From positions 8,556,001 to 8,620,000 of the forward strand of contig CATNEN010000025.1 of assembly GCA_950097015.1 (NCBI GenBank): a DNA stretch of 64,000 nucleotides, in the 5' to 3' direction. Positions within the stretch are counted from its first letter, which is position 1. The number at the start of each line of letters is the position of its first letter. The stretch is from Macrostomum hystrix (Eukaryota; Animalia; Platyhelminthes). The notes under the pieces are model-generated. The model was not told where the DNA came from. It did not search any database and saw only the letters and a program-made list of their open reading frames with translations. Shown one piece after another: positions 1 through 64,000 of the stretch. The position numbers and the translations under genes are program-made.

Positions 1-2
1 AG

Positions 3-182
3 CACTTTGAAGTCAGGGCGAACAGCGAACTGGTAACTAATGTACCCAGTGCAGATCACGGCAGCAGTCGTCAGAGCACCAACAAGTGGGATACTGTCCA
101 CGGAGAATACGAGCCGCTTAAGCAGTTGCGAAAAAGTCCTTATCTCCGCTGTCTGCGACTTCATTTCGCAAGAATTAGGTAG
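3..182 (+). CDS. Possible 3' fragment of a coding exon entering from outside the window
   Basis: Only frame 3 is open from the window edge (HFEVRANSELV...LHFARIR*), moderately GC-rich, followed by AT-rich sequence; no recognisable motif. Confidence 0.2.
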   Translation, partial: HFEVRANSELVTNVPSADHGSSRQSTNKWDTVHGEYEPLKQLRKSPYLRCLRLHFARIR

Positions 183-1633
183 TTTCTGCTGAAACAATAC
201 ACAGTGATGTAGTTGATTATGAAGTACTATTATGGTTATGATATTTGATAAAAAATAATAATATGCAGCTCAAAAAAGAAAGAAATCCACTTAACTTTTT
301 AAAACAAAATCTTTATGTTTTGCTCGTAAGAAATATAAAACTGATGTAATTATATTTTGCAAAGCTAACTATTGCTGCTAAAGTATTGTTTTAATTGCAT
401 GTATTTTTTACTTTTGGATTGCAACTTTGTCTATTAGAGTCAGCATAATTTTGAATAGTTGGTTTTCTTCATTTTTAAGTAATTGAAAAAAAGACCCGAT
501 TGCGCTCACAAAATCCCACATTCACGGGAATAAAATGGTCAAATGCATTTAATTTGGGATTCACAGAGCTTTGGTGCTTTCTTAAATTTTCGACATTTCT
601 GCATTAAAAAATCTGGTGGGTTCAAACCTGTATTGAAACCTGTAAGTATTGTAATAGTTAAGCAATGTGTTTTCAATAGCAACGTCATAGTAACAAATAA
701 TAGTACTCACAGAGGGATGAGCACTGACGAATCTATAACGACAGTTGTCTCGCAGCCAACTATGAAGAATCATGCTCATTTCCCCTGAACATACGCACAT
801 ACACAGGAGGCACGCCGTCTATGTATACATCAACTGGCATCACCTTTTCACAACACAGTGTGCGGCTTTAAAACTAGCTTTCTTTGGTGTTTGCGTTTTG
901 GTATTCATACTAGATAAAGTTTCAATATTCTAAAAGCAGCTTATTAATTACAAGCATTCAGCATAATCGATACAGAAGAAAGAAACCCCACTAGGTACTC
1001 CACAAGAAAGCTACGAAATCTGTGAAAAAAGTATGTCACTATTAGGTGGGTTATATAAAACTCAAAAGGTATTTTGCACGGTGCGATGCCACTTTTGTCA
1101 CGTGTTGCCAGGGCTACTATGTGTACTGTTACACGCAACCAAAAACAGTTACGCAACTCCTTTCGTATACAGGTGTTTTGGTACAGATTGTACAATGTTA
1201 CTCTTGTATTTGCAATTTTGACGCATCAATTCAATGTGCGGTATAGATAGTAAATGTGCTAGTGTGCTAGTGTTCAATGTGCTAGTAAAATAAAATATAA
1301 TAAATGATGTAGTAAATAGTACTATACGCAGAATATATACGAGCTATTACGAGATATCAGCGCGCTAAGCTAATCAAAGTACTTGCACACCCAATAAATC
1401 AAGGTGTGGGTTGCAAAAGGTAATGTAAATGTATTGTAATACAAATGGCAGTGCATATGTAAACCACTTATAATGAAATAATGCTACATGTACAATATAT
1501 AGTAGCAATAAATTACAGTTTATTTTTTCGATTTAGATCAGAAAGATTCACCAGAGATTTTTCTGATGCAAGGCTACTTCACATACACCTGCATTCATAT
1601 ATTGTCAAGGTTAACTGCCGCCTGCGATGCTAC

Positions 1634-2116
<483 letters not shown>

Positions 2117-2169
2117 TCAGGGAGTGCAGGAGTCAGGCAGATGTGGAAAGCCCGCGACTTAGCCGCTCT

Positions 2170-2177
2170 CTTATATA
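2170..2177 (-). promoter_or_regulatory. Candidate TATA box of the E2 gene
   Basis: TATATAAG on the minus strand ~90 nt upstream of the ATG at 2080. Confidence 0.3.
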
Positions 2178-2769
2178 GACTAGAAAATTGGTTTGCTTTG
2201 GACGGGCTGAGCGGGCAAAATTGCGCTTGTCCAACCTCTGGCATTGAAGTACAATTGCTGTACACAAAGTCCTATCTACGCCTCCTATTCGCGTACGATC
2301 TAGAAAATTCTGTTTTCAATGCTAAAAATAGATTTGTACACAGTGAGTCACACGCGGAGAGAGATTGTAAAAGTAATGGTTGGCAAACTAGGTACCAAAG
2401 TTAAACTGGTTGCTTTATAATAGTTACCGAGTATATAGCTGCTATAACATATAGGAAACTGCCTTTTTTCCTTCACATAAGAGCGAATTAGAAAGAAGCA
2501 GAAAAATTATAAAGTACCTTGTTTGTGGATACTTCCCTTATTTTGTCAGGCGGATGACAGGCGGAATCAGAAAAATATGTTATTTACAAAAAGTTTTTTG
2601 GGAGGCTTATACGAGCGTATTAGACAGCGCCTTGCAGCTACAGTTTTGTAGGGTATTTAAACATGTTCTGTTCAGGGATTCTACAAAAATAGCTAACTGA
2701 TGAAGCACAGTCAAGCAGGGAGTCAATTGATGATACAGATTGTGACAATCGGCGATCCATGACTATAAT

Positions 2770-3131
2770 AATAATAATTGCAGGAGGGCTGTGGGCAGTG
2801 TGGGCATTATTTGGTGACACTAGACCCGCAGCCAGGAAGGAGGCAATTCTGCCCATTCCACTGACTCCTGAGCACACACGCACACAGATACCGTACGCAG
2901 GCACACGTCCACACAGGTGTGTACATCTGCCCTGACTTTCTCATCATAAGGCAGTGTACACTTTCACTGTGCCTTGGAGGTTGGTCCTCAAGGGCGTAAA
3001 TTGCACGACAAGCCCCCAAGCCTTCTCTTCACGGCTGCGCCCCAAAAAAATTCTGCCTTGCCGCGGAATCGAGCTCAGGTACCTTGGTGCGAGAGGCAAA
3101 CGCTTCAGACCGCTCTGCCACCAACCCCCTA
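2770..3131 (-). mobile_element. Full-length tRNA-headed SINE (family A) with (TTA)n tail and 17-bp TSD
   Basis: Minus strand begins GGGGTTGGTGGCAGAGCGG (A-box-like)...CTCGCAC...GAGCTCGATTCC (B-box-like); ends in (TTA)n; flanked by CGATCCATGACTATAAT (2753-2769) and CGATCTATGACTATAAT (3132-3148); body recurs at 4801-4880 and 15630-15800. Confidence 0.8.
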
Positions 3132-3961
3132 CGATCTATGACTATAATGTTCTAACAAAGTACAAGTAAACGCGCAGAAGGCGGCGAATAACAAGAACAG
3201 ATAAAACAAAGGATATTAAGGGGTGCAAAATAGAAGCCATATATTATACCACCAAAATTCCTATGTAAATTGTCGTCTAAACAAAAAACGAAAGTAATAA
3301 AAAATTGGACGATTGTCAGATAAACATCGCGCAGTAATTTTGGGTTCAAAAATAAGCAGTGATATATTAATAGTATAGTTATTAGGAATCCAGCAGAGGA
3401 TAAATTGGCATATCGAAGCTAAGCAAGACAAATACCAAAAATAATAATAGAAATGACGTCACGCGAGGACACGAAATGCTAACATTTACTAGCTTGAACT
3501 ATTTTACAACATTCGATTACTTTCTGCAGCATTCTACTATAAGTAGGACAATAAAAATGCGACTATAAACAGGCCAGCAAATAGGCAATGTTTTACAACT
3601 AAGAATACAAATATCGCAAGCTACAATAATCTCGAGACTGGCATTTTATAAACCTCCCAGATCCTAAACCTCTAGACTCTCAGATCCCTAGTTCAAAAGA
3701 GGTTCCAAGGTCCCAAGAGATGACTTGAGTTAGGAAGACCAGGAGGGATGAAACGGCCAAATTATTCTTTTTTTGTATCTCCCAAAATATGCAACCAATG
3801 GCCATGAAAGTCCCGAACACTGGCTCAAATTTTTCGCTTTATCCGATGAAACAACTTTCAGAATCGCTAAAATTCGGCATCGTCGACATATTTAGCAATT
3901 CTCATCGGAGTGTCAAAAACCACAAACTTGTGCATAATTTTTCTGACTGTCGATTCTACTG

Positions 3962-6900
3962 TCAAGTGAACTGGGCGAACCTCTCGCTGCACAGGGCGGC
4001 GCCGTGGTCGCGATAGTCGCGCCGGGACACCGAGTAGCAGGCCAGCGCGCCGTCCGGCGACAGGGCGAGATCGCGCGCTCCCAGCCACGCCTGCGCCGCC
4101 GGGTCGCCATGACAACGAATGTTAAGCGGAAAATCGTCCGGCAAATTCGGCCGCAATTCGCGTTCCAGACGATCGGCGAAGCCGGCAAACCGACAACTTC
4201 CGCCGGCCAGCACCACCGAGTCGGTGTAGAGCGGCTGCTCGTGGGCGGGCAGGCCAGCCAGCGAGTCGCAAAGGGCCTCGGCGACGCCCATCTCGGGAAT
4301 GCCGGCATCGGATGGCCGGAACAGCAGCTCGGGTGTGGCCACGCGCTCGATTCCCAGCCTGAGACTCTGTTCCTGTCGATGGATGGAGGTTCGGGAAAGT
4401 CAATGAAATGCCAGTTAGCTAAATCACGAAAGGCAAGAAATGGTTTCACATGAAGGGTAAGGACCTGAGAAGGTTTGGGATCTGGGATTGGTTGGGGATT
4501 TGGGATTGGTTGAGGATTTGGGATGGTTTGGGAATCTGGGATCATTGAGGATTTGGGATGGATTGGGGATCTGTGATGGGTTGGGGATTTGGGATGGTTT
4601 GAGGCTCTAGGATCGTTTGGGGATCTGGGATCATTGAGGATTAGGGATGGATTGGGGATCTGTGATGGGTTGGAGATCTGGGATGGGTTAAGGATCTAGG
4701 ATGGTTTGGGGATCTGGGATGGTTTGGGGATCCGGGATGGTTAAAGGGATCTGGGATAGTTTGTGGACGCTTTTTCGGATATTTTGCTCTGCCTGACGAC
4801 GAGAAAGTCGGGGCAGATGCACACACCCTGTGTATGAGTACCTGCTTTGGGTCTGTGTGCGTGTGTACTCAGGAGCCAGCGAGTCAAATAAATTCAGAAT
4901 GCATAAAACCAAAGCCGCAGACCTGCTGCTGCTGTTGCTTCTGTTGCGGCGCCGACTGTCGCACGAAGCCCCGCCGGTGCTGCGCATAGTCCGGCAGGAC
5001 ATATTCGCAGCGCAGCCGCCGGCACCTCTCAACCGCATCGTCGGTTAGCGTCGATTGCTGGGCCGCGCGCGACATTGCCAACAGATCGGCGTCGAAATTG
5101 TCGGACACGAAGCAGGCGTCCTCCTTGCATTGATTCATCACGTGAGTCTCGTCCATCACCATCAGCTGGCGATAGGAGATGGCCTCCTTCAGGTAGTTAG
5201 TTAGCACCTAGAAATTGATTATAACAATACGATGCAGTGTTCAAAGAATAAAAAAACACGCAGAAAAAAAGTAATCCCAAGGAGACAGAGTCATCACAAA
5301 ATTTAATAAATAAACCGGAAACAATCCAAATTTAAACAGACCATTAATCACAGCTAAACACAAATCCCAAACAGATCATTAATCACAGCTAAACCCAAAT
5401 ACCAAACAGACCATTAATCATGGTTAAACCCTAATCCCAAACAGATCATTAATCACAGGTAAACCCAAATCCCAAACAGACCATTAATCATGGTTAAACC
5501 CTAATCCCAAACAGATCATTAATCACAGGTAAACCCAAATCCCAAACAGACCATTAATCATGGTTAAACCCAAATACCAAACAGACCATTAATCATGGTT
5601 AAACCCGAATCCCAAACAGACCATTAATCATGGTTAAACCCTAATCCCAAACAGACCATTAATCATGGTTAAACCCAAATACCAAACAGACCATTAATCA
5701 TGGTTAAACCCAAATACCAAACAGACCATTAATCATGGTTAAACCCAAATACCAAACAGACCATTAATCATGGTTAAACCCAAATACCAAACAGACCATT
5801 AATCATGGTTAAACCCAAATACCAAACAGACCATTAATCATGGTTAAACCCGAATCCCAAACAGACCATTAATCATGGTTAAACCCTAATCCCAAACAGA
5901 CCATTAATCATGGTTAAACCCAAATACGAAACAGACCATTAATCATGGTTAAACCCAAATACCAAACAGACCATTAATCATGGTTAAACCCGAATCCCAA
6001 ACAGACCATTAATCATGGTTAAACCCTAATCCCAAACAGACCATTAATCATGGTTAAACCCTAATCCCAAACAGACCATTAATCATGGTTAAACCCAAAT
6101 ACCAAACAGACCATTAATCACAGGTAAACCCAAATACCAAACAGACCATTAATCATGGTTAAACCCAAATACCAAACAGATCATTAATCACAGCTAAACC
6201 CAAATACCAAACAGACCATTAATCATGGTTAAACCCTAATCCCAAACAGATCCAAAACCCTTTGTTAAGCCTAAATCCCAAAAAGACCATTAATCACAGT
6301 TGCACTTAACTCCCAGACAGGTCCTCAATCCATATAAAAGTCATATCCCAAACGGATCATAAGACCCTATAAAAGCCAAATCTAACGTTTTGGCGATATT
6401 GAACTCAGATAAAAATAACAGATCCTAATCCCTGTCGAAAACAAATCCAAAACAGGCTATTAATCTCAAAAGTCAAGCAAAAATCACTTTTAGACGTATG
6501 AGAACAGAAAATGATAAATGACAGTCCAAGCCTTAAAACAACAAAATACTAACAAGAATCCGATCCGTAATAAACGCTAACCTTGCCGCCCACGTTGATC
6601 CGGCGCACACTGCCTGGCACAAGGCGGCCGCGCAGATAGGCCGCCGCGTGGCTGAAGGAATAGCCGCAGTCCAGCACCAGGCAGGCCTGGTCGGCCGGGG
6701 CCACGCCGCGCTGTCGCTGGTCGCGTTGGGCAACAAGAAATGCGGCCGGCAGTCGCGCCACGGATTTGAAGCCGTACTCTTCAAATAGAACCTCGTCGAG
6801 AGCTTCGGCCACCGGGGCAAAGCTGATGACTGGCTCCGTGACGATCAACTGCAGTTTAATGGAATGGTTGTAGATTGTCTCAAATGTGGCTCATAATCTG

Positions 6901-7901
6901 GAATCACGCGAAATAATAAGAAAATACGGAAAATGACGTTTACCATGGAAAATGTAGTAAACCCGGAAAAATTGTTAAAACAAGAAAAAATACGCCTTTA
7001 ACCACGAAAAATAAACAATTTGTGCTGTCCTCGGGGGAGCACAAGCAGAATTTCGGAATCTACTTAATTCCCCAATTATTAGCTCAAGATATTACTTAGT
7101 TTACTTGATAACGAAAAATGATAACGAATAGACGGGGGAACAAGTGCTGCAGACCATAGACGTAACTTACGATAATACATTGAAGAAACCATAGATCATC
7201 TAGTCAATGGTCTGATAAACAATCTTTTGAAACAGCTAGTGACGTGGAAAAACTTGACTGTAAAACTACTGTATCACGCACCTCGATTACTTAAAAATAA
7301 ACCACTAGACTGACTCACCCTATCATAACTGCATTCAAAAGATTTAGAGTCAGCTGTTAGGCTTTCTTTTGCCATGCTATAACTGGCAATGTGTTAGAAC
7401 AATGCTTGGAAGACACCAAGCATTGCACTGTTTTCAGTGTCTTCCCAACATTTAAAAAATAATTTTAACTGTAACATAATTCTCTGTTTACCTATTAGTA
7501 TTTAAGAAAAAACATAAATATTGACATAACTACAAAGCAAAGTTTATATAAAATTATTTTTTTCAAGTCTTGATTTTAGGCTGCCATTAATTAATCAGCA
7601 ATTTTATTACCTGCCAGTCAGACAATGGCCTAGCATCAGCATAGGGCTTTAAACAGTGATCCAGCACCTGCTTTTGCAGCTCCCAATTCAATAGGTAGCC
7701 CTTCTGAAATGGCAACTGATAATATAGTCCCGATAGGTCCTTGCAATCGTCCAATTCGTTGCCAACAAATATGCGAGTTTTCACATGCTTGGCCTTAGTG
7801 ACAGAGTTGATCACATGGTGTGGCTTAGATTCATTGGCAGAACCTATCTTAATGTAGCCAGCACCCAAGTCAATGATCAGAGTATCCTTGCCTGCTGACA
7901 T
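3962..7901 (-). CDS. ACTR6: Actin-related protein 6 (SWR1/SRCAP subunit), 4 exons, ~417 aa
   Basis: Exons 7611-7901, 6582-6848, 4923-5207, 3962-4372, all phase 0 with GT-AG. Motifs IIDLGAGYIKIG, PFQKGYLLNWELQ, LIVTEP, EVLFEEYGF, LVLDCGYSFSH, RINVGGKVLTNYLKE.ISYRQL.VMDETHVMNQ.KED.CFVS, YVLPD, PELLF.PSD.G typical of ARP6. Confidence 0.92.
4466..4760. repeat. Degenerate GGGAT/GGATT-rich short-unit tandem repeat in ARP6 intron 3
   Basis: Reiterated gggatctgggat/tttgggat/gaggat motifs. Confidence 0.8.
4801..4880 (+). mobile_element. Fragment of SINE family A body
   Basis: gagaaagtcggggcagatgcacac...tctgtgtgcgtgtgtactcaggag aligns by eye with the reverse complement of ~2865-2945. Confidence 0.65.
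5330..6260. repeat. 35-bp minisatellite (~26 units) in ARP6 intron 2
   Basis: Unit AAACAGACCATTAATCATGGTTAAACCCAAATACC with few variants. Confidence 0.95.
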
Positions 7902-10338
7902 GGATGTAGCTGCAAATAATGGCAAAATTTTTCATAACAGAATATATTTAATATTCTTCAGTAGTTGGAATATGTCACATAGGCTAAGGGTGTACCATTG
8001 TTTCATTTCTGCAGTCTTTATCAGACACATTATTTGAAGGCTCTAAATAGTCACTTAAAACTCAAGACAGTGCTACACATGTACAAACTTGGGTAGCTAG
8101 AAATAGGGATAGAAAATTGTTGCTATTCATAGTAATCATCTATTTATCTTGACTATGGCCCAGTGAATCGTTTAACAAAATCTCTACCTAGTCTGTCTTA
8201 TGATAAACTGCTCTTAAATTTTGCTTAAATAAAAAATTCTAATTCTAAACAACAGTAATTTTTTACTCTTATTGTTAAACTTCACATTTGAGCATGTTAC
8301 AGGTCAATAGGCAATGTGAAGACTATATGTTAAACCAATTGTAATTAGCTACTATTAGCTTATTTGAGTTATATATAGGGTAATGTATCATCAACCGAAC
8401 AGTGTATCTTCAAAACCGAACAAGAATTTTGACTTCTTCCTTGGTCTTGTGCAAGACAGAAACAAGCTATTGTGTTTCACAGAACAACTAATTTGAAAGT
8501 TGAAGAAATTATCTACAAGCTGAGGCATGATGTGCAATGAAGCATTATGAGGAAAGAAAGATATTGATGTTTCAGTAGAAATTTTTATTGCAAAAGCATA
8601 CTTTTTAACAACAATTTTTCAGTATGTACTTTAGACGAAGATTGTATGTGGTTGCTTGCCAATTAAATGACCAAAAATGTAGTTATTTATAGAGCATGAA
8701 AAATGCTTTCAAATTACATAATTCATGATAGTTCACTACTTAAAATAAGATTCAACCACTCACTCAAATTGTAAAACCAAACATCAAATTCTCTGTTTGG
8801 TTTGAAGATACATGAAAATCATTGTTCGGTTTTAGATAAAAAGCAGGAATAACTTTTTTCTATTTGATAAAATAGCAAAAGCAGATACTTTTTAGAAAGA
8901 TGTAACTGTTTTCTATAACTTGGCTTTTGATTTATTATCATATCTTAAATAGAAAATCTGTAGCTTAGGTTTGAAGTTAAAAAAATACACATTCTTGTTT
9001 GGTTGATGATACATTACCCTAGCTATGTCTATATGGTCAACTGCCAATGTATCATAATATACCATAATTTTAGGAATGAGTACACTGTTTACAACAAAAT
9101 TTAAAGACATTGTAGGAGAATGAAAATATGTAGTTTTTATTTGTCCAGTTAACCGGACAAATAGCCATTTGATTATTCATCCCGTTAACCACCCAAGGAC
9201 TTAATTTCTCCCCTTTGAATGAGCAGGAGCAACGATCCTCCCAAAGACCACTCTTGCCCTGCCGAGAGCCATCTTGAGTCTTGACCTCACAAAGACCAAA
9301 CTATACCCTTGAGTTAAGTCCCTGAAACAACTGAATTTCTGGAAAAGGTTTTCATTTTTTAATTAGCTGATAAGCAAGAATAATTTGAGACACAAACTTT
9401 AAATCTGAATAACTGTCCTTTTGCAGCTTGTTAATTATTTTATCTTACAAATGATAGAGGTTCTCGTGGTAGTGCTACAACCCCTTATAATTTAGTTATT
9501 AGTTATAACTGAGTTAACTGGATGAATAACAACTGCCATGAAAATAATTGAGGCAGGCCCAATTTTGTTACAAATATAGCTAATTTAAATTGCTGCCAAA
9601 AAATATTTTGGCTTTTGTTTTGATTCTGTGTTCTGTCCTGCCCTCTGCGAGATTCTAGGTATAAATATTGCTGCCTACAGAGGTCAAAATTTAGACTCAA
9701 AGTTTGAGTTAATAAGCCACAATTGTAAAATAGAATTGTACTTATACATGCGCAACCTCCCAAATCTTAGCCAGCCGTGCGACTTAGTTTTTGCTCTATT
9801 TACGACTTAGTTTGCTCTCATTTGCGACTAAGTTCATTTCATTGCTCTATTTACGACTTAGTTTGCTCTCATTTGCTCTCTTTCTCTCCACTTTTTCCTT
9901 TTCTTCATGCCTTCCTTTTTTGTCCCTAGGTCCCCCCTTTGTTTTTTTTTGCTTGGTCAATTGGTTTTTGCGACTTACTTTGCTTGGCCCTTGTTTCACC
10001 CTGCCAGTTCGTATATGTTGCGCATGTATGATTGTACTAAATCAGACTGTAATTAAGTTGTGTGTTAAAGTATTTCTCCAAATTAAAATGTTGAAATGAC
10101 AAAGTCATATGCTATATGAAGATTGAGTAAGAAATAAGTATTAGTTATTGTATTGAATAATAGGGGTATATTACCAACTAAGAAGAAAGGAAATTCTAGA
10201 ACTAGGTCCTATCCATGAAAGGAGACTAAGAAATTTTAGTCCATTGGATGCCTGAAAGGATTGGATAAATTGCCAATAGTTAAAGAATTATAGGCCTAGT
10301 TAATGTGTATTGCCATTTGGACAGAGTCAAACAGATGC

Positions 10339-10750
10339 GGATCCTAGACACTTTGTCATCTAGTTGAAACGTAGGACACTTTGTCATCCAGCCAATTGGC
10401 ATGCTTAAAAGTTTGGTCAGTTTATCATCTACTAGTAACAAGCAATCAAGTTAGTCATCAATAAAGTGAGGGTGGGGTGGTGGGGCAGAGGTGTGAACAC
10501 ACTTCACACTCTAAATTGTCAAAAAGAGGTGTCAAAAATGATTTCATTATAAGAGTTGAAAATATAGGTGCCAACACGATGTGAGGAGGTGGGGAGGGGT
10601 GGTTCTGTTCTTTGCAAACTTTGCAAACTTTAGTTTTATAGATGACAAAGTGTCCACAAGTCTCAGTCTCTTTTTCATCCACCCTCTGAGACATTGGACA
10701 GATCGTCATCTGGATGACGAAGTTGTAAGATGATGAAGTGTCCAGGTACC
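10339..10750. mobile_element. 412-bp non-autonomous TIR element (MITE), Merlin-like
   Basis: Imperfect TIRs GGATCCTAGACACTTTGTCATC / revcomp end GGTACCTGGACACTTCATCATC; perfect 8-bp TSD ACAGATGC at 10331-10338 and 10751-10758; subterminal GACACTTTGTCATC repeats at both ends. Superfamily inferred from GG termini + 8-bp TSD. Confidence 0.75.
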
Positions 10751-13221
10751 ACAGATGCTACCAGGAGAAAACTAAAAGTTCAGTGATTTAGGCAAGGGGC
10801 ATAAATACATATAAACTATATTATTTGAATTTTGAACTTAGCTTTTTGTACATAAACAAAGAAATACATATAATAATATGAGGGGTGTCCAAAAAGTTTT
10901 AAGACTTTTTCACATAGGCCTAACTCTTTTTAACAGCTAGCAAGAGTAAAAACAACAAATTTATTTTAAAGCTGCTTTAGGCCTATTCACAAATGACACA
11001 GTTAAAAATTGAAAATATTACTAGCTGTTCAAAAGCTATGCCTCTTAAACAGCAGTGGGGTACTACATCTCAATAGGGCCTACATGAACAAGAACGTGGA
11101 GGCTGCATCTGGGAGCAACAGGAAACACAATGTCAGCTGTCTTTCAAAAAAAGTTCAAATGACCTATTTTCAAATGAAAATAACTTAATTAGCTAAAACA
11201 AGATCTAAAAAATAAGCTATTACCTACTAACAATAAACAATGGGTCCAATCGATAGGGCCCAGTGACTTCACTGAGGTCACTGACACTAGTGTGAGCATT
11301 GGAGCCATTGGAACGGATTCAGGGTAAGTTGCTTGCAGAGTTGCATTTGGAATTTGTCTAGGTAAGAACGGGTAACCAAAACATTAGCGAACTATATTGA
11401 ACAATTTTTACACGGCTTTTTTAGCATCCAAAGTGCATAGTGAAATGGCCCATGACCACCCACTAGAAGAAGCGATCTTGAAATTACCACGCGGTCAATG
11501 CTGACACACACGAGACAGCCTTGTGGGTAGTACAGTTAGGATGAGCTCAATAGCAACAAATTATATATAAACTTTTTATTAAAAAATAAACTAACAAACT
11601 AAAATAACAAAGAGCTTTTGCACATTTCAGAATCCTGTTGTTGTTTTACTCGAAGGCGCGAGTTTAAGTATGCGATAATAAATTCGGCTGCGCGCAAACA
11701 CGGGCAAATCACAAGCAAGCTGACTTAGACTTAAATGAAGTGGTGGCGCTTTTCAAAAGCTTTTAAAAGCAATTAAGCAAAGTATTATCTATTAGCAAAA
11801 GTTGTGTCAGTTGCAGAATCGAACCTTATAACTTGGGTTCTTAGTTCGGTTTTTACTGTAGCAAAAGATAGGCCGATAAACCAGTGAAGAACAAAATAGC
11901 TAATTCAGTGTTTTTGTATTTTCGTAAGGTCTATCAGGAACGAAGACTACAGTAGCTTCTATAGCTTCTTTGTACATAGCAGAAGTATTTACACTTTAAT
12001 ACTTTTTATTATATTTTATTTAAGTTGGTAATTATTGTCTAGTAACAAAGTTTGTTCAGACAAAATCATTTAAGAACCTCACTTTTCTAGAGTGCATAAA
12101 ACAAGGCCCTAGTGTGGTATCAAACATAAAATGAAAGGTAAGATTTTTTATCTCGAATTCTTATTTATTCCTTCATTTTTTAACCAAAAATTCCTACAGC
12201 ACTGCTCAAGAACTTATTTAGTGATAATTTATTTTATATTGTTATAGCATTTTTTACTTGAAGTATAGCTATTAGACCTATCATGTATTGGCTATCTTAA
12301 ACAAGCTAACCTGATTAAAGTTTTTAGTTTATTTATTTAGGCCCTATGCCTATTCATTGTCAAGTAAAGGCTCATTTAAAAATTTAGGCATGCACTATGC
12401 CTAATGGAGTTTGGACAGACATGATTTTTTTTTATTTTTGTAAATTTTTTTAAGGCTATGTAACATATGCAACTTTTGTCCGTGAGGAATTTATCAGATT
12501 AAAAACCACATTGTGATGTGTGAACATAACAACACAGTTTTTATGCAGGAAATATTGCATTGAACCAACTAGGCCTATATGTATTTTAATATCTATATAT
12601 ATAAAAGTGAAAACTCTGTGTGTCTGTGTGTGTGTGTGTGCAACCTTTTGTCTTTATAGACGCCGAAACCGCTCAACCAAATCGCACCAAACTTTGCACA
12701 TACCTAAAACCACCTACGCTGAGTGCAATAGGCTACTCAAATTCCCGAAAAATCATTTCCTTCCTGCTCAAAAAGGCAAAAAACTGCTCAAAAATCGTCA
12801 AAAAATCACTCAATTCAACATATCATCGCCCCACTTTGTCAGATTTTCTCCAAATTTGATCCACTTACACTTTACATGTTTTCCAACAATGCTGTCAATT
12901 TTGAACATCTCTACTCAATCCAGAGCAAAGCTGCATCATCTCAAAGTGAGTCACTTTTTGTTTTCCGAGGACAGCCACCCCAACTCCCCTCCGCCACTCT
13001 GCGGGCCAAATTTTATTACAGCCACCCTCTCCCTTCCCCGGGCGCCAAAGCCCCAGACTGTACATTGTATTTCAAGCCGTGAATGTACACAGCCCAAACC
13101 CCTAGACTGTCTACTGGCCCCCAAGCAGCACTGAGACTGAGTGCGGTGGCGTCCCAGTGCGCAGGGCTCTCCGGTCGATATTTCTCTCCAGCCAGCCTGG
13201 GATAGAAGAAAGAGAGAGGCT

Positions 13222-14187
13222 GGCGATCAACTGATGGGTGGTGTCACTCTGCTGCTGTCTGGAGACTTTAGACAGATGCTGCCTGTGATTCCACGTGGCA
13301 CTCCTGCTGATGAGATTAATGCTTGCCTAAAATCATCTCACCTGTGGCCATTGGTTGTGAAGTTGCACCTACGAACAAACATGAGAGCTACAATTCAAGG
13401 AGACGAAACAGCTCATGAGTTCTCTGCCAATCTATTGCGAATCAGCAATGGTCTGCTGGAGATTAGCACCGAGGATGGGCAGTCATCGATCGCTACAATC
13501 GGAAACATTGTGCAGTCAGTGTAGGAGCTCAAGGCAAAATTTTACCCGAACCTGATGGTTCGATATGCTGACGTTGACTGGCTATCAGAGAGGGCAATTC
13601 TGTGTCCTAGAAATGATGCCGCCAACGAAATTAACTACCAACTGCTTCAGGAGTTGCCAGGTGCAGTTTTCACCTACAAGTCAATTGATACAACGTTGAC
13701 TGATGACACCGCTGTGGAGTATCCTGTTGAGTTTCTGAACTCTCTAGATCCTCCTGGAACTCCATCGCACAACTTGCAGCTGAAAGTTAGGGCACCAATT
13801 ATGCTCCTCCGCAACCTGAATGCACCAAGGCTGTGTAACAGCACCAGACTGATAGTCAGGCGGCTCTTCCCACACGTGATTGAGGCCATAATGACTGGAT
13901 CTGGCAGAGGAGAGTCTGTGTTCGTTCCCCGGATTCCAATTATCCCCACGGACCTGCCATTTCAGTTCAAGCGACTGCAGTTCCCTGTGAGAGTGTGCTT
14001 TGCGATGACTATTAACAAGGCTCAGGGACAGTCGCTGATGGTGGCTGGCATCAACCTGGAGACTCCTTGCTTCTCGCATGGGCAGCTTTATGTCGCCTGC
14101 TCCCGTGTTGGAACTCCAGCTGGCCTATTCATTTTCGCACCAAGGGGAAGAACAAAGAATGTGGTGTATCCCCAGGCCTTGAGGTGA
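13222..14187 (+). pseudogene. Helitron RepHel C-terminal PIF1-like helicase fragment with one in-frame stop
   Basis: Motifs LMGGVTLLLSGDFRQMLPV, LRTNMR, RAILCPRN, P.H.LQLKV.APIMLLRNL, RLQFPVRVCFAMTINKAQGQSL, FSHGQLYVACSRV. ORFs 13141-13524 and 13555-14187 are the same frame, separated by TAG at 13522-13524; Rep domain and helicase motif I absent. Confidence 0.9.
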
Positions 14188-14339
14188 CTCGCAAGCAATT
14201 AATAGAAAAGTAGTCATGAATTGACCTTGACCTGTCTAACTCTGAACTCTGAAACAGTTTAATTTTGTTTCTTTGACATTGTTATTGTTATGCCATGGCT
14301 ATTTTCCTTATGTATACGTGTGTAGATGCATACTGTATA

Positions 14340-14613
14340 CAGAGGCAGATTTAGGGGGGGGGCGGGGGGGCAGTCGCCCCCCTAAATTTTAATCATGGGA
14401 ATAAGATGCCCCCACCAGGGGCGCCAGTCGCAGCACTGGCGCCCCTTTTTGGCCGCTGGCGCCCCTTTTTCAGCCGCTGGCTTCCGTTTTTCAGCCACTG
14501 GCGCCCTTTCTTGGCTCCTGGCACCCTTTTTTGGCCGCTGGCACCCCCTCTGTGATTCTCATGGCGCTCCCCTGACAGACCGCCCCAAAACAAAATTCCT
14601 GGATCTGCCACTG
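14340..14613. mobile_element. 274-bp hAT-type MITE nested in the Helitron 3' region
   Basis: TIRs CAGAGGCAGATTTAGG / revcomp end CAGTGGCAGATCCAGG; perfect 8-bp TSD ACTGTATA at 14332-14339 and 14614-14621; internal GCCGCTGGCGCCCCTTTTT repeats. Confidence 0.85.
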
Positions 14614-15629
14614 ACTGTATAGAGGAGTGCCTAAGAGACATGTTTCTAAGGAAGTAATCAAGAGGGGGCTGTTTGGACAAACTTTTCACTTATTTTTTAC
14701 TTAAAACGCCCTTAAACAAACTCTTCACTTTTCATTAATGCAGTAAATAAATAAATGGTGACCTTCACTATAAAGTTAATACAAAGACCTGAATTGCTTA
14801 CTGCTTTGCTTTAAATTTCTGCCACAAAAACAACGGGCAAAAAAAGCTAGTTAATTTAATATATAATATGTCAAATATTCAATGAGGTATTTATATACAT
14901 TTTTTGATACTGTATTTATAATATACAACTTTCAATGCTGTATTTATATTATATACAATATAAATTGCTGTGTAGCTCCTTGTCAAGAGCCGTATGATTG
15001 GCAATTAAAGCCACATAGATGCAGTACAGTATGCAGCAACTAACGGCATCGCCTTGAAATGGATAGGTGAATCTTTGCTCTACTGAGATTTCAATAGTTA
15101 AAAGTGTGTGTTGTGAAAATTTTCATGTGTTGTGTGAAAGTAACTGAGTGGCAGTGTCAATGGAATCAAGAAGTTTGAATAGATAGGTTTGATAGCTAAA
15201 AGTCTATGCTTATATTGAAGTTACGTAATTTTAATGTGTAAATCCACCGGTCTGCTGTCTGGTCCCTAGTCTGCTACAAGTGTACCAACTAACTGTATAG
15301 TGTTATAACAATCACTTTCCTTTTTACAATATGAATGCAAGCTCTGAAATGCTACAGAATTTGATTGGAGCTAGAAAACAGTTAAAAACAAATTAGGAAT
15401 GATTAGAATAATTAGAAGTAAATAGTAAAAAAGTAGATATTATATAGAGAAAGTTTATTTTCTAAAGACATCAAGTAATTAATATAACAAAATGACTCAA
15501 ATCACAAACTGGGTCTTAGAAATCATGTTTGTGAAAAAGGACATAAATTCATGAAATTATGACCACATCCAACCTCTGGGGCTTATTTACAAAAAAAATT
15601 ATTGTGTGGAGTTTGCCTATTTCGCAAAT

Positions 15630-15800
15630 GATAAAGTCAGGGCAGATGTACAAACCTGTGTGTGTGCCCACATACAGTATCTAAGTGCATGTGTGCTCTG
15701 GGGTCATCAGAATAGGCAGAATTGCCCTTTTGCTCGCTGTGGGACTACTGTCACCAAATGATGTGCCATTGCACACAGCCCTCCTGCAATTTTTATTATC
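15630..15800 (+). mobile_element. 5'-truncated SINE family A copy
   Basis: aaagtcagggcagatgtaca...ggcagaattgcc...gtcaccaaat...cacagccctcctgcaatttttattat aligns with reverse complement of ~2770-2945. Confidence 0.75.
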
Positions 15801-16527
15801 AAGTACATGCACTATAATTCACTATAATAATAGTGAATTACTATTATTAATAAACACATTCACTTCATAAACTTCAAGCAAAAAGTGTAAAGATATATCC
15901 TAGATTATTTGATAATTTAGGAGACTCTGTTTAACAAACAACTAAACAAACTTCAACTATGTATTTTTTCTCATTAAAGAAACCACCAATTATTAAAAGG
16001 CATGCACATTGTTATAATAATAATCAGTAAAATATGATGCCTAGAAAGTCTAATAAACAAACTATGAATCTATGTCTTAAACAATTTATAACCATTTTCA
16101 AAGCCATTAAACAAGTATAGACGAAAAACAAATTAGAATCTTTTTTCTATCTACACAATTTTTATGTTATTTTACAAAAAATCTAATTTCTTAGTCAAAG
16201 TCTTTGTATCTGCATTTTAGACTGTCTTTTTGTCTTCATGTTTTGTATCAATTTTTTAATGGTCTTTGTTAACAAAAGATGTGTTTTTAGTGTAGATTTT
16301 GTAAATAAAGCACTGATTCCATGTGATTTTGATATATAAAAAAATAAAACATAGCTCGTTGCACAGAGTGGACAATAGGTGAAGTGCTGAGGCCTGAGCT
16401 GTCAGACTTTAATAGCCAAAGAGCCTTGATACTGACTTTTAAGATTTATCTGTGACTGCCACGTGTGAGTTGGACTTTTACTTAGCTATTTATTTATTTA
16501 TAAGCTCTTTACATTCCAATAAGCTAG

Positions 16528-19500
16528 CAAATTATTTTTCTATCGCCTAAAAAAGGACTCAAAGTTGCCGATGCCAACAAAGCTGGACTTCGACTACAGC
16601 GACGCGGTGTCAATGGAGCTGGCGGCCAACTTCAGAAGAAGCCAGCCATCGCTAATAATCCTCTATCTAAGATAAGCGCCAAGAACAAAGAGAATGCCGC
16701 CGCCGTTGCCCCAATTGTCAAGCCGACAAAGTCTGTCGAATTGGCGCCGCCAATCAAAGCGCCAGAGCCGCCTGTTCTCACCAGTGTCGCTGGCGACTTT
16801 GTTGACAAATCGACCGCTTCGCTTATTAAGAAGTACTCAGAGGTTCGTAGCTTTCAGCTATTGAATCTGGTTTTATGCTTTTTAAGGCTGTGTACATCTG
16901 TTCAGTCCATGGACTGGGGGGACGCCACACCCACCCTAAAAAATTCCCCAGCGAATGCTGGTACAGCTGGGTGAACTTGAAAAGGACACAAAGTGTTCCA
17001 ATGGAGTCGGGAATCGAGCCCCGACTCTCAAGTCGTGAGTCCAACACGACTCTAACCACTAGGCTACAACCCCTAGGCGAGAGATATGATAGAGGAGAGA
17101 TACCCCATACTTATAAGGCAATAAGCTAAATGCTTATCTAAGACCGAATCTACAAACAGATCAAATCGATATTTAACAGGTTGGCGATATTGACAACCAA
17201 CTGGAGGACAACCGCGACTGCCTGCTAGTGTCGGCCTACGTGAAGGACATTTTCACCTACTTGCAACAGTTGGAAGTGTCCGCCGCGGCTGTCAGGGAGA
17301 ACTTCCTTCAGAGCCCAGTCCGGCTGGAGATTACGCCGCGGATGAGGACTATTCTTTTTGATTGGCTAGTTCAGGTGCGAACTCTTCCATAGTTTCTCAT
17401 TCTAATATTTGACTAGCCATCGATTCCATCACTGGTTTTTATCTAATCAGGTGCACCATCGCTTCACGCTGCTGCCCGAGAGTCTGTACCTGACTTATCA
17501 CATCATCGACGCATTCATGTCCTCTGAGGCCGGGCCAGCTGTTAAGAAGAACGAATTCCAGCTCATTGGCGTGGCGGCCATGCTCCTAGCTAGCAAGTAT
17601 GAGGAGATCTATCCGCCGAATGTTGCCGACTTTGTCTACATGACTGATCACGCATTCACTGGTAAGTATTCTGCACCGTTTCTGTGTAGAAAAGAAAGGA
17701 TCTGTGAGGGTAACAGCTGGAGCTCTGAGGATCTGTGAGGGTAACAGCTGGAGCACTGAGGATCTGTGAGGGTAACAGCTGGAGCACTGAGGATCTGTGA
17801 GGCTAACAGCTGGAGCTCTGAGGATCTGTGAGGGTAACAGCTGGAGCACTGAGGATCTGTCAGGCTAACAGCTGGAGCACTGAGGATCTGTGAGGGTAAC
17901 AGCTGGAGCACTGAGGATCTGTGAGGCTAACAGCTGGCTGCTGGAGCACTGAGGATCTGTGAGGCTAACAGCTGGAGCACTGAGGATCTGTCAGGCTAAC
18001 AGCTGGAGCACTGAGGATCTGTGAGGGTAACAGCTGGAGCACTGAGGATCTGTGAGGCTAACAGCTGGCTGCTGGAGCACTGAGGATCTGTGAGGCTAAC
18101 AGCTGGAGCACTGAGGATCTGTGAGGCTAACAGCTGGAGCACTGAGGATCTGTGAGGCTAACAGCTGGAGCACTGAGGATCTGTGAGGCTAACAGCTGGA
18201 GCACTGAGGATCTGTGAGGGTAACAGCTGGAGCACTGAGGATCTGTGAGGGTAACAGCTGGAGCACTGAGGATCTGTGAGGCTAACAGCTGGAGCACTGA
18301 GGATCTGTGAGGCTAACAGCTGGAGCACTGAGGATCTGTGAGGGTAACAGCTGGAGCACTGAGGATCTGTGAGGCTAACAGCTGGAGCACTGAGGATCTG
18401 TGAGGGTAACAGCTGGAGCACTGAGGATCTGTGAGGGTAACAGCTGGAGCTCTGAGGATCTGTGAGGGTAACAGCTGGAGCACTGAGGATCTGTGAGGGT
18501 AACAGCTGGAGCACTGAGGATCTGTGAGGGTAACAGCTGGAGCACTGAGGATCTGTGAGGGTAACAGCTGGAGCTCTGAGGATCTGTGAGGGTAACAGCT
18601 GGAGCACTGAGGATCTGTGAGGCTAACAGCTGGAGCACTGAGGATCTGTGAGGGTAACAGCTGGAGCACTGAGGATCTGTGAGGGTAACAGCTGGAGCAC
18701 TGAGGATCTGTGAGGGTAATAGCTGGAGCACTGAGGATCTGTGAGGCTAACAGCTGGAGCACTGAGGATCTGTGAGGCTAACAGCTGGAGCACTGAGGAT
18801 CTGTGAGGCTAACAGCTGGAGCACTGAGGATCTGTGAGGCTAACAGCTGGAGCACTGAGGATCTGTGAGGCTAACAGCTGGAGCACTGAGGATCTGTGAG
18901 GCTAACAGCTGGAGCACTGAGGATCTGTGAGGGTAACAGCTGGAGCACTGAGGATCTGTGAGGCTAACAGCTGGAGCACTGAGGATCTGTGAGGCTAACA
19001 GCTGGAGCACTGAGGATCTGTCAGGCTAACAGCTGGAGCACTGAGGATCTGTCAGGCTAACAGCTGGAGCACTGAGGATCTGTCAGGCTAACAGCTGGAG
19101 CACTGAGGATCTGTCAGGCTAACAGCTGGAGCACTGAGGATCTGTGAGGCTAACAGCTGGAGCACTGAGGATCTGTCAGGCTAACAGCTGGAGCACTGAG
19201 GATCTGTAGATAAACATAAATTTATCTACATTTTTCGATCTTTATTTTTGTTTTTTCTTTCCTACTCACAGTAGTACATTTTCCGTAGTATATTGGCGGT
19301 GCTTCGGCGGCGAAAGTTTCGTTTTGATTCAGATAAAGTTGTGTAACTTTGACGACTACTTGTGGAATATAGATAAAGCTATACATAGTCCAGGGGCAAA
19401 ATATGAGTGGATTTAATGTAGCGAAAAAAATATATATTTGCAATCGGGGAACTTTCGCCTTTCATTTTAGTAGGAAAAAACAAGCAAAAAGAATTCTAGC

Positions 19501-22024
19501 AGAGCGTGGTTTCGATCCACGGACCTCTGGGTTATGGGCCCAGCACGCTTCCACTGCGCCACTCTGCTCTTGACTGTACTCACCGTGTGATTGTAACATT
19601 TGTGCTTGAAAAATAAGTCTTTAAAGTATGATGAAATATCATCCAGCTGAGCAAATATTTCCACTTCGCTTGCTTTAGTCTACTGTTAGTAGGCAAGGTT
19701 AACATTTTGCTAGATTTATTTATTCCGGGGTGAAAAAAGCTTTTTCGGATTTTCCCATTAGCGGCAAAGGTGTTTGCCCACCTTTTCACTTACTTGGCGA
19801 CAAGTAGCACACGTTAGCTTTGAGGCTGGGAGCCCAGGGCTGCTGTCTGAAAAACATGGTTATAATATTGAAAGCTATGAGACCGATAGCCAAAGCTTGA
19901 GAGCTTCTACCCAATGGTTAGAATTTAGAGTTACCGACGTCTGACCAAGTTGAGTTCTTGAGCAAGATACTTATTTTACGAAGTGCTTTAGTTCACCTAG
20001 CTGTAAAAATCAGTACCGGCATCAGTTGGGGGCCTCCACAGTCTGTGGAATGAACAGCTGTACACAGCCTTTAGAAGTACCGTGCAATAGGGTTGGCTAA
20101 CAATGAGCCCAATCAGTTCATGGGCACTCACTCACTTGATCCTGAACATCAGTTCATTACCTCCTAAGGTTATTCCTGCTACTCACATTGACAGTTAGAA
20201 TTTATTGAGTAAAAATATTTTCTAGCAGAGCGTGGTTTCGATCCACGGACCTCTGGGTTATGGGCCCAGCACGCTTCCACTGCGCCACTCTGCTCTTGAC
20301 TGTACTCGGCGTGTGATTGTAACATTTGTGCTTGACAAATACGTCATTGAAGTATGATGAAATATCAGCCAGCTGAGCGAATTTTTCTACTTTGCTTGCT
20401 TTGGTCTACTCTTAGTAGGCAATATTTGCGTTTTGCTACAATTTTTAGAAAACGGTAATCAAATTTTATGGATTGAATTAAAAATCCAAAAACTGGATTC
20501 ACAGATCTATGGATCTACGACATTACTGCTGCTATTGGACTGCCATCATTTTAACTAGATACAACTTTTTTGTTATGGTAGAGAAACAGTTCAGCTAGCA
20601 TACTGAATTCTACTGATAGCATTGCGGTATAGCTTATACAGTATTGCGGCAGTCAAATGTCATGCTCCCCAGATCTACAAGTGTACTTTCCTTCCCACCT
20701 TCCCGCCCGCAGCCGCCGAGGTCCGGGCAACTGAGCAGCGCCTATTGAGCCAGTTGGACTTCTTTCTTGGCTACCCGTTGCCAATCCAGTTTCTGCGGCG
20801 CTACAGCAACGTGGCCTGCGCTACACCGGCTGTGCACGAGGCCGCCAAGTACCTTGCCGAACTGGGCCGGGCTGACTACTCAATGGCTCACCTGCCACCC
20901 TCCGGCCTGGCCGCTGCCGCCTTCTGCCTAGCCCGAGAGCTTCTGCCCGGCCGCAACAATGGCTCCGGTGGCAGCGGCAACACTGGCTGGACTGACGCTC
21001 TGGAAGTGTTCTCCGGTTACAGTAGGAAACAGCTGGAACCGGCCGTCAGACTCATTGCCTGTGCGGCTGTTCGCGCCGGCGAGAGCGCCAAGTGAGCCAA
21101 CTTAGGGATTTATTCGGATTATTATTTCAGATCCTAATGTCTTGTCTGGCACTCTTTCTGTTAGTCCCATGTACTTTCAAGTTGTCTCACGCCCATTCCA
21201 TCAGTCTGACTCCCATCCCAGTAGTCTGACACCCATCCATCAGTCTGACTCCCATCCCAGCAGTCTGACACCCATCCATCAGTCTGACTCCCATCCCAGC
21301 AGTCTGACACCCATCCATCAGTCTGACTCCCATCCCAGCAGTCTGACACCCATCCATCAGTCTGACTCCCATCCCAGCAGTCTGACACCCATCCATCAGT
21401 CTGACTCCCATCCCAGCAGTCTGACACCCATCCATCAGTCTGACTCCCATCCCAGCAGTCTGACATCCATCCCATCAGTCTGACACCCATCCATCAGTCT
21501 GACTCCCATCCCAGCAGTCTGACATCCATCCCAGCAGTCTGACACCCATCCATCAGTCTGACTCCCATCCCAGCAGTCTGACACCCATCCATCAGTCTGA
21601 CTCCCATCCCAGCAGTCTGACACCAATCCATCAGTCTGACTCCCATCCCAGCAGTCTGACACCAATCCATCAGTCTGACTCCCATCCCAGCAGTCTGACA
21701 CCCATCCCAGCAGTCTGACACCCATCCCAACAGTCTGACACCCATCCCAACAGTCTGACACCCATCCCAACAGTCTGACACCCATCCCAGCAGTCTGACA
21801 CCCATCCCAACACTCTGACACCCTGATCCTGAAGATTCGCACGCCCCAATCAACCTGCCAGGTACACGGCCATTCGGAAGAAGTACTCGGGCAGTGCGGC
21901 CAGCATGATCAGCACCTGGCCAGAGCTGGACGGCACCAGCGAGGCTCTGCGATTGGCTGCGGGCCTGCTAGAGCCTCACGCTGCTTCCGCCGCCGCCGCT
22001 GCTGCTGCTGAGGACACTAACTGA
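16528..22024 (+). CDS. CCNB: Mitotic cyclin B (5' end incomplete)
   Basis: Exons ~16528/16556-16842, 17180-17374, 17451-17661, 20713-21091, 21862-22024, phases 0,0,1,2 consistent. Cyclin box MRTILFDWLVQVH..F.LLPESLYLT..IID, FQLIGVAAMLLASKYEEIYPP, DHAFT, PLPIQFLRRYS, AKYLAEL, C-terminal YTAIRKKYS. No in-frame ATG in the first visible exon. Confidence 0.9.
16886..17073 (-). mobile_element. tRNA-headed SINE family B copy (cyclin B intron)
   Basis: Minus strand GGGGTTGTAGCCTAGTGG...GGCTCGATTCC head; tail with CAGTCCATGGACTG palindrome and GAACAG.TGTACACAGCC shared with other copies. Confidence 0.8.
17697..19206. repeat. 31-bp minisatellite (~48 units) in cyclin B intron
   Basis: Unit GGATCTGTGAGG(G/C)TAACAGCTGGAGCACTGA. 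Confidence 0.97.
19497..19568 (-). tRNA. tRNA-iMet: Initiator tRNA-Met (CAT), copy 1
   Basis: AGCAGAGTGGCGCAGTGGAAGCGTGCTGGGCCCATAACCCAGAGGTCCGTGGATCGAAACCACGCTCTGCTA: 72 nt, A1:U72, GGG/CCC anticodon stem, GATCGAAA T-loop diagnostic of eukaryotic initiator; T-run terminator downstream. Confidence 0.97.
19900..20069 (+). mobile_element. Degenerate SINE family B-related copy
   Basis: GTTCTTGAGCAAGATACTTA...CAGTTCACCTAGCTGTAAAAATCAGTACC core and GAACAGCTGTACACAGCC tail resemble other family B copies. Confidence 0.55.
20223..20294 (-). tRNA. tRNA-iMet: Initiator tRNA-Met (CAT), copy 2
   Basis: Identical 72-nt sequence to copy 1; ~130 nt of upstream flank also homologous. Confidence 0.97.
21192..21830. 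repeat. 39-bp (19+20) minisatellite in last cyclin B intron
   Basis: Unit CCCATCCATCAGTCTGACTCCCATCCCAGCAGTCTGACA, decaying to the 20-bp subunit at the right. Confidence 0.95.
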
Positions 22025-22914
22025 AGCCAGAATCATCCATTATCCCAATTCTGGTTTTGCTATACATTTCTACTAATTGACCCTCCATTTGTATATCTAT
22101 TTTTTAGTTGTTTTTCCTCGAATAATATTTATTTATCCGCGAGTCTAAGAAATGGCTTTCAGTGTCTGGTTTGGTATATTTTAATTAAACAACTATTTAT
22201 TTTCTTGCTTTCTCATTCTTGAACAATGCTGCTGTATTTATCTGATTTATAGTCAATATTTTAATGGCTTGTAATATTGTCGGTAATGCCCTGTAATAGA
22301 CATAATACTTCCGCCCGAATTACAATCTAAGCTTATTTTTATAGCATTTTTAATCTTTCAGTGTCTGCGCACACTCATTTTTTTATTTCTAATTCGCATT
22401 TGCTCAATGACTATCTGCCAATCTGTGTACATTGTCTCAGCAATCACTTATGCAACTAACAATATACATATTTGCTATCATTTTTTATTTATTATTTTTG
22501 TTGTCCTGCAAACGATTTGCTATTATAGCTGCAAAACTAGCTGCTAGGTAAGTAGGTGGCTTTGAGCAGTTTCTGAGTAGTTTCGCAACGGTGATTCTGA
22601 TCAGCTGAGTATGGGATCGCAATACGACCCGCAGCCTGTGAGATGCTTTTTGTTTGTAAAAAACTACCAGTTTACGCATCGACAATGCAATGCTCAAATA
22701 TACTCTTATAAATTATACATTAATTTTCCATTTTTATGATTTGGGCATTCTCGCATGGCCCGCACATTCGTCGACGAATGAAAGCGACCCGCTCTAAGGC
22801 AAGTAAAACATTGACTGAGTTGGCTCGATTCGTCCAATAAGTTTGCTGGCTGTGTTCGCTGTGTTGCTTTATTCATTTCTTGAGCTTTCTGATAGATGTC
22901 AGTTACTCTAGTTA

Positions 22915-23995
22915 CATTTCTGTCACTCCACTTCCTGCTGTCAGTCAACCTCTGCTGTCACTCCAGATCATCTGCTGTCACTCCACCTCCTCTGCTGTCA
23001 CTCCCCATCCTCTGCTGTCACTCCACCTCCTCTGCTGTCACTCCACCTCCTCTGCTGTCACTCCACCTCCTGCTGTCGCTCCACCTCCTGCTGTCACTCC
23101 ACCTCCTCTGCTGTCACTCCACCTCCTGCTGTCACTCCACCTCCTCTGCTGTCACTCCACCTCCTGCTGTCACTCCACGTCCTCTGCTGTCACTCCACCT
23201 CCTGCTGTCGCTCCACCTCCTCTGCTGTCACTCCACCTCCTGCTGTCACTCCACCTCCTCTGCTGTCACTCCACCTCCTCTGCTGTCACTCCACCTCCTC
23301 TGCTGTCACTCCACCTCCTGCTGTCACTCCACCTCCTCTGCTGTCACTCCACCTCCTGCTGTCACTCCACGTCCTCTGCTGTCACTCCACCTCCTGCTGT
23401 CGCTCCACCTCCTCTGCTGTCACTCCACCTCCTGCTGTCACTCCACCTCCTCTGCTGTCACTCCACCTCCTGCTGTCACTCCACCTCCTCTGCTGTCACT
23501 CCACCTCCTGCTGTCACTCCACGTCCTCTGCTGTCACTCCACCTCCTGCTGTCACTCCACCTCCTCTGCTGTCACTCCACCTCCTGCTGTCACTCCACCT
23601 CCTCTGCTGTCACTCCACCTCCTCTGCTGTCACTCCACCTCCTCTGCTGTCAATCCACCTCCTCTGCTGTCACTCCACCACCTCTGCTGTCACTCCACGT
23701 CCTCTGCTGTCACTCCAGATCATCTGCTGTCACTCCAACTCCTCTCCTGTCACTCCACATCCTCTGCTGTCACTCCACCTCCTCTGCTGTCACTCCACCT
23801 CCTCTGCTGTCACTCCAACTCCTCTTCTGTCACTCCACCTCCTCTGCTGTCACTCCACCTCCTCTGCTGTCACTCCACATCCTCTGCTGTCACTCCACCT
23901 CCTCTGCTGTCACTCCACCTCCTCTGCTGTCACTCCACATCCTCTGATGTCACTCCAGATCATCTGCTGTCACTCCAACTCCTCTCCTGTCACTG
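22915..23995. repeat. 17/20-bp pyrimidine-rich minisatellite, intergenic
   Basis: Units CTGCTGTCACTCCACCTCCT and CTGTCACTCCACCTCCTG. Confidence 0.95.
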
Positions 23996-24135
23996 AACCT
24001 CCTTTCTTGTCACATCTTTTTTCTGAAGTAGAAAGAACAATTTTAAGCTAATAAAGCAATAATTGTAGCAAAAAACTTCAGATGCAACACAGGACGCTGT
24101 TTGAAGAGCTCCAGTATTAATACAGTAGCAAGGCG

Positions 24136-27100
24136 ATGTCAGACAAAGCCGCGTCAATAGCTTTGAGCAGTCGCTTGCATTCGGCCGCTTTGACATTGTC
24201 CGCCAAGAGTCTGGCGATAGTGTACCGACCCGAATACAATATCAACTTTGGCGGCCTAGAGAAAGTTCACCCGTTCGATACAGGCAAGTGGGGCCGGATT
24301 GCCGGCTTCCTAGTAGAGGCCGGCCTGGTGTCTATGGCAGACTTTGTGCAGCCAGCTGAGGCCGAGATCGAGGATCTGCTGCGGGTGCACACGAGAAACT
24401 ACCTGGACTCACTGACCGTGAGCAGCTGAGCCCCTGGACTGAGAGGGCCACCCAAATATATTGCCAGAGTGGGGGAGGTTGTCAGAGTGAGATGGAGGTT
24501 GCCAGAGTGAGAGGGAGGTTGCCAGAGGGTGGTTGGCAGAGTGAGGGGAGGTTGGCAGAGTGAGATGGAGGTTGCCAGAGTGAGAGAGAGGTTGCCAGAG
24601 GGTGGTTGGCAGAGGGAGGTTGGCAGAGTGAGATGGAGGTTGCCAGAGTGAGAGGGAGGTTGCCAGAGGGTGGTTGGCAGAGGGAGGTTGGCAGAGTGAG
24701 GGAAGGTTGGCAGAGTGAGAGGGAGGTTAGCAGAGTGAGAGGGAGGTTGGCAGAGTGAGAGGGAGGTTGGCAGAGTGAGAGGGAGGTTAGCAGAGTGAGA
24801 TGGAGGTTGGCAGAGTGAGGGGAGTTTGGCAGAGTGAGGGAGGCTGGCAAAGTGAGGGAGGCTGGCAGAGTGAGGGATGTTGGCAGAGTGAGGGGAGGTT
24901 GGCAGAGTGAGGGGAGGTTGGCAGAGTGAGGGGAGGTTGGCAGAGTGAGATGGAGGTTAGCAGAGTGAGATGGAGGTTGGCAGAGTGAGAGGGAGGTTGC
25001 CAGAGTGAGGGGAGTTCGGCAGAGTGAGGGAGGCTGGCAGAGTGAGGGATGTTGGCAGAGTGAGGGGAGGTTGGCAGAGTGAGAGGGAGGCTGCCAGAGT
25101 GAGGGTAGTTTGGTAGAGTGAGGGAGGTTGGCATAGTGAGGGAGGCTGGCAGAGTGAGGGAGGCTGGCAGAGTGAGGGGAGTTTGGCAGAGTGAGGGAGG
25201 CTGGCAGAGTGATGGAGGTTGGTAGAGTGAGGGAGGTTGGCAGAGTGAGGTAGGCTGGCAGAGTGAGGGTGGTTGGCAGAGTGAGGGAGGCTGGCAGAGT
25301 GAGGGAGGTTGGCAGAGTGAGGGAGGTTGGCAGAGTGAGGGAGGCTGGCAGAGTGAGGGAGGTTGGCAGAGTGAGGGAGGTTGGCAGAGTGAGCGAGGTT
25401 GGCAGAGTGAGGGAGGCTGGCAGAGTGAGGGAGGTTGGCAGAGTGAGGGAGGTTGGCAGAGTGAGGGAGGCTGGCAGAGTGAGGGAGGTTGGCAGAGTGA
25501 GGGAGGCTGGCAGAGTGAGGTTCAGTTATGTTTGGTCGAAGCAGATTATTCGTAGCGGAAGATGTCCAGCAACTAAAACATTCGCTGCACAATCTGGATG
25601 AAGGGATTTAGAAGCCGGATTCTGAAAATGATCTTAGGATTCAAGGATGCGCTCCGAGGAAATCTCTAGAAAGACTTGATTCTCAAAATATAATGCTTCG
25701 TCAGAACAGCGCAGTTGTTGCCAGGGTGGCCGAAGTGCCTATGGTCGCCTCTCTGCCGAATTCTCTGATCCAAGAAAAGCTTTTGAAGCCGTTCCGATTC
25801 CAGACCGGTGGCACTGTGCTGGTGAGTCCGATTGAAAAACTGGGGAATCTTGAGCACACTGTAGTTTGAGTCCATTGCCCGAGCGGTCACCAACAGATAG
25901 ATTTTGTGACAGCCTCTAATGTCTGTGGCCCAAATAAACGGGGTAACTATAGATTTTATTGCATTGTAGGATAGGATAACTTTAATAAGACAGCTATAAT
26001 AAGATAGATAGCAATAATAAGAATAAAGCAAGCACTGACTGTTTCCTGTCTTCGCTAGTCTTCGTCTCCTGCAGGCTGCCCCGAACATTTTTGGTTTCCA
26101 TAGGAACGAGCTTAAAAGCTCGGCGACCGTTGGTTGAAATTATCTCAAAGGATTCCATGGAAAGCTTACGAAGCCATTCGCGTCCTCGTAGTCCGAAGTG
26201 AAGCGCGATGAGAAAGTAGACTTCGTGCTGTAGTTTTGTGGGAGTGGTAGCTCGTACGATCGAAGTTGTATCGTAGTTTTTCTAGATCGCACGTTTCAAT
26301 CGACAAACTGACGTACGGCGCCTTCACAAAAAGGCTTGCAGTGACTCGGAGCTGTTTGCCTTTGTGAATCGCTCATCAGCGATTATGTTGATCCCATTTG
26401 CAGTGACTCGGAGCTGTTTGCCTTTGTGAATCGCTCATCAGCGATTATGTTGATCCCACGATTGCGCAGAAGGTAGCGAAAAAGGCCGGCTCTGGCCGTG
26501 ATGAGCGTAGCAGGTGCATACAACGAGCCGTCCAGCTTCCGAATGAACGCATAGAAAATGCGTAAGGCCACAGCCAACTGTTCTACCTCGGCAGTAGCCA
26601 AAACACAGGCAACACCCTTCGCTTGCAAGACTTCACCAAACTTACGGACAGCCCAGTCCTCCTGCCTCATAGCTGATTTCGGCAAATTCTCCATTTCAAG
26701 TTGGTTCAGCTGTTCAGTCATTGCCCCAATCGTCGGATCATCTTCTTGAAAAAAATCGTGAATAGCCGCAAGAGCCGCCTGATCATATCGTCCACATCGA
26801 GTATCATGGCGTCCATATCCTTTTCACGATCCATGCGATCCTTTATTTCGTATAAAGTAGAACCAGTCACATCACCTTGCGACATGTGAATCAACCCTAA
26901 TGGGTACGGACAAGACATGCCTCTGCCAAAGGTTTTATACGATTATCACAGCTTAATCTATTCTCAGTGTGCCAGTTTTCTGTCACTTTCTTCCAACTAA
27001 TCTGGACAAGAAAACTTCGCCCATAGAAAACTTCGCCCATCGTTCGTTCTGATTGGTGACCACTAACGTGATTATTTTTAGAAGCACGCTTTCGGACATA

Positions 27101-30100
27101 ATACAATGCCAAAGAAGACTGGCTATTTCTGCTATATTTCTTTCTTTCGCATAGCCGGTCTTCTTTACATCATTGGTAGACACACTGGGTGAATCTTTAG
27201 CACACTGTAGCTTGAGTCCATTGGTAGACACACTGGGTGAATCTTGAGCACACTGTAGTTTGAGTCCATTGGTAGACACACTGGGTGAATCTTGAGCACA
27301 CTGTAGTTTGAGTCCATTGGTAGACACACTGGGTGAATCTTGAGCACACTGTAGTTTGAGTCCATTGGTAGACACACTGGGTGAATCTTGAGCACACTGT
27401 AGTTTGAGTCCATTGGTAGACACACTGGGTGAATCTTGAGCACACTGTAGTTTGAGTCCATTGGTAGACACACTGGGTGAATCTTGAGCACACTGTAGTT
27501 TGAGTCCATTGGTAGACACATTCGGAGTAAATGGACTCAGTGATGCTGTATTATTTCAAAAGTTCTAACTTCAGCTTCAAACTGACAGGCAGCAAGGCTG
27601 GCCTTGGACCGTGGTTGGGCCATAAACATCGGCGGCGGTTTTCATCACTGCAGCTCAGACAGAGGCGGCGGCTTCTGCGCCTACGCCGACATCAGCCTGG
27701 CTGTGCGGCTCCTCTCGCAGCCGGCCTCGAATTTTGAAGCTACTAGACGAGTCATGATAGTCGATCTGGACGCCCACCAGGGGAATGGATATGCCAGAGA
27801 CTTTGCTGGAGACGCCAATGTGTTCATCCTAGACGCCTTCAATGCCGAAATCTATCCGGGAGACCGGGAGGCTGCTGGTACAGTCTAGTGCAGTCTTCCC
27901 ATGGTACAGATTAGGAGACAGATGAGTAGATAGATGAGTAGACAGATGAGGTTGCTGAGGAGACAGCTGAGGGAGCTGATGAGACAGCTGAGGGAGCTGA
28001 GGAGACAGCTGTGGGAGCTGATGAGACAGCTGAGGGAGCTGATGAGACAGCTGAGGGAGCTGATGAGACAGCTGAGAGACCTGATGAGACAGCTGAGAGA
28101 CCTGATGAGACAGCTGAGGGACCTGATGAGACACCTGAGGGAGCTGATGAGGGAGCTGAGGATACAGTTAAGGGAGCTGATAAGACATCTGAGGGAGCTA
28201 AGGAGGGAGCTGAGGGAGCTGATGAGACAGCTGAGGTAGCTGATAAGACATCTGAGGGAGCTAAGGAGACAGCTGAGGGAGCTGATGAGACAGCTGAGGG
28301 AGCTGATAAGACATCTGAGGGAGCTAAGGAGGGAGCTGAGGGAGCTGATGAGACAGCTGAGGGAGCTGATAAGACATCTGAGGGAGCTAAGGAGACAGCT
28401 GAGGGAGCTGATGAGACAGCTGAGGTAGCTGATGAGACAGCTGAGGGACCTAAGGAGACAGCTGAGGGAGTTGGGTGTAGCAAACCCGCTGATGGAGTGG
28501 TTGAACTCATTATTATAAAATCCTAGAGTCGATCTCGCACAAGCTTGAGCTGGTGTCGGGCATCAGCAACGAGCCCTATTTGTCGGCGGTGTCGCAGGCA
28601 CTGTCAACGTCCCTGTCAGAATTCGCATCGCCGAATCTGGTGATTTACAACGCGGGCACAGATATTATGGAGGGCGACCCGCTTGGCCAAATGTGCATCA
28701 GTCCCCAGGTCAGTTGGACTTTGTTTGCCGTAAATTTATCCAAATTTTCTGTCTCGGTGTCGCCATATTTTTGCTAGCTTATGATTTGCCTTCGGATTGT
28801 CCAACACGCTTTTTTAACAATAAACCCTCAGTTCTTCAGGCTATAAACCCTCAGTTCTTCAGGCTATAAACCCTCAGTTCTTCAGGCTATAAACCCTCAG
28901 TTCTTCAGGCTATAAACCCTCAGTTCTTCAGGCTATAAACCCTCAGTTCTTCAGGCTATAAACCCTCAGTTCTTCAGGCTATAAACCCTCAGTTCTTCAG
29001 GCTATAAACCCTCAGTTCTTCAGACTATAAACCCTCAGTTCTTCAGACTATAAACCCTCAGTTCTTCAGGCTATAAACCCTCAGTTCTTCAGGCTATAAA
29101 CCCTCAGTTCTTCAGGCTATAAACCCTCAGTTCTTCAGACTATAAACCCTCAGTTCTTCAGACTATAAACCCCCAGTTCTTCAGGCTATAAACCCTCAGT
29201 TCTTCAGACTATAAACCCTCAGTTCTTCAGGCTATAAACCCTCAGTTCTTCAGACTATAAACCCTCAGTTCTTCAGGCTATAAACCCTCAGTTCTTCAGG
29301 CTATAAACCCTCAGTTCTTCAGGCTATAAACCCTCAGTTCTTCAGACTATAAACCCTCAGTTCTTCAGACTATAAACCCTCAGTTCTTCAGGCTATAAAC
29401 CCTCAGTTCTTCCGACTATAAACCCTCAGTTCTTCAGACTATAAACCCTCGGTTCTTCAGACTATAAACCCTCAGTTCTTCAGGCTATAAACCCTCAGTT
29501 CTTCAGACTATAAACCCTCAGTTCTTCAGGCTATAAACCCTCAGTTCTTCAGACTATAAACCCTCAGTTCTTCAGGCTATAAACCCTCAGTTCTTCAGGC
29601 TATAAACCCTCGGTTCTTCAGGCTATAAACCCTCAGTTCTTCAGACTATAAACCCTCGGTTCTTCAGACTATAAACCTCAGTTCTTCAGGCTATAAACCC
29701 TCAGTTCTTCAGGTTATAAACCCTCAGTTCTTTTGGATATAAACACTTAGTTCTTCAGACTATAAACCCTCAGTTCTTCAGGCTATAAACCCTCAGTTCT
29801 TCGGGCTATAAACCCTCAGTTCTTCAGGCTATAAACCCTCAGTTCTTCAGGCTATAAACCCTCAGTTCTTCAGGCTATAAACCCTCAGTTCTTCAGGCTA
29901 TAAACCCTCAGTTCTTCAGGCTATAAACCCTCAGTTCTTCGGGCTATAAACCCTCAGTTCTTCAGACTATAAACCTCAGTTCTTCATACTATGAACCCTC
30001 AGTTCTTCAGGCTATAAACCCTTAGTTCTTCAGGCTATAAACCCTCGGTTCTTCAGACTATAAACCCTCAGTTCTTCAGGCTATAAACCCTCGGTTCTTC

Positions 30101-30340
30101 AGACTATAAACCCTCAGTTCTTCAGACTATAAACCTCATAAAACTGGAAATTATCATAAAAAATCGCATTGCCAGGGTATTATCGACCGCGACCAGTTGG
30201 TCTTTGAAGCCTGCAGATCGCGTCGCATCCCTGTTGCTATGGTTACCAGTGGCGGCTATCAGCTTAGCAACGCGCGAGTGATTGCTGATTCGATACTGAA
30301 CCTGCACGCCAAGAACCTGATTGGCGGGCTGGTGGATTAG
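24136..30340 (+). CDS. HDAC11: Histone deacetylase 11 (class IV), 5 exons, ~344 aa
   Basis: Exons 24136-24417, 25705-25821, 27589-27877, 28527-28708, 30176-30340; phases 0,0,1,0. Motifs YNINFGGLEKVHPFD.GKW, FQTGGT, GWAINIGGGFHHCSSDRGGGFCAYADI, DLDAHQGNG, IYPGD, YNAGTDI..GDPLG, MVTSGGY, IADSILNL; catalytic residues intact. Confidence 0.95.
24465..25520. repeat. 18-20-bp purine-rich minisatellite in HDAC11 intron 1
   Basis: Unit GAG(AG)GGAGG(T/C)TGGCAGAGT. Confidence 0.95.
25878..27170 (-). mobile_element. Crypton-like (tyrosine recombinase/DUF3504-type) transposon remnant in HDAC11 intron 2
   Basis: Minus-strand fragments NLPKSA...WAVRKF...LRIFY..IRKLDGSLY....L..ARAGLFRYL....INII.D.RF..AN (26383-26721) and TPTKLQHEVYFLIALHFGLRGREWLRKL...ETKNVRG (~26050-26250); frameshifts and a 62-bp tandem duplication; flanked by CATTG direct repeats (25873-25877, 27171-27175) whose removal restores a perfect 48-bp minisatellite unit. 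Confidence 0.75.
27171..27520. repeat. 48-bp minisatellite (~7 units plus one split unit at ~25835-25877)
   Basis: Unit CATTGGTAGACACACTGGGTGAATCTTGAGCACACTGTAGTTTGAGTC. Confidence 0.95.
27915..28470. repeat. 21-bp minisatellite in HDAC11 intron 3
   Basis: Unit GAGACAGCTGAGGGAGCTGAT. Confidence 0.93.
28821..30137. repeat. 23-bp minisatellite (~57 units) in HDAC11 intron 4
   Basis: Unit TAAACCCTCAGTTCTTCAG(G/A)CTA. Confidence 0.97.
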
Positions 30341-30805
30341 CCATAGACATTGAATTATCCATGGACATAACTTTATTTGCGCTGTGTAGCTATTTTTTAT
30401 CTGGAAAAAAGTTTAATAAATTTTCCTACAATATTCTAGCATATATAGCCAAATTATGAGTTTTATAGAATCGTTAAATCTTTTTTCTGTAATAACAATT
30501 AGCAACGATGGTAGTTGTCTAAAAGCATGACAAAATAGTCTAGGATGATTTATTCTTGAGCTTTTTTGCTCAGATCCTCATTTTCAAGTTTCCACACTCC
30601 CAGATGCTCATTAATTAGGTTCTACCCTCTCAGAAGATCAATTTTAGGTTCAAACCTCCAGATCCTTATTGTTAAGTTTTTTACCAACCTTTTTTTCTAG
30701 ATTAAATACTTTTATAGTCGTCATATCCTTTACAGCTACTGATACTCGAATCTTATAAGTAGTGCGTTCGCAAATCTTAAGTCGAAATGCAAATAAACTA
30801 AACAA

Positions 30806-31201
30806 ATGAGCAACGATCAGCAGCCGGAGCAGCAGCGGCAGCAGCGACACCAGCAGGAGCTGGCCTGCGTCTGTCACTGGTTCAGCCACTGGCAGGCCTC
30901 CGAGAAGGCTGAGTTCCTCACCGACCTGGTCTTGGCGGCTGCGCCTTCGGCTCTGTGCCAATCGGACGAAGGCCTGCTATTAGTTTGCAACCGGCTTAGC
31001 TTAGCTGGTAGCCAATCATCTCCAAGCTTGTTTCGCTGCCAGCTACGCCTGTTTCGTGATTGGTTCGCCGAATGGCCAGCCAATCAGCGCAATCTGTTGG
31101 CTGTCCAATTGGAGGAGTTGGATCCGGCGTTTGCCTCCGAATTTTATAGACGATTGGCGGCTACAGCGAATGCTGGCGGTCCAGGAACTGGACTCGGATG
31201 A
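30806..31201 (+). CDS. C14orf119: C14orf119/DUF4508-like small protein, intronless
   Basis: QELACVCHWF..W...EK.EFL.DLV..A.P ... PSLF.CQL.LF..WF..W...QRN....LE..DP.F...FY..LAATA matches recalled pattern of human C14orf119. Confidence 0.85.
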   Translation: MSNDQQPEQQRQQRHQQELACVCHWFSHWQASEKAEFLTDLVLAAAPSALCQSDEGLLLVCNRLSLAGSQSSPSLFRCQLRLFRDWFAEWPANQRNLLAVQLEELDPAFASEFYRRLAATANAGGPGTGLG

Positions 31202-31224
31202 GAACCGCTGCGCCACACTCAGGA

Positions 31225-31720
31225 GAGTGAGAGGGGTTAGGCAGAGTGAGGGAGGTTGGCAGAGTGAGAGGGAGGTTGGCAGAGTGAGAGGGAGGGTTGG
31301 CAGTGTGAGATGGAGGTTGGCAGAGTGAGGGAGGTTGGCAGTGTGAGATGGAGGTTGGCAGTGTGAGAGGGAGGTTGGCAGTGTGAGAGGGAGGCTGGCA
31401 GTGTGAGATGGAGGCTGGCAGTGTGAGAGGGAGGCTGGTAGAGTGAGAGGGAGGTTGGCAGAGTGAGAGTGAGGTTGGCAGTGTGAGAGGGAGGCTGGTA
31501 GAGTGAGAGGGAGGTTGGCAGAGTGAGAGTGAGGTTGGCAGTGTGAGAGGGAGGCTGGCAGTGTGAGATGGAGGCTGGCAGTGTGAGAGGGAGGCTGGTA
31601 GAGTGAGAGGGAGGTTGGCAGAGTGAGAGTGAGGTTGGCAGTGTGAGAGGGAGGTTGGCAGAGTGAGAGGGAGGCTGGTAGAGTGAGAGGGAGGTTGGCA
31701 GAGTGAGAGTGAGGTTGGCA
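31225..31720. repeat. 20-bp purine-rich minisatellite just after C14orf119 stop
   Basis: Unit GAGAGGGAGGTTGGCAG(A/T)GT, same family as the 24465-25520 array. Confidence 0.93.
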
Positions 31721-32270
31721 CGGTTTGACAGTTTGCAGTATATTTTATTTCCGTGTTGTGATTGGGCTAGTTAATGCTTCCCTTTAATCTAATTATGATA
31801 GTTTGATGATAATGATAGCGTCCTAAAAAGTGACATTTAGTTTTTTACGCATTTCCTAAATTAAACCCTCTTCAATTACCCAGTTACAAAATATCTGATT
31901 TAGGTAAGTCGCCAAATAAGTATGAAAATCTTCACTGTTTATGTTGTCGCATTGTGAATGTGTAAATTGAATCCATTATTCGTTTAGCTTTTTTGTAAAA
32001 TTGAACTAATGCATTAGTTTTAAGCAAAGCATGTACTTGAATTGTCGCATTTCAGTGTCCTTGTGTCGATGATGAAAAACTCTTCCGAATGTATCTGTAT
32101 TTAACTCGGAAAAAATATACGCGTGATTCATATTAAATTCAATGAAACTCTGAAATTTAAATTTGATTTCTGTTTAGAAAACAGTTTTTTTGCTTATGTT
32201 CTGTTCTGGTTGTTCTGGTTATGTCTAAACAAAAATAGTAATAATAATAATTGATTACACCATCTGAAGA

Positions 32271-32480
32271 CTGCGTACGGCTGTTCAGTCCATGGACTGG
32301 GGGGACGCCACGCACACCCTAAATGTCTCCAGCTAATGCTGGTTACCCACTTAACAGCTGATTGAACTGAAGCTATTAAGTGTTAAGAGTTAAGTGTCTT
32401 GCTAAAAGGACACAAATTGTTCCAGTGGAGTCCGGAATCGACCTTCAAGTCGTGGTTTTGTCTGAACTGGTAATTGATTG
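32271..32480 (-). mobile_element. SINE family B copy
   Basis: Tail CTGCGTACGGCTGTTCAGTCCATGGACTGGG, core AGTGTCTTGCTAAAAGGACAC, head remnant GGAATCGACCTTCAAGTCGTG. Confidence 0.8.
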
Positions 32481-32709
32481 GATGAGGCCATGGTACTCTA
32501 GGTGTAAACCGAATGCAAATTATCCCTCGCAAAAGCCAATAGGAACTTTAGAAATCACTTCTAAATTGATCATGTCGATAAAGTTCTATTTTGTGCCAAT
32601 GAATGCAATGTGCCAGTCGACCAGAAAACTAAAATCACATCTGTAACCATACAATGCGTAGTATAACATTGCTATTGCTTATATACTGAAACATCTAACT
32701 GCGAGTACA

Positions 32710-32877
32710 TAACAACGGCTGGTGCCTAGTTGTTAGATCATCTGAATCACGATTTCCGACTCTACTGAAACAAACAGTGTCCTTTAGCCAAGACACTTAA
32801 CTCTGTATTGCTTCAGTTAATCCAGCTGTTAAATGGGTGTGTCGGGCCCAGTCCATGGACTGAACAGCCGTACGCAG
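32710..32877 (+). mobile_element. SINE family B copy, inverted relative to 32271-32480
   Basis: GTGTCCTTTAGCCAAGACACTTAACTC...CAGCTGTTAAATGGGT...CCCAGTCCATGGACTGAACAGCCGTACGCAG. Confidence 0.8.
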
Positions 32878-33346
32878 AGGCGCCGCGCAATAGCTGCAGC
32901 TGTGCTGTTGACTGCACATCTGGCCTGATTGTGTAATGAATAACTCATATTATGACTTATTAAGCAAGGCAGGCAAAAAAGTGAGCACTTCTTAGCTCTA
33001 TCGTGATGTGAAGAAGTCGGAGAGGCACAAATATATAAGACGCAAAAATAATCAATATATGCTCAGATTGTTACGAGCTACAACCGTTACCATTTTCCAA
33101 TCAATCGATCAATCAGTCAAGATTTTACTGCCTTGAGTGCGTTAATTTTCGCTCTTCGTTTTCTTTTAGGTGTCCATGCTTTATTTAGATATGACGAAGT
33201 ATGCGTAGTATGCTGTCTTCGACGGCGATTCCGCGGAAAAACCGTCTAAACCGTTTTATAATCCGAAAAAAAACTAAAACTTGAAATACCGCCAACCGGT
33301 TTGACATCAGAAATAAGGATAGAGGATTGGTTCTGAAAAAACATTC

Positions 33347-36300
33347 ATGTGTGCTTATTTTGTTTTTATTGCCACTTTCGCACTTATCGCTAGGTGAGTT
33401 TAACTGTGAGCCTACCTGTTATGTCATCAGTATGTATTTATTGCTTGCTGAACGTAATCCAGAAATATGCTATTGCAGTAACTGAATTTAATGGGCTTTT
33501 GAACCATTTGATCTTGGTTCAGATGGCTGCAAATCATTATTATTAACTTTGCTCATTAGTCATCAGAGAATCGTTTGAGTCGTTTGCGAAGCGTTTGAGC
33601 CATTAGAGACGCTTTTAAGCCAGAAGCGTTTGAGCCAGAAGCGTTTGAGCCAGAAGCGTTTGAGCCAGAAGCGTTTGAGTCAGAAGCGTTTGAGCCAGAA
33701 GCGTTTGAGCCATTAGAGACGCTTTTAAGCCAGAAGCGTTTGAGCCAGAAGCGTTTGAGCCAGAAGCGTTTGAGCCAGAAGCGTTTGAGCCATTAGAGAC
33801 GCTTTTAAGCCAGAAGCGTTTGAGCCAGAAGCGTTTGAGCCAGAAGCGTTTGAGCCAGAAGCGTTTGAGCCAGAAGCGTTTGAGCCAGAAGCGTTTGAGC
33901 CAGAAGCGTTTGAGCCAGAAGCGTTTGAGTCAGAAGCGTTTGAGCCAGAAGCGTTTGAGCCAGAAGCGTTTGAGCCAGAAGCGTTTGAGCCAGAAGCGTT
34001 TGAGCCAGAAGCGTTTGAGCCAGAAGCGTTTGAGCCAGAAGCGTTTGAGCCAGAAGCGTTTGAGCCAGAAGCGTTTGAGCCAGAAGCGTTTGAGCCAGAA
34101 GCGTTTGAGCCAGAAGCGTTTGAGCCAGAAGCGTTTGAGTCAGAAGCGTTTGAGCCAGAAGCGTTTGAGCCAGAAGCGTTTGAGCCAGAAGCGTTTGAGC
34201 CAGAAGCGTTTGAGCCAGAAGCGTTTGAGTCAGAAGCGTTTGAGCCAGAAGCGTTTGAGCCAGAAGCGTTTGAGCCAGAAGCGTTTGAGCCAGAAGCGTT
34301 TGAGCCAGAAGCGTTTGAGCCAGAAGCGTTTGAGCCAGAAGCGTTTGAGCCAGAAGCGTTTGAGCCAGAAGCGTTTGAGTCAGAAGCGTTTGAGCCAGAA
34401 GCGTTTGAGCCAGAAGCGTTTGAGCCAGAAGCGTTTGAGCCAGAAGCGTTTGAGCCAGAAGCGTTTGAGTCAGAAGCGTTTGAGTCGGGGGCGAGTGGGT
34501 CAGCGGCTTGCGTCGCTGCCTCGCTCTCCAATGGACGCTAGTTCAATTCTCTCTTCAAGTCACGATTAATTTCGGGACTTGTTGGAGGGGTTGGACAGTA
34601 GCGACCGGCGGAGGTGCACCATATTTCGTGCAATCAAAGCTTGAAATAATAGCTTCGCTCCTGGCTGGCTCATAAGCGTTTGAGTCAGAAGCGTTTGAGT
34701 CTTTAGAGAAGCGTTTGAGCCAGAAAGATCTAAACCAAACCAGTTTCGAAAACGAATAGCTCACTATTCATTTCAAGTACTCGTATGTAGGCGGTATGCA
34801 CAAAAATCCATAGCATTTGAAGAATTATGTTTACAACTGGAATCTTAAGAAAGCAATTTGCCTATTGAGCACGTTATTATTCTCTAATGAATGTAGCCCT
34901 CTCTCAGAGCTCTGGCTGCAAGTTAGCACCACACTTTATATCATTAGAAAAGGAGTAGCAACTAAACTATATCAGTTCTGCGCGTTACAAAATCTATCCA
35001 TGCGTGCGAGACACGATATTTTTAATGCTTTAGAGTTTCGACCGATGTCCCAAGCAGTGTTCCAAATCAATGTGGTAAAGTATTGCAAACTAAAAATAAT
35101 TCATACGAAAGATTGGTTCATACATTTCAAGATTGGGATTTCTCCTCCCGGCCATTGCTCATTACAGGTGTTCCGGTGAAAACCTGTATTGCGCTCGGGA
35201 CGGAACAACCGAAGTGAAGATCGACCTGGAGCTGGAGCGCCAGTTGAGCTGCAACAATCTTTGCACCTATCATCATGGCGACAAATATAGACCTAGCACA
35301 GTCCGCAACTGTCACTGGCGAATCAGCTTCCTCAATTTTCATGCACCTGCTCACCTTTGCCTTGAGCTGTTCGTCGCTCACATGGGGCTAATGGAGAATC
35401 GCACGCACACCGCTATTAGCAGTAGCTCCTTCGTGAATATTTTAAATACCACCCAGCATGGTACGTGTATTTGTTACTCTTTTGCTAAATTCATAGTTCA
35501 TTAAATAATAACTTATTCGATCCACCCCATTCTTCTTCTGCTTATCGACGTTTTCCTCATCCGTGTATCTTTGCTCCGTCGTTTAATAATACGGTCTTTT
35601 GTAATATTTGACTTTGCATTTTTATGGCTTTCTGGTCGATCGTCGCTTTGCACGATCATGGTCCTTTGGTCGATTGTCGCTTTGCACGATCATGGTCCTT
35701 TGGTCGATTGTCGCTTTGCACGATCAAGGTCCTTTGGTCGATTGTCGCTTTGCACGATCATGGTCCATTTTGGTCGATTGTCGCTTTGCACGATCATGGT
35801 CCTTTGGTCGATTGTCGCTTTGCACGATCATGGTCCTTTGGTCGATCTTCGCTTTGCACGATCATGGTCCATTTTGGTCGATTGTCGCTTTGCACGATCA
35901 AGGTCCTTTGGTCGATTGTCGCTTTGCACGATCATGGTCCTTTGGTCGATTGTCGCTTTGCACGATCAAGGTCCTTTGGTCGATCTTCGCTCTGCACGAT
36001 CATGGTCCTTTGGTCGATCTTCGCTTTGCACGATCATGGTCCATTTTGGTCGATTGTCGCTTTGCACGATCATGGTCCTTTGGTCGATTGTCGCTTTGCA
36101 CGATCATGGTCCTTTGGTCGATCTTCGCTTTGCACGATCAAGGTCCTTTGGTCGATCTTCGCTTTGCACGATCAAGGTCCTTTGGTCGATTGTCGCTTTG
36201 CACGATCAAGGTCCTTTGGTCGATTGTCGCTTTGCACGTTCAATGTCCTTTGGTCGATTGTCGCTTTGCACGATCAATGTCCTTTGGTCGATTGTCGCTT

Positions 36301-39300
36301 TGCACGATCAAGGTCCTATGGTCGATCTTCGCTTTGCACGATCATGGTCCTTTAGTCGATTGTCGCTTTGCACGATCAAGGTCCTTTGGTCGATCTTCGC
36401 TTTGCACGATCATGGTTCATTTTGGTCGATCTTCGCTTTGCACGATCATGGTCGTTTGTTTAAATCAGTTTGCTTATTTCTATTTGCTTGGTAGATTGTC
36501 GCTTTGCTTATTTGTGTTTCTTATGTTTTTCTCCCTGTTAATTTGTTGTTTTAGGTAGATCGACGTTTTTTAACTAGATTTTTCTGTAACTTTGTCCACC
36601 TTTCAGGCGATTGCTCGAGATATTATCCCTGGGATGACACAAAGCGCCTCCAACTGTTTTCGTTCTTTTCTGAGTAAGTGCCAGTGCGAACTTTAAGTTT
36701 TTGGTTGTTTTCAGTATTTAATTGTAGAGCCTGAATAAGCAGGTTGGTCATCCGCAGATCAGACTTCGTCGATGTTAGTCTGCAGACTAGCAGCAGCCAG
36801 GAGGGCCAAGTGGCCGATCGGTTCTTCATGCGAATCTCGCACTCGACGCAGGGCTACTGCAGCCGTGGCCTGGTCCTGCAAGACGGCCATTGTCTGGCTG
36901 TGCGAGTCACTGACCAGCTGGCCAAGGCCGCTGCGTTTCCAATCGCAACAAAAGCGGCTGAGTTCCTGCGCTCCTGTGAGTGCTGAACAGCCTCTGCGCT
37001 CTGTGGCTTGGGAATGGATTGTGGAGCTGTTTGTCTGTTTTCTCCGGGAGAACTCAATGAGCGTAATAGAAGGGTGCACTACAGTTCTCAGAAATCATAC
37101 TGGTGTGCTCAGGAAGTGTACTCAGATCGAGGTGTACTAGAGTACTCAGAATGTGTTCTCATATTCTACTCTAAAGGTGCATTGGATGCTCACAAGGTGT
37201 ACTAATAAACTGTGCTAGAACAACTACGAGTAATATAACCAAACAGTTAAAAGCAGACCATGGGGTATTTCAAAAATCCACATTTTTCTTTTTTTTCTGT
37301 ATCTCCTAAAATATTCAACCAATCGTAAAATCCAGAACAAGGGCAAAGTTTTCCGCACTATTTTATGAAACAACTTCTAGAAACACAAAACATCGACATT
37401 GTCGAGATATTCAACGATTCTTGCCGGGGTGTCTGGTGGCAAAAATTACCAATATAGGCTAAAAGTTTCTGCTCACAAAATTTTATAGTGTAACCATGGT
37501 AACCAGTTCGGCTATTTATTGTTGATTATATTGTACTTCAACTATTGTTTATGTTAGTTGTCATTAGTTGCGAGGTAGGCAAAGGGTAGATAAAATTCCC
37601 CGTGCTTCCTCACGGGGAAAAACAGCAACTTTCAACTGTTAGCACCTCTGTAACCGGCTACCCAGATCACAAGCTTGCTACCTCTGGAGGGCTGGAGCAG
37701 CACGAGGTCCATCTGAAGGACTCGCCGATCCGGCTGGGCATGTCCCGCTGCGGCTGCAACAAAAAGCAGCTGGTGTTCTGGCAGAAACTGGAGAACGGCA
37801 GCTGCGTGTGCGCGAATGCGTCCTTTCCGGCTGACAGGTATGACAGCTACTTGGTGCAGACAATGTCCCCAGCTCACTCCCAACTGAGCACACCAGCACC
37901 CTGGTTGCAGACAATGTCCCCAGCTCACTCCCAACTGAGCACACCAGCACCCTGGCTGCAGACAATGTCCCCAGCTCACTCCCAACTGAGCACACCAGCA
38001 CCCTGGCTGCAGACAATGTCCCCAGCTCACTCCCAACTGAGCACACCAGCACCCTGGCTGCAGACAATGTCCCCAGCTCACTCCCAACTGAGCACACCAG
38101 CACCCTGGCTGCAGACAATGTCCCCAGCTCACTCCCAACTGAGCACACCAGCACCCTGGCTGCAGACAATGTCCCCAGCTCACTCCCAACTGAGCACACC
38201 AGCACCCTGGCTGCAGACAATGTCCCCAGCTCACTCCCAACTGAGCACACCAGCACCCTGGCTGCAGACAATGTCCCCAGCTCACTCCCAACTGAGCACA
38301 CCAGCACCCTGGCTGCAGACAATGTCCCCAGCTCACTCCCAACTGAGCACACCAGCACCCTGGCTGCAGACAATGTCCCCAGCTCACTCCCAACTGAGCA
38401 CACCAGCACCCTGGCTGCAGACAATGTCCCCAGCTCACTCCCAACTGAGCACACCAGCACCCTGGCTGCAGACAATGTCCCCAGCTCACTCCCAACTGAG
38501 CACACCAGCACCCTGGCTGCAGACAATGTCCCCAGCTCACTCCCAACTGAGCACACCAGCACCCTGGCTGCAGACAATGTCCCCAGCTCACTCCCAACTG
38601 AGCACACCAGCACCCTGGCTGCAGACAATGTCCCCAGCTCACTCCCAACTGAGCACACCAGCACCCTGGCTGCAGACAATGTCCCCAGCTCACTCCCAAC
38701 TGAGCACACCAGCACCCTGGCTGCAGACAATGTCCCCAGCTCACTCCCAACTGAGCACACCAGCACCCTGGCTGCAGACAATGTCCCCAGCTCACTCCCA
38801 ACTGAGCACACCAGCACCCTGGCTGCAGACAATGTCCCCAGCTCACTCCCAACTGAGCACACCAGCACCCTGGCTGCAGACAATGTCCCCAGCTCACTCC
38901 CAACTGAGCACACCAGCACCCTGGCTGCAGACAATGTCCCCAGCTCACTCCCAACTGAGCACACCAGCACCCTGGCTGCAGAGTGCTCGAAGGCTCCGGT
39001 GATTGTCTGACGGTGGAGATTTCGAGGAATGCAAGCAGCAGCGAGTCGCTGAAATTTAAGCCAACTGCGTGCGGCGGGTTGCAAGCGACACTGTTGAGCT
39101 TCGCGACGACGCCTTCACCCAGCAGGTCGCGGGCCTGTTCAGCTAGCAGGGATTGCCATCCGGCCCGGCTGCAGACCGATGTGCTGCTTCTGCAGAGAAA
39201 GTGACGTCACTTCATCTCATACAACTGTGCCGGTTAAGATTGTGTTCCCAATATCTTTTATTTTTGTATGTATTGTTGCTTATGTGATCCACCGTTACAG

Positions 39301-42300
39301 TAGACATGAACTTAACGCCGAACGTGTAGAAGTGGGTGATCTTCTAGTGGGTGACCGCTAGCCGAGATAACTAGAAGGGTCCTAGATACTCCTGCTCACT
39401 GTTTATAACAAATAGCATGTCTTTGCGTTTCTATGGTCTCCTTATATAATTCTCAAATTTTCTGTTGCTTAATTGCGTCATTTCAGTTTTTATCAAACTT
39501 GCAATTTTATAATGAGACATGGAAAATATGTAAATATAAATATAAATATAAATATAAATATAAATATAAATATAAATAGAGATGTGACAGGGAAGAGTTG
39601 AGACACCGGAGATATAAGATGGGAAGAGATGAGACAGGGAACAGATGAGACACCGGAGAGATGAGACAGGGAACAGATGAGACAGGCAGAGATGAGACAG
39701 GGAACAGATGAGACAGGCAGAGATGAGACAGGGAACAGATGAGACACCGGAGAGATGAGACAGGGAACAGATGAGACACCGGAGAGATGAGACAGGGAAG
39801 AGTTGAGACACCGGAGATATAAGATGGGAAGAGATGAGACAGGGAACAGATGAGACACCGGAGAAATGAGACAGGGAGAGATGAGACAGTGAAGAGATGA
39901 GATAGGGAAGAGATGAGACAGGGAACAGATGAGACAGGCAGAGATGAGACAGGGAAGAGTTGAGACACCGGAGATATAAGATGGGAAGAGATGAGACAGG
40001 GAACAGATGAGACACCGGAGAGATGAGACAGGGAGAGATGAGACAGTGAAGAGATGAGATAGGGAAGAGATGAGACAGGGAACAGATGAGACAGGCAGAG
40101 ATGAGACAGGGAACAGATGAGACAGGCAGAGATGAGACAGGGAACAGATGAGACAGGGAGAGATGAGACAGGGAACAAATGAGACAGGGAAGAGATGAAA
40201 CATGGAAGAGATTTTTGTCTTTTTCGACAAAAATTTTTGTCTTCTATAGCGGAGAGATGAGACAGCGGAGAGATGAGACAGGGAACAGATGAGACAGGCA
40301 GAGATGAGACAGGGAACAGATGAGACAGGGAGAGATGAAACAGGGAAGAGATTTTTGTCTTTTTCGACAAAATTTTTTGTCTTCTATAGCGGAGAGATGA
40401 GACAGCGGAGAGATGAGACAGCGGAGAGACGAGACAGCGGAGAGATGAGACAGCGGAGAGATGAGACAGCGGAGGGATGAGACAGCGGAGAGATGAGACA
40501 GCGGAGAGATAAGACAGGGAACAGATGAGACAGGAAGAGATGAGACCAAAAGAGATCAAAGAGATCAAAACCAGACTGTTGAGCGCCAACAGCAAGGCTT
40601 GAAGAGCCGCGTCACAGACCCGCGTGCTTCCTCGGGCCGCTAGCTGTGCCTTTCCTTCAACAGCACTGGTGGCTACAGCGCCAGAAGCTACTGCAGATTT
40701 CTACACGCCTGTCGTATCTGCGCGGTATCGAGCACGGCTTCTGTGTCACCGATGACGTTGATTTTACTCCTTGGTTCTGCAGCAACTACGCATCGAAGTC
40801 CAATTGCTGTTCTAGAATATGAAATTCGGCGCGGGAGGTATGCCCCTGTCGCTGACAAGCCGACGATGGCCTGCCCGCTGGGTGCCATTCCAAAAAAGTT
40901 TTCTGCATTAAAACTTTCTAAGGCCGTGAAAATTGTTGTCTTCCTTAAGCTTTATTTAAGCTCAGTAGCTAAAACAGGTAGATGCACAAGCTTTTGAGTC
41001 TATTCAGTGGACAGCCAGTCCTGACAATGGGGGCTTGACAGGGACTCGTCCCTCCAGTTTCTACTCGTACATTCAGAGCTCTATTGTGCCACGCGCTGCC
41101 CTCGCTTGGCAATTGTTTTCTACTCCGCGCAAGCTGTTTCAACTAGCTGGGGTCTCTGTAGCACTGTTTGGCCCAGGGAAGTTAAATTCTATTGGCTGCT
41201 TGTGAGAGCTATATTTATTATTGAAACATACATTAAGTACGCCCAACATGGAACTATTGACGGGAGAACCGCGGAAAAAATCCGCATACAATTTTTCCAA
41301 ATAAACTACGACTATCGACTTTTCAAATACAAGCATACAAAATATTCACAAGATTCTAGATAAACTGATTGAATTTTTCCTGCGAAAGAGATGTTAAAGA
41401 AAATTTTACTTTTTTTAACGGCAACAACATTTTGCTCCTTTAGGTGAGTGTTTTAAAAGCTAAAATTGTGTGCTCCAATCCATCAGATACAGCTTGATCT
41501 GTCCATCAAACACAGCTTGATCTGTCCATCAGATACAGCTTGATCTGTCCATCAAACACAGCTTGATCTGTCCATCAAACACAGCTTGATCTGTCCGTCA
41601 AACACAGCTTGATCTGTCCGTCAAACACAGCTTGATCTGTCCGTCAAACACAGCTTGATCTGTCCGTCAAACACAGCTTGATCTGTCCGTCAGATACAGC
41701 TTGATCTGTCCATCAGATACAGCTTGATCTGTCCATCAAACACAGCTTGATCTGTCCATCAGATACAGCTTGATCTGTCCATCAAACACAGCTTGATCTG
41801 TCCGTCAAACACAGCTTGATCTGTCCGTCAAACACAGCTTGATCTGTCCATCAAACACAGCTTGATCTGTCCATCAAACACAGCTTGATCTGTCCATCAA
41901 ACACAGCTTGATTTGTCCATCAAACACAGCTTGATCTGTCCATCAAACACAGCTTGATCTGTCCATCAAACACAGCTTGATCTGTCCATCAAACACAGCT
42001 TGATCTGTCCATCAAACACAGCTTGATCTGTCCATCAAACACAGCTTGATCTGTCCATCAAACACAGCTTGATTTGTCCATCAAACACAGCTTGATTTGT
42101 CCATCAAACACAGCTTGATCTGTCCATCAGATACAGCTTGATCTGTCCATCAGATACAGCTTGATCTGTCCGTCAAACACAGCTTGATCTGTCCATCAAA
42201 CACAGCTTGATCTGTCCATCAAACACAGCTTGATCTGTCCATCAAACACAGCTTGATCTTAACTAAATGATTTATCTGAACTCGTCCATGGCAGAGCAGA

Positions 42301-45300
42301 GAGGTATTACTGCATTCGCGATACCAGCATAAAAGTGGTTCTCAAAGACGATATCTTTTCGAGTTCTTCTAATCAGCTCAGTCTGTGCTCATATGTTCGC
42401 GGTGAAAAGTCATCTACGAACAACCTCTGCATTTGGGAGATCAAAGCAGACAACAGTATTGAAACTCTGGCCATAGAGGTTGAAAATACTGATAGCCACC
42501 TCCGTACGGCCAGTGCCTCTCTAGATAGCGACAGATCGATATTTGCCGGCGTAGTGGACATTTTCACCAACGACGGTGAGTGAAACTAATAGAATTGTTT
42601 TGTATCTTGTATCTATTGGAACAACTATCAATTCCTATTTGCTCAGAATCCGGCAAAGAAATCAAGCTAGCTTGGAATTTCAGCCAAAACTTTCAGCTTG
42701 TATCACTACAGAAAGGGTAAGTTTCCACATTGAATTCCTGAAAAACAGAATTCCTGATTCAGGCAATCCCTGATTCACAGAATCCCTGATTCACAGAATC
42801 CCTGATTCACAGAATCCCTGATTCACAGAATCCCTGATTCACAGAATCCCTGATTCACAGAATCCCTGATTCAAGGAATCCCTGATTCACAGAATGCCCG
42901 ATTAACAGAATCCCCGATTCACAGAATGTCCGATTCACAGAATGCCCCGATTCACAGAATCCCCGATTCACAGAATGCCCGATTCACAGAATGCCTGATT
43001 CACAGAATGCCCGATTCACAGAATCCCTGATTCACAGAATGCCCCGATTCACAGAATGCCCGATTCACAGAATTCCCGATTCACAGAATCTCTGAATCTT
43101 AGAATCCCAGATTCACAGAAACCCCAATTCACAGAATCCACGATTCGAGAATTTCAGATTCAGAAAATCTTTGATTACTTCAATGTCCTGGCCATAAATA
43201 ATAAGATTGCCATAATTCTTTCATCTGCTAAATGTCAAATTTGTTTATTCAAATCTCGTTTCAGCTCGGTCAGTGTTGTGATTGAGCTTCGTGTGGACAA
43301 TGCGACGAAAGCTTATCTGGCTGATCAATTCTATACTAAAGTCTCGTATTCCAGCTTTAACTCCTGCAGCACCGGACTTGAGCATCACAATGGCCGATGC
43401 TACACAGTCAAGTATACAGACAAACTCTCCCAGTCTGAGTTCGCGTTTGCCTCAGACTTAGATGTGACTCAGGTTCTGGAAAGCTGTGAGTTTCCAGGCA
43501 TAGATCCTTGTCTAGAACACTTACAACAGGCTATTCTATACCCATGAATTTTGACATCGCATGGATTGCTAGTCTATCCCCGTGAATTTAGACATCGAAT
43601 GGATTGCTAGTCTATCCCCGTGAATTTAGACATCGAATGGATTGCTAGTCTATCCCTGTGAATTTAGACATCGAATGGATTGCTAGTCTATCCCCGTGAA
43701 TTTAGACATCGAATGGATTGCTAGTCTATCCCCGTGAATTTAGACATCGAATGGATTGCTAGTCTATCCCTGTGAATTTAGACATCGAATGGATTGCTAG
43801 TCTATCCCTGTGAATTTAGACATCGAATGGATTGCTAGTCTATCCCTGTGAATTTAGACATCGAATGGATTGCTAAACTATCCCTGTGAATTTAGACATC
43901 GAATGGATTGCTAGTCTATCCCTGTGAATTTAGACATCGAATGGATTGCTAGTCTATCCCTGTGAATTTAGACATCAAATGGATTGCTAGTCTATACCCG
44001 TGAATTTAGACATCGCATGGATTGCTAGTCTATACCCGTGAATTTTGACATCGAATGGATTGCTAGTCTATCCCGTGAATTTAGAAATATACTGGATTGC
44101 GTGCATATCTCTAGGAAAAAACTATTTCTTTGCTTAAATTGTCGAATTTCGACCGCCAATCAACAGTGTCCCGTGAGCAGGGTCTCACAGCCGTTCAGCA
44201 GCAGCCAGTCAGGCTGGCGGCTGCCTTCTGCAACGCCACTAGAAGCCTGCTGCACTGGGACCCTGGTAGGGCGGTCTGCGGACAGTTGAAGATTGGAGCA
44301 AATTTCAGGTCAGAACTGTTGAATGCATGTGTCAGTCTATTAGACACAGGTGTCAGTCTGTTACACATAAGTGTCTGTTTGTTTTTACACATGAGAGAAT
44401 TTTTTTAGACACAGATGTCAGTCTGTTAGATACAGGTGTGAATCTGTTAGACACTAGTGTCAGTCTGTTAGACACAGGTGTGAATCTGTTAGACACAGGT
44501 GTGAGTCTGTTAGACACAGGTGTGAGTCTGTTAGACACAGGTGTGAGTCTGTTAGACACAGGTGTGAGTCTGTTAGACACGGGTGTGAGTCTGTTAGGCA
44601 CGGGTGTGAGTCTGTTAAACACAGGTGTGAGTCTGTTAGACACAGGTGTGAGTCTGTTAGACACAGATGTGAGTCTGTTAGACACAGGTGTGAGTCTGTT
44701 TGATACAGGTGTGAGTCTGTTAAACACAGGTGTGAGTCTGTTAGACACAGATGTGAGTCTGTTAGACACAGGTGTGAGTCTGTTAAACACAGGTGTGAGT
44801 CTGTTAGACACAGATGTGAGTCTGTTAGACACGGGTGTGAGTCTGTTAAGCACAGGTGTGAGTCTGTTAGACACGGGTGTGAGTCTGTTAAACACAGGTG
44901 TGAGTCTGTTAGACACAGATGTGAGTCTGTTAGACACAGGTGTGAGTCTGTTTGATACAGGTGTCAGTCTATTATCTCATCGCATTGCAGCATCGGAGTA
45001 GGTTCAGGCGACTGTGTCATTGTGCGCCTGGACCAGAAGCTGCTGGCTCCAATCCCCTGCGACTCGAACCCCATGCCAACTTTGCTCAGCTTCCCAACGA
45101 CGCTGGCTAAAACTGGCGAAGCTGTTCATGCGCAAACGTCGAGCAACTGTTGGAAGGCCGACTGCCCAGATGCGTCAGGGTCACGGAAGAAATCAGAATC
45201 TGCGTTTGCATCACTGCCTGCCATATTTCTTATCCCGATTTCGATAATCGCAGGTATCGCAGGTATCATAGCCATCTGGACTTGCTACAAGTTATTTTAC

Positions 45301-45354
45301 GAAAAAAAGCAAAAGCAAATTGGATGGCCAATCGAACAATCAGGACATGGTTAA
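33347..45354 (+). CDS. Uncharacterised ~760-aa type-I membrane protein: signal peptide, 2 x (CUB-like + degenerate C-type-lectin-like module), TM, short tail
   Basis: Exons 33347-33393, 35168-35460, 36607-36673, 36743-36975, 37666-37837, 38982-39200, 40664-40837, 42295-42575, 42647-42716, 43265-43485, 44167-44308, 44991-45354; all GT-AG, phases chain without stops (2283 nt). Signal MCAYFVFIATFALIARCSG; TM LPAIFLIPISIIAGIAGIIAIWTCY then KLFYEKKQK. Domain names are pattern-based inference. Confidence 0.75.
33575..34486. repeat. 15-bp minisatellite in intron 1 of the membrane-protein gene
   Basis: Unit GAAGCGTTTGAGCCA; resumes briefly at ~34675-34722. Confidence 0.97.
34487..34662 (+). mobile_element. 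3'-truncated tRNA-headed SINE family C inserted in the 15-bp array
   Basis: Near-identical to the first ~175 bp of each arm of the 46314-47249 palindrome. Confidence 0.8.
35630..36453. repeat. 34-bp minisatellite, intron 2
   Basis: Unit TTTGGTCGATTGTCGCTTTGCACGATCATGGTCC. Confidence 0.95.
37859..38980. repeat. 51-bp minisatellite, exactly 22 units, intron 5
   Basis: Unit GACAATGTCCCCAGCTCACTCCCAACTGAGCACACCAGCACCCTGGCTGCA; 1122 bp = 22 x 51, one visible substitution in unit 1. Confidence 0.98.
39531..40545. repeat. (ATATAA)n microsatellite followed by GAGATGAGACAG-based compound minisatellite, intron 6
   Basis: (ATATAA)n at 39531-39577; then units GAGATGAGACAGGGAACA / GAGATGAGACAGCGGA with larger higher-order duplications. 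Confidence 0.92.
41479..42259. repeat. 23-bp minisatellite, intron 7
   Basis: Unit CAGCTTGATCTGTCCATCAAACA. Confidence 0.95.
42760..43160. repeat. ~16-bp minisatellite, intron 9
   Basis: Unit AATCCCTGATTCACAG, decaying rightwards. Confidence 0.9.
43546..44085. repeat. 38-bp minisatellite, intron 10
   Basis: Unit GAATTTAGACATCGAATGGATTGCTAGTCTATCCC(T/C)GT. Confidence 0.95.
44330..44970. repeat. 21-bp minisatellite, intron 11
   Basis: Unit GTGAGTCTGTTAGACACAGGT. Confidence 0.95.
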
Positions 45355-45479
45355 ACATGAGCTGGTAAAGTTGACTGACGACAAACCTTGAATAAAGGAC
45401 CTTCTGAGACATTCTGTAACTCCAACTTTCCCTTCCATATCATATTGGTCGTTTAAGCTGTCCTGAGCGCTTCTCAACC

Positions 45480-45995
45480 TCCTGACCATTTCCCATTCAA
45501 ACTGCGACCGCTTACTGTACAGGTCCTGACCATTTCCTATTCAAACTGTGACCATTTACTGTTCAGGTCCTGACCATTTCCCATTCAAACTGTGACCATT
45601 TACTGTTCAGGTCCTGACCATTTCCTATTCAAACTGTGACCATTTACTGTTCAGGTCCTGACCATTTCCTATTCAAACTGCGACCGCTTACTGTTCAGGT
45701 CCTGACCATTTCCCATTCAAACTGTGACCATTTACTGTTCAGGTCCTGACCATTTCCTATTCAAACTGCGACCGCTTACTGTTCAGGTCCTGACCATTTC
45801 CTATTCAAACTGTGACCATTTACTGTTCAGGTCCTGACCATTTCCTATTCAAACTGCGACCGCTTACTGTTCAGGTCCTGACCATTTCCTATTCAAACTG
45901 TGACCATTTACTGTTCAGGTCCTGACCATTTCCTATTGAAAATGTGACCGCTTTCTGTTCAGGTCCTGACCATTTCCTATTCAAACTGCGACCGC
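45480..45995. repeat. 44-bp minisatellite downstream of the membrane-protein stop
   Basis: Unit CCTGACCATTTCCTATTCAAACTG(C/T)GACC(GC/AT)TTACTGTTCAGGT. Confidence 0.95.
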
Positions 45996-46258
45996 TATCC
46001 TGCACGGATGTCATGGCAACGCTGCTGAGCTTTCCTAAGTCGCGTTCTGTGGCGCGTTCTACGAAGCTGGTCTGCGGCAGCAATGTCAGCCTCCTGCATG
46101 ACAAGTGTTGCGTGGTCATTAGAGAGAAAATTCTAGCCAAGGTGCAGCTAAATGGCTTTTAAATCATACTGGTTATCTTGGCTGTCATTGTGATTGTCTC
46201 TTGGTTGTTTTACTTTATTATCTTGCCCCGTCTCCTAGCGGGCAGGATCCGTAATTGA
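45963..46258 (+). pseudogene. Orphan paralogous terminal exon (module end + TM) interrupted by in-frame TAA
   Basis: PDHFLFKLRPLSCTDVMATLLSFPKS resembles LKFKPTACGGLQATLLSFATT and LAPIPCDSNPMPTLLSFPTT; after TAA (46160-46162) the same frame continues IILVILAVIVIVSWLFYFIILPRLLAGRIRN*. Confidence 0.55.
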
Positions 46259-46313
46259 AATTGGAATCTTTGGTCGCAGTTGGGATTTGTAGAGAGTACT
46301 AAGAATGGATATA

Positions 46314-47249
46314 AGGGGGCGAGTGGGTCAGCGGCTAACGTCGCTGCCTCGCACTCCAAAGGACGCTAGTTCGATTCACCCTTCAAGTCACGATTAATTT
46401 CGGGACTTGTTGGGGGGTTTGGACAGTAGCGACGGGCGGAGGTGCACCATATTTCGTGCAATCAAAGCTTGAAATAATAACTTCGCTCCTACCTTCTGTG
46501 TGCCTGTTCTGCGTTGTGTGCGTTGACGCTGGGGCGTGAGACCTTGCGGGGGGTGGCTGCAGGGCGGATGTACACCGCCGCGCGCTTTCTGGACTTCCGT
46601 CAGCGCGATTGGATAAGTGTACACTCATCACCCAGCCCCCCCCTGAGGACTGATTTCTTATCAGCCTTCCGGCTTGGTCTGCTATGTGCGTGTGGGGCTG
46701 GGGTGGGGGGCACTGCTGCCTATTCTGGGTGCCTCCTGGGCTTTTGCGCCCATCGCGCCGCCTCCCCTGAGCAGGCACCACACACAACAGCACAGACCAG
46801 CCGGGGAGGGCAGGAGGCACCCAGAATAGGCAGCAGTGTCCCCCACCCCAGCCCCACACGCACATAGCAGACCAAGCCGGGGCGGAAGGCTGATAAGAAA
46901 TCAGTCCTCAGGGGGGGCTGGGTGATAAATGTACACTTATCCAATCGCGCTGACGGAAGTCCAGAAAGCGCGCGGCGGTGTACACCCGCCCTACAGCCAA
47001 CCCCCGCAAGGCCTCACGCCCCAGCGCCAACGCACACAACTCACACAACGCAGAACAGGCACACAGAAAGGTAGGAGCGAAGCTATTATTTCAAGCTTTG
47101 ATTGCACGAAATATGGTGCACCTCCGCCGGTTGCTACTGTCCAAACCCTCCAACAAGTCCCGAAATTAATCGTGACTTGAAGGGTGAATCGAACTAGCGT
47201 CCTTTGGAGTGCGAGGCAGCGACGTTAGCCGCTGACCCACTCGCCCCCT
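46314..47249. mobile_element. 936-bp near-palindrome: two tail-to-tail copies of tRNA-headed SINE family C
   Basis: Left arm 46314-46738 and right arm 46811-47249 are reverse complements with scattered differences; 72-bp spacer; each outer end starts GGGGGCGAGTGGGTCAGCGG...CTCGCAC...AGTTCGATTC (A/B-box-like); no TSD found. Confidence 0.85.
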
Positions 47250-47511
47250 CACGTACACACGTCTCGCGCATGCACGCCTGTGTTGCCAGCTCTGACCCAG
47301 AGAAGAAAAGAGAAAAATGAATAGATGAATAGAGAACTATAGAGATGCGATGAAGACGCAGTGAGGGAAAGAAGTAAAGAAAAGAATAATAATGAAGGCA
47401 GGGAGACTGGGACCCTGTTTAAAGTATTCAACCTCAAAGGTGTTGTGTGCTCAGGTTGAGCTCTGTAGCGGGTGAGAGCAAGGCTGCTTTTGAGTCACTG
47501 CTCCAGTTGAG

Positions 47512-48858
47512 ATGGCTAAGAAGAAAGATACCTCAACGCCAGTGGTTGACGTCGAGGAGATGCAGATAGCTGAATTTCGCGACGCCTTCGCCCTGTTTGA
47601 CCAGGACGGCGACGGTTTCATCTCGAGATCGGAGTTGGGCTACGTTATGAAGACCTTCGGCTACAGGATTAGCGAGCAGCAGCTGGATGTGAGTGTGGGT
47701 GGAGGGCCGATTTGCGACCTGAGCTCGAATCCGCGGCGAAGCTACATTCATTTGGGAGGTGCTGAGAAATGTCTTGGGTGTTGTTTTGCAATTGGGCCAG
47801 ATGTGCAGCCGGCAGCACAGCCACAGCTATTGTGCGGCGCATCAGAAGGCTGCGTACAGCAGTTCAGTCCATGGACTGGGGGGACGCCACAGACATACTC
47901 AATTACCCCAGCTAATGCTGGCACCCATTTAACAGCTGGGTGAGCTGAATCAATGCAGAGTTTAAGTGTCTAGCTAAAGGGCACAGATTGTTCCAGCTAG
48001 AAAGTTGATATAATAAATTGATCTAGAAAAAAGAAAATTGAACCCTCGACCTTCAAGTCGTGAATCCAACGCTCAAACCACTACGCTAGAACCCCTGCAG
48101 ATTCTGAAGGCCTAATGAGAAATTCAGGGCAGATTGTACACCTATGTGAGTGCGTACCTAGGTTTCCCTGTGTGTGTGTACAACTTTTTTACTTAGTTCT
48201 TTACTACGACTTTAGACAACTTTAGTACTTTACGACATGGCCTTACGGCTCGTAGTAGTGCGACTGCTTAAATGACTATTTTAGTAAATGAAACAAAAAC
48301 TACACGTCTAGAGCGATCGTTCATGTTCGCTAGAAGCTCAATCCAAAACAAACTTCTCCGGTCCAACAGGAGTGTCTGTCAAACCAAGTTGTCTTTTAGT
48401 CTGTAATTTCGTCAAGCATCGTTTATTCGTCTGAAGCTTTCTTTAAATCATTACACAAATCTCTTCGCCCGAAGGCTATGCTGCACTTTGTCGACAGCGA
48501 CGGCGACGGCCTCATCGACTTCCCCGAGTTCATGACGGTGATCTGCCGCAACATGGCCAGCGGCAGCTGCATGGACGACCTGCGCCGTGCCTTCGCCCTG
48601 TTCGATCGGGACTCCTCTGGCCGAATTGGACCGCAGGAGCTGGCCGAGTTCATGTCCTCACTGGGGCTGAACGCCGGTTACGGCGAGGCTCAGGGCATAA
48701 TTCGTGACTCTGACACGGACGGCGATGGCGAGATTGACTTTCAGGAGTTTCTGCGCATCCTGGCTGGAAAATTCATGCCGCCAGAGGTGCTCGCCACTTC
48801 TGTTGGGTCGGCGGCGGCAGAAGGTGGTGCTGAGAAATCTTCCGGACAGAAAAAGTAG
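47512..48858 (+). CDS. Calmodulin-like 4-EF-hand protein, 2 exons, ~186 aa
   Basis: Exons 47512-47688 and 48475-48858 (phase 0). EF loops DQDGDGFISRSE, DSDGDGLIDFPE, DRDSSGRIGPQE, DTDGDGEIDFQE; N- and C-terminal extensions, too divergent for true calmodulin. Confidence 0.9.
47848..48095 (-). mobile_element. SINE family B copy in the calmodulin-like intron
   Basis: Head GGGGTTCTAGCGTAGTGG...GGGTTCAATT, core and CAGTCCATGGACTG tail as in other copies. Confidence 0.8.
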
Positions 48859-49319
48859 AGCAAAGAATGATACTTTGATCTGGCTGAATTCATCTAGATC
48901 ATCTTCGAATGGTGTATCATAGTTTGAACACACATGTAAAGCACCTTTCGTGAACACATGCACACTGATCGTTTAAAGCAGACGCGTTTCATGATGTTTT
49001 TGTTTACGGTACTTGTCATACTACAAAGTAATATTGAACGAAGCAGTGGAAAAGAAGTCCTCTTATAGTAAAATATTTCATACTCGTATTGTTCAATCTT
49101 TGACCTGCGCCACTGAAACAAGAGCATATTTTATGTTCTACAAATCATAGGGATACTGTTACAGCTATACTGAATGCTCAGATCGATGCCAGTCGTTTGC
49201 ACTTATATTATTTATATTATATTACTTCACCATGTTCCTTTTCCAAACAAAGACGTGAAAAAACGATTAGCAATTAGATTAGATCTAATCTATCAATAGG
49301 GAACTCAGAGATTCAAGGC

Positions 49320-49632
49320 TTAGCGCGGGTACGCCTCGATAATGCGGCGAGCATTTCCGGCCTGGATTGCAGCGCCCAGAATCCGGAAGATGCGTGCGTG
49401 CACCGCGCTAACCGGTCTCCGCCTGGATGCGGCAAGCCAGCGCTTCGATGAGGTCCAGGTCCAGGACCAGGTCCAGGTCCAGTCCCAGCGTCTCGGCGCC
49501 GACTGAACAGAAGTCAAAACAGACGCTTAGGTCGGCGTATTTTGCGGCTTTACGTGTCTCAGCGGCGGTAGCGAAGGCCCGAAAGGTGACGGCCGAGGCG
49601 TGCAGGTGGCTTGGGGCGCAGGTGTGAATGAC
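49320..49632 (-). pseudogene. C-terminal restriction-like endonuclease remnant of a non-LTR retrotransposon (CRE-like)
   Basis: Minus strand VIHTCAPSHL...AAETRKAAKYADL...F..VGAETLG...L..RI..ETG* then, after a frameshift, RILGAAIQAGNARRII; matches recalled APSHL/AE..K..KY/ET.G/A.Q.GNA pattern. Confidence 0.65.
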
Positions 49633-50291
49633 TGTCTCTCCAGGCCATCGGCCACCCCCGCTCGAAAGCTATAAATACTTGGGTTGTATAGCGCTTCAAG
49701 TTTGGTGTTCCTCTTCTTCTTCACTCGTAGTTTTCCTATACTTTGTCTAGCGGTTTATTGCAGTCTAAAAGTCTTGAAGGCTATAACTCCTAACGACTAT
49801 CGATACTCAGTATACCGGCTGGCAGTGGTGATCTCTCTAGATCGTTATCACTGATTCTACTTAAGAAAGAACGCAAACACAATGATTTTCTAAACGGAGC
49901 TCAAAGTGAGTCTCTAACTAACTGGAGCGGTGAATCTTTTTCCGCGCTCCGCACCAATATATATAATGTCTTTAAAACCCTCGATCCGAGGGGAAGAAAA
50001 TACCATAGCAACAGTACACATGGGTATTTGGGGTGGGTGAGGACGCAGCCTCGATTCTAGTACAGTTATTGTCATTAAACTAGTTGGTTGGCAGGCACGC
50101 CAACCCCTTTTCTTTCATCGATCCCGCCTTCTTGTGCGGACTCGGCCTCCTCTCGATCTCGTTCCCGATCGGGTCCGGGCGGCTCCAGTTTCTGCTGGGT
50201 TGGATCGATGCAGGCAGCTGCAGGTCGGGGTAGGCCGGGTTAATTCCGGGAGCTCCATGTCAGCACAGCTGCGTTCCGGTCTCGGGCCATT

Positions 50292-50420
50292 CCACGTCAG
50301 CGCAGCTGCGGATCCTGTCTCCGGCAGCTCCACGTCAGCGCCTCTGCGGATCCGGTCTCAGCCAGCTCCACGTCAGCGCCTCTGCGGATCCGGTCTCAGC
50401 CAGCTCCATGTCGGCACAGC
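50292..50420. repeat. 38-bp GC-rich tandem repeat (~3.5 units)
   Basis: Unit CCACGTCAGCGCCTCTGCGGATCCGGTCTCAGCCAGCT. Confidence 0.8.
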
Positions 50421-52073
50421 TGCTGTCATGCCGAACCGGGCCTGCGCTGAAATGAATTGTTGATCTCTGGGGGCGGATTTTGTCTAATCATTCTCCTTTC
50501 GGTTGCTCGCACTTTCTGCTGTTGCTATTTTTAGTTTTAGTTACCAACTAACGCTCGCTTAAATTCCATTCAGATTTCTAAGTCTTATAGGTTGATTTTC
50601 GTATTATTTCGTATTTCCTTTCATTTTGTTTTTCGCATTCTGAACGACATAATGAAAAAACAAAAAATTAAACTTAAAAGAAGTGCATACCTAATGACTG
50701 TCTTCCGATTTAAAGTTTTCGCGTATCTGCATTCAATCAAATTATAATCCGAAGATTTTCCTATAACTTGTTATTCCATTAGTTATACATGCATATTTGA
50801 AACTAAAAGTCCAAAATATTACCTCTCTGTTTTTTTTACAGTTTTTTCCTACATGCTTTTAAGTGTTCTGGAATGTCACATTTTGACTTCAATTATCCGT
50901 CTATTTTTTGATATCGTGATTTTCTGGCCATTGTAGGATAGTGGTCAATACAACGGCAATTTAAATCACATATTTAGATAATATTTAGATATACTTGATA
51001 TTGTGATGTAGAGTTTATACAGAAATACACAGAGTTAGAAGAAGAAAATTATATGTTCTATTATGTTAACTTTTTCAACTTTTGCTTTTACCTTGTTTGC
51101 TGTAATGACGTTTTGTTCGTTAAAATAAACACTTTCCATCATTAAATATTAATGGCTAGCTAATAGTTAAACATTTTTCTCGATCTCACAAATCTCTGTG
51201 AAATCACTCTAAAAAAAGTTTGTTTAGAGTGAAGTGCAGCAATATATACAACACGTTATAGGTGATTAAAAAATTTTGTAATTCAAATCTTGTCATATTT
51301 GTTTATTATATAATTAAATAAATCAGTACAATCCCACTAATTTATTTAGCATTTCATTGTGATTTTCTACATAATCTGTATAATAATTACCTATCTAAGA
51401 TTTTTCTTTTATTAGTATGACTGCAAACTTTTACTTTTCACAAATAAACGTCAAATAAAACTACTGGGTACATTAAATCAATTGGAATTATCTAGAATTC
51501 GTTAATTTTATCTGATGTTATAAGAAGATGGCAGTGATTCATAATTTTACTTTTTTACTTGTTTGGGTTTAGCATACTTAAAAAGACCATTATATTATTA
51601 TTAGAAATTAGAAATTACATAGTTTGAAATTACACAGAAATACCAAATTTCAACATAAACTATAAATGTATATTTATATAAAAATCATTTTGAACTTTCT
51701 TACAAATGTTGATGGGTCTGTTTGAATTTTTTTATTTTTATATGTTGATTTTGGCTCCAGTTGTATGAAAATGTAGGTCCATATCTTTTGTTTGTATATA
51801 GCTACAGCTACAAGTGATCGCTTATACAACCAAAAGTATTTTTTATATTTGAAAGATAAACATGAGTAACTAGCAAAACAGCATATTTGTTATGCTACAC
51901 AGCTTTAATGTTTTATTCCTTGTATTATATTGTTTGTCACTAACTAGGTAACCAAAATAACCAAAACTTTTTTTGCAAAACTGTTAGATTGGTTTGATCT
52001 AGTTGGTAAATTTAGTCAGTTTAGTGATTTAGTGAATTAGTAATTTAGTGATAATGGAAATAATTCTGGTCCA

Positions 52074-52828
52074 ATGGCTGCCAAAAACCCCGCCTCCAGG
52101 CTGGCCTGGCCCTGCCTCGTGTGGTCATCCTCGGGGACTCACTGACGCAGTTCGGTTGGTCTAGCACAGCCAGCTGGGTTTCCCGCATTGCCGACTCTCT
52201 GCTTCGTCGCTGCGACATTGTCAACCGGGGCTTCTCTGGCTACAATAGCCGCTGGTGTCGCATGATGGCGCCGGCCCTGTACCCTCCTGGCAGCCTGGCC
52301 ACGGGTGTGGCAGCCTTTGTTGTCTTCCTAGGCGCCAATGACTCCCACCGGGCTGGCAGTACAACACAGCACATCGATGTCGCAGACTATGAGGCCGAGC
52401 TGGTTCATATAGCCAAGTATTTGACAGGTCCGGCGGGCCTGTCACCGTCGGCGCTGATCTTCTGCAGTCCGCCGCCGGTTGACGACGTCGCCTGGGACAG
52501 GTGCTGCCAAGACAGGTTCGGCACGCCAGGCACAAAGGCTTTGGACGACATGCCTCCTTATAGGGACGCTTGCCGTCGTGCTGCTGACACTGTCGGGGCG
52601 TCGTTCTGCAATGTCTACGACGGCTTTCTGGAGTCCGGTGTTGGCGACGCTTGGCGGAGCCAGTTCAGCGACGGGCTGCACTTTAGCCCGGAGGGTGCGG
52701 ATAGAATGTTCCAACTGATCTGGCCTGAAATCGATAAGCGCACTCGTCATCTACCAATGCTGGCACCAGAATGGCGAGAGGTTGATCCCAATAACCTAGA
52801 CGAGTCACTTGTTAATTTGGTTGGTTGA
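52074..52828 (+). CDS. IAH1: Isoamyl-acetate-hydrolysing esterase 1 homologue (SGNH/GDSL); start codon problematic
   Basis: ORF 52121-52828 has VILGDSLTQ, DIVNRGFSGYNSRW, FLGANDS, PPPVD, DGLHFS, P.WREVD; nearest ATG (52074) is out of frame with it. Confidence 0.85.
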
Positions 52829-53259
52829 AAACTTTTTGAATAACAGCTTCGGTATTCGATTGAGTTCATTGAGTTGGTTGGCAATACTTCATTTGAAGCT
52901 GAATGAAGTACTTCTTTCCTTGTTATTTTTATAGTGTAAAAGTACTTTTTCCACCGCAATAATTATGATTCCACATTTGTTTTTTTATAGTTCAGACAAA
53001 GTAATCCACTCGTTAGGTTGCATTGCTTGCAATAGCATTAAGTAATACGCATCTGTGCCATTATTTTGTTTTGTAATAAATAGACACTACTCGCTTGGTT
53101 ATGATTTCAGCAGTTTTTCGCTTTCTAATATTTTAATTTTAACTAACTTTCACTGACGAATTTTAATTAATCTGACGCATGCTTAGAAGGGGAAGACTTA
53201 TGAACTGTGATTAGCACTAAATTCTTGCATCCACCCTCTCAACTTCAGCTAATTTCTGA

Positions 53260-55329
53260 ATGGCCGACAGCGGCGACAATGTTCGCGTGGTGGTGCGCTG
53301 CCGCCCCATCAACCAGAAGGAGAAAGACGCCGGTCACAAGGTGATTGTGAAGGTGGACGAGCTGCGCGGCTCCATTGAAATCGCCAATCCAGCAGGCCCG
53401 GCCTCCGAGCCGCCCAAGACTTACACCTTTGATATTGTGTTCGGCATGACCTGCAAGCAGGTTGACGTCTACAACAAGGTCGCCAGACCCATTGTTGATT
53501 GCGTCATCGAAGGCTACAACGGCACAATATTCGCGTACGGCCAGACTGGAACAGGAAAGACTTTCACAATGGAAGGTGTCAGGACGGTCCCAGAGCTTCG
53601 TGGCATCATTCCCAACTCATTCGCCCACGTCTTCGGTGCCATCAGCAAGGCTACAGCCAATGTGACATTTCTTGTGCGAGTCTCCTACCTGGAGATCTAC
53701 AACGAGGAGGTACGAGACCTGCTTGGCAAGGACCAGACAGCGAGGCTTGAGGTGAAAGAGCGCCCTGACGTTGGTGTGTACGTGAAGGACCTGTGCAGCT
53801 TCGTGTGTCACAGTCCAGATGAGATGGACAAGCTGATGACCGTGGGCAATAAGAATCGAATGGTTGGGGCAACAAATATGAATGAGCAAAGTTCGAGATC
53901 TCATGCAATATTCACTGTCACAATAGAATGCTCAGAACAAGCCCAGAGCGGCAAGACAATGTTGCGTCAGGGCAAGCTGCATCTCGTCGACCTGGCAGGC
54001 AGCGAGCGACAGGCAAAGACTGGAGCGACTGGTGTGAGACTGAAGGAGGCCACGAAGATAAACCTGTCTCTTAGTACCCTCGGCAATGTAATCTCCGCTC
54101 TGGTGGACGGAAAGAGCACTCACATTCCGTACCGAAACAGCAAGCTGACCCGTCTGCTCCAGGACTCGCTTGGAGGCAACAGCAAGACAGTGATGTGTGC
54201 CAACTTTGGTCCCGCTGATTATAACTTTGACGAGACAATCAGCACCCTTCGATATGCCAATCGCGCTAAGAACATCAAGAACAACGCCAAGATCAACGAG
54301 GATCCGAAGGACGCGATGCTGAGACAGTTCCAGAAGGAGATCGAAGATCTGAAGAAACAGCTGGAGGATGGTGGTGGCATGGTTGATGGGGATGAAGATG
54401 ACGAAGAAGAAGAAGACGATGATGACGTCGTGGTCGGCGAAGATGGGCAGCAGCGTCGAGTGCGAAAGCGGCGCAGCTTTAAGAGTTTGTCCAAAGACCA
54501 GATGCAAGAAATCGAGCAGCGAATCGCCGCGGATCGTCGCCGACTAGAGAAGGACCAGAACATGGCCGAGGAGGAGCGTGACCGTGTCCGCCAGCAGCTG
54601 GAGTCGCAGGAGCGCGAACTGACTCGGCATCGTCAGGAGCAGCGGGCGTTGGAACAAAAGCTATCGGACCTGGAGAAGCGGCTCATTGTCGGTGGAGAGA
54701 ATTTGTTGGAGAAGGCCACCGAGCAGGAGCGGCTTCTTGAACAGAATGCCAAGGAGTTGGAGGCTAGGCGCCGCGAAGAGGAGCGACTTCGAGCCCAGCT
54801 GAAGGAAAAGGAGCAGGCGAAAGTGGAGATCGAGGATCGCTACCGCAGTCTGGACGAAGAGGCCACCGCCAAGACACGCAAGCTTAAACGGCTCTGGCAG
54901 GCCTACATGGAAACGAAATCCGAGCTGGCCGACGTTCAGGCGGAGCACCAGCGCGAGATGGAGGGCCTATTAGAGAATGTTCGCCAGCTTAGCATGGATC
55001 TGCGACTCCAGATGCTGGCCATCGACCAGTGCATTCCGCGTGAATATCAGGAGCTCATTGAAAGTAGCGTGGTCTACAATGACGCCATTGGCGAGTGGCA
55101 GCTGAAGGGCGTTGCCTACTCGGGTAACAACATGCGCAAGAGAGCAGCCGAGGCCGAGGAAAAGGAGAAGAAAGAGTTAGAAGAGAAATTCGCCGAGCCG
55201 CCCCTGGAAACTGTCTACCTGTCCTACAGTGAGCGGCTGGATAGCGCGGTGTTCAAGCCCAGTGTTCGCTCTGCCAAGGGCAGGAAGTCGGCCAAGAGTG
55301 CAGGCAGGAAGAAGAAATCGGCTACCTGA
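53260..55329 (+). CDS. KIF3A: Kinesin-2 motor subunit KIF3A, copy 1 (689 aa, intronless CDS)
   Basis: P-loop [37 protein letters not shown], acidic linker, coiled coil, C-terminal [13 protein letters not shown] typical of KIF3A. Confidence 0.95.
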
Positions 55330-56641
55330 ACTGTGTCCGGAGACGAAGCTTTGTCCAGCGTACAGCTTTCGCTCCGTTGAAAATTTATTAAATATTATCC
55401 CAGTCGTTTTTTTAAGAAAAACTTCTAATGGCCAGGTAGAAGACTAAATGTTTTTGCAACGAAACCTTTTGTAGTGGGATTTCATGATATTGACAAAAAT
55501 TCGAATAAAAATCGTGTGGTATGGTTTTTTATTATCAAGCGTTAACAATGCAGTTTTTAGGTTACGTTCTGACATTAGTTTTAGCCGTTTTTTGGGTTGG
55601 GATCACAACGTTGGGATTTAGAAAATGGAAAGTTAAAAACGGTCACATTTTTTGTTTTCGGTGGCAGTATACAAGGCAATGTACTCATAATTGAAAGCAA
55701 TGTACTGTTTATCTTTTCTAACCATTTTATTTGTTAGCATGACTGTATCCGTCCAGATGCTGAGCAGTGAGCACTCACAGCTTCTCTCACAATAATGTCA
55801 CTGATGATTATACTGCTTATTGAATGCCTCTGATTTGTGTCTAATGTCGAACTCAAATGTGCTCGCGCGGTAACTTAATTGAGCCAAGCTGAATCTTTTA
55901 TTCAACTATTCTTTTGATTGCGAGTTTAAAAACGATATGACTATAGACCTATTATTCAATCTTTTCTTTTTTAAGCAAGTTTTAGTAATGACCCGAACAC
56001 GAGCAAGGATATGTGCAATCTATTTTCTTCAATTTATGCCTTTTTAAAAGTCTCTTTGGGTTGCTTTCAATTCGATAGAAGCTTAAAGTTTAGTAAGCTA
56101 AAAATTATATTGATCCTAGTCCAGCTGTTTTGTGAATTAATATATTTCAATTTACAAACAAGCGACTGCATGCTTTGTTTTGAAAAACTCGAGAATCTCT
56201 TCACTTTGGCTTGATTTCAGGCCTCTTTATTTGGTTTCTCACGACCTTTTTATCGTTTTCTTATTTACACATTTATGCCTTGTGGCTAAGCCTTTTCTAG
56301 TTTAACAATAAATACGTGCAATATGGATACTTGTGGACATCAGTTACAATCGTATTTTATTCATTTTTTATTACTATGTTTAATTGCAACTGAATCGGAG
56401 TAAAAATGTATTGGATCCACAAACTCAGAATTCTCTTTATATGCAGTCTCATTCGCTCATGCACGTACTTGCCCTAAAAATAATAGAGTTATATAGTTAA
56501 AAGACTGCCTGTGCATTCAAATTGCTTTGATAATTTAAAGTATTTTGTAAATTCGCTCGTACAATGATGTACATATAAATTTGCCTGACTTAAATTGATG
56601 TAGTATATTTTACTTCTTACTTTTGCAGCAAACGACAAGCG

Positions 56642-58726
56642 ATGTCGCAAGAGACGGAGGACAATGTGAAGGTGGTGGTCAGGTGCCGGCCACTCAGCCA
56701 GAAGGAGATCACAGAGGGCAACAAGGTGACCGTCAAGATCGATGAGCTGCGCGGAACTGTGGAAATCACCGAACCAGATGTTGTCCGCTCAGAGGGTATG
56801 GCCCATCACGTTGGAGAACCGAAAACCTTCACTTTCGATCACGTGTTTGGCATGCAAAGCAAGCAGGTGGACATCTACAACAAAGTGGCCAGACGAATTG
56901 TCGACTTTGTTCTGGAAGGCTACAACGGCACAATATTCGCGTACGGCCAGACTGGAACAGGAAAGACTTTCACAATGGAAGGTGTCAGGACGGTCCCAGA
57001 GCTTCGTGGCATCATTCCCAACTCATTCGCCCACATCTTTGGTGCCATCAGCAAGGCTACAGCCAATGTGACCTTTCTTGTGCGAGTCTCCTACCTGGAG
57101 ATCTACAACGAGGAGGTGCGAGACCTGCTTGGCAAGGACCAGACAGCGAGGCTTGAGGTGAAAGAGCGCCCTGACGTTGGTGTGTACGTGAAGGACCTGT
57201 GCAGCTTCGTGTGTCACAGTCCAGATGAGATGGACAAGCTGATGACCGTGGGCAATAAGAATCGAGTTGTGGGTGCTACAAATATGAATGAGCACAGCTC
57301 AAGGTCTCATGCAATTTACACGGTGACGGTCGAATGCTCTGAGAAGGCAGTGACCGGCAAGACAATGTTGCGTCAGGGCAAGCTGCATCTCGTCGACCTG
57401 GCAGGCAGCGAGCGTCAGTCAAAGACTGGAGCGACTGGTGTGAGACTGAAGGAGGCCACGAAGATAAACCTGTCTCTTAGTACCCTCGGCAATGTAATCT
57501 CCGCTCTGGTGGACGGAAAGAGCACTCACATTCCGTACCGAAACAGCAAGCTGACCCGTCTGCTTCAGGACTCGCTTGGAGGCAACAGCAAGACAGTGAT
57601 GTGTGCCAACTTTGGTCCCGCTGATTATAACTACGACGAAACCATGAGCACTCTGCGATACGCTAATCGCGCTAAGAACATCAAGAACAGCGCCAAGATC
57701 AACGAGGATCCGAAGGACGCGATGCTGAGACAGTTCCAGAAGGAGATCGAAGACCTGAAGAAGCAGCTGGAGGACGGCGGCGGCTTCATAGAGGGTGACG
57801 AAGAAGAAGATGACGATGAAGATGATGAAGATGTTGTTGTCGGCGATGGCCAGAAGCAGAGGAGGAAGCGCAATCAGTTCAGAGGTTTGTCGGATGAAGA
57901 GATGAAAAAAATTGAGGCGGCTCTCCGTTTCGATTTGAAAAAGCTGGAGAGTGACTCGAAAATGTCTGAGGAGGCAAAGAACGAAGCTCTAAAACGCTTG
58001 CAGGCGAAGCAACAGGAGCTGGATGAGCACAAGAAGGATCGCGAAGCCCTGCAGCGTAAGATGGAGAATCTGATGGGCCGGCTCATTGTCGGAGGTGAGA
58101 ACTTGTTAGAGAAGTCTGAGGCACAGGAGAGATTGCTAGAAGCTGCTAACCTTGAGTTGCAGAAGCGTAAGAAGGAGGAAGAGAGACTGCGCGCTCAACT
58201 GAAAGAGAAGGAACAGGCGAAGGTCGAAATCGAGGATCGTTATCGTAGTCTTGGCGAAGAGTCTGAGGGTAAGACTCGCAAGCTCAAGAAGGTTTGGGAG
58301 ATTTACACAAAGGCCAAGGATGAGCTGGCAGAGGTTCAGGAGGTGCACCACCGCGAGATGGAGGGCCTATTGGAGAATGTGCGCCAGCTGAGCAAAGATC
58401 TGCGACAGCATCTACTTATCATCGACCAGTGTATTCCGCGCGAGTATCAGGAGCTCATTGAACAGAACATCATCTGGAATGAGTCAACTGGCGAGTGGCA
58501 GCTGAAGGGCGTGGCCTACTCAGGTAACAACATGCGCAAGAGAGCAGCCGAGGCCGAGGAAAAGGAGAAGAAAGAGATGGAAGAGAAGTTCGCCGAGCCA
58601 GCCCTGGAAACTGTTTACCTGTCCTACAGCGAGCAGTTGGATCATCAGGTGTTCAAGCAGAGCGGTGGCGGCAAGTCCAGAAAGTCAGCTAAGCGAAGCA
58701 AGCGCAGAGCTGCTGGGAAAGATTAA
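56642..58726 (+). CDS. KIF3A: Kinesin-2 motor subunit KIF3A, copy 2 (694 aa, intronless CDS)
   Basis: Same motif set as copy 1; blocks of near-identical DNA to copy 1. Confidence 0.95.
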
Positions 58727-61700
58727 ATTTTTTCGTCATACAAAACATCGTCTCCTCTAGTATCGTGTCCCCTCTTCTTCTAGGAGTTATCTGTTACCAT
58801 CTGGCCGTTAAGAATTCGTTTGTTTTCTATTTTCGTCTTTTGGATTCTTTGCTCTTTGGATTTTTTGAAATAGTGATTTTGACTTAAATAATGAACAATG
58901 GTGCTAGCTAGTAGCTGGAGCTGCCGACCATTTATCAAATGAAGTATTTAGATTGGTTCATATCTCTTTTACTTATAATTGCAACACTGTGAGTATTCAA
59001 GAGTCTTCGCACAATACTACTATATTGACTAATTTATATTTTATATCCATATTTTGTCCTGAAAGTTATCAGCGAATATTTCCGACCGTTAATGCTTTTG
59101 TGAGAACGACTTGGAGTTTGTTCGTTGGATTTAGTAGTTTTTTAACCAACAAACTGAGGTGTATATTACTTTTTTATTCTTGTATTATTGTGTTTTTTAG
59201 CTCTTCCAAGCCGTCCATAGAGTGAATCTGCAAAGTGATGTCTTTGATCGAGTTATTTTTTTCTAATTGTAAATGATGTGCTTCGCATTCCACTCTTTTA
59301 TATCTGACTTTGTACATTCTGGACTTTTTCCCCAAAATAAAGAGTTCAGACTGCTACTCTACTTAGTAAGTAGCCAGGCTCGCGTATAATTCTATGTTCA
59401 AGTGTGCACAAAAAATAGAAATTTATGAAGAAAAAAATATTGCAAAAAGCCGTCGCATTTCTTCTTTTATGTGAGATTGTGAGTTCCGATGTCCCGAATT
59501 TCCTCTAATCTGGTCTTTCTTTCCTTATGGTTTAAAACCGCAATACGCAATTAGAAATCTATGTACTTTCCTGGAGTCCAATCCGGGTCTGAAAAAAGGA
59601 GAGGGCAAGTTCAGCAAAACAAACGCATGCATTTAATGATTTGTACGCGCTGTACCCTGCCTACCTACCTATCTGATCTATCCACACAGACACAGCTAAG
59701 TACAGGTCCGTGTCGAGTCACCTACACTTCTGCACTCGCGCATGTTTGGCTTGCGCAAAGCAAGGCCCCCTTCTTCTTGACCCAGACAGTTCGCGGATGA
59801 GTCACTTCTTATTTAGCGGGCCGAATCAAACCTTCCTATCAACTCGGACCTGTCCTCACCAGATCGCGCCACCCAAACCCGCACACCCCCTTCCTATTCC
59901 GTACCCCTACAGCAAGTCCAACTAAAAGGACTAAAAATAAAAATACTCTTCTGTGTGTTTGTGTGTGCTTCCTTATTCCTTCCACTCCTATTCTTTCTTT
60001 CTTTCCAGAGTCCCTCATGAATAGGTTGAGATTGAGAAGCAATAAAGTCGTATTTTTGCTTGGCCAATTTACTGTTCACAGCACACTGCAGAAAGTGGAA
60101 AATTGTCACAATACATTCTGCTGGTTTGATATTCAATTGATACTGTTCACTGTGTTGTTATTGTTGTAGAAATAATTCTGGTCAGACTTGACTTGAGTTG
60201 AAGTAGGCAATCTTGTGTCTGCAATGTCATTGGGAATGGATGGGTTAATTATCATTAATTATCATTTGATTCAGTACGGTGAATTAAGTGACAAGATAAA
60301 AATATTGCAGATGACTCGTTTTTAGCAGGCCATCACACAAACAAATTATTTCGAATTTAACCACATTGTACATTATTTTCTAGCATCCAATTATCTGAAT
60401 TCATGGCCCAACAATAATACTTTTTTTATCAACAATCTATGATTATTTACCTTTATGGAGTCAGCTATTAAAGACCCGCGCGAGCCATTCGCCTGTTATA
60501 TTAGCTTAGTTTTATGGTTTCAATAACTTATCTTTAGCATAATTACGAGTATATACAAGTGCTAAAAATAATTATTATTGTTTACTGACTTAACTCCAGG
60601 CCTTATTTATTTATTTCTGCCTTGGGTGCCTGGGAGTCATCGGAGTCTCAGGCTATATAGCCTCTCAGTCCTCACCTTAATTGAAACTCAAATTGCAGAA
60701 TTGCAGTCCTCAAAGTTACGAGTAGTTAATTTGGCAAGAGCAAAAAAACAAGACAAAGCAAAAATTAAAGACAGAGTTAGGTAGGTTAAAGCTAAAGAAT
60801 TTGCACCGGGCCGAACCCGGCGACGCAGACAAAGACCCGAGGCCCTAGGGCCTAGAATGCCGATCTGAAGTTCCCTTATAAAAAGACTGTAAACAACCAT
60901 ATCAAAGTTCTCTTATCTATGGCCTTAACTCCCTCGCTGTCTCCCGATGTGTTATCCATTCAGTATCGAGTGTTTCCCACACTCACTCCATTAAGTTCCT
61001 CCTCCCTTTTCTCTAGACTTAAAAGTAACAAAAAATACGGCCTAAACAAAAATTCTTTGTAGACCCCACCCAGATGGGCCCCAGCCACCACTGGGGCCAC
61101 CACTCCACCAGCCCCACTCCTGGCCTGGAGCCCATGCCGATGGGCATAGCACACGAGACTTCGAATTGAATTGGAAGAAGGGGAGTAATTACAATAAAAG
61201 TGCGGGTAATTGGTCGTAAACAAAAACACGAGGAACACAAGTTGTTCTATCTCTTTACCGAGACACTTCCTTCTTTGTTAGCTCTTTGTTCGCTAAGCTA
61301 AGCTAAGGTATCCAATTGATTGGTGTGTGTGTGTGCGTTGGTGTGCATATTTGTTTCTAAGAAATGCTGTAAAAATCTTAACGGTCGGTGAACGTTAGTA
61401 ACCTGTACTTAGATTGGGTGAATCATATTAAAGTCCTGTTAAGTAAAGCTAGTAATTTCATTTCATTAGTTGACTTTGTAAATAGCAGCTAAAGCCGAAG
61501 TAAAAGAAATGCGAAAGCCTTATGCTCCTAGAAGCAGACAATATGAAACTGTGGAAAAAACCAACGAAACACTTGCTATATTATTTTCTTTAACGACATT
61601 ACAAGAAGTACTGAAGCTAGATTAATTTCTTTGTTTTTCTATGTTGAAATTCTGTGTTTAACAAAGAGAAACTTGTCACATGTTAGTCTCGGTGTGGGTT

Positions 61701-64000
61701 TGGTTGCGCAGTGCGCTGAAACAAAGTAATAATAAATATTTTGCAGTTGCCATTTAAAAGCCAACAAATCTAACACCGATTGCGGACATTTCCGCAGCAT
61801 TGAATCAATAATTATAACAAATGTAGGTAACAGAACGGTAGGGCTAAACCCTGAAAGTAAAGCGTCACCTATGTATGCACTATCTGGGACTTTTGATTTA
61901 TGGTTTATCACGTGACTGTTAGCTTGCTGGCCCACTGGATCACTTGTCCACAATCACTTGGGAATCGGTGACATTTTCTCACTTAGATTAGGCTTTGCGG
62001 ATCGGGCTAATATGTGGATAAGTCGGAAATTTGCTGGTCAAACAACTCCTCTCTGTTTCTGTTCCACTTTCAGGATTTTTCCACATTCGGGAACTTTTCT
62101 TGGGTTTCTTGTAAAGATTTTATAAATAGCTCCAAATCCGATTGCAGTCTTTATATTTGGAACATATACTCGTAAGTCCCACCTTCTACGTCCTAAATTT
62201 GGGTCGCAGGCCAGAAGCACACAATATAAAGCTGTCATGTTATTAAAATATTTGAATGCGAAAACCTGAACCCTGTTCTCATTTTCACTTATTCCACCTT
62301 CCACTGCGCATCACGTGACAAAGAACTGCTATCCGTGTTTGCACTTTTGCACCATCACTAACCATAATGCTATACACAATTAGCCTATTAGGAGGCTTTA
62401 TATTTACTGTTAAAATGATTATGAATAACGATTACGATTAACAAGCAGTAATTATGTAATTGTATGCAAAGCTACATTATATTATCCTTATCCTTATCCT
62501 TAGGCTTAGATATTAAAAATGCGGATCTTAGATCTAAGAAAAATAAGATCGGAATTACGAGTACTACTCACAGCAATTTGGACTTCAATTGTTATAAACT
62601 TTAAAAACCTGCATTTTGAATACATGTAGTCGTTCCAAAATGGTTAACTATAAACTTTATTAAACAAATGAATTATTAAGTTTCGGAGAAGCTAAAATGA
62701 AAATTCATTTTATACTAAACATTCGACATATCCTTTATTTATATTTATGAGACACGATAAAGTAAAAAATAGAGATGTTGTTGACCAATCGGTTGTCTAG
62801 TAAGTTAGTGAATTGCTCAGCACGTTAGGCACAGAATTAGGCTAAATTTGATTAGCGCGGTTCTCTGCTGAACAACCCACTACCTCACCGGCGACAAAAT
62901 GCCTCTTTCGCTATCATGATATCATCTTTCGTGCAAAAAAACAGCGAAAACTGGCAATAAATAATGCTTTTAACCGATTATTTTATGGGTGGGGCTTCTA
63001 AAACTGACTTACCAGACTGGAAATATCGCTGTGAATCAGTGTTATGAGTTATGACGCGCACTCACTCGAGTTGCGGTTGCAAATCAATGGTAGGGTCGTG
63101 TCAATTTTCGGGAGTAACGGGGCTTAAAAGAGGCGGACAGGAGACTCCCACTTAAAATGAAATAAAAGATACACGGATTGTTGTTGTTCAATATGGGAGA
63201 ATGGAGAGAGGGCATGCGTGCGCGAGACGGAGAACGGGCGGGCCTCCGTTTATTGAAGAGAAAGCCTCCTCTGGGGGTTGGTGGTGGGTCTGGGGTAAGG
63301 CTTGACGTCAGTTACTATAAATAGCCTATGGGGTGAGATCGGGTTGGGTTGGATGGCAAGGGAAGCCAGAAAGCGGGAGGGGGTGGGCAATCCCGCGACC
63401 CAATAAGGCTCTGAGGTTTTGGGTGGGGTGGCTGGCGCGAATGGAATTGGAATTGGGTGGAGAAGGGCCAGACGAAGGGTTGAAACGAGGGGCTGGAGTT
63501 ACAGATAGAGAGAAGCAGCAAAAGCTACCCGATGGTGGGACAAATTCTAGATAGTTTAGATTTAGATTAGAAGATACGCTACGCTGTCAATGCACACAAA
63601 ACAGTATAAACTGACAGACAACACAAGCGACAAGTCAACGCTTAATATTCTAGCAAAATGATTGTTTTCGCAAATTTTACAAAAATCAATTTGAGAGCGC
63701 TTTGTAACAGTTTTATAAGTCATTATTGCTTATTATTAGAATGGGATTAGACTGTCTCTGAATTGTTGCCAGGGCCTGGCGCTCTATTTGAAAGCATTCA
63801 TGCTTTCATTGTTGATTGCTCTTCACATTTTACCATATGTGAGGAGCCTTTATCCTATATTATCCAATGCCATTTCGTAAAGGAGGTCTGTGTGGGCTGA
63901 CTTGCACCCTAAGGCAGCAAAATATTTAATAACGAATTTTTACTAGGCAATATTATTTGGGGATGCTGACTAGCTTTTGAAGTTATTTGGAGTTCGGACT

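What the first reader, a model, noticed from the sequence alone, without database searches (positions are those of the whole stretch)
33347..45354. Hidden 12-exon receptor-like gene built from an intragenic duplication of an unusual CUB-like + degenerate lectin-like module
Invisible in the ORF track, but twelve GT-AG exons chain in frame to ~760 aa: signal peptide, two homologous ~330-aa modules, TM, short basic tail. The modules match in sequence (LYCARD/YYCIRD; LCTY..G.K...NCHWRI/LCSY..G.K...LCIWEI; ADRFFMRISHS..GYCSRGL..QDGHCLAV..TDQL/ADQFYTKVSYS..NSCSTGL..HNGRCYTV..TDKL; PIRL..C...LVFW/PVRL..C...LLHW; GSGDC; C....ATLLSF/C....PTLLSF) and in exon architecture (293/67/233/172 vs 281/70/221/142 nt, identical phases). 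The lectin-like part lacks EPN/QPD and WND Ca2+-binding motifs, suggesting a lineage-specific recognition or adhesion receptor family.
Basis: partly seen in the sequence, partly recalled or inferred. Interest (0 to 1): 0.75.

Follow-up and report, generated by a model that had tools for sequence, protein, structure and literature searches.

The report
Two neighbouring flatworm surface-receptor genes
The exons are real, but they most likely form two neighbouring copies of one gene, not a single doubled gene; both belong to a large flatworm family of cell-surface proteins built from two well-known binding domains.

Summary
The window comes from a Macrostomum flatworm.

The single-gene reading is probably wrong:
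- Module 2 has its own ATG/signal-peptide exon (41391-41443). It cannot be an internal exon.
- Module 1 is followed about 100 nt later by its own membrane-spanning segment, short tail and stop (39221-39361). A 70-nt GT-AG intron brings these in frame.
- I found at least 29 related loci in the same genome. Every one I examined is a single-module gene: signal peptide, module, membrane segment, stop.

The best reading is therefore two tandem paralogues of 373 and 376 aa.

- The first-half profile hits only the CUB proteins cubilin (E 5e-4) and TMPRSS6.
- The second-half profile hits 43 solved chains, 42 of them C-type lectin-like domains, best CD69 at E 0.0016.
- Pfam sees nothing, and the calcium/sugar motifs are absent.

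The only outside relative is a 141-aa M. lignano fragment that bridges one splice junction.

My two look-ups of earlier scan notes showed nothing on this family.

The parts
33347..33393 (+). Gene 1 exon 1: ATG plus signal-peptide-like leader, phase 2, donor TAG|GTGAGT
35168..35460 (+). Gene 1 exon 2 (293 nt): N-terminal Cys stretch and first half of the CUB-like domain (C-x-W-x-I motif)
36607..36673 (+). Gene 1 exon 3 (67 nt): middle of the CUB-like domain; followed by a 69-nt intron
36743..36975 (+). Gene 1 exon 4 (233 nt): end of the CUB-like domain and start of the lectin-like domain (C-x10-C hairpin)
37666..37837 (+). Gene 1 exon 5 (172 nt): middle of the lectin-like domain (P-I-R-L-G-M where lectins have WIGL). 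The junction with exon 4, including the split Tyr codon, is matched by the M. lignano protein P0001
38982..39125 (+). Gene 1 exon 6: end of the lectin-like domain (GSGDC ... LLSF). If the weak donor CAG|GTCGCG is not used, the frame runs on to a stop at 39202-39204
39126..39195 (+). Possible 70-nt GT-AG intron that brings the membrane segment in frame. Its upstream-frame reading still carries the family's stalk Cys pair, so it may be former coding sequence with a frameshift
39196..39361 (+). Gene 1 last exon: membrane-spanning segment (from 39221), 23-aa tail, TAG stop
39362..41390 (.). Spacer between the two genes. It holds a minisatellite (39578-40546) and the open in-phase stretch 40664-40837 that the 12-exon chain needs as a linker
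41391..41443 (+). Gene 2 exon 1: ATG plus signal-peptide-like leader (53 nt), phase 2, donor TAG|GTGAGT as in gene 1. No open in-phase acceptor lies upstream, so it can only be a first exon
42295..42575 (+). Gene 2 exon 2 (281 nt): first half of the CUB-like domain; followed by a 71-nt intron
42647..42716 (+). Gene 2 exon 3 (70 nt)
43265..43485 (+). Gene 2 exon 4 (221 nt): CUB-like end and lectin-like start
44167..44308 (+). Gene 2 exon 5 (142 nt): middle of the lectin-like domain
44991..45354 (+). Gene 2 exon 6: lectin-like end, stalk with Cys pair, membrane segment, 25-aa tail, TAA stop. AATAAA follows at 45391

Best explanation
The locus holds two head-to-tail paralogous genes. Gene 1 runs from 33347 to 39361 at most, and gene 2 from 41391 to 45354. 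Each encodes a type I single-pass membrane glycoprotein of about 375 aa: signal peptide, a divergent CUB-like domain, a divergent long-form C-type-lectin-like domain without calcium/sugar-binding motifs, a short stalk, one membrane segment and a tail of about 25 aa. They are outlying members of a Macrostomum family with at least 29 loci in this genome, mostly in tandem arrays on another contig. Shown here: the exons, phases and paralogy; the second leader exon; the membrane segment after module 1; the single-module build of the relatives; and the profile-level likeness to CUB and C-type-lectin-like domains. Inferred: the proteins sit in the cell surface and bind protein (not sugar) ligands through the CUB and lectin-like parts, as recognition or adhesion/uptake receptors. 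The tails carry short sorting-like motifs (E-x-x-x-L-L in gene 1, Y-x-x-F in gene 2), but motifs this short arise easily by chance. The 3' end of gene 1 is unresolved. My odds are: 70-nt intron giving a 373-aa membrane protein, about 0.45; read-through to the stop at 39202-39204 giving a 344-aa protein without a membrane segment (a decaying or secreted copy), about 0.4; splicing on into gene 2, about 0.1; none of these three, about 0.05.
For: Two genes rather than one:
- In the whole window, on both strands, only three stretches combine ATG, a hydrophobic leader, phase 2 and a GTRAGT donor. Two of them lie exactly in front of the two modules, at 33347 and 41391.
- The 41391 exon has no open in-phase acceptor upstream.
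- A membrane-like segment with the shared P-I-S-x-I motif lies about 100 nt after module 1 (z 2.9; 31 of 2000 shuffles reach it). It is one of only two such segments in three frames of 3.3 kb.
- A 70-nt GT-AG intron joins it in frame, and the locus has other short introns of 69 and 71 nt.
- The resulting coding sequences are 1122 and 1131 nt with no inner stop.
- Paralogue C3a has the same phases, with leader, membrane segment and stop (420 aa). Its tandem twin C3b has its own leader and stop.
- Six further members run from the lectin-like end straight into stalk, membrane segment and stop.

Real genes: M. lignano protein P0001 (E 5.6e-16) is 60% and 52% identical to gene 1 exons 4 and 5 and spans their junction.

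Folds:
- The exon-2 family profile hits only cubilin (E 5.4e-4) and TMPRSS6 among solved structures. Its hhalign P against 23 CUB domains of this genome is 0.002, and 0 of 200 column shuffles reach that score.
- The exon-4 family profile hits 43 solved chains, 42 of them C-type-lectin-like, best CD69 at E 0.0016.
- hhalign against 25 long-form lectin domains of this genome gives P 6e-6 and probability 85%. The first 31 columns of exon 4 match the end of CUB, P 0.018.
- Language-model neighbours of the last exon of C3a are all Lectin_C clusters, first CD302 at 0.86. This is a lead only.
Against:
- The donor at 39126 (GTCGCG) is the weakest in the locus.
- The 70-nt 'intron' reads, in the upstream frame, as the family's stalk Cys pair. 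That fits a frameshifted coding stretch better than an old intron.
- There is no AATAAA or ATTAAA between gene 1's stop and 40907.
- The fused chains are also open.
- Pfam CUB and Lectin_C models find nothing in any exon or family member.
- The last third of the lectin-like domain is not significant in profile comparison (P 0.05-0.2).
- Both structure predictions failed, with pLDDT 36 and 33.
- Function is inferred from domain type only.
Confidence: 0.72

Rival explanations
1. One reading: one 11- or 12-exon gene of about 680-735 aa. Its product carries two CUB-like/lectin-like modules in one chain and one C-terminal membrane segment, and arose by intragenic duplication.
For: The chains E1-E6 + (40664-40837) + E2'-E6' and E1-E6 + E2'-E6' are open because all the junctions involved are phase 2. 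The acceptor before 40664 has a good pyrimidine tract. No canonical poly(A) signal follows gene 1's stop. Read-through or fused transcripts between tandem genes do occur.
Against: Module 2 has its own leader exon, which cannot be internal. Module 1 has its own membrane segment and stop. The linker matches nothing in the family and would place a hydrophobic stretch in the middle of the ectodomain. All relatives examined are single-module genes.
Confidence: 0.1
2. Two genes, but gene 1 is a damaged or truncated copy. A frameshift between the stalk and the membrane segment makes it stop at 39202-39204, giving a 344-aa secreted protein or a decaying pseudogene, and the 70-nt intron is not used.
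For: The stretch 39126-39195 stays open in the exon-6 frame and carries a C-x5-C pair where relatives have their stalk Cys pair. The donor GTCGCG is weak. The read-through coding sequence is open and ends at a stop.
Against: All six upstream exons are intact, and the M. lignano relative is 60% and 52% identical over exons 4 and 5. The membrane segment, tail and stop remain open in their own frame. The intron has a strong acceptor and the locus's usual short-intron length. I cannot exclude a one-base assembly error.
Confidence: 0.35
3. The modules are not CUB and lectin-like folds but an unrelated cysteine-rich fold. Its short motifs (C-x-W-x-I, C-x10-C) mimic those families.
For: Pfam finds nothing. 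The matches cover only parts of each domain and lean on short Cys motifs. An unrelated bacterial repeat protein (P0002) also matched the C-x10-C motif. There is no usable structure model.
Against: Two independent profiles pick out only the expected families among 177,635 solved sequences. The exon matches are collinear along both templates: exon 2 to CUB 1-67, the start of exon 4 to CUB 86-113, the rest of exon 4 to lectin 1-66, exon 5 to 49-119 and exon 6 to 108-143. Column shuffles never reach the observed scores for exons 2 and 4. Language-model neighbours of the last exon are all Lectin_C.
Confidence: 0.15

Closest known systems
CD302, layilin and chondrolectin: type I membrane proteins with a single C-type-lectin-like domain (comparison from my own knowledge; CD302 was also the top lead)
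   Same: Signal peptide, one lectin-like domain outside the cell, one membrane segment, short tail. Several of these bind proteins, or act in uptake and adhesion, rather than binding sugar through calcium.
   Different: Here a CUB-like domain precedes the lectin-like domain. Sequence likeness shows only at profile level (E about 1e-3), the canonical first and last Cys of the lectin fold are missing, and no orthology is shown.
Canonical CUB and Lectin_C genes of the same genome, such as the pair of matches at C39:5685671-5690274
   Same: The same two domain types lie close together on one strand in this flatworm.
   Different: Those domains score 42-43 bits with Pfam. The family studied here scores nothing with Pfam and has its own fixed exon plan (phases 2,1,2,1,2).
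Nematode CLEC proteins that combine C-type-lectin-like and CUB domains in large, tandemly expanded families (from my own knowledge, not tested here)
   Same: A lineage-specific, tandemly expanded family that mixes CUB and lectin-like domains and often lacks sugar-binding motifs.
   Different: Most nematode CLEC proteins are secreted, whereas this family is membrane-anchored. No sequence relationship was tested.
Attractin, a type I membrane protein that has both CUB and C-type-lectin-like domains (from my own knowledge)
   Same: CUB and lectin-like domains in one single-pass surface protein.
   Different: Attractin is several times larger, with EGF, kelch and plexin repeats between the two domains. 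No homology beyond the domain types is implied.

Membership tests
CUB domain (Pfam PF00431) | Match to the Pfam model above its curated score | tested here: not met
   No hit at E up to 10 for any exon of either gene or of paralogue C3a. A genome-wide scan with the model lists 151 places, none in this locus. The test was exon by exon only; the joined protein was not scanned.
CUB domain (Pfam PF00431) | Profile-level likeness to genuine CUB domains in the right register, including the C-x-W-x-[IL] strand | tested here: met
   The exon-2 family profile hits cubilin CUB5-8 (E 5.4e-4) and TMPRSS6 only. hhalign gives P 0.002 on CUB columns 1-67, with 0 of 200 shuffles reaching it. The start of exon 4 matches CUB columns 86-113, P 0.018.
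CUB domain (Pfam PF00431) | Beta-sandwich (jelly-roll) fold | tested here: inconclusive
   AlphaFold2 on exon 2 with its paralogue gave pLDDT 33. A single exon is only half a domain, and the joined protein was not folded.
C-type-lectin-like domain (Pfam PF00059) | Match to the Pfam model above its curated score | tested here: not met
   No hit for the exons, for P0001 or for 11 family members. This locus is not among 83 genome-wide matches.
C-type-lectin-like domain (Pfam PF00059) | Profile-level likeness to solved lectin-like domains | tested here: met
   The exon-4 family profile hits 43 chains at E up to 10, of which 42 are lectin-like domains (CD69 0.0016, NKG2A, DC-SIGN and others). hhalign gives P 6e-6 and probability 85% on columns 1-66. 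The profile anchored on P0001 aligns 103 columns, P 3e-4. The last third of the domain is only a lead.
C-type-lectin-like domain (Pfam PF00059) | WIGL strand and the two canonical disulfides | tested here: inconclusive
   By reading the alignments: P-[IVL]-R-L-G/A stands where WIGL would be, the long-form C-x10-C hairpin is present, and the G-D-C ... C pair of exon 6 could be the second disulfide. The first and last canonical Cys are absent.
Calcium-dependent sugar-binding C-type lectin | EPN or QPD motif plus WND motif | tested here: not met
   None of these motifs occurs in any exon of either gene.
   There is a leader exon at 41391-41443 that can only be a first exon, and a membrane segment, tail and stop at 39221-39361.
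   C3a, C3b and six further members each have one module followed by a membrane segment and a stop.

The most novel reading that the evidence does not exclude
The family (at least 29 loci in tandem arrays, neighbours often only 25-30% identical, unseen by Pfam, found outside this genome only in M. lignano) is a Macrostomum-specific, fast-diversifying repertoire of CUB plus lectin-like surface receptors for non-self, partner or gamete recognition. In addition, gene 1 may show a piece of coding stalk turned into a 70-nt intron that rescues a frameshift.
Probability: 0.3. Interest if true: 0.5.

Novelty: new member of a known kind. Interest (0 to 1): 0.3.

Why it matters
- For annotation: chaining in-phase exons across tandem paralogues can build a false "doubled" gene. 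The leader exon and the membrane segment between the modules are the tell-tale signs.
- For biology: the locus led to a sizeable flatworm-specific family of CUB plus lectin-like single-pass membrane proteins that standard domain models miss. Expanded, fast-evolving surface families of this kind are usual candidates for immune, adhesion or reproductive recognition, and Macrostomum is a model for regeneration and sexual selection.
- The finding is useful but not surprising. Both domains, the architecture and tandem expansion are all well known.

Tried and rejected
- Pfam on every exon, on P0001, on C3a exons and on 11 family members gave nothing relevant.
- Two-sequence profiles against solved structures gave nothing. 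Only the 10- and 11-sequence family profiles worked.
- hhalign against a lectin alignment cut to the Pfam range was not significant. The signal appeared only when the long-form N-terminal hairpin was included.
- AlphaFold2 of P0001 and of exon 2 gave pLDDT 36 and 33, so no fold search was run.
- ESM Atlas on P0001 gave no usable hit.
- The search for homologous proteins with exon 2, with P0001 and with the C-terminal alignment found nothing beyond P0001. Its length filter excludes full-length relatives.
- The other three hits of the representative search (P0002-P0004) are repeat proteins that match short motifs. I rejected them as relatives.
- An earlier candidate first exon for gene 2 (40752-40837) was dropped in favour of 41391-41443, which has the same donor as gene 1 and a better leader.
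- Likeness between the gene 1 read-through peptide and the gene 2 stalk is not significant pairwise. It shows only in the family alignment.
- A paper search for this family in Macrostomum found nothing relevant.
In scripts the exons were joined only to count length and stops.
- The contig is not human.
Full report
**Source and setting**

The window is C25:8556001-8620000 of a 220-Mb, 42-contig assembly. Earlier notes of this scan call the genome a Macrostomum flatworm. In agreement, the only outside relative found is a Macrostomum lignano protein. It is not a human contig. The region from 5 to 46 kb is full of minisatellites, and these create the long spurious ORFs that hide the short real exons.

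**Checking the observation**

| Exon | Gene 1 / module 1 | Gene 2 / module 2 |
|---|---|---|
| leader | 33347-33393 | (see below) |
| 2 | 35168-35460 (293 nt) | 42295-42575 (281 nt) |
| 3 | 36607-36673 (67 nt) | 42647-42716 (70 nt) |
| 4 | 36743-36975 (233 nt) | 43265-43485 (221 nt) |
| 5 | 37666-37837 (172 nt) | 44167-44308 (142 nt) |
| 6 | 38982-39125 | 44991-45354 |

- The phase series is 2,1,2,1,2 in both modules.
- Each exon pair scores well above composition-preserving shuffles: z = 9.4 for exon 2, 18.3 for exon 4, 5.6 for exon 5 and 6.1 for exon 6.
- The own-genome search finds the other module with exon 4 at E 2e-5.
- With an in-phase open stretch (40664-40837) as linker, 12 exons chain to 735 aa. 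Without it, 11 exons chain to 677 aa.

**Are these real genes?**

A profile of the two exon-4 peptides was searched against 1.84 billion representative proteins.
- It found one true relative, P0001 (E 5.6e-16). This is UniRef100_A0A1I8GKE4, a 141-aa fragment from M. lignano.
- P0001 is 60% identical to gene 1 exon 4 and 52% to exon 5, but only 28-30% to gene 2.
- It runs straight across the exon 4/5 junction, including the Tyr encoded by the split codon.
- This supports that splice junction. It also shows the duplication is older than the split between the two species.
- The other three hits are repeat proteins that match short motifs.
- Word-based searches found nothing more.

**One gene or two?** Four observations argue for two genes.

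1. Module 2 has its own leader exon. In the 2.9 kb before module 2 there is an ATG exon (41391-41443, 53 nt) encoding a classic leader (M-L-K-K followed by a hydrophobic run), in phase 2, with the same donor TAG|GTGAGT as gene 1 exon 1. In all 128 kb of both strands only three stretches meet these criteria: the two in front of the modules and one at 58939. There is no open in-phase acceptor upstream of 41391, so it can only be a first exon.

2. Module 1 has its own membrane segment. It starts at 39221, about 100 nt after exon 6, and is followed by H-R-Y-S-R-H, a 23-aa tail and a stop at 39359-39361.
   - It shares P-I-S-x-I with the membrane segment of gene 2 (z 2.9; 31 of 2000 shuffles reach it).
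   - It is one of only two such segments in the three forward frames between 38982 and 42294.
   - A GT-AG intron of 70 nt (39126-39195) puts it in frame. The locus has two other short introns of 69 and 71 nt.
   - The two coding sequences are then 1122 and 1131 nt (373 and 376 aa) with no inner stop.

3. The relatives are single-module genes.
   - The weak exon-4 hits on contig C3 proved to be true paralogues with collinear matches to exons 2, 4, 5 and 6.
   - C3a has six exons with the same phases, a 62-nt leader exon, and a last exon that runs from the end of the module through a membrane segment to a stop (420 aa).
   - Its near-identical tandem twin C3b, 4.76 kb away, has its own leader exon and its own membrane segment and stop.
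   - Searching the genome with C3a exon 4 gives 29 matches, clustered on C3 at about 0.65, 1.10-1.45, 2.06 and 5.04-5.09 Mb, plus one on C25 about 700 kb from this window.
   - In six further members that I could fetch, the last module exon always continues into a stalk with a Cys pair, a membrane segment, a tail and a stop.
   - The family unit is therefore one module per gene, and tandem neighbours are separate genes.

4. The linker needed for the 12-exon chain matches nothing in the family.

**The 3' end of gene 1 is unresolved**

In the family alignment, the reading that continues from exon 6 across 39126-39195 carries a C-x5-C pair exactly where the relatives have their stalk Cys pair. 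That stretch was therefore coding, at least in the past.
- One possibility is that gene 1 has a frameshift before its membrane segment and now ends at 39202-39204 (344 aa, no membrane anchor).
- The other is that the 70-nt stretch is spliced out, which restores the frame at the cost of the stalk.
- The donor GTCGCG is the weakest in the locus and the acceptor is strong.
- Only transcripts or resequencing can decide.
- Published Macrostomum annotations give mean intron lengths of 558-692 nt and spliced-leader trans-splicing for 10-20% of genes (PMC10468722). Neither figure settles the point.

**What fold?**

Exon-level tests failed:
- Pfam gave nothing.
- Two-sequence profiles gave nothing against solved structures.
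- AlphaFold2 gave pLDDT 36 and 33.
- Genome scans with the Pfam CUB and Lectin_C models did not list this locus.

Those scans did supply genuine domains of the same species. From them I built a 23-sequence CUB alignment and a 25-sequence alignment of long-form lectin domains. Profile-profile comparison then gave:

| Query | Template columns | Result |
|---|---|---|
| exon 2 | CUB 1-67 | P 0.002; 0 of 200 column shuffles reach it |
| first 31 columns of family exon 4 | CUB 86-113 | P 0.018; 0 of 60 shuffles |
| rest of exon 4 | lectin 1-66 | P 6e-6, probability 85%; 0 of 60 shuffles |
| rest of exon 4, window pair only | lectin N-terminal part (47 columns) | P 2e-5; 0 of 150 shuffles |
| P0001-anchored exon 4+5 profile | lectin, 103 columns | P 3e-4 |
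| exon 5 | lectin 49-119 | not significant (P 0.05-0.2) |
| exon 6 | lectin 108-143 | not significant (P 0.05-0.2) |

Exons 5 and 6 fall in the expected order along the lectin template even though their scores are not significant.

Independent tests with family profiles against all solved-structure sequences agree:
- The exon-4 profile (11 sequences) returns 43 chains, 42 of them C-type-lectin-like domains. These include CD69 (E 0.0016), NKG2A, DC-SIGN, KLRB1, the phospholipase A2 receptor and snake-venom lectins.
- The exon-2 profile (10 sequences) returns only cubilin CUB5-8 (E 5.4e-4) and TMPRSS6.
- Language-model neighbours of the C3a last exon are all Lectin_C clusters, led by CD302 at 0.86. 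This is a lead only.
- EPN, QPD and WND are absent.

**How it probably works (inference)**

- Each gene would make a type I surface glycoprotein with 5 (gene 1) or 3 (gene 2) N-x-S/T sites in the exons counted.
- Its CUB-like and calcium-independent lectin-like domains would bind protein ligands.
- The short, unrelated tails suggest sorting or uptake rather than enzymatic signalling.
- The large, tandem, fast-diverging family suggests a recognition role.
- None of this was tested.

**Limits**

The joined proteins were neither searched nor folded.
- In scripts the exons were joined only to count length and stops.

**Verdict**

The domain interpretation is supported. The "single 12-exon gene by intragenic duplication" is most likely an artefact of chaining in-phase exons across two tandem paralogues. 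The genes are new, Pfam-invisible members of a known kind of protein: CUB plus lectin-like single-pass receptors.

Noticed in passing
window 37855-38982: The 51-nt minisatellite (22 copies, 99% alike) in the intron between gene 1 exons 5 and 6 is a multiple of three and stays open in the exon-5 frame for its whole length. This gives the 466-aa ORF 37602-39002 (about 17 aa per unit, rich in Ser, Thr and Pro). CTGCAG occurs 21 times in the array, and the true acceptor of exon 6 lies at the array's last unit. Intron retention or use of an upstream unit's acceptor would add mucin-like repeats. One family member (L077) really has a coding tandem repeat in its stalk.
   Followed up: partly
window 33394-44990: Nearly all the long introns of both genes hold a different minisatellite of 0.4-1.1 kb, with periods of 15, 34, 51, 23, 16, 38 and 21 nt. 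The one exception is gene 1's 690-nt intron (36976-37665), which has none. The three short introns (69-71 nt) also have none. The same array density runs from about 5 to 46 kb of the window and stops after 46 kb.
   Followed up: partly
window 53260-55329 and 56642-58726: Two tandem, apparently intronless kinesin genes (689 and 694 aa, full motor domain, Pfam E about 1e-120) lie on the + strand. This is another tandem duplicate pair next to the locus.
   Followed up: partly
window 52121-52828: An ORF with a GDSL-type lipase/acylhydrolase domain (Pfam E 1.7e-15).
   Followed up: no
window 13555-14187: An ORF with a Pif1 helicase 2B domain (Pfam E 1.9e-15). It may be a fragment of a Helitron-type element or of a helicase gene.
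   Followed up: no
window 58939-58988: The third stretch in the window that combines ATG, a hydrophobic leader, phase 2 and a GTRAGT donor. It is probably the first exon of an unrelated secreted or membrane protein downstream of the kinesin genes.
   Followed up: no
G000:C3:0.65-5.09 Mb (loci L004, L005, L069-L077) and C25:9323266 (L078): Tandem arrays of the same gene family, with 29 exon-4 matches. C3a and C3b are 97-100% identical over exons 2 and 4-6 (exon 3 is 91%) but have different leader exons.
   Followed up: partly
protein P0001 (UniRef100_A0A1I8GKE4): The source names this M. lignano fragment 'Macro domain-containing protein'. Pfam finds no Macro domain or any other domain in it, so the name looks like an automatic mislabel.
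   Followed up: partly
protein P0002 (1470 aa, source and organism not looked up): Its C-terminus has nine copies of a repeat of about 39 aa containing C-[ST]-R-G-L-x5-G-R-C. This matched the C-x10-C hairpin of exon 4 (E 7e-13, summed over the repeats). I judged it a motif coincidence, not homology.
   Followed up: no
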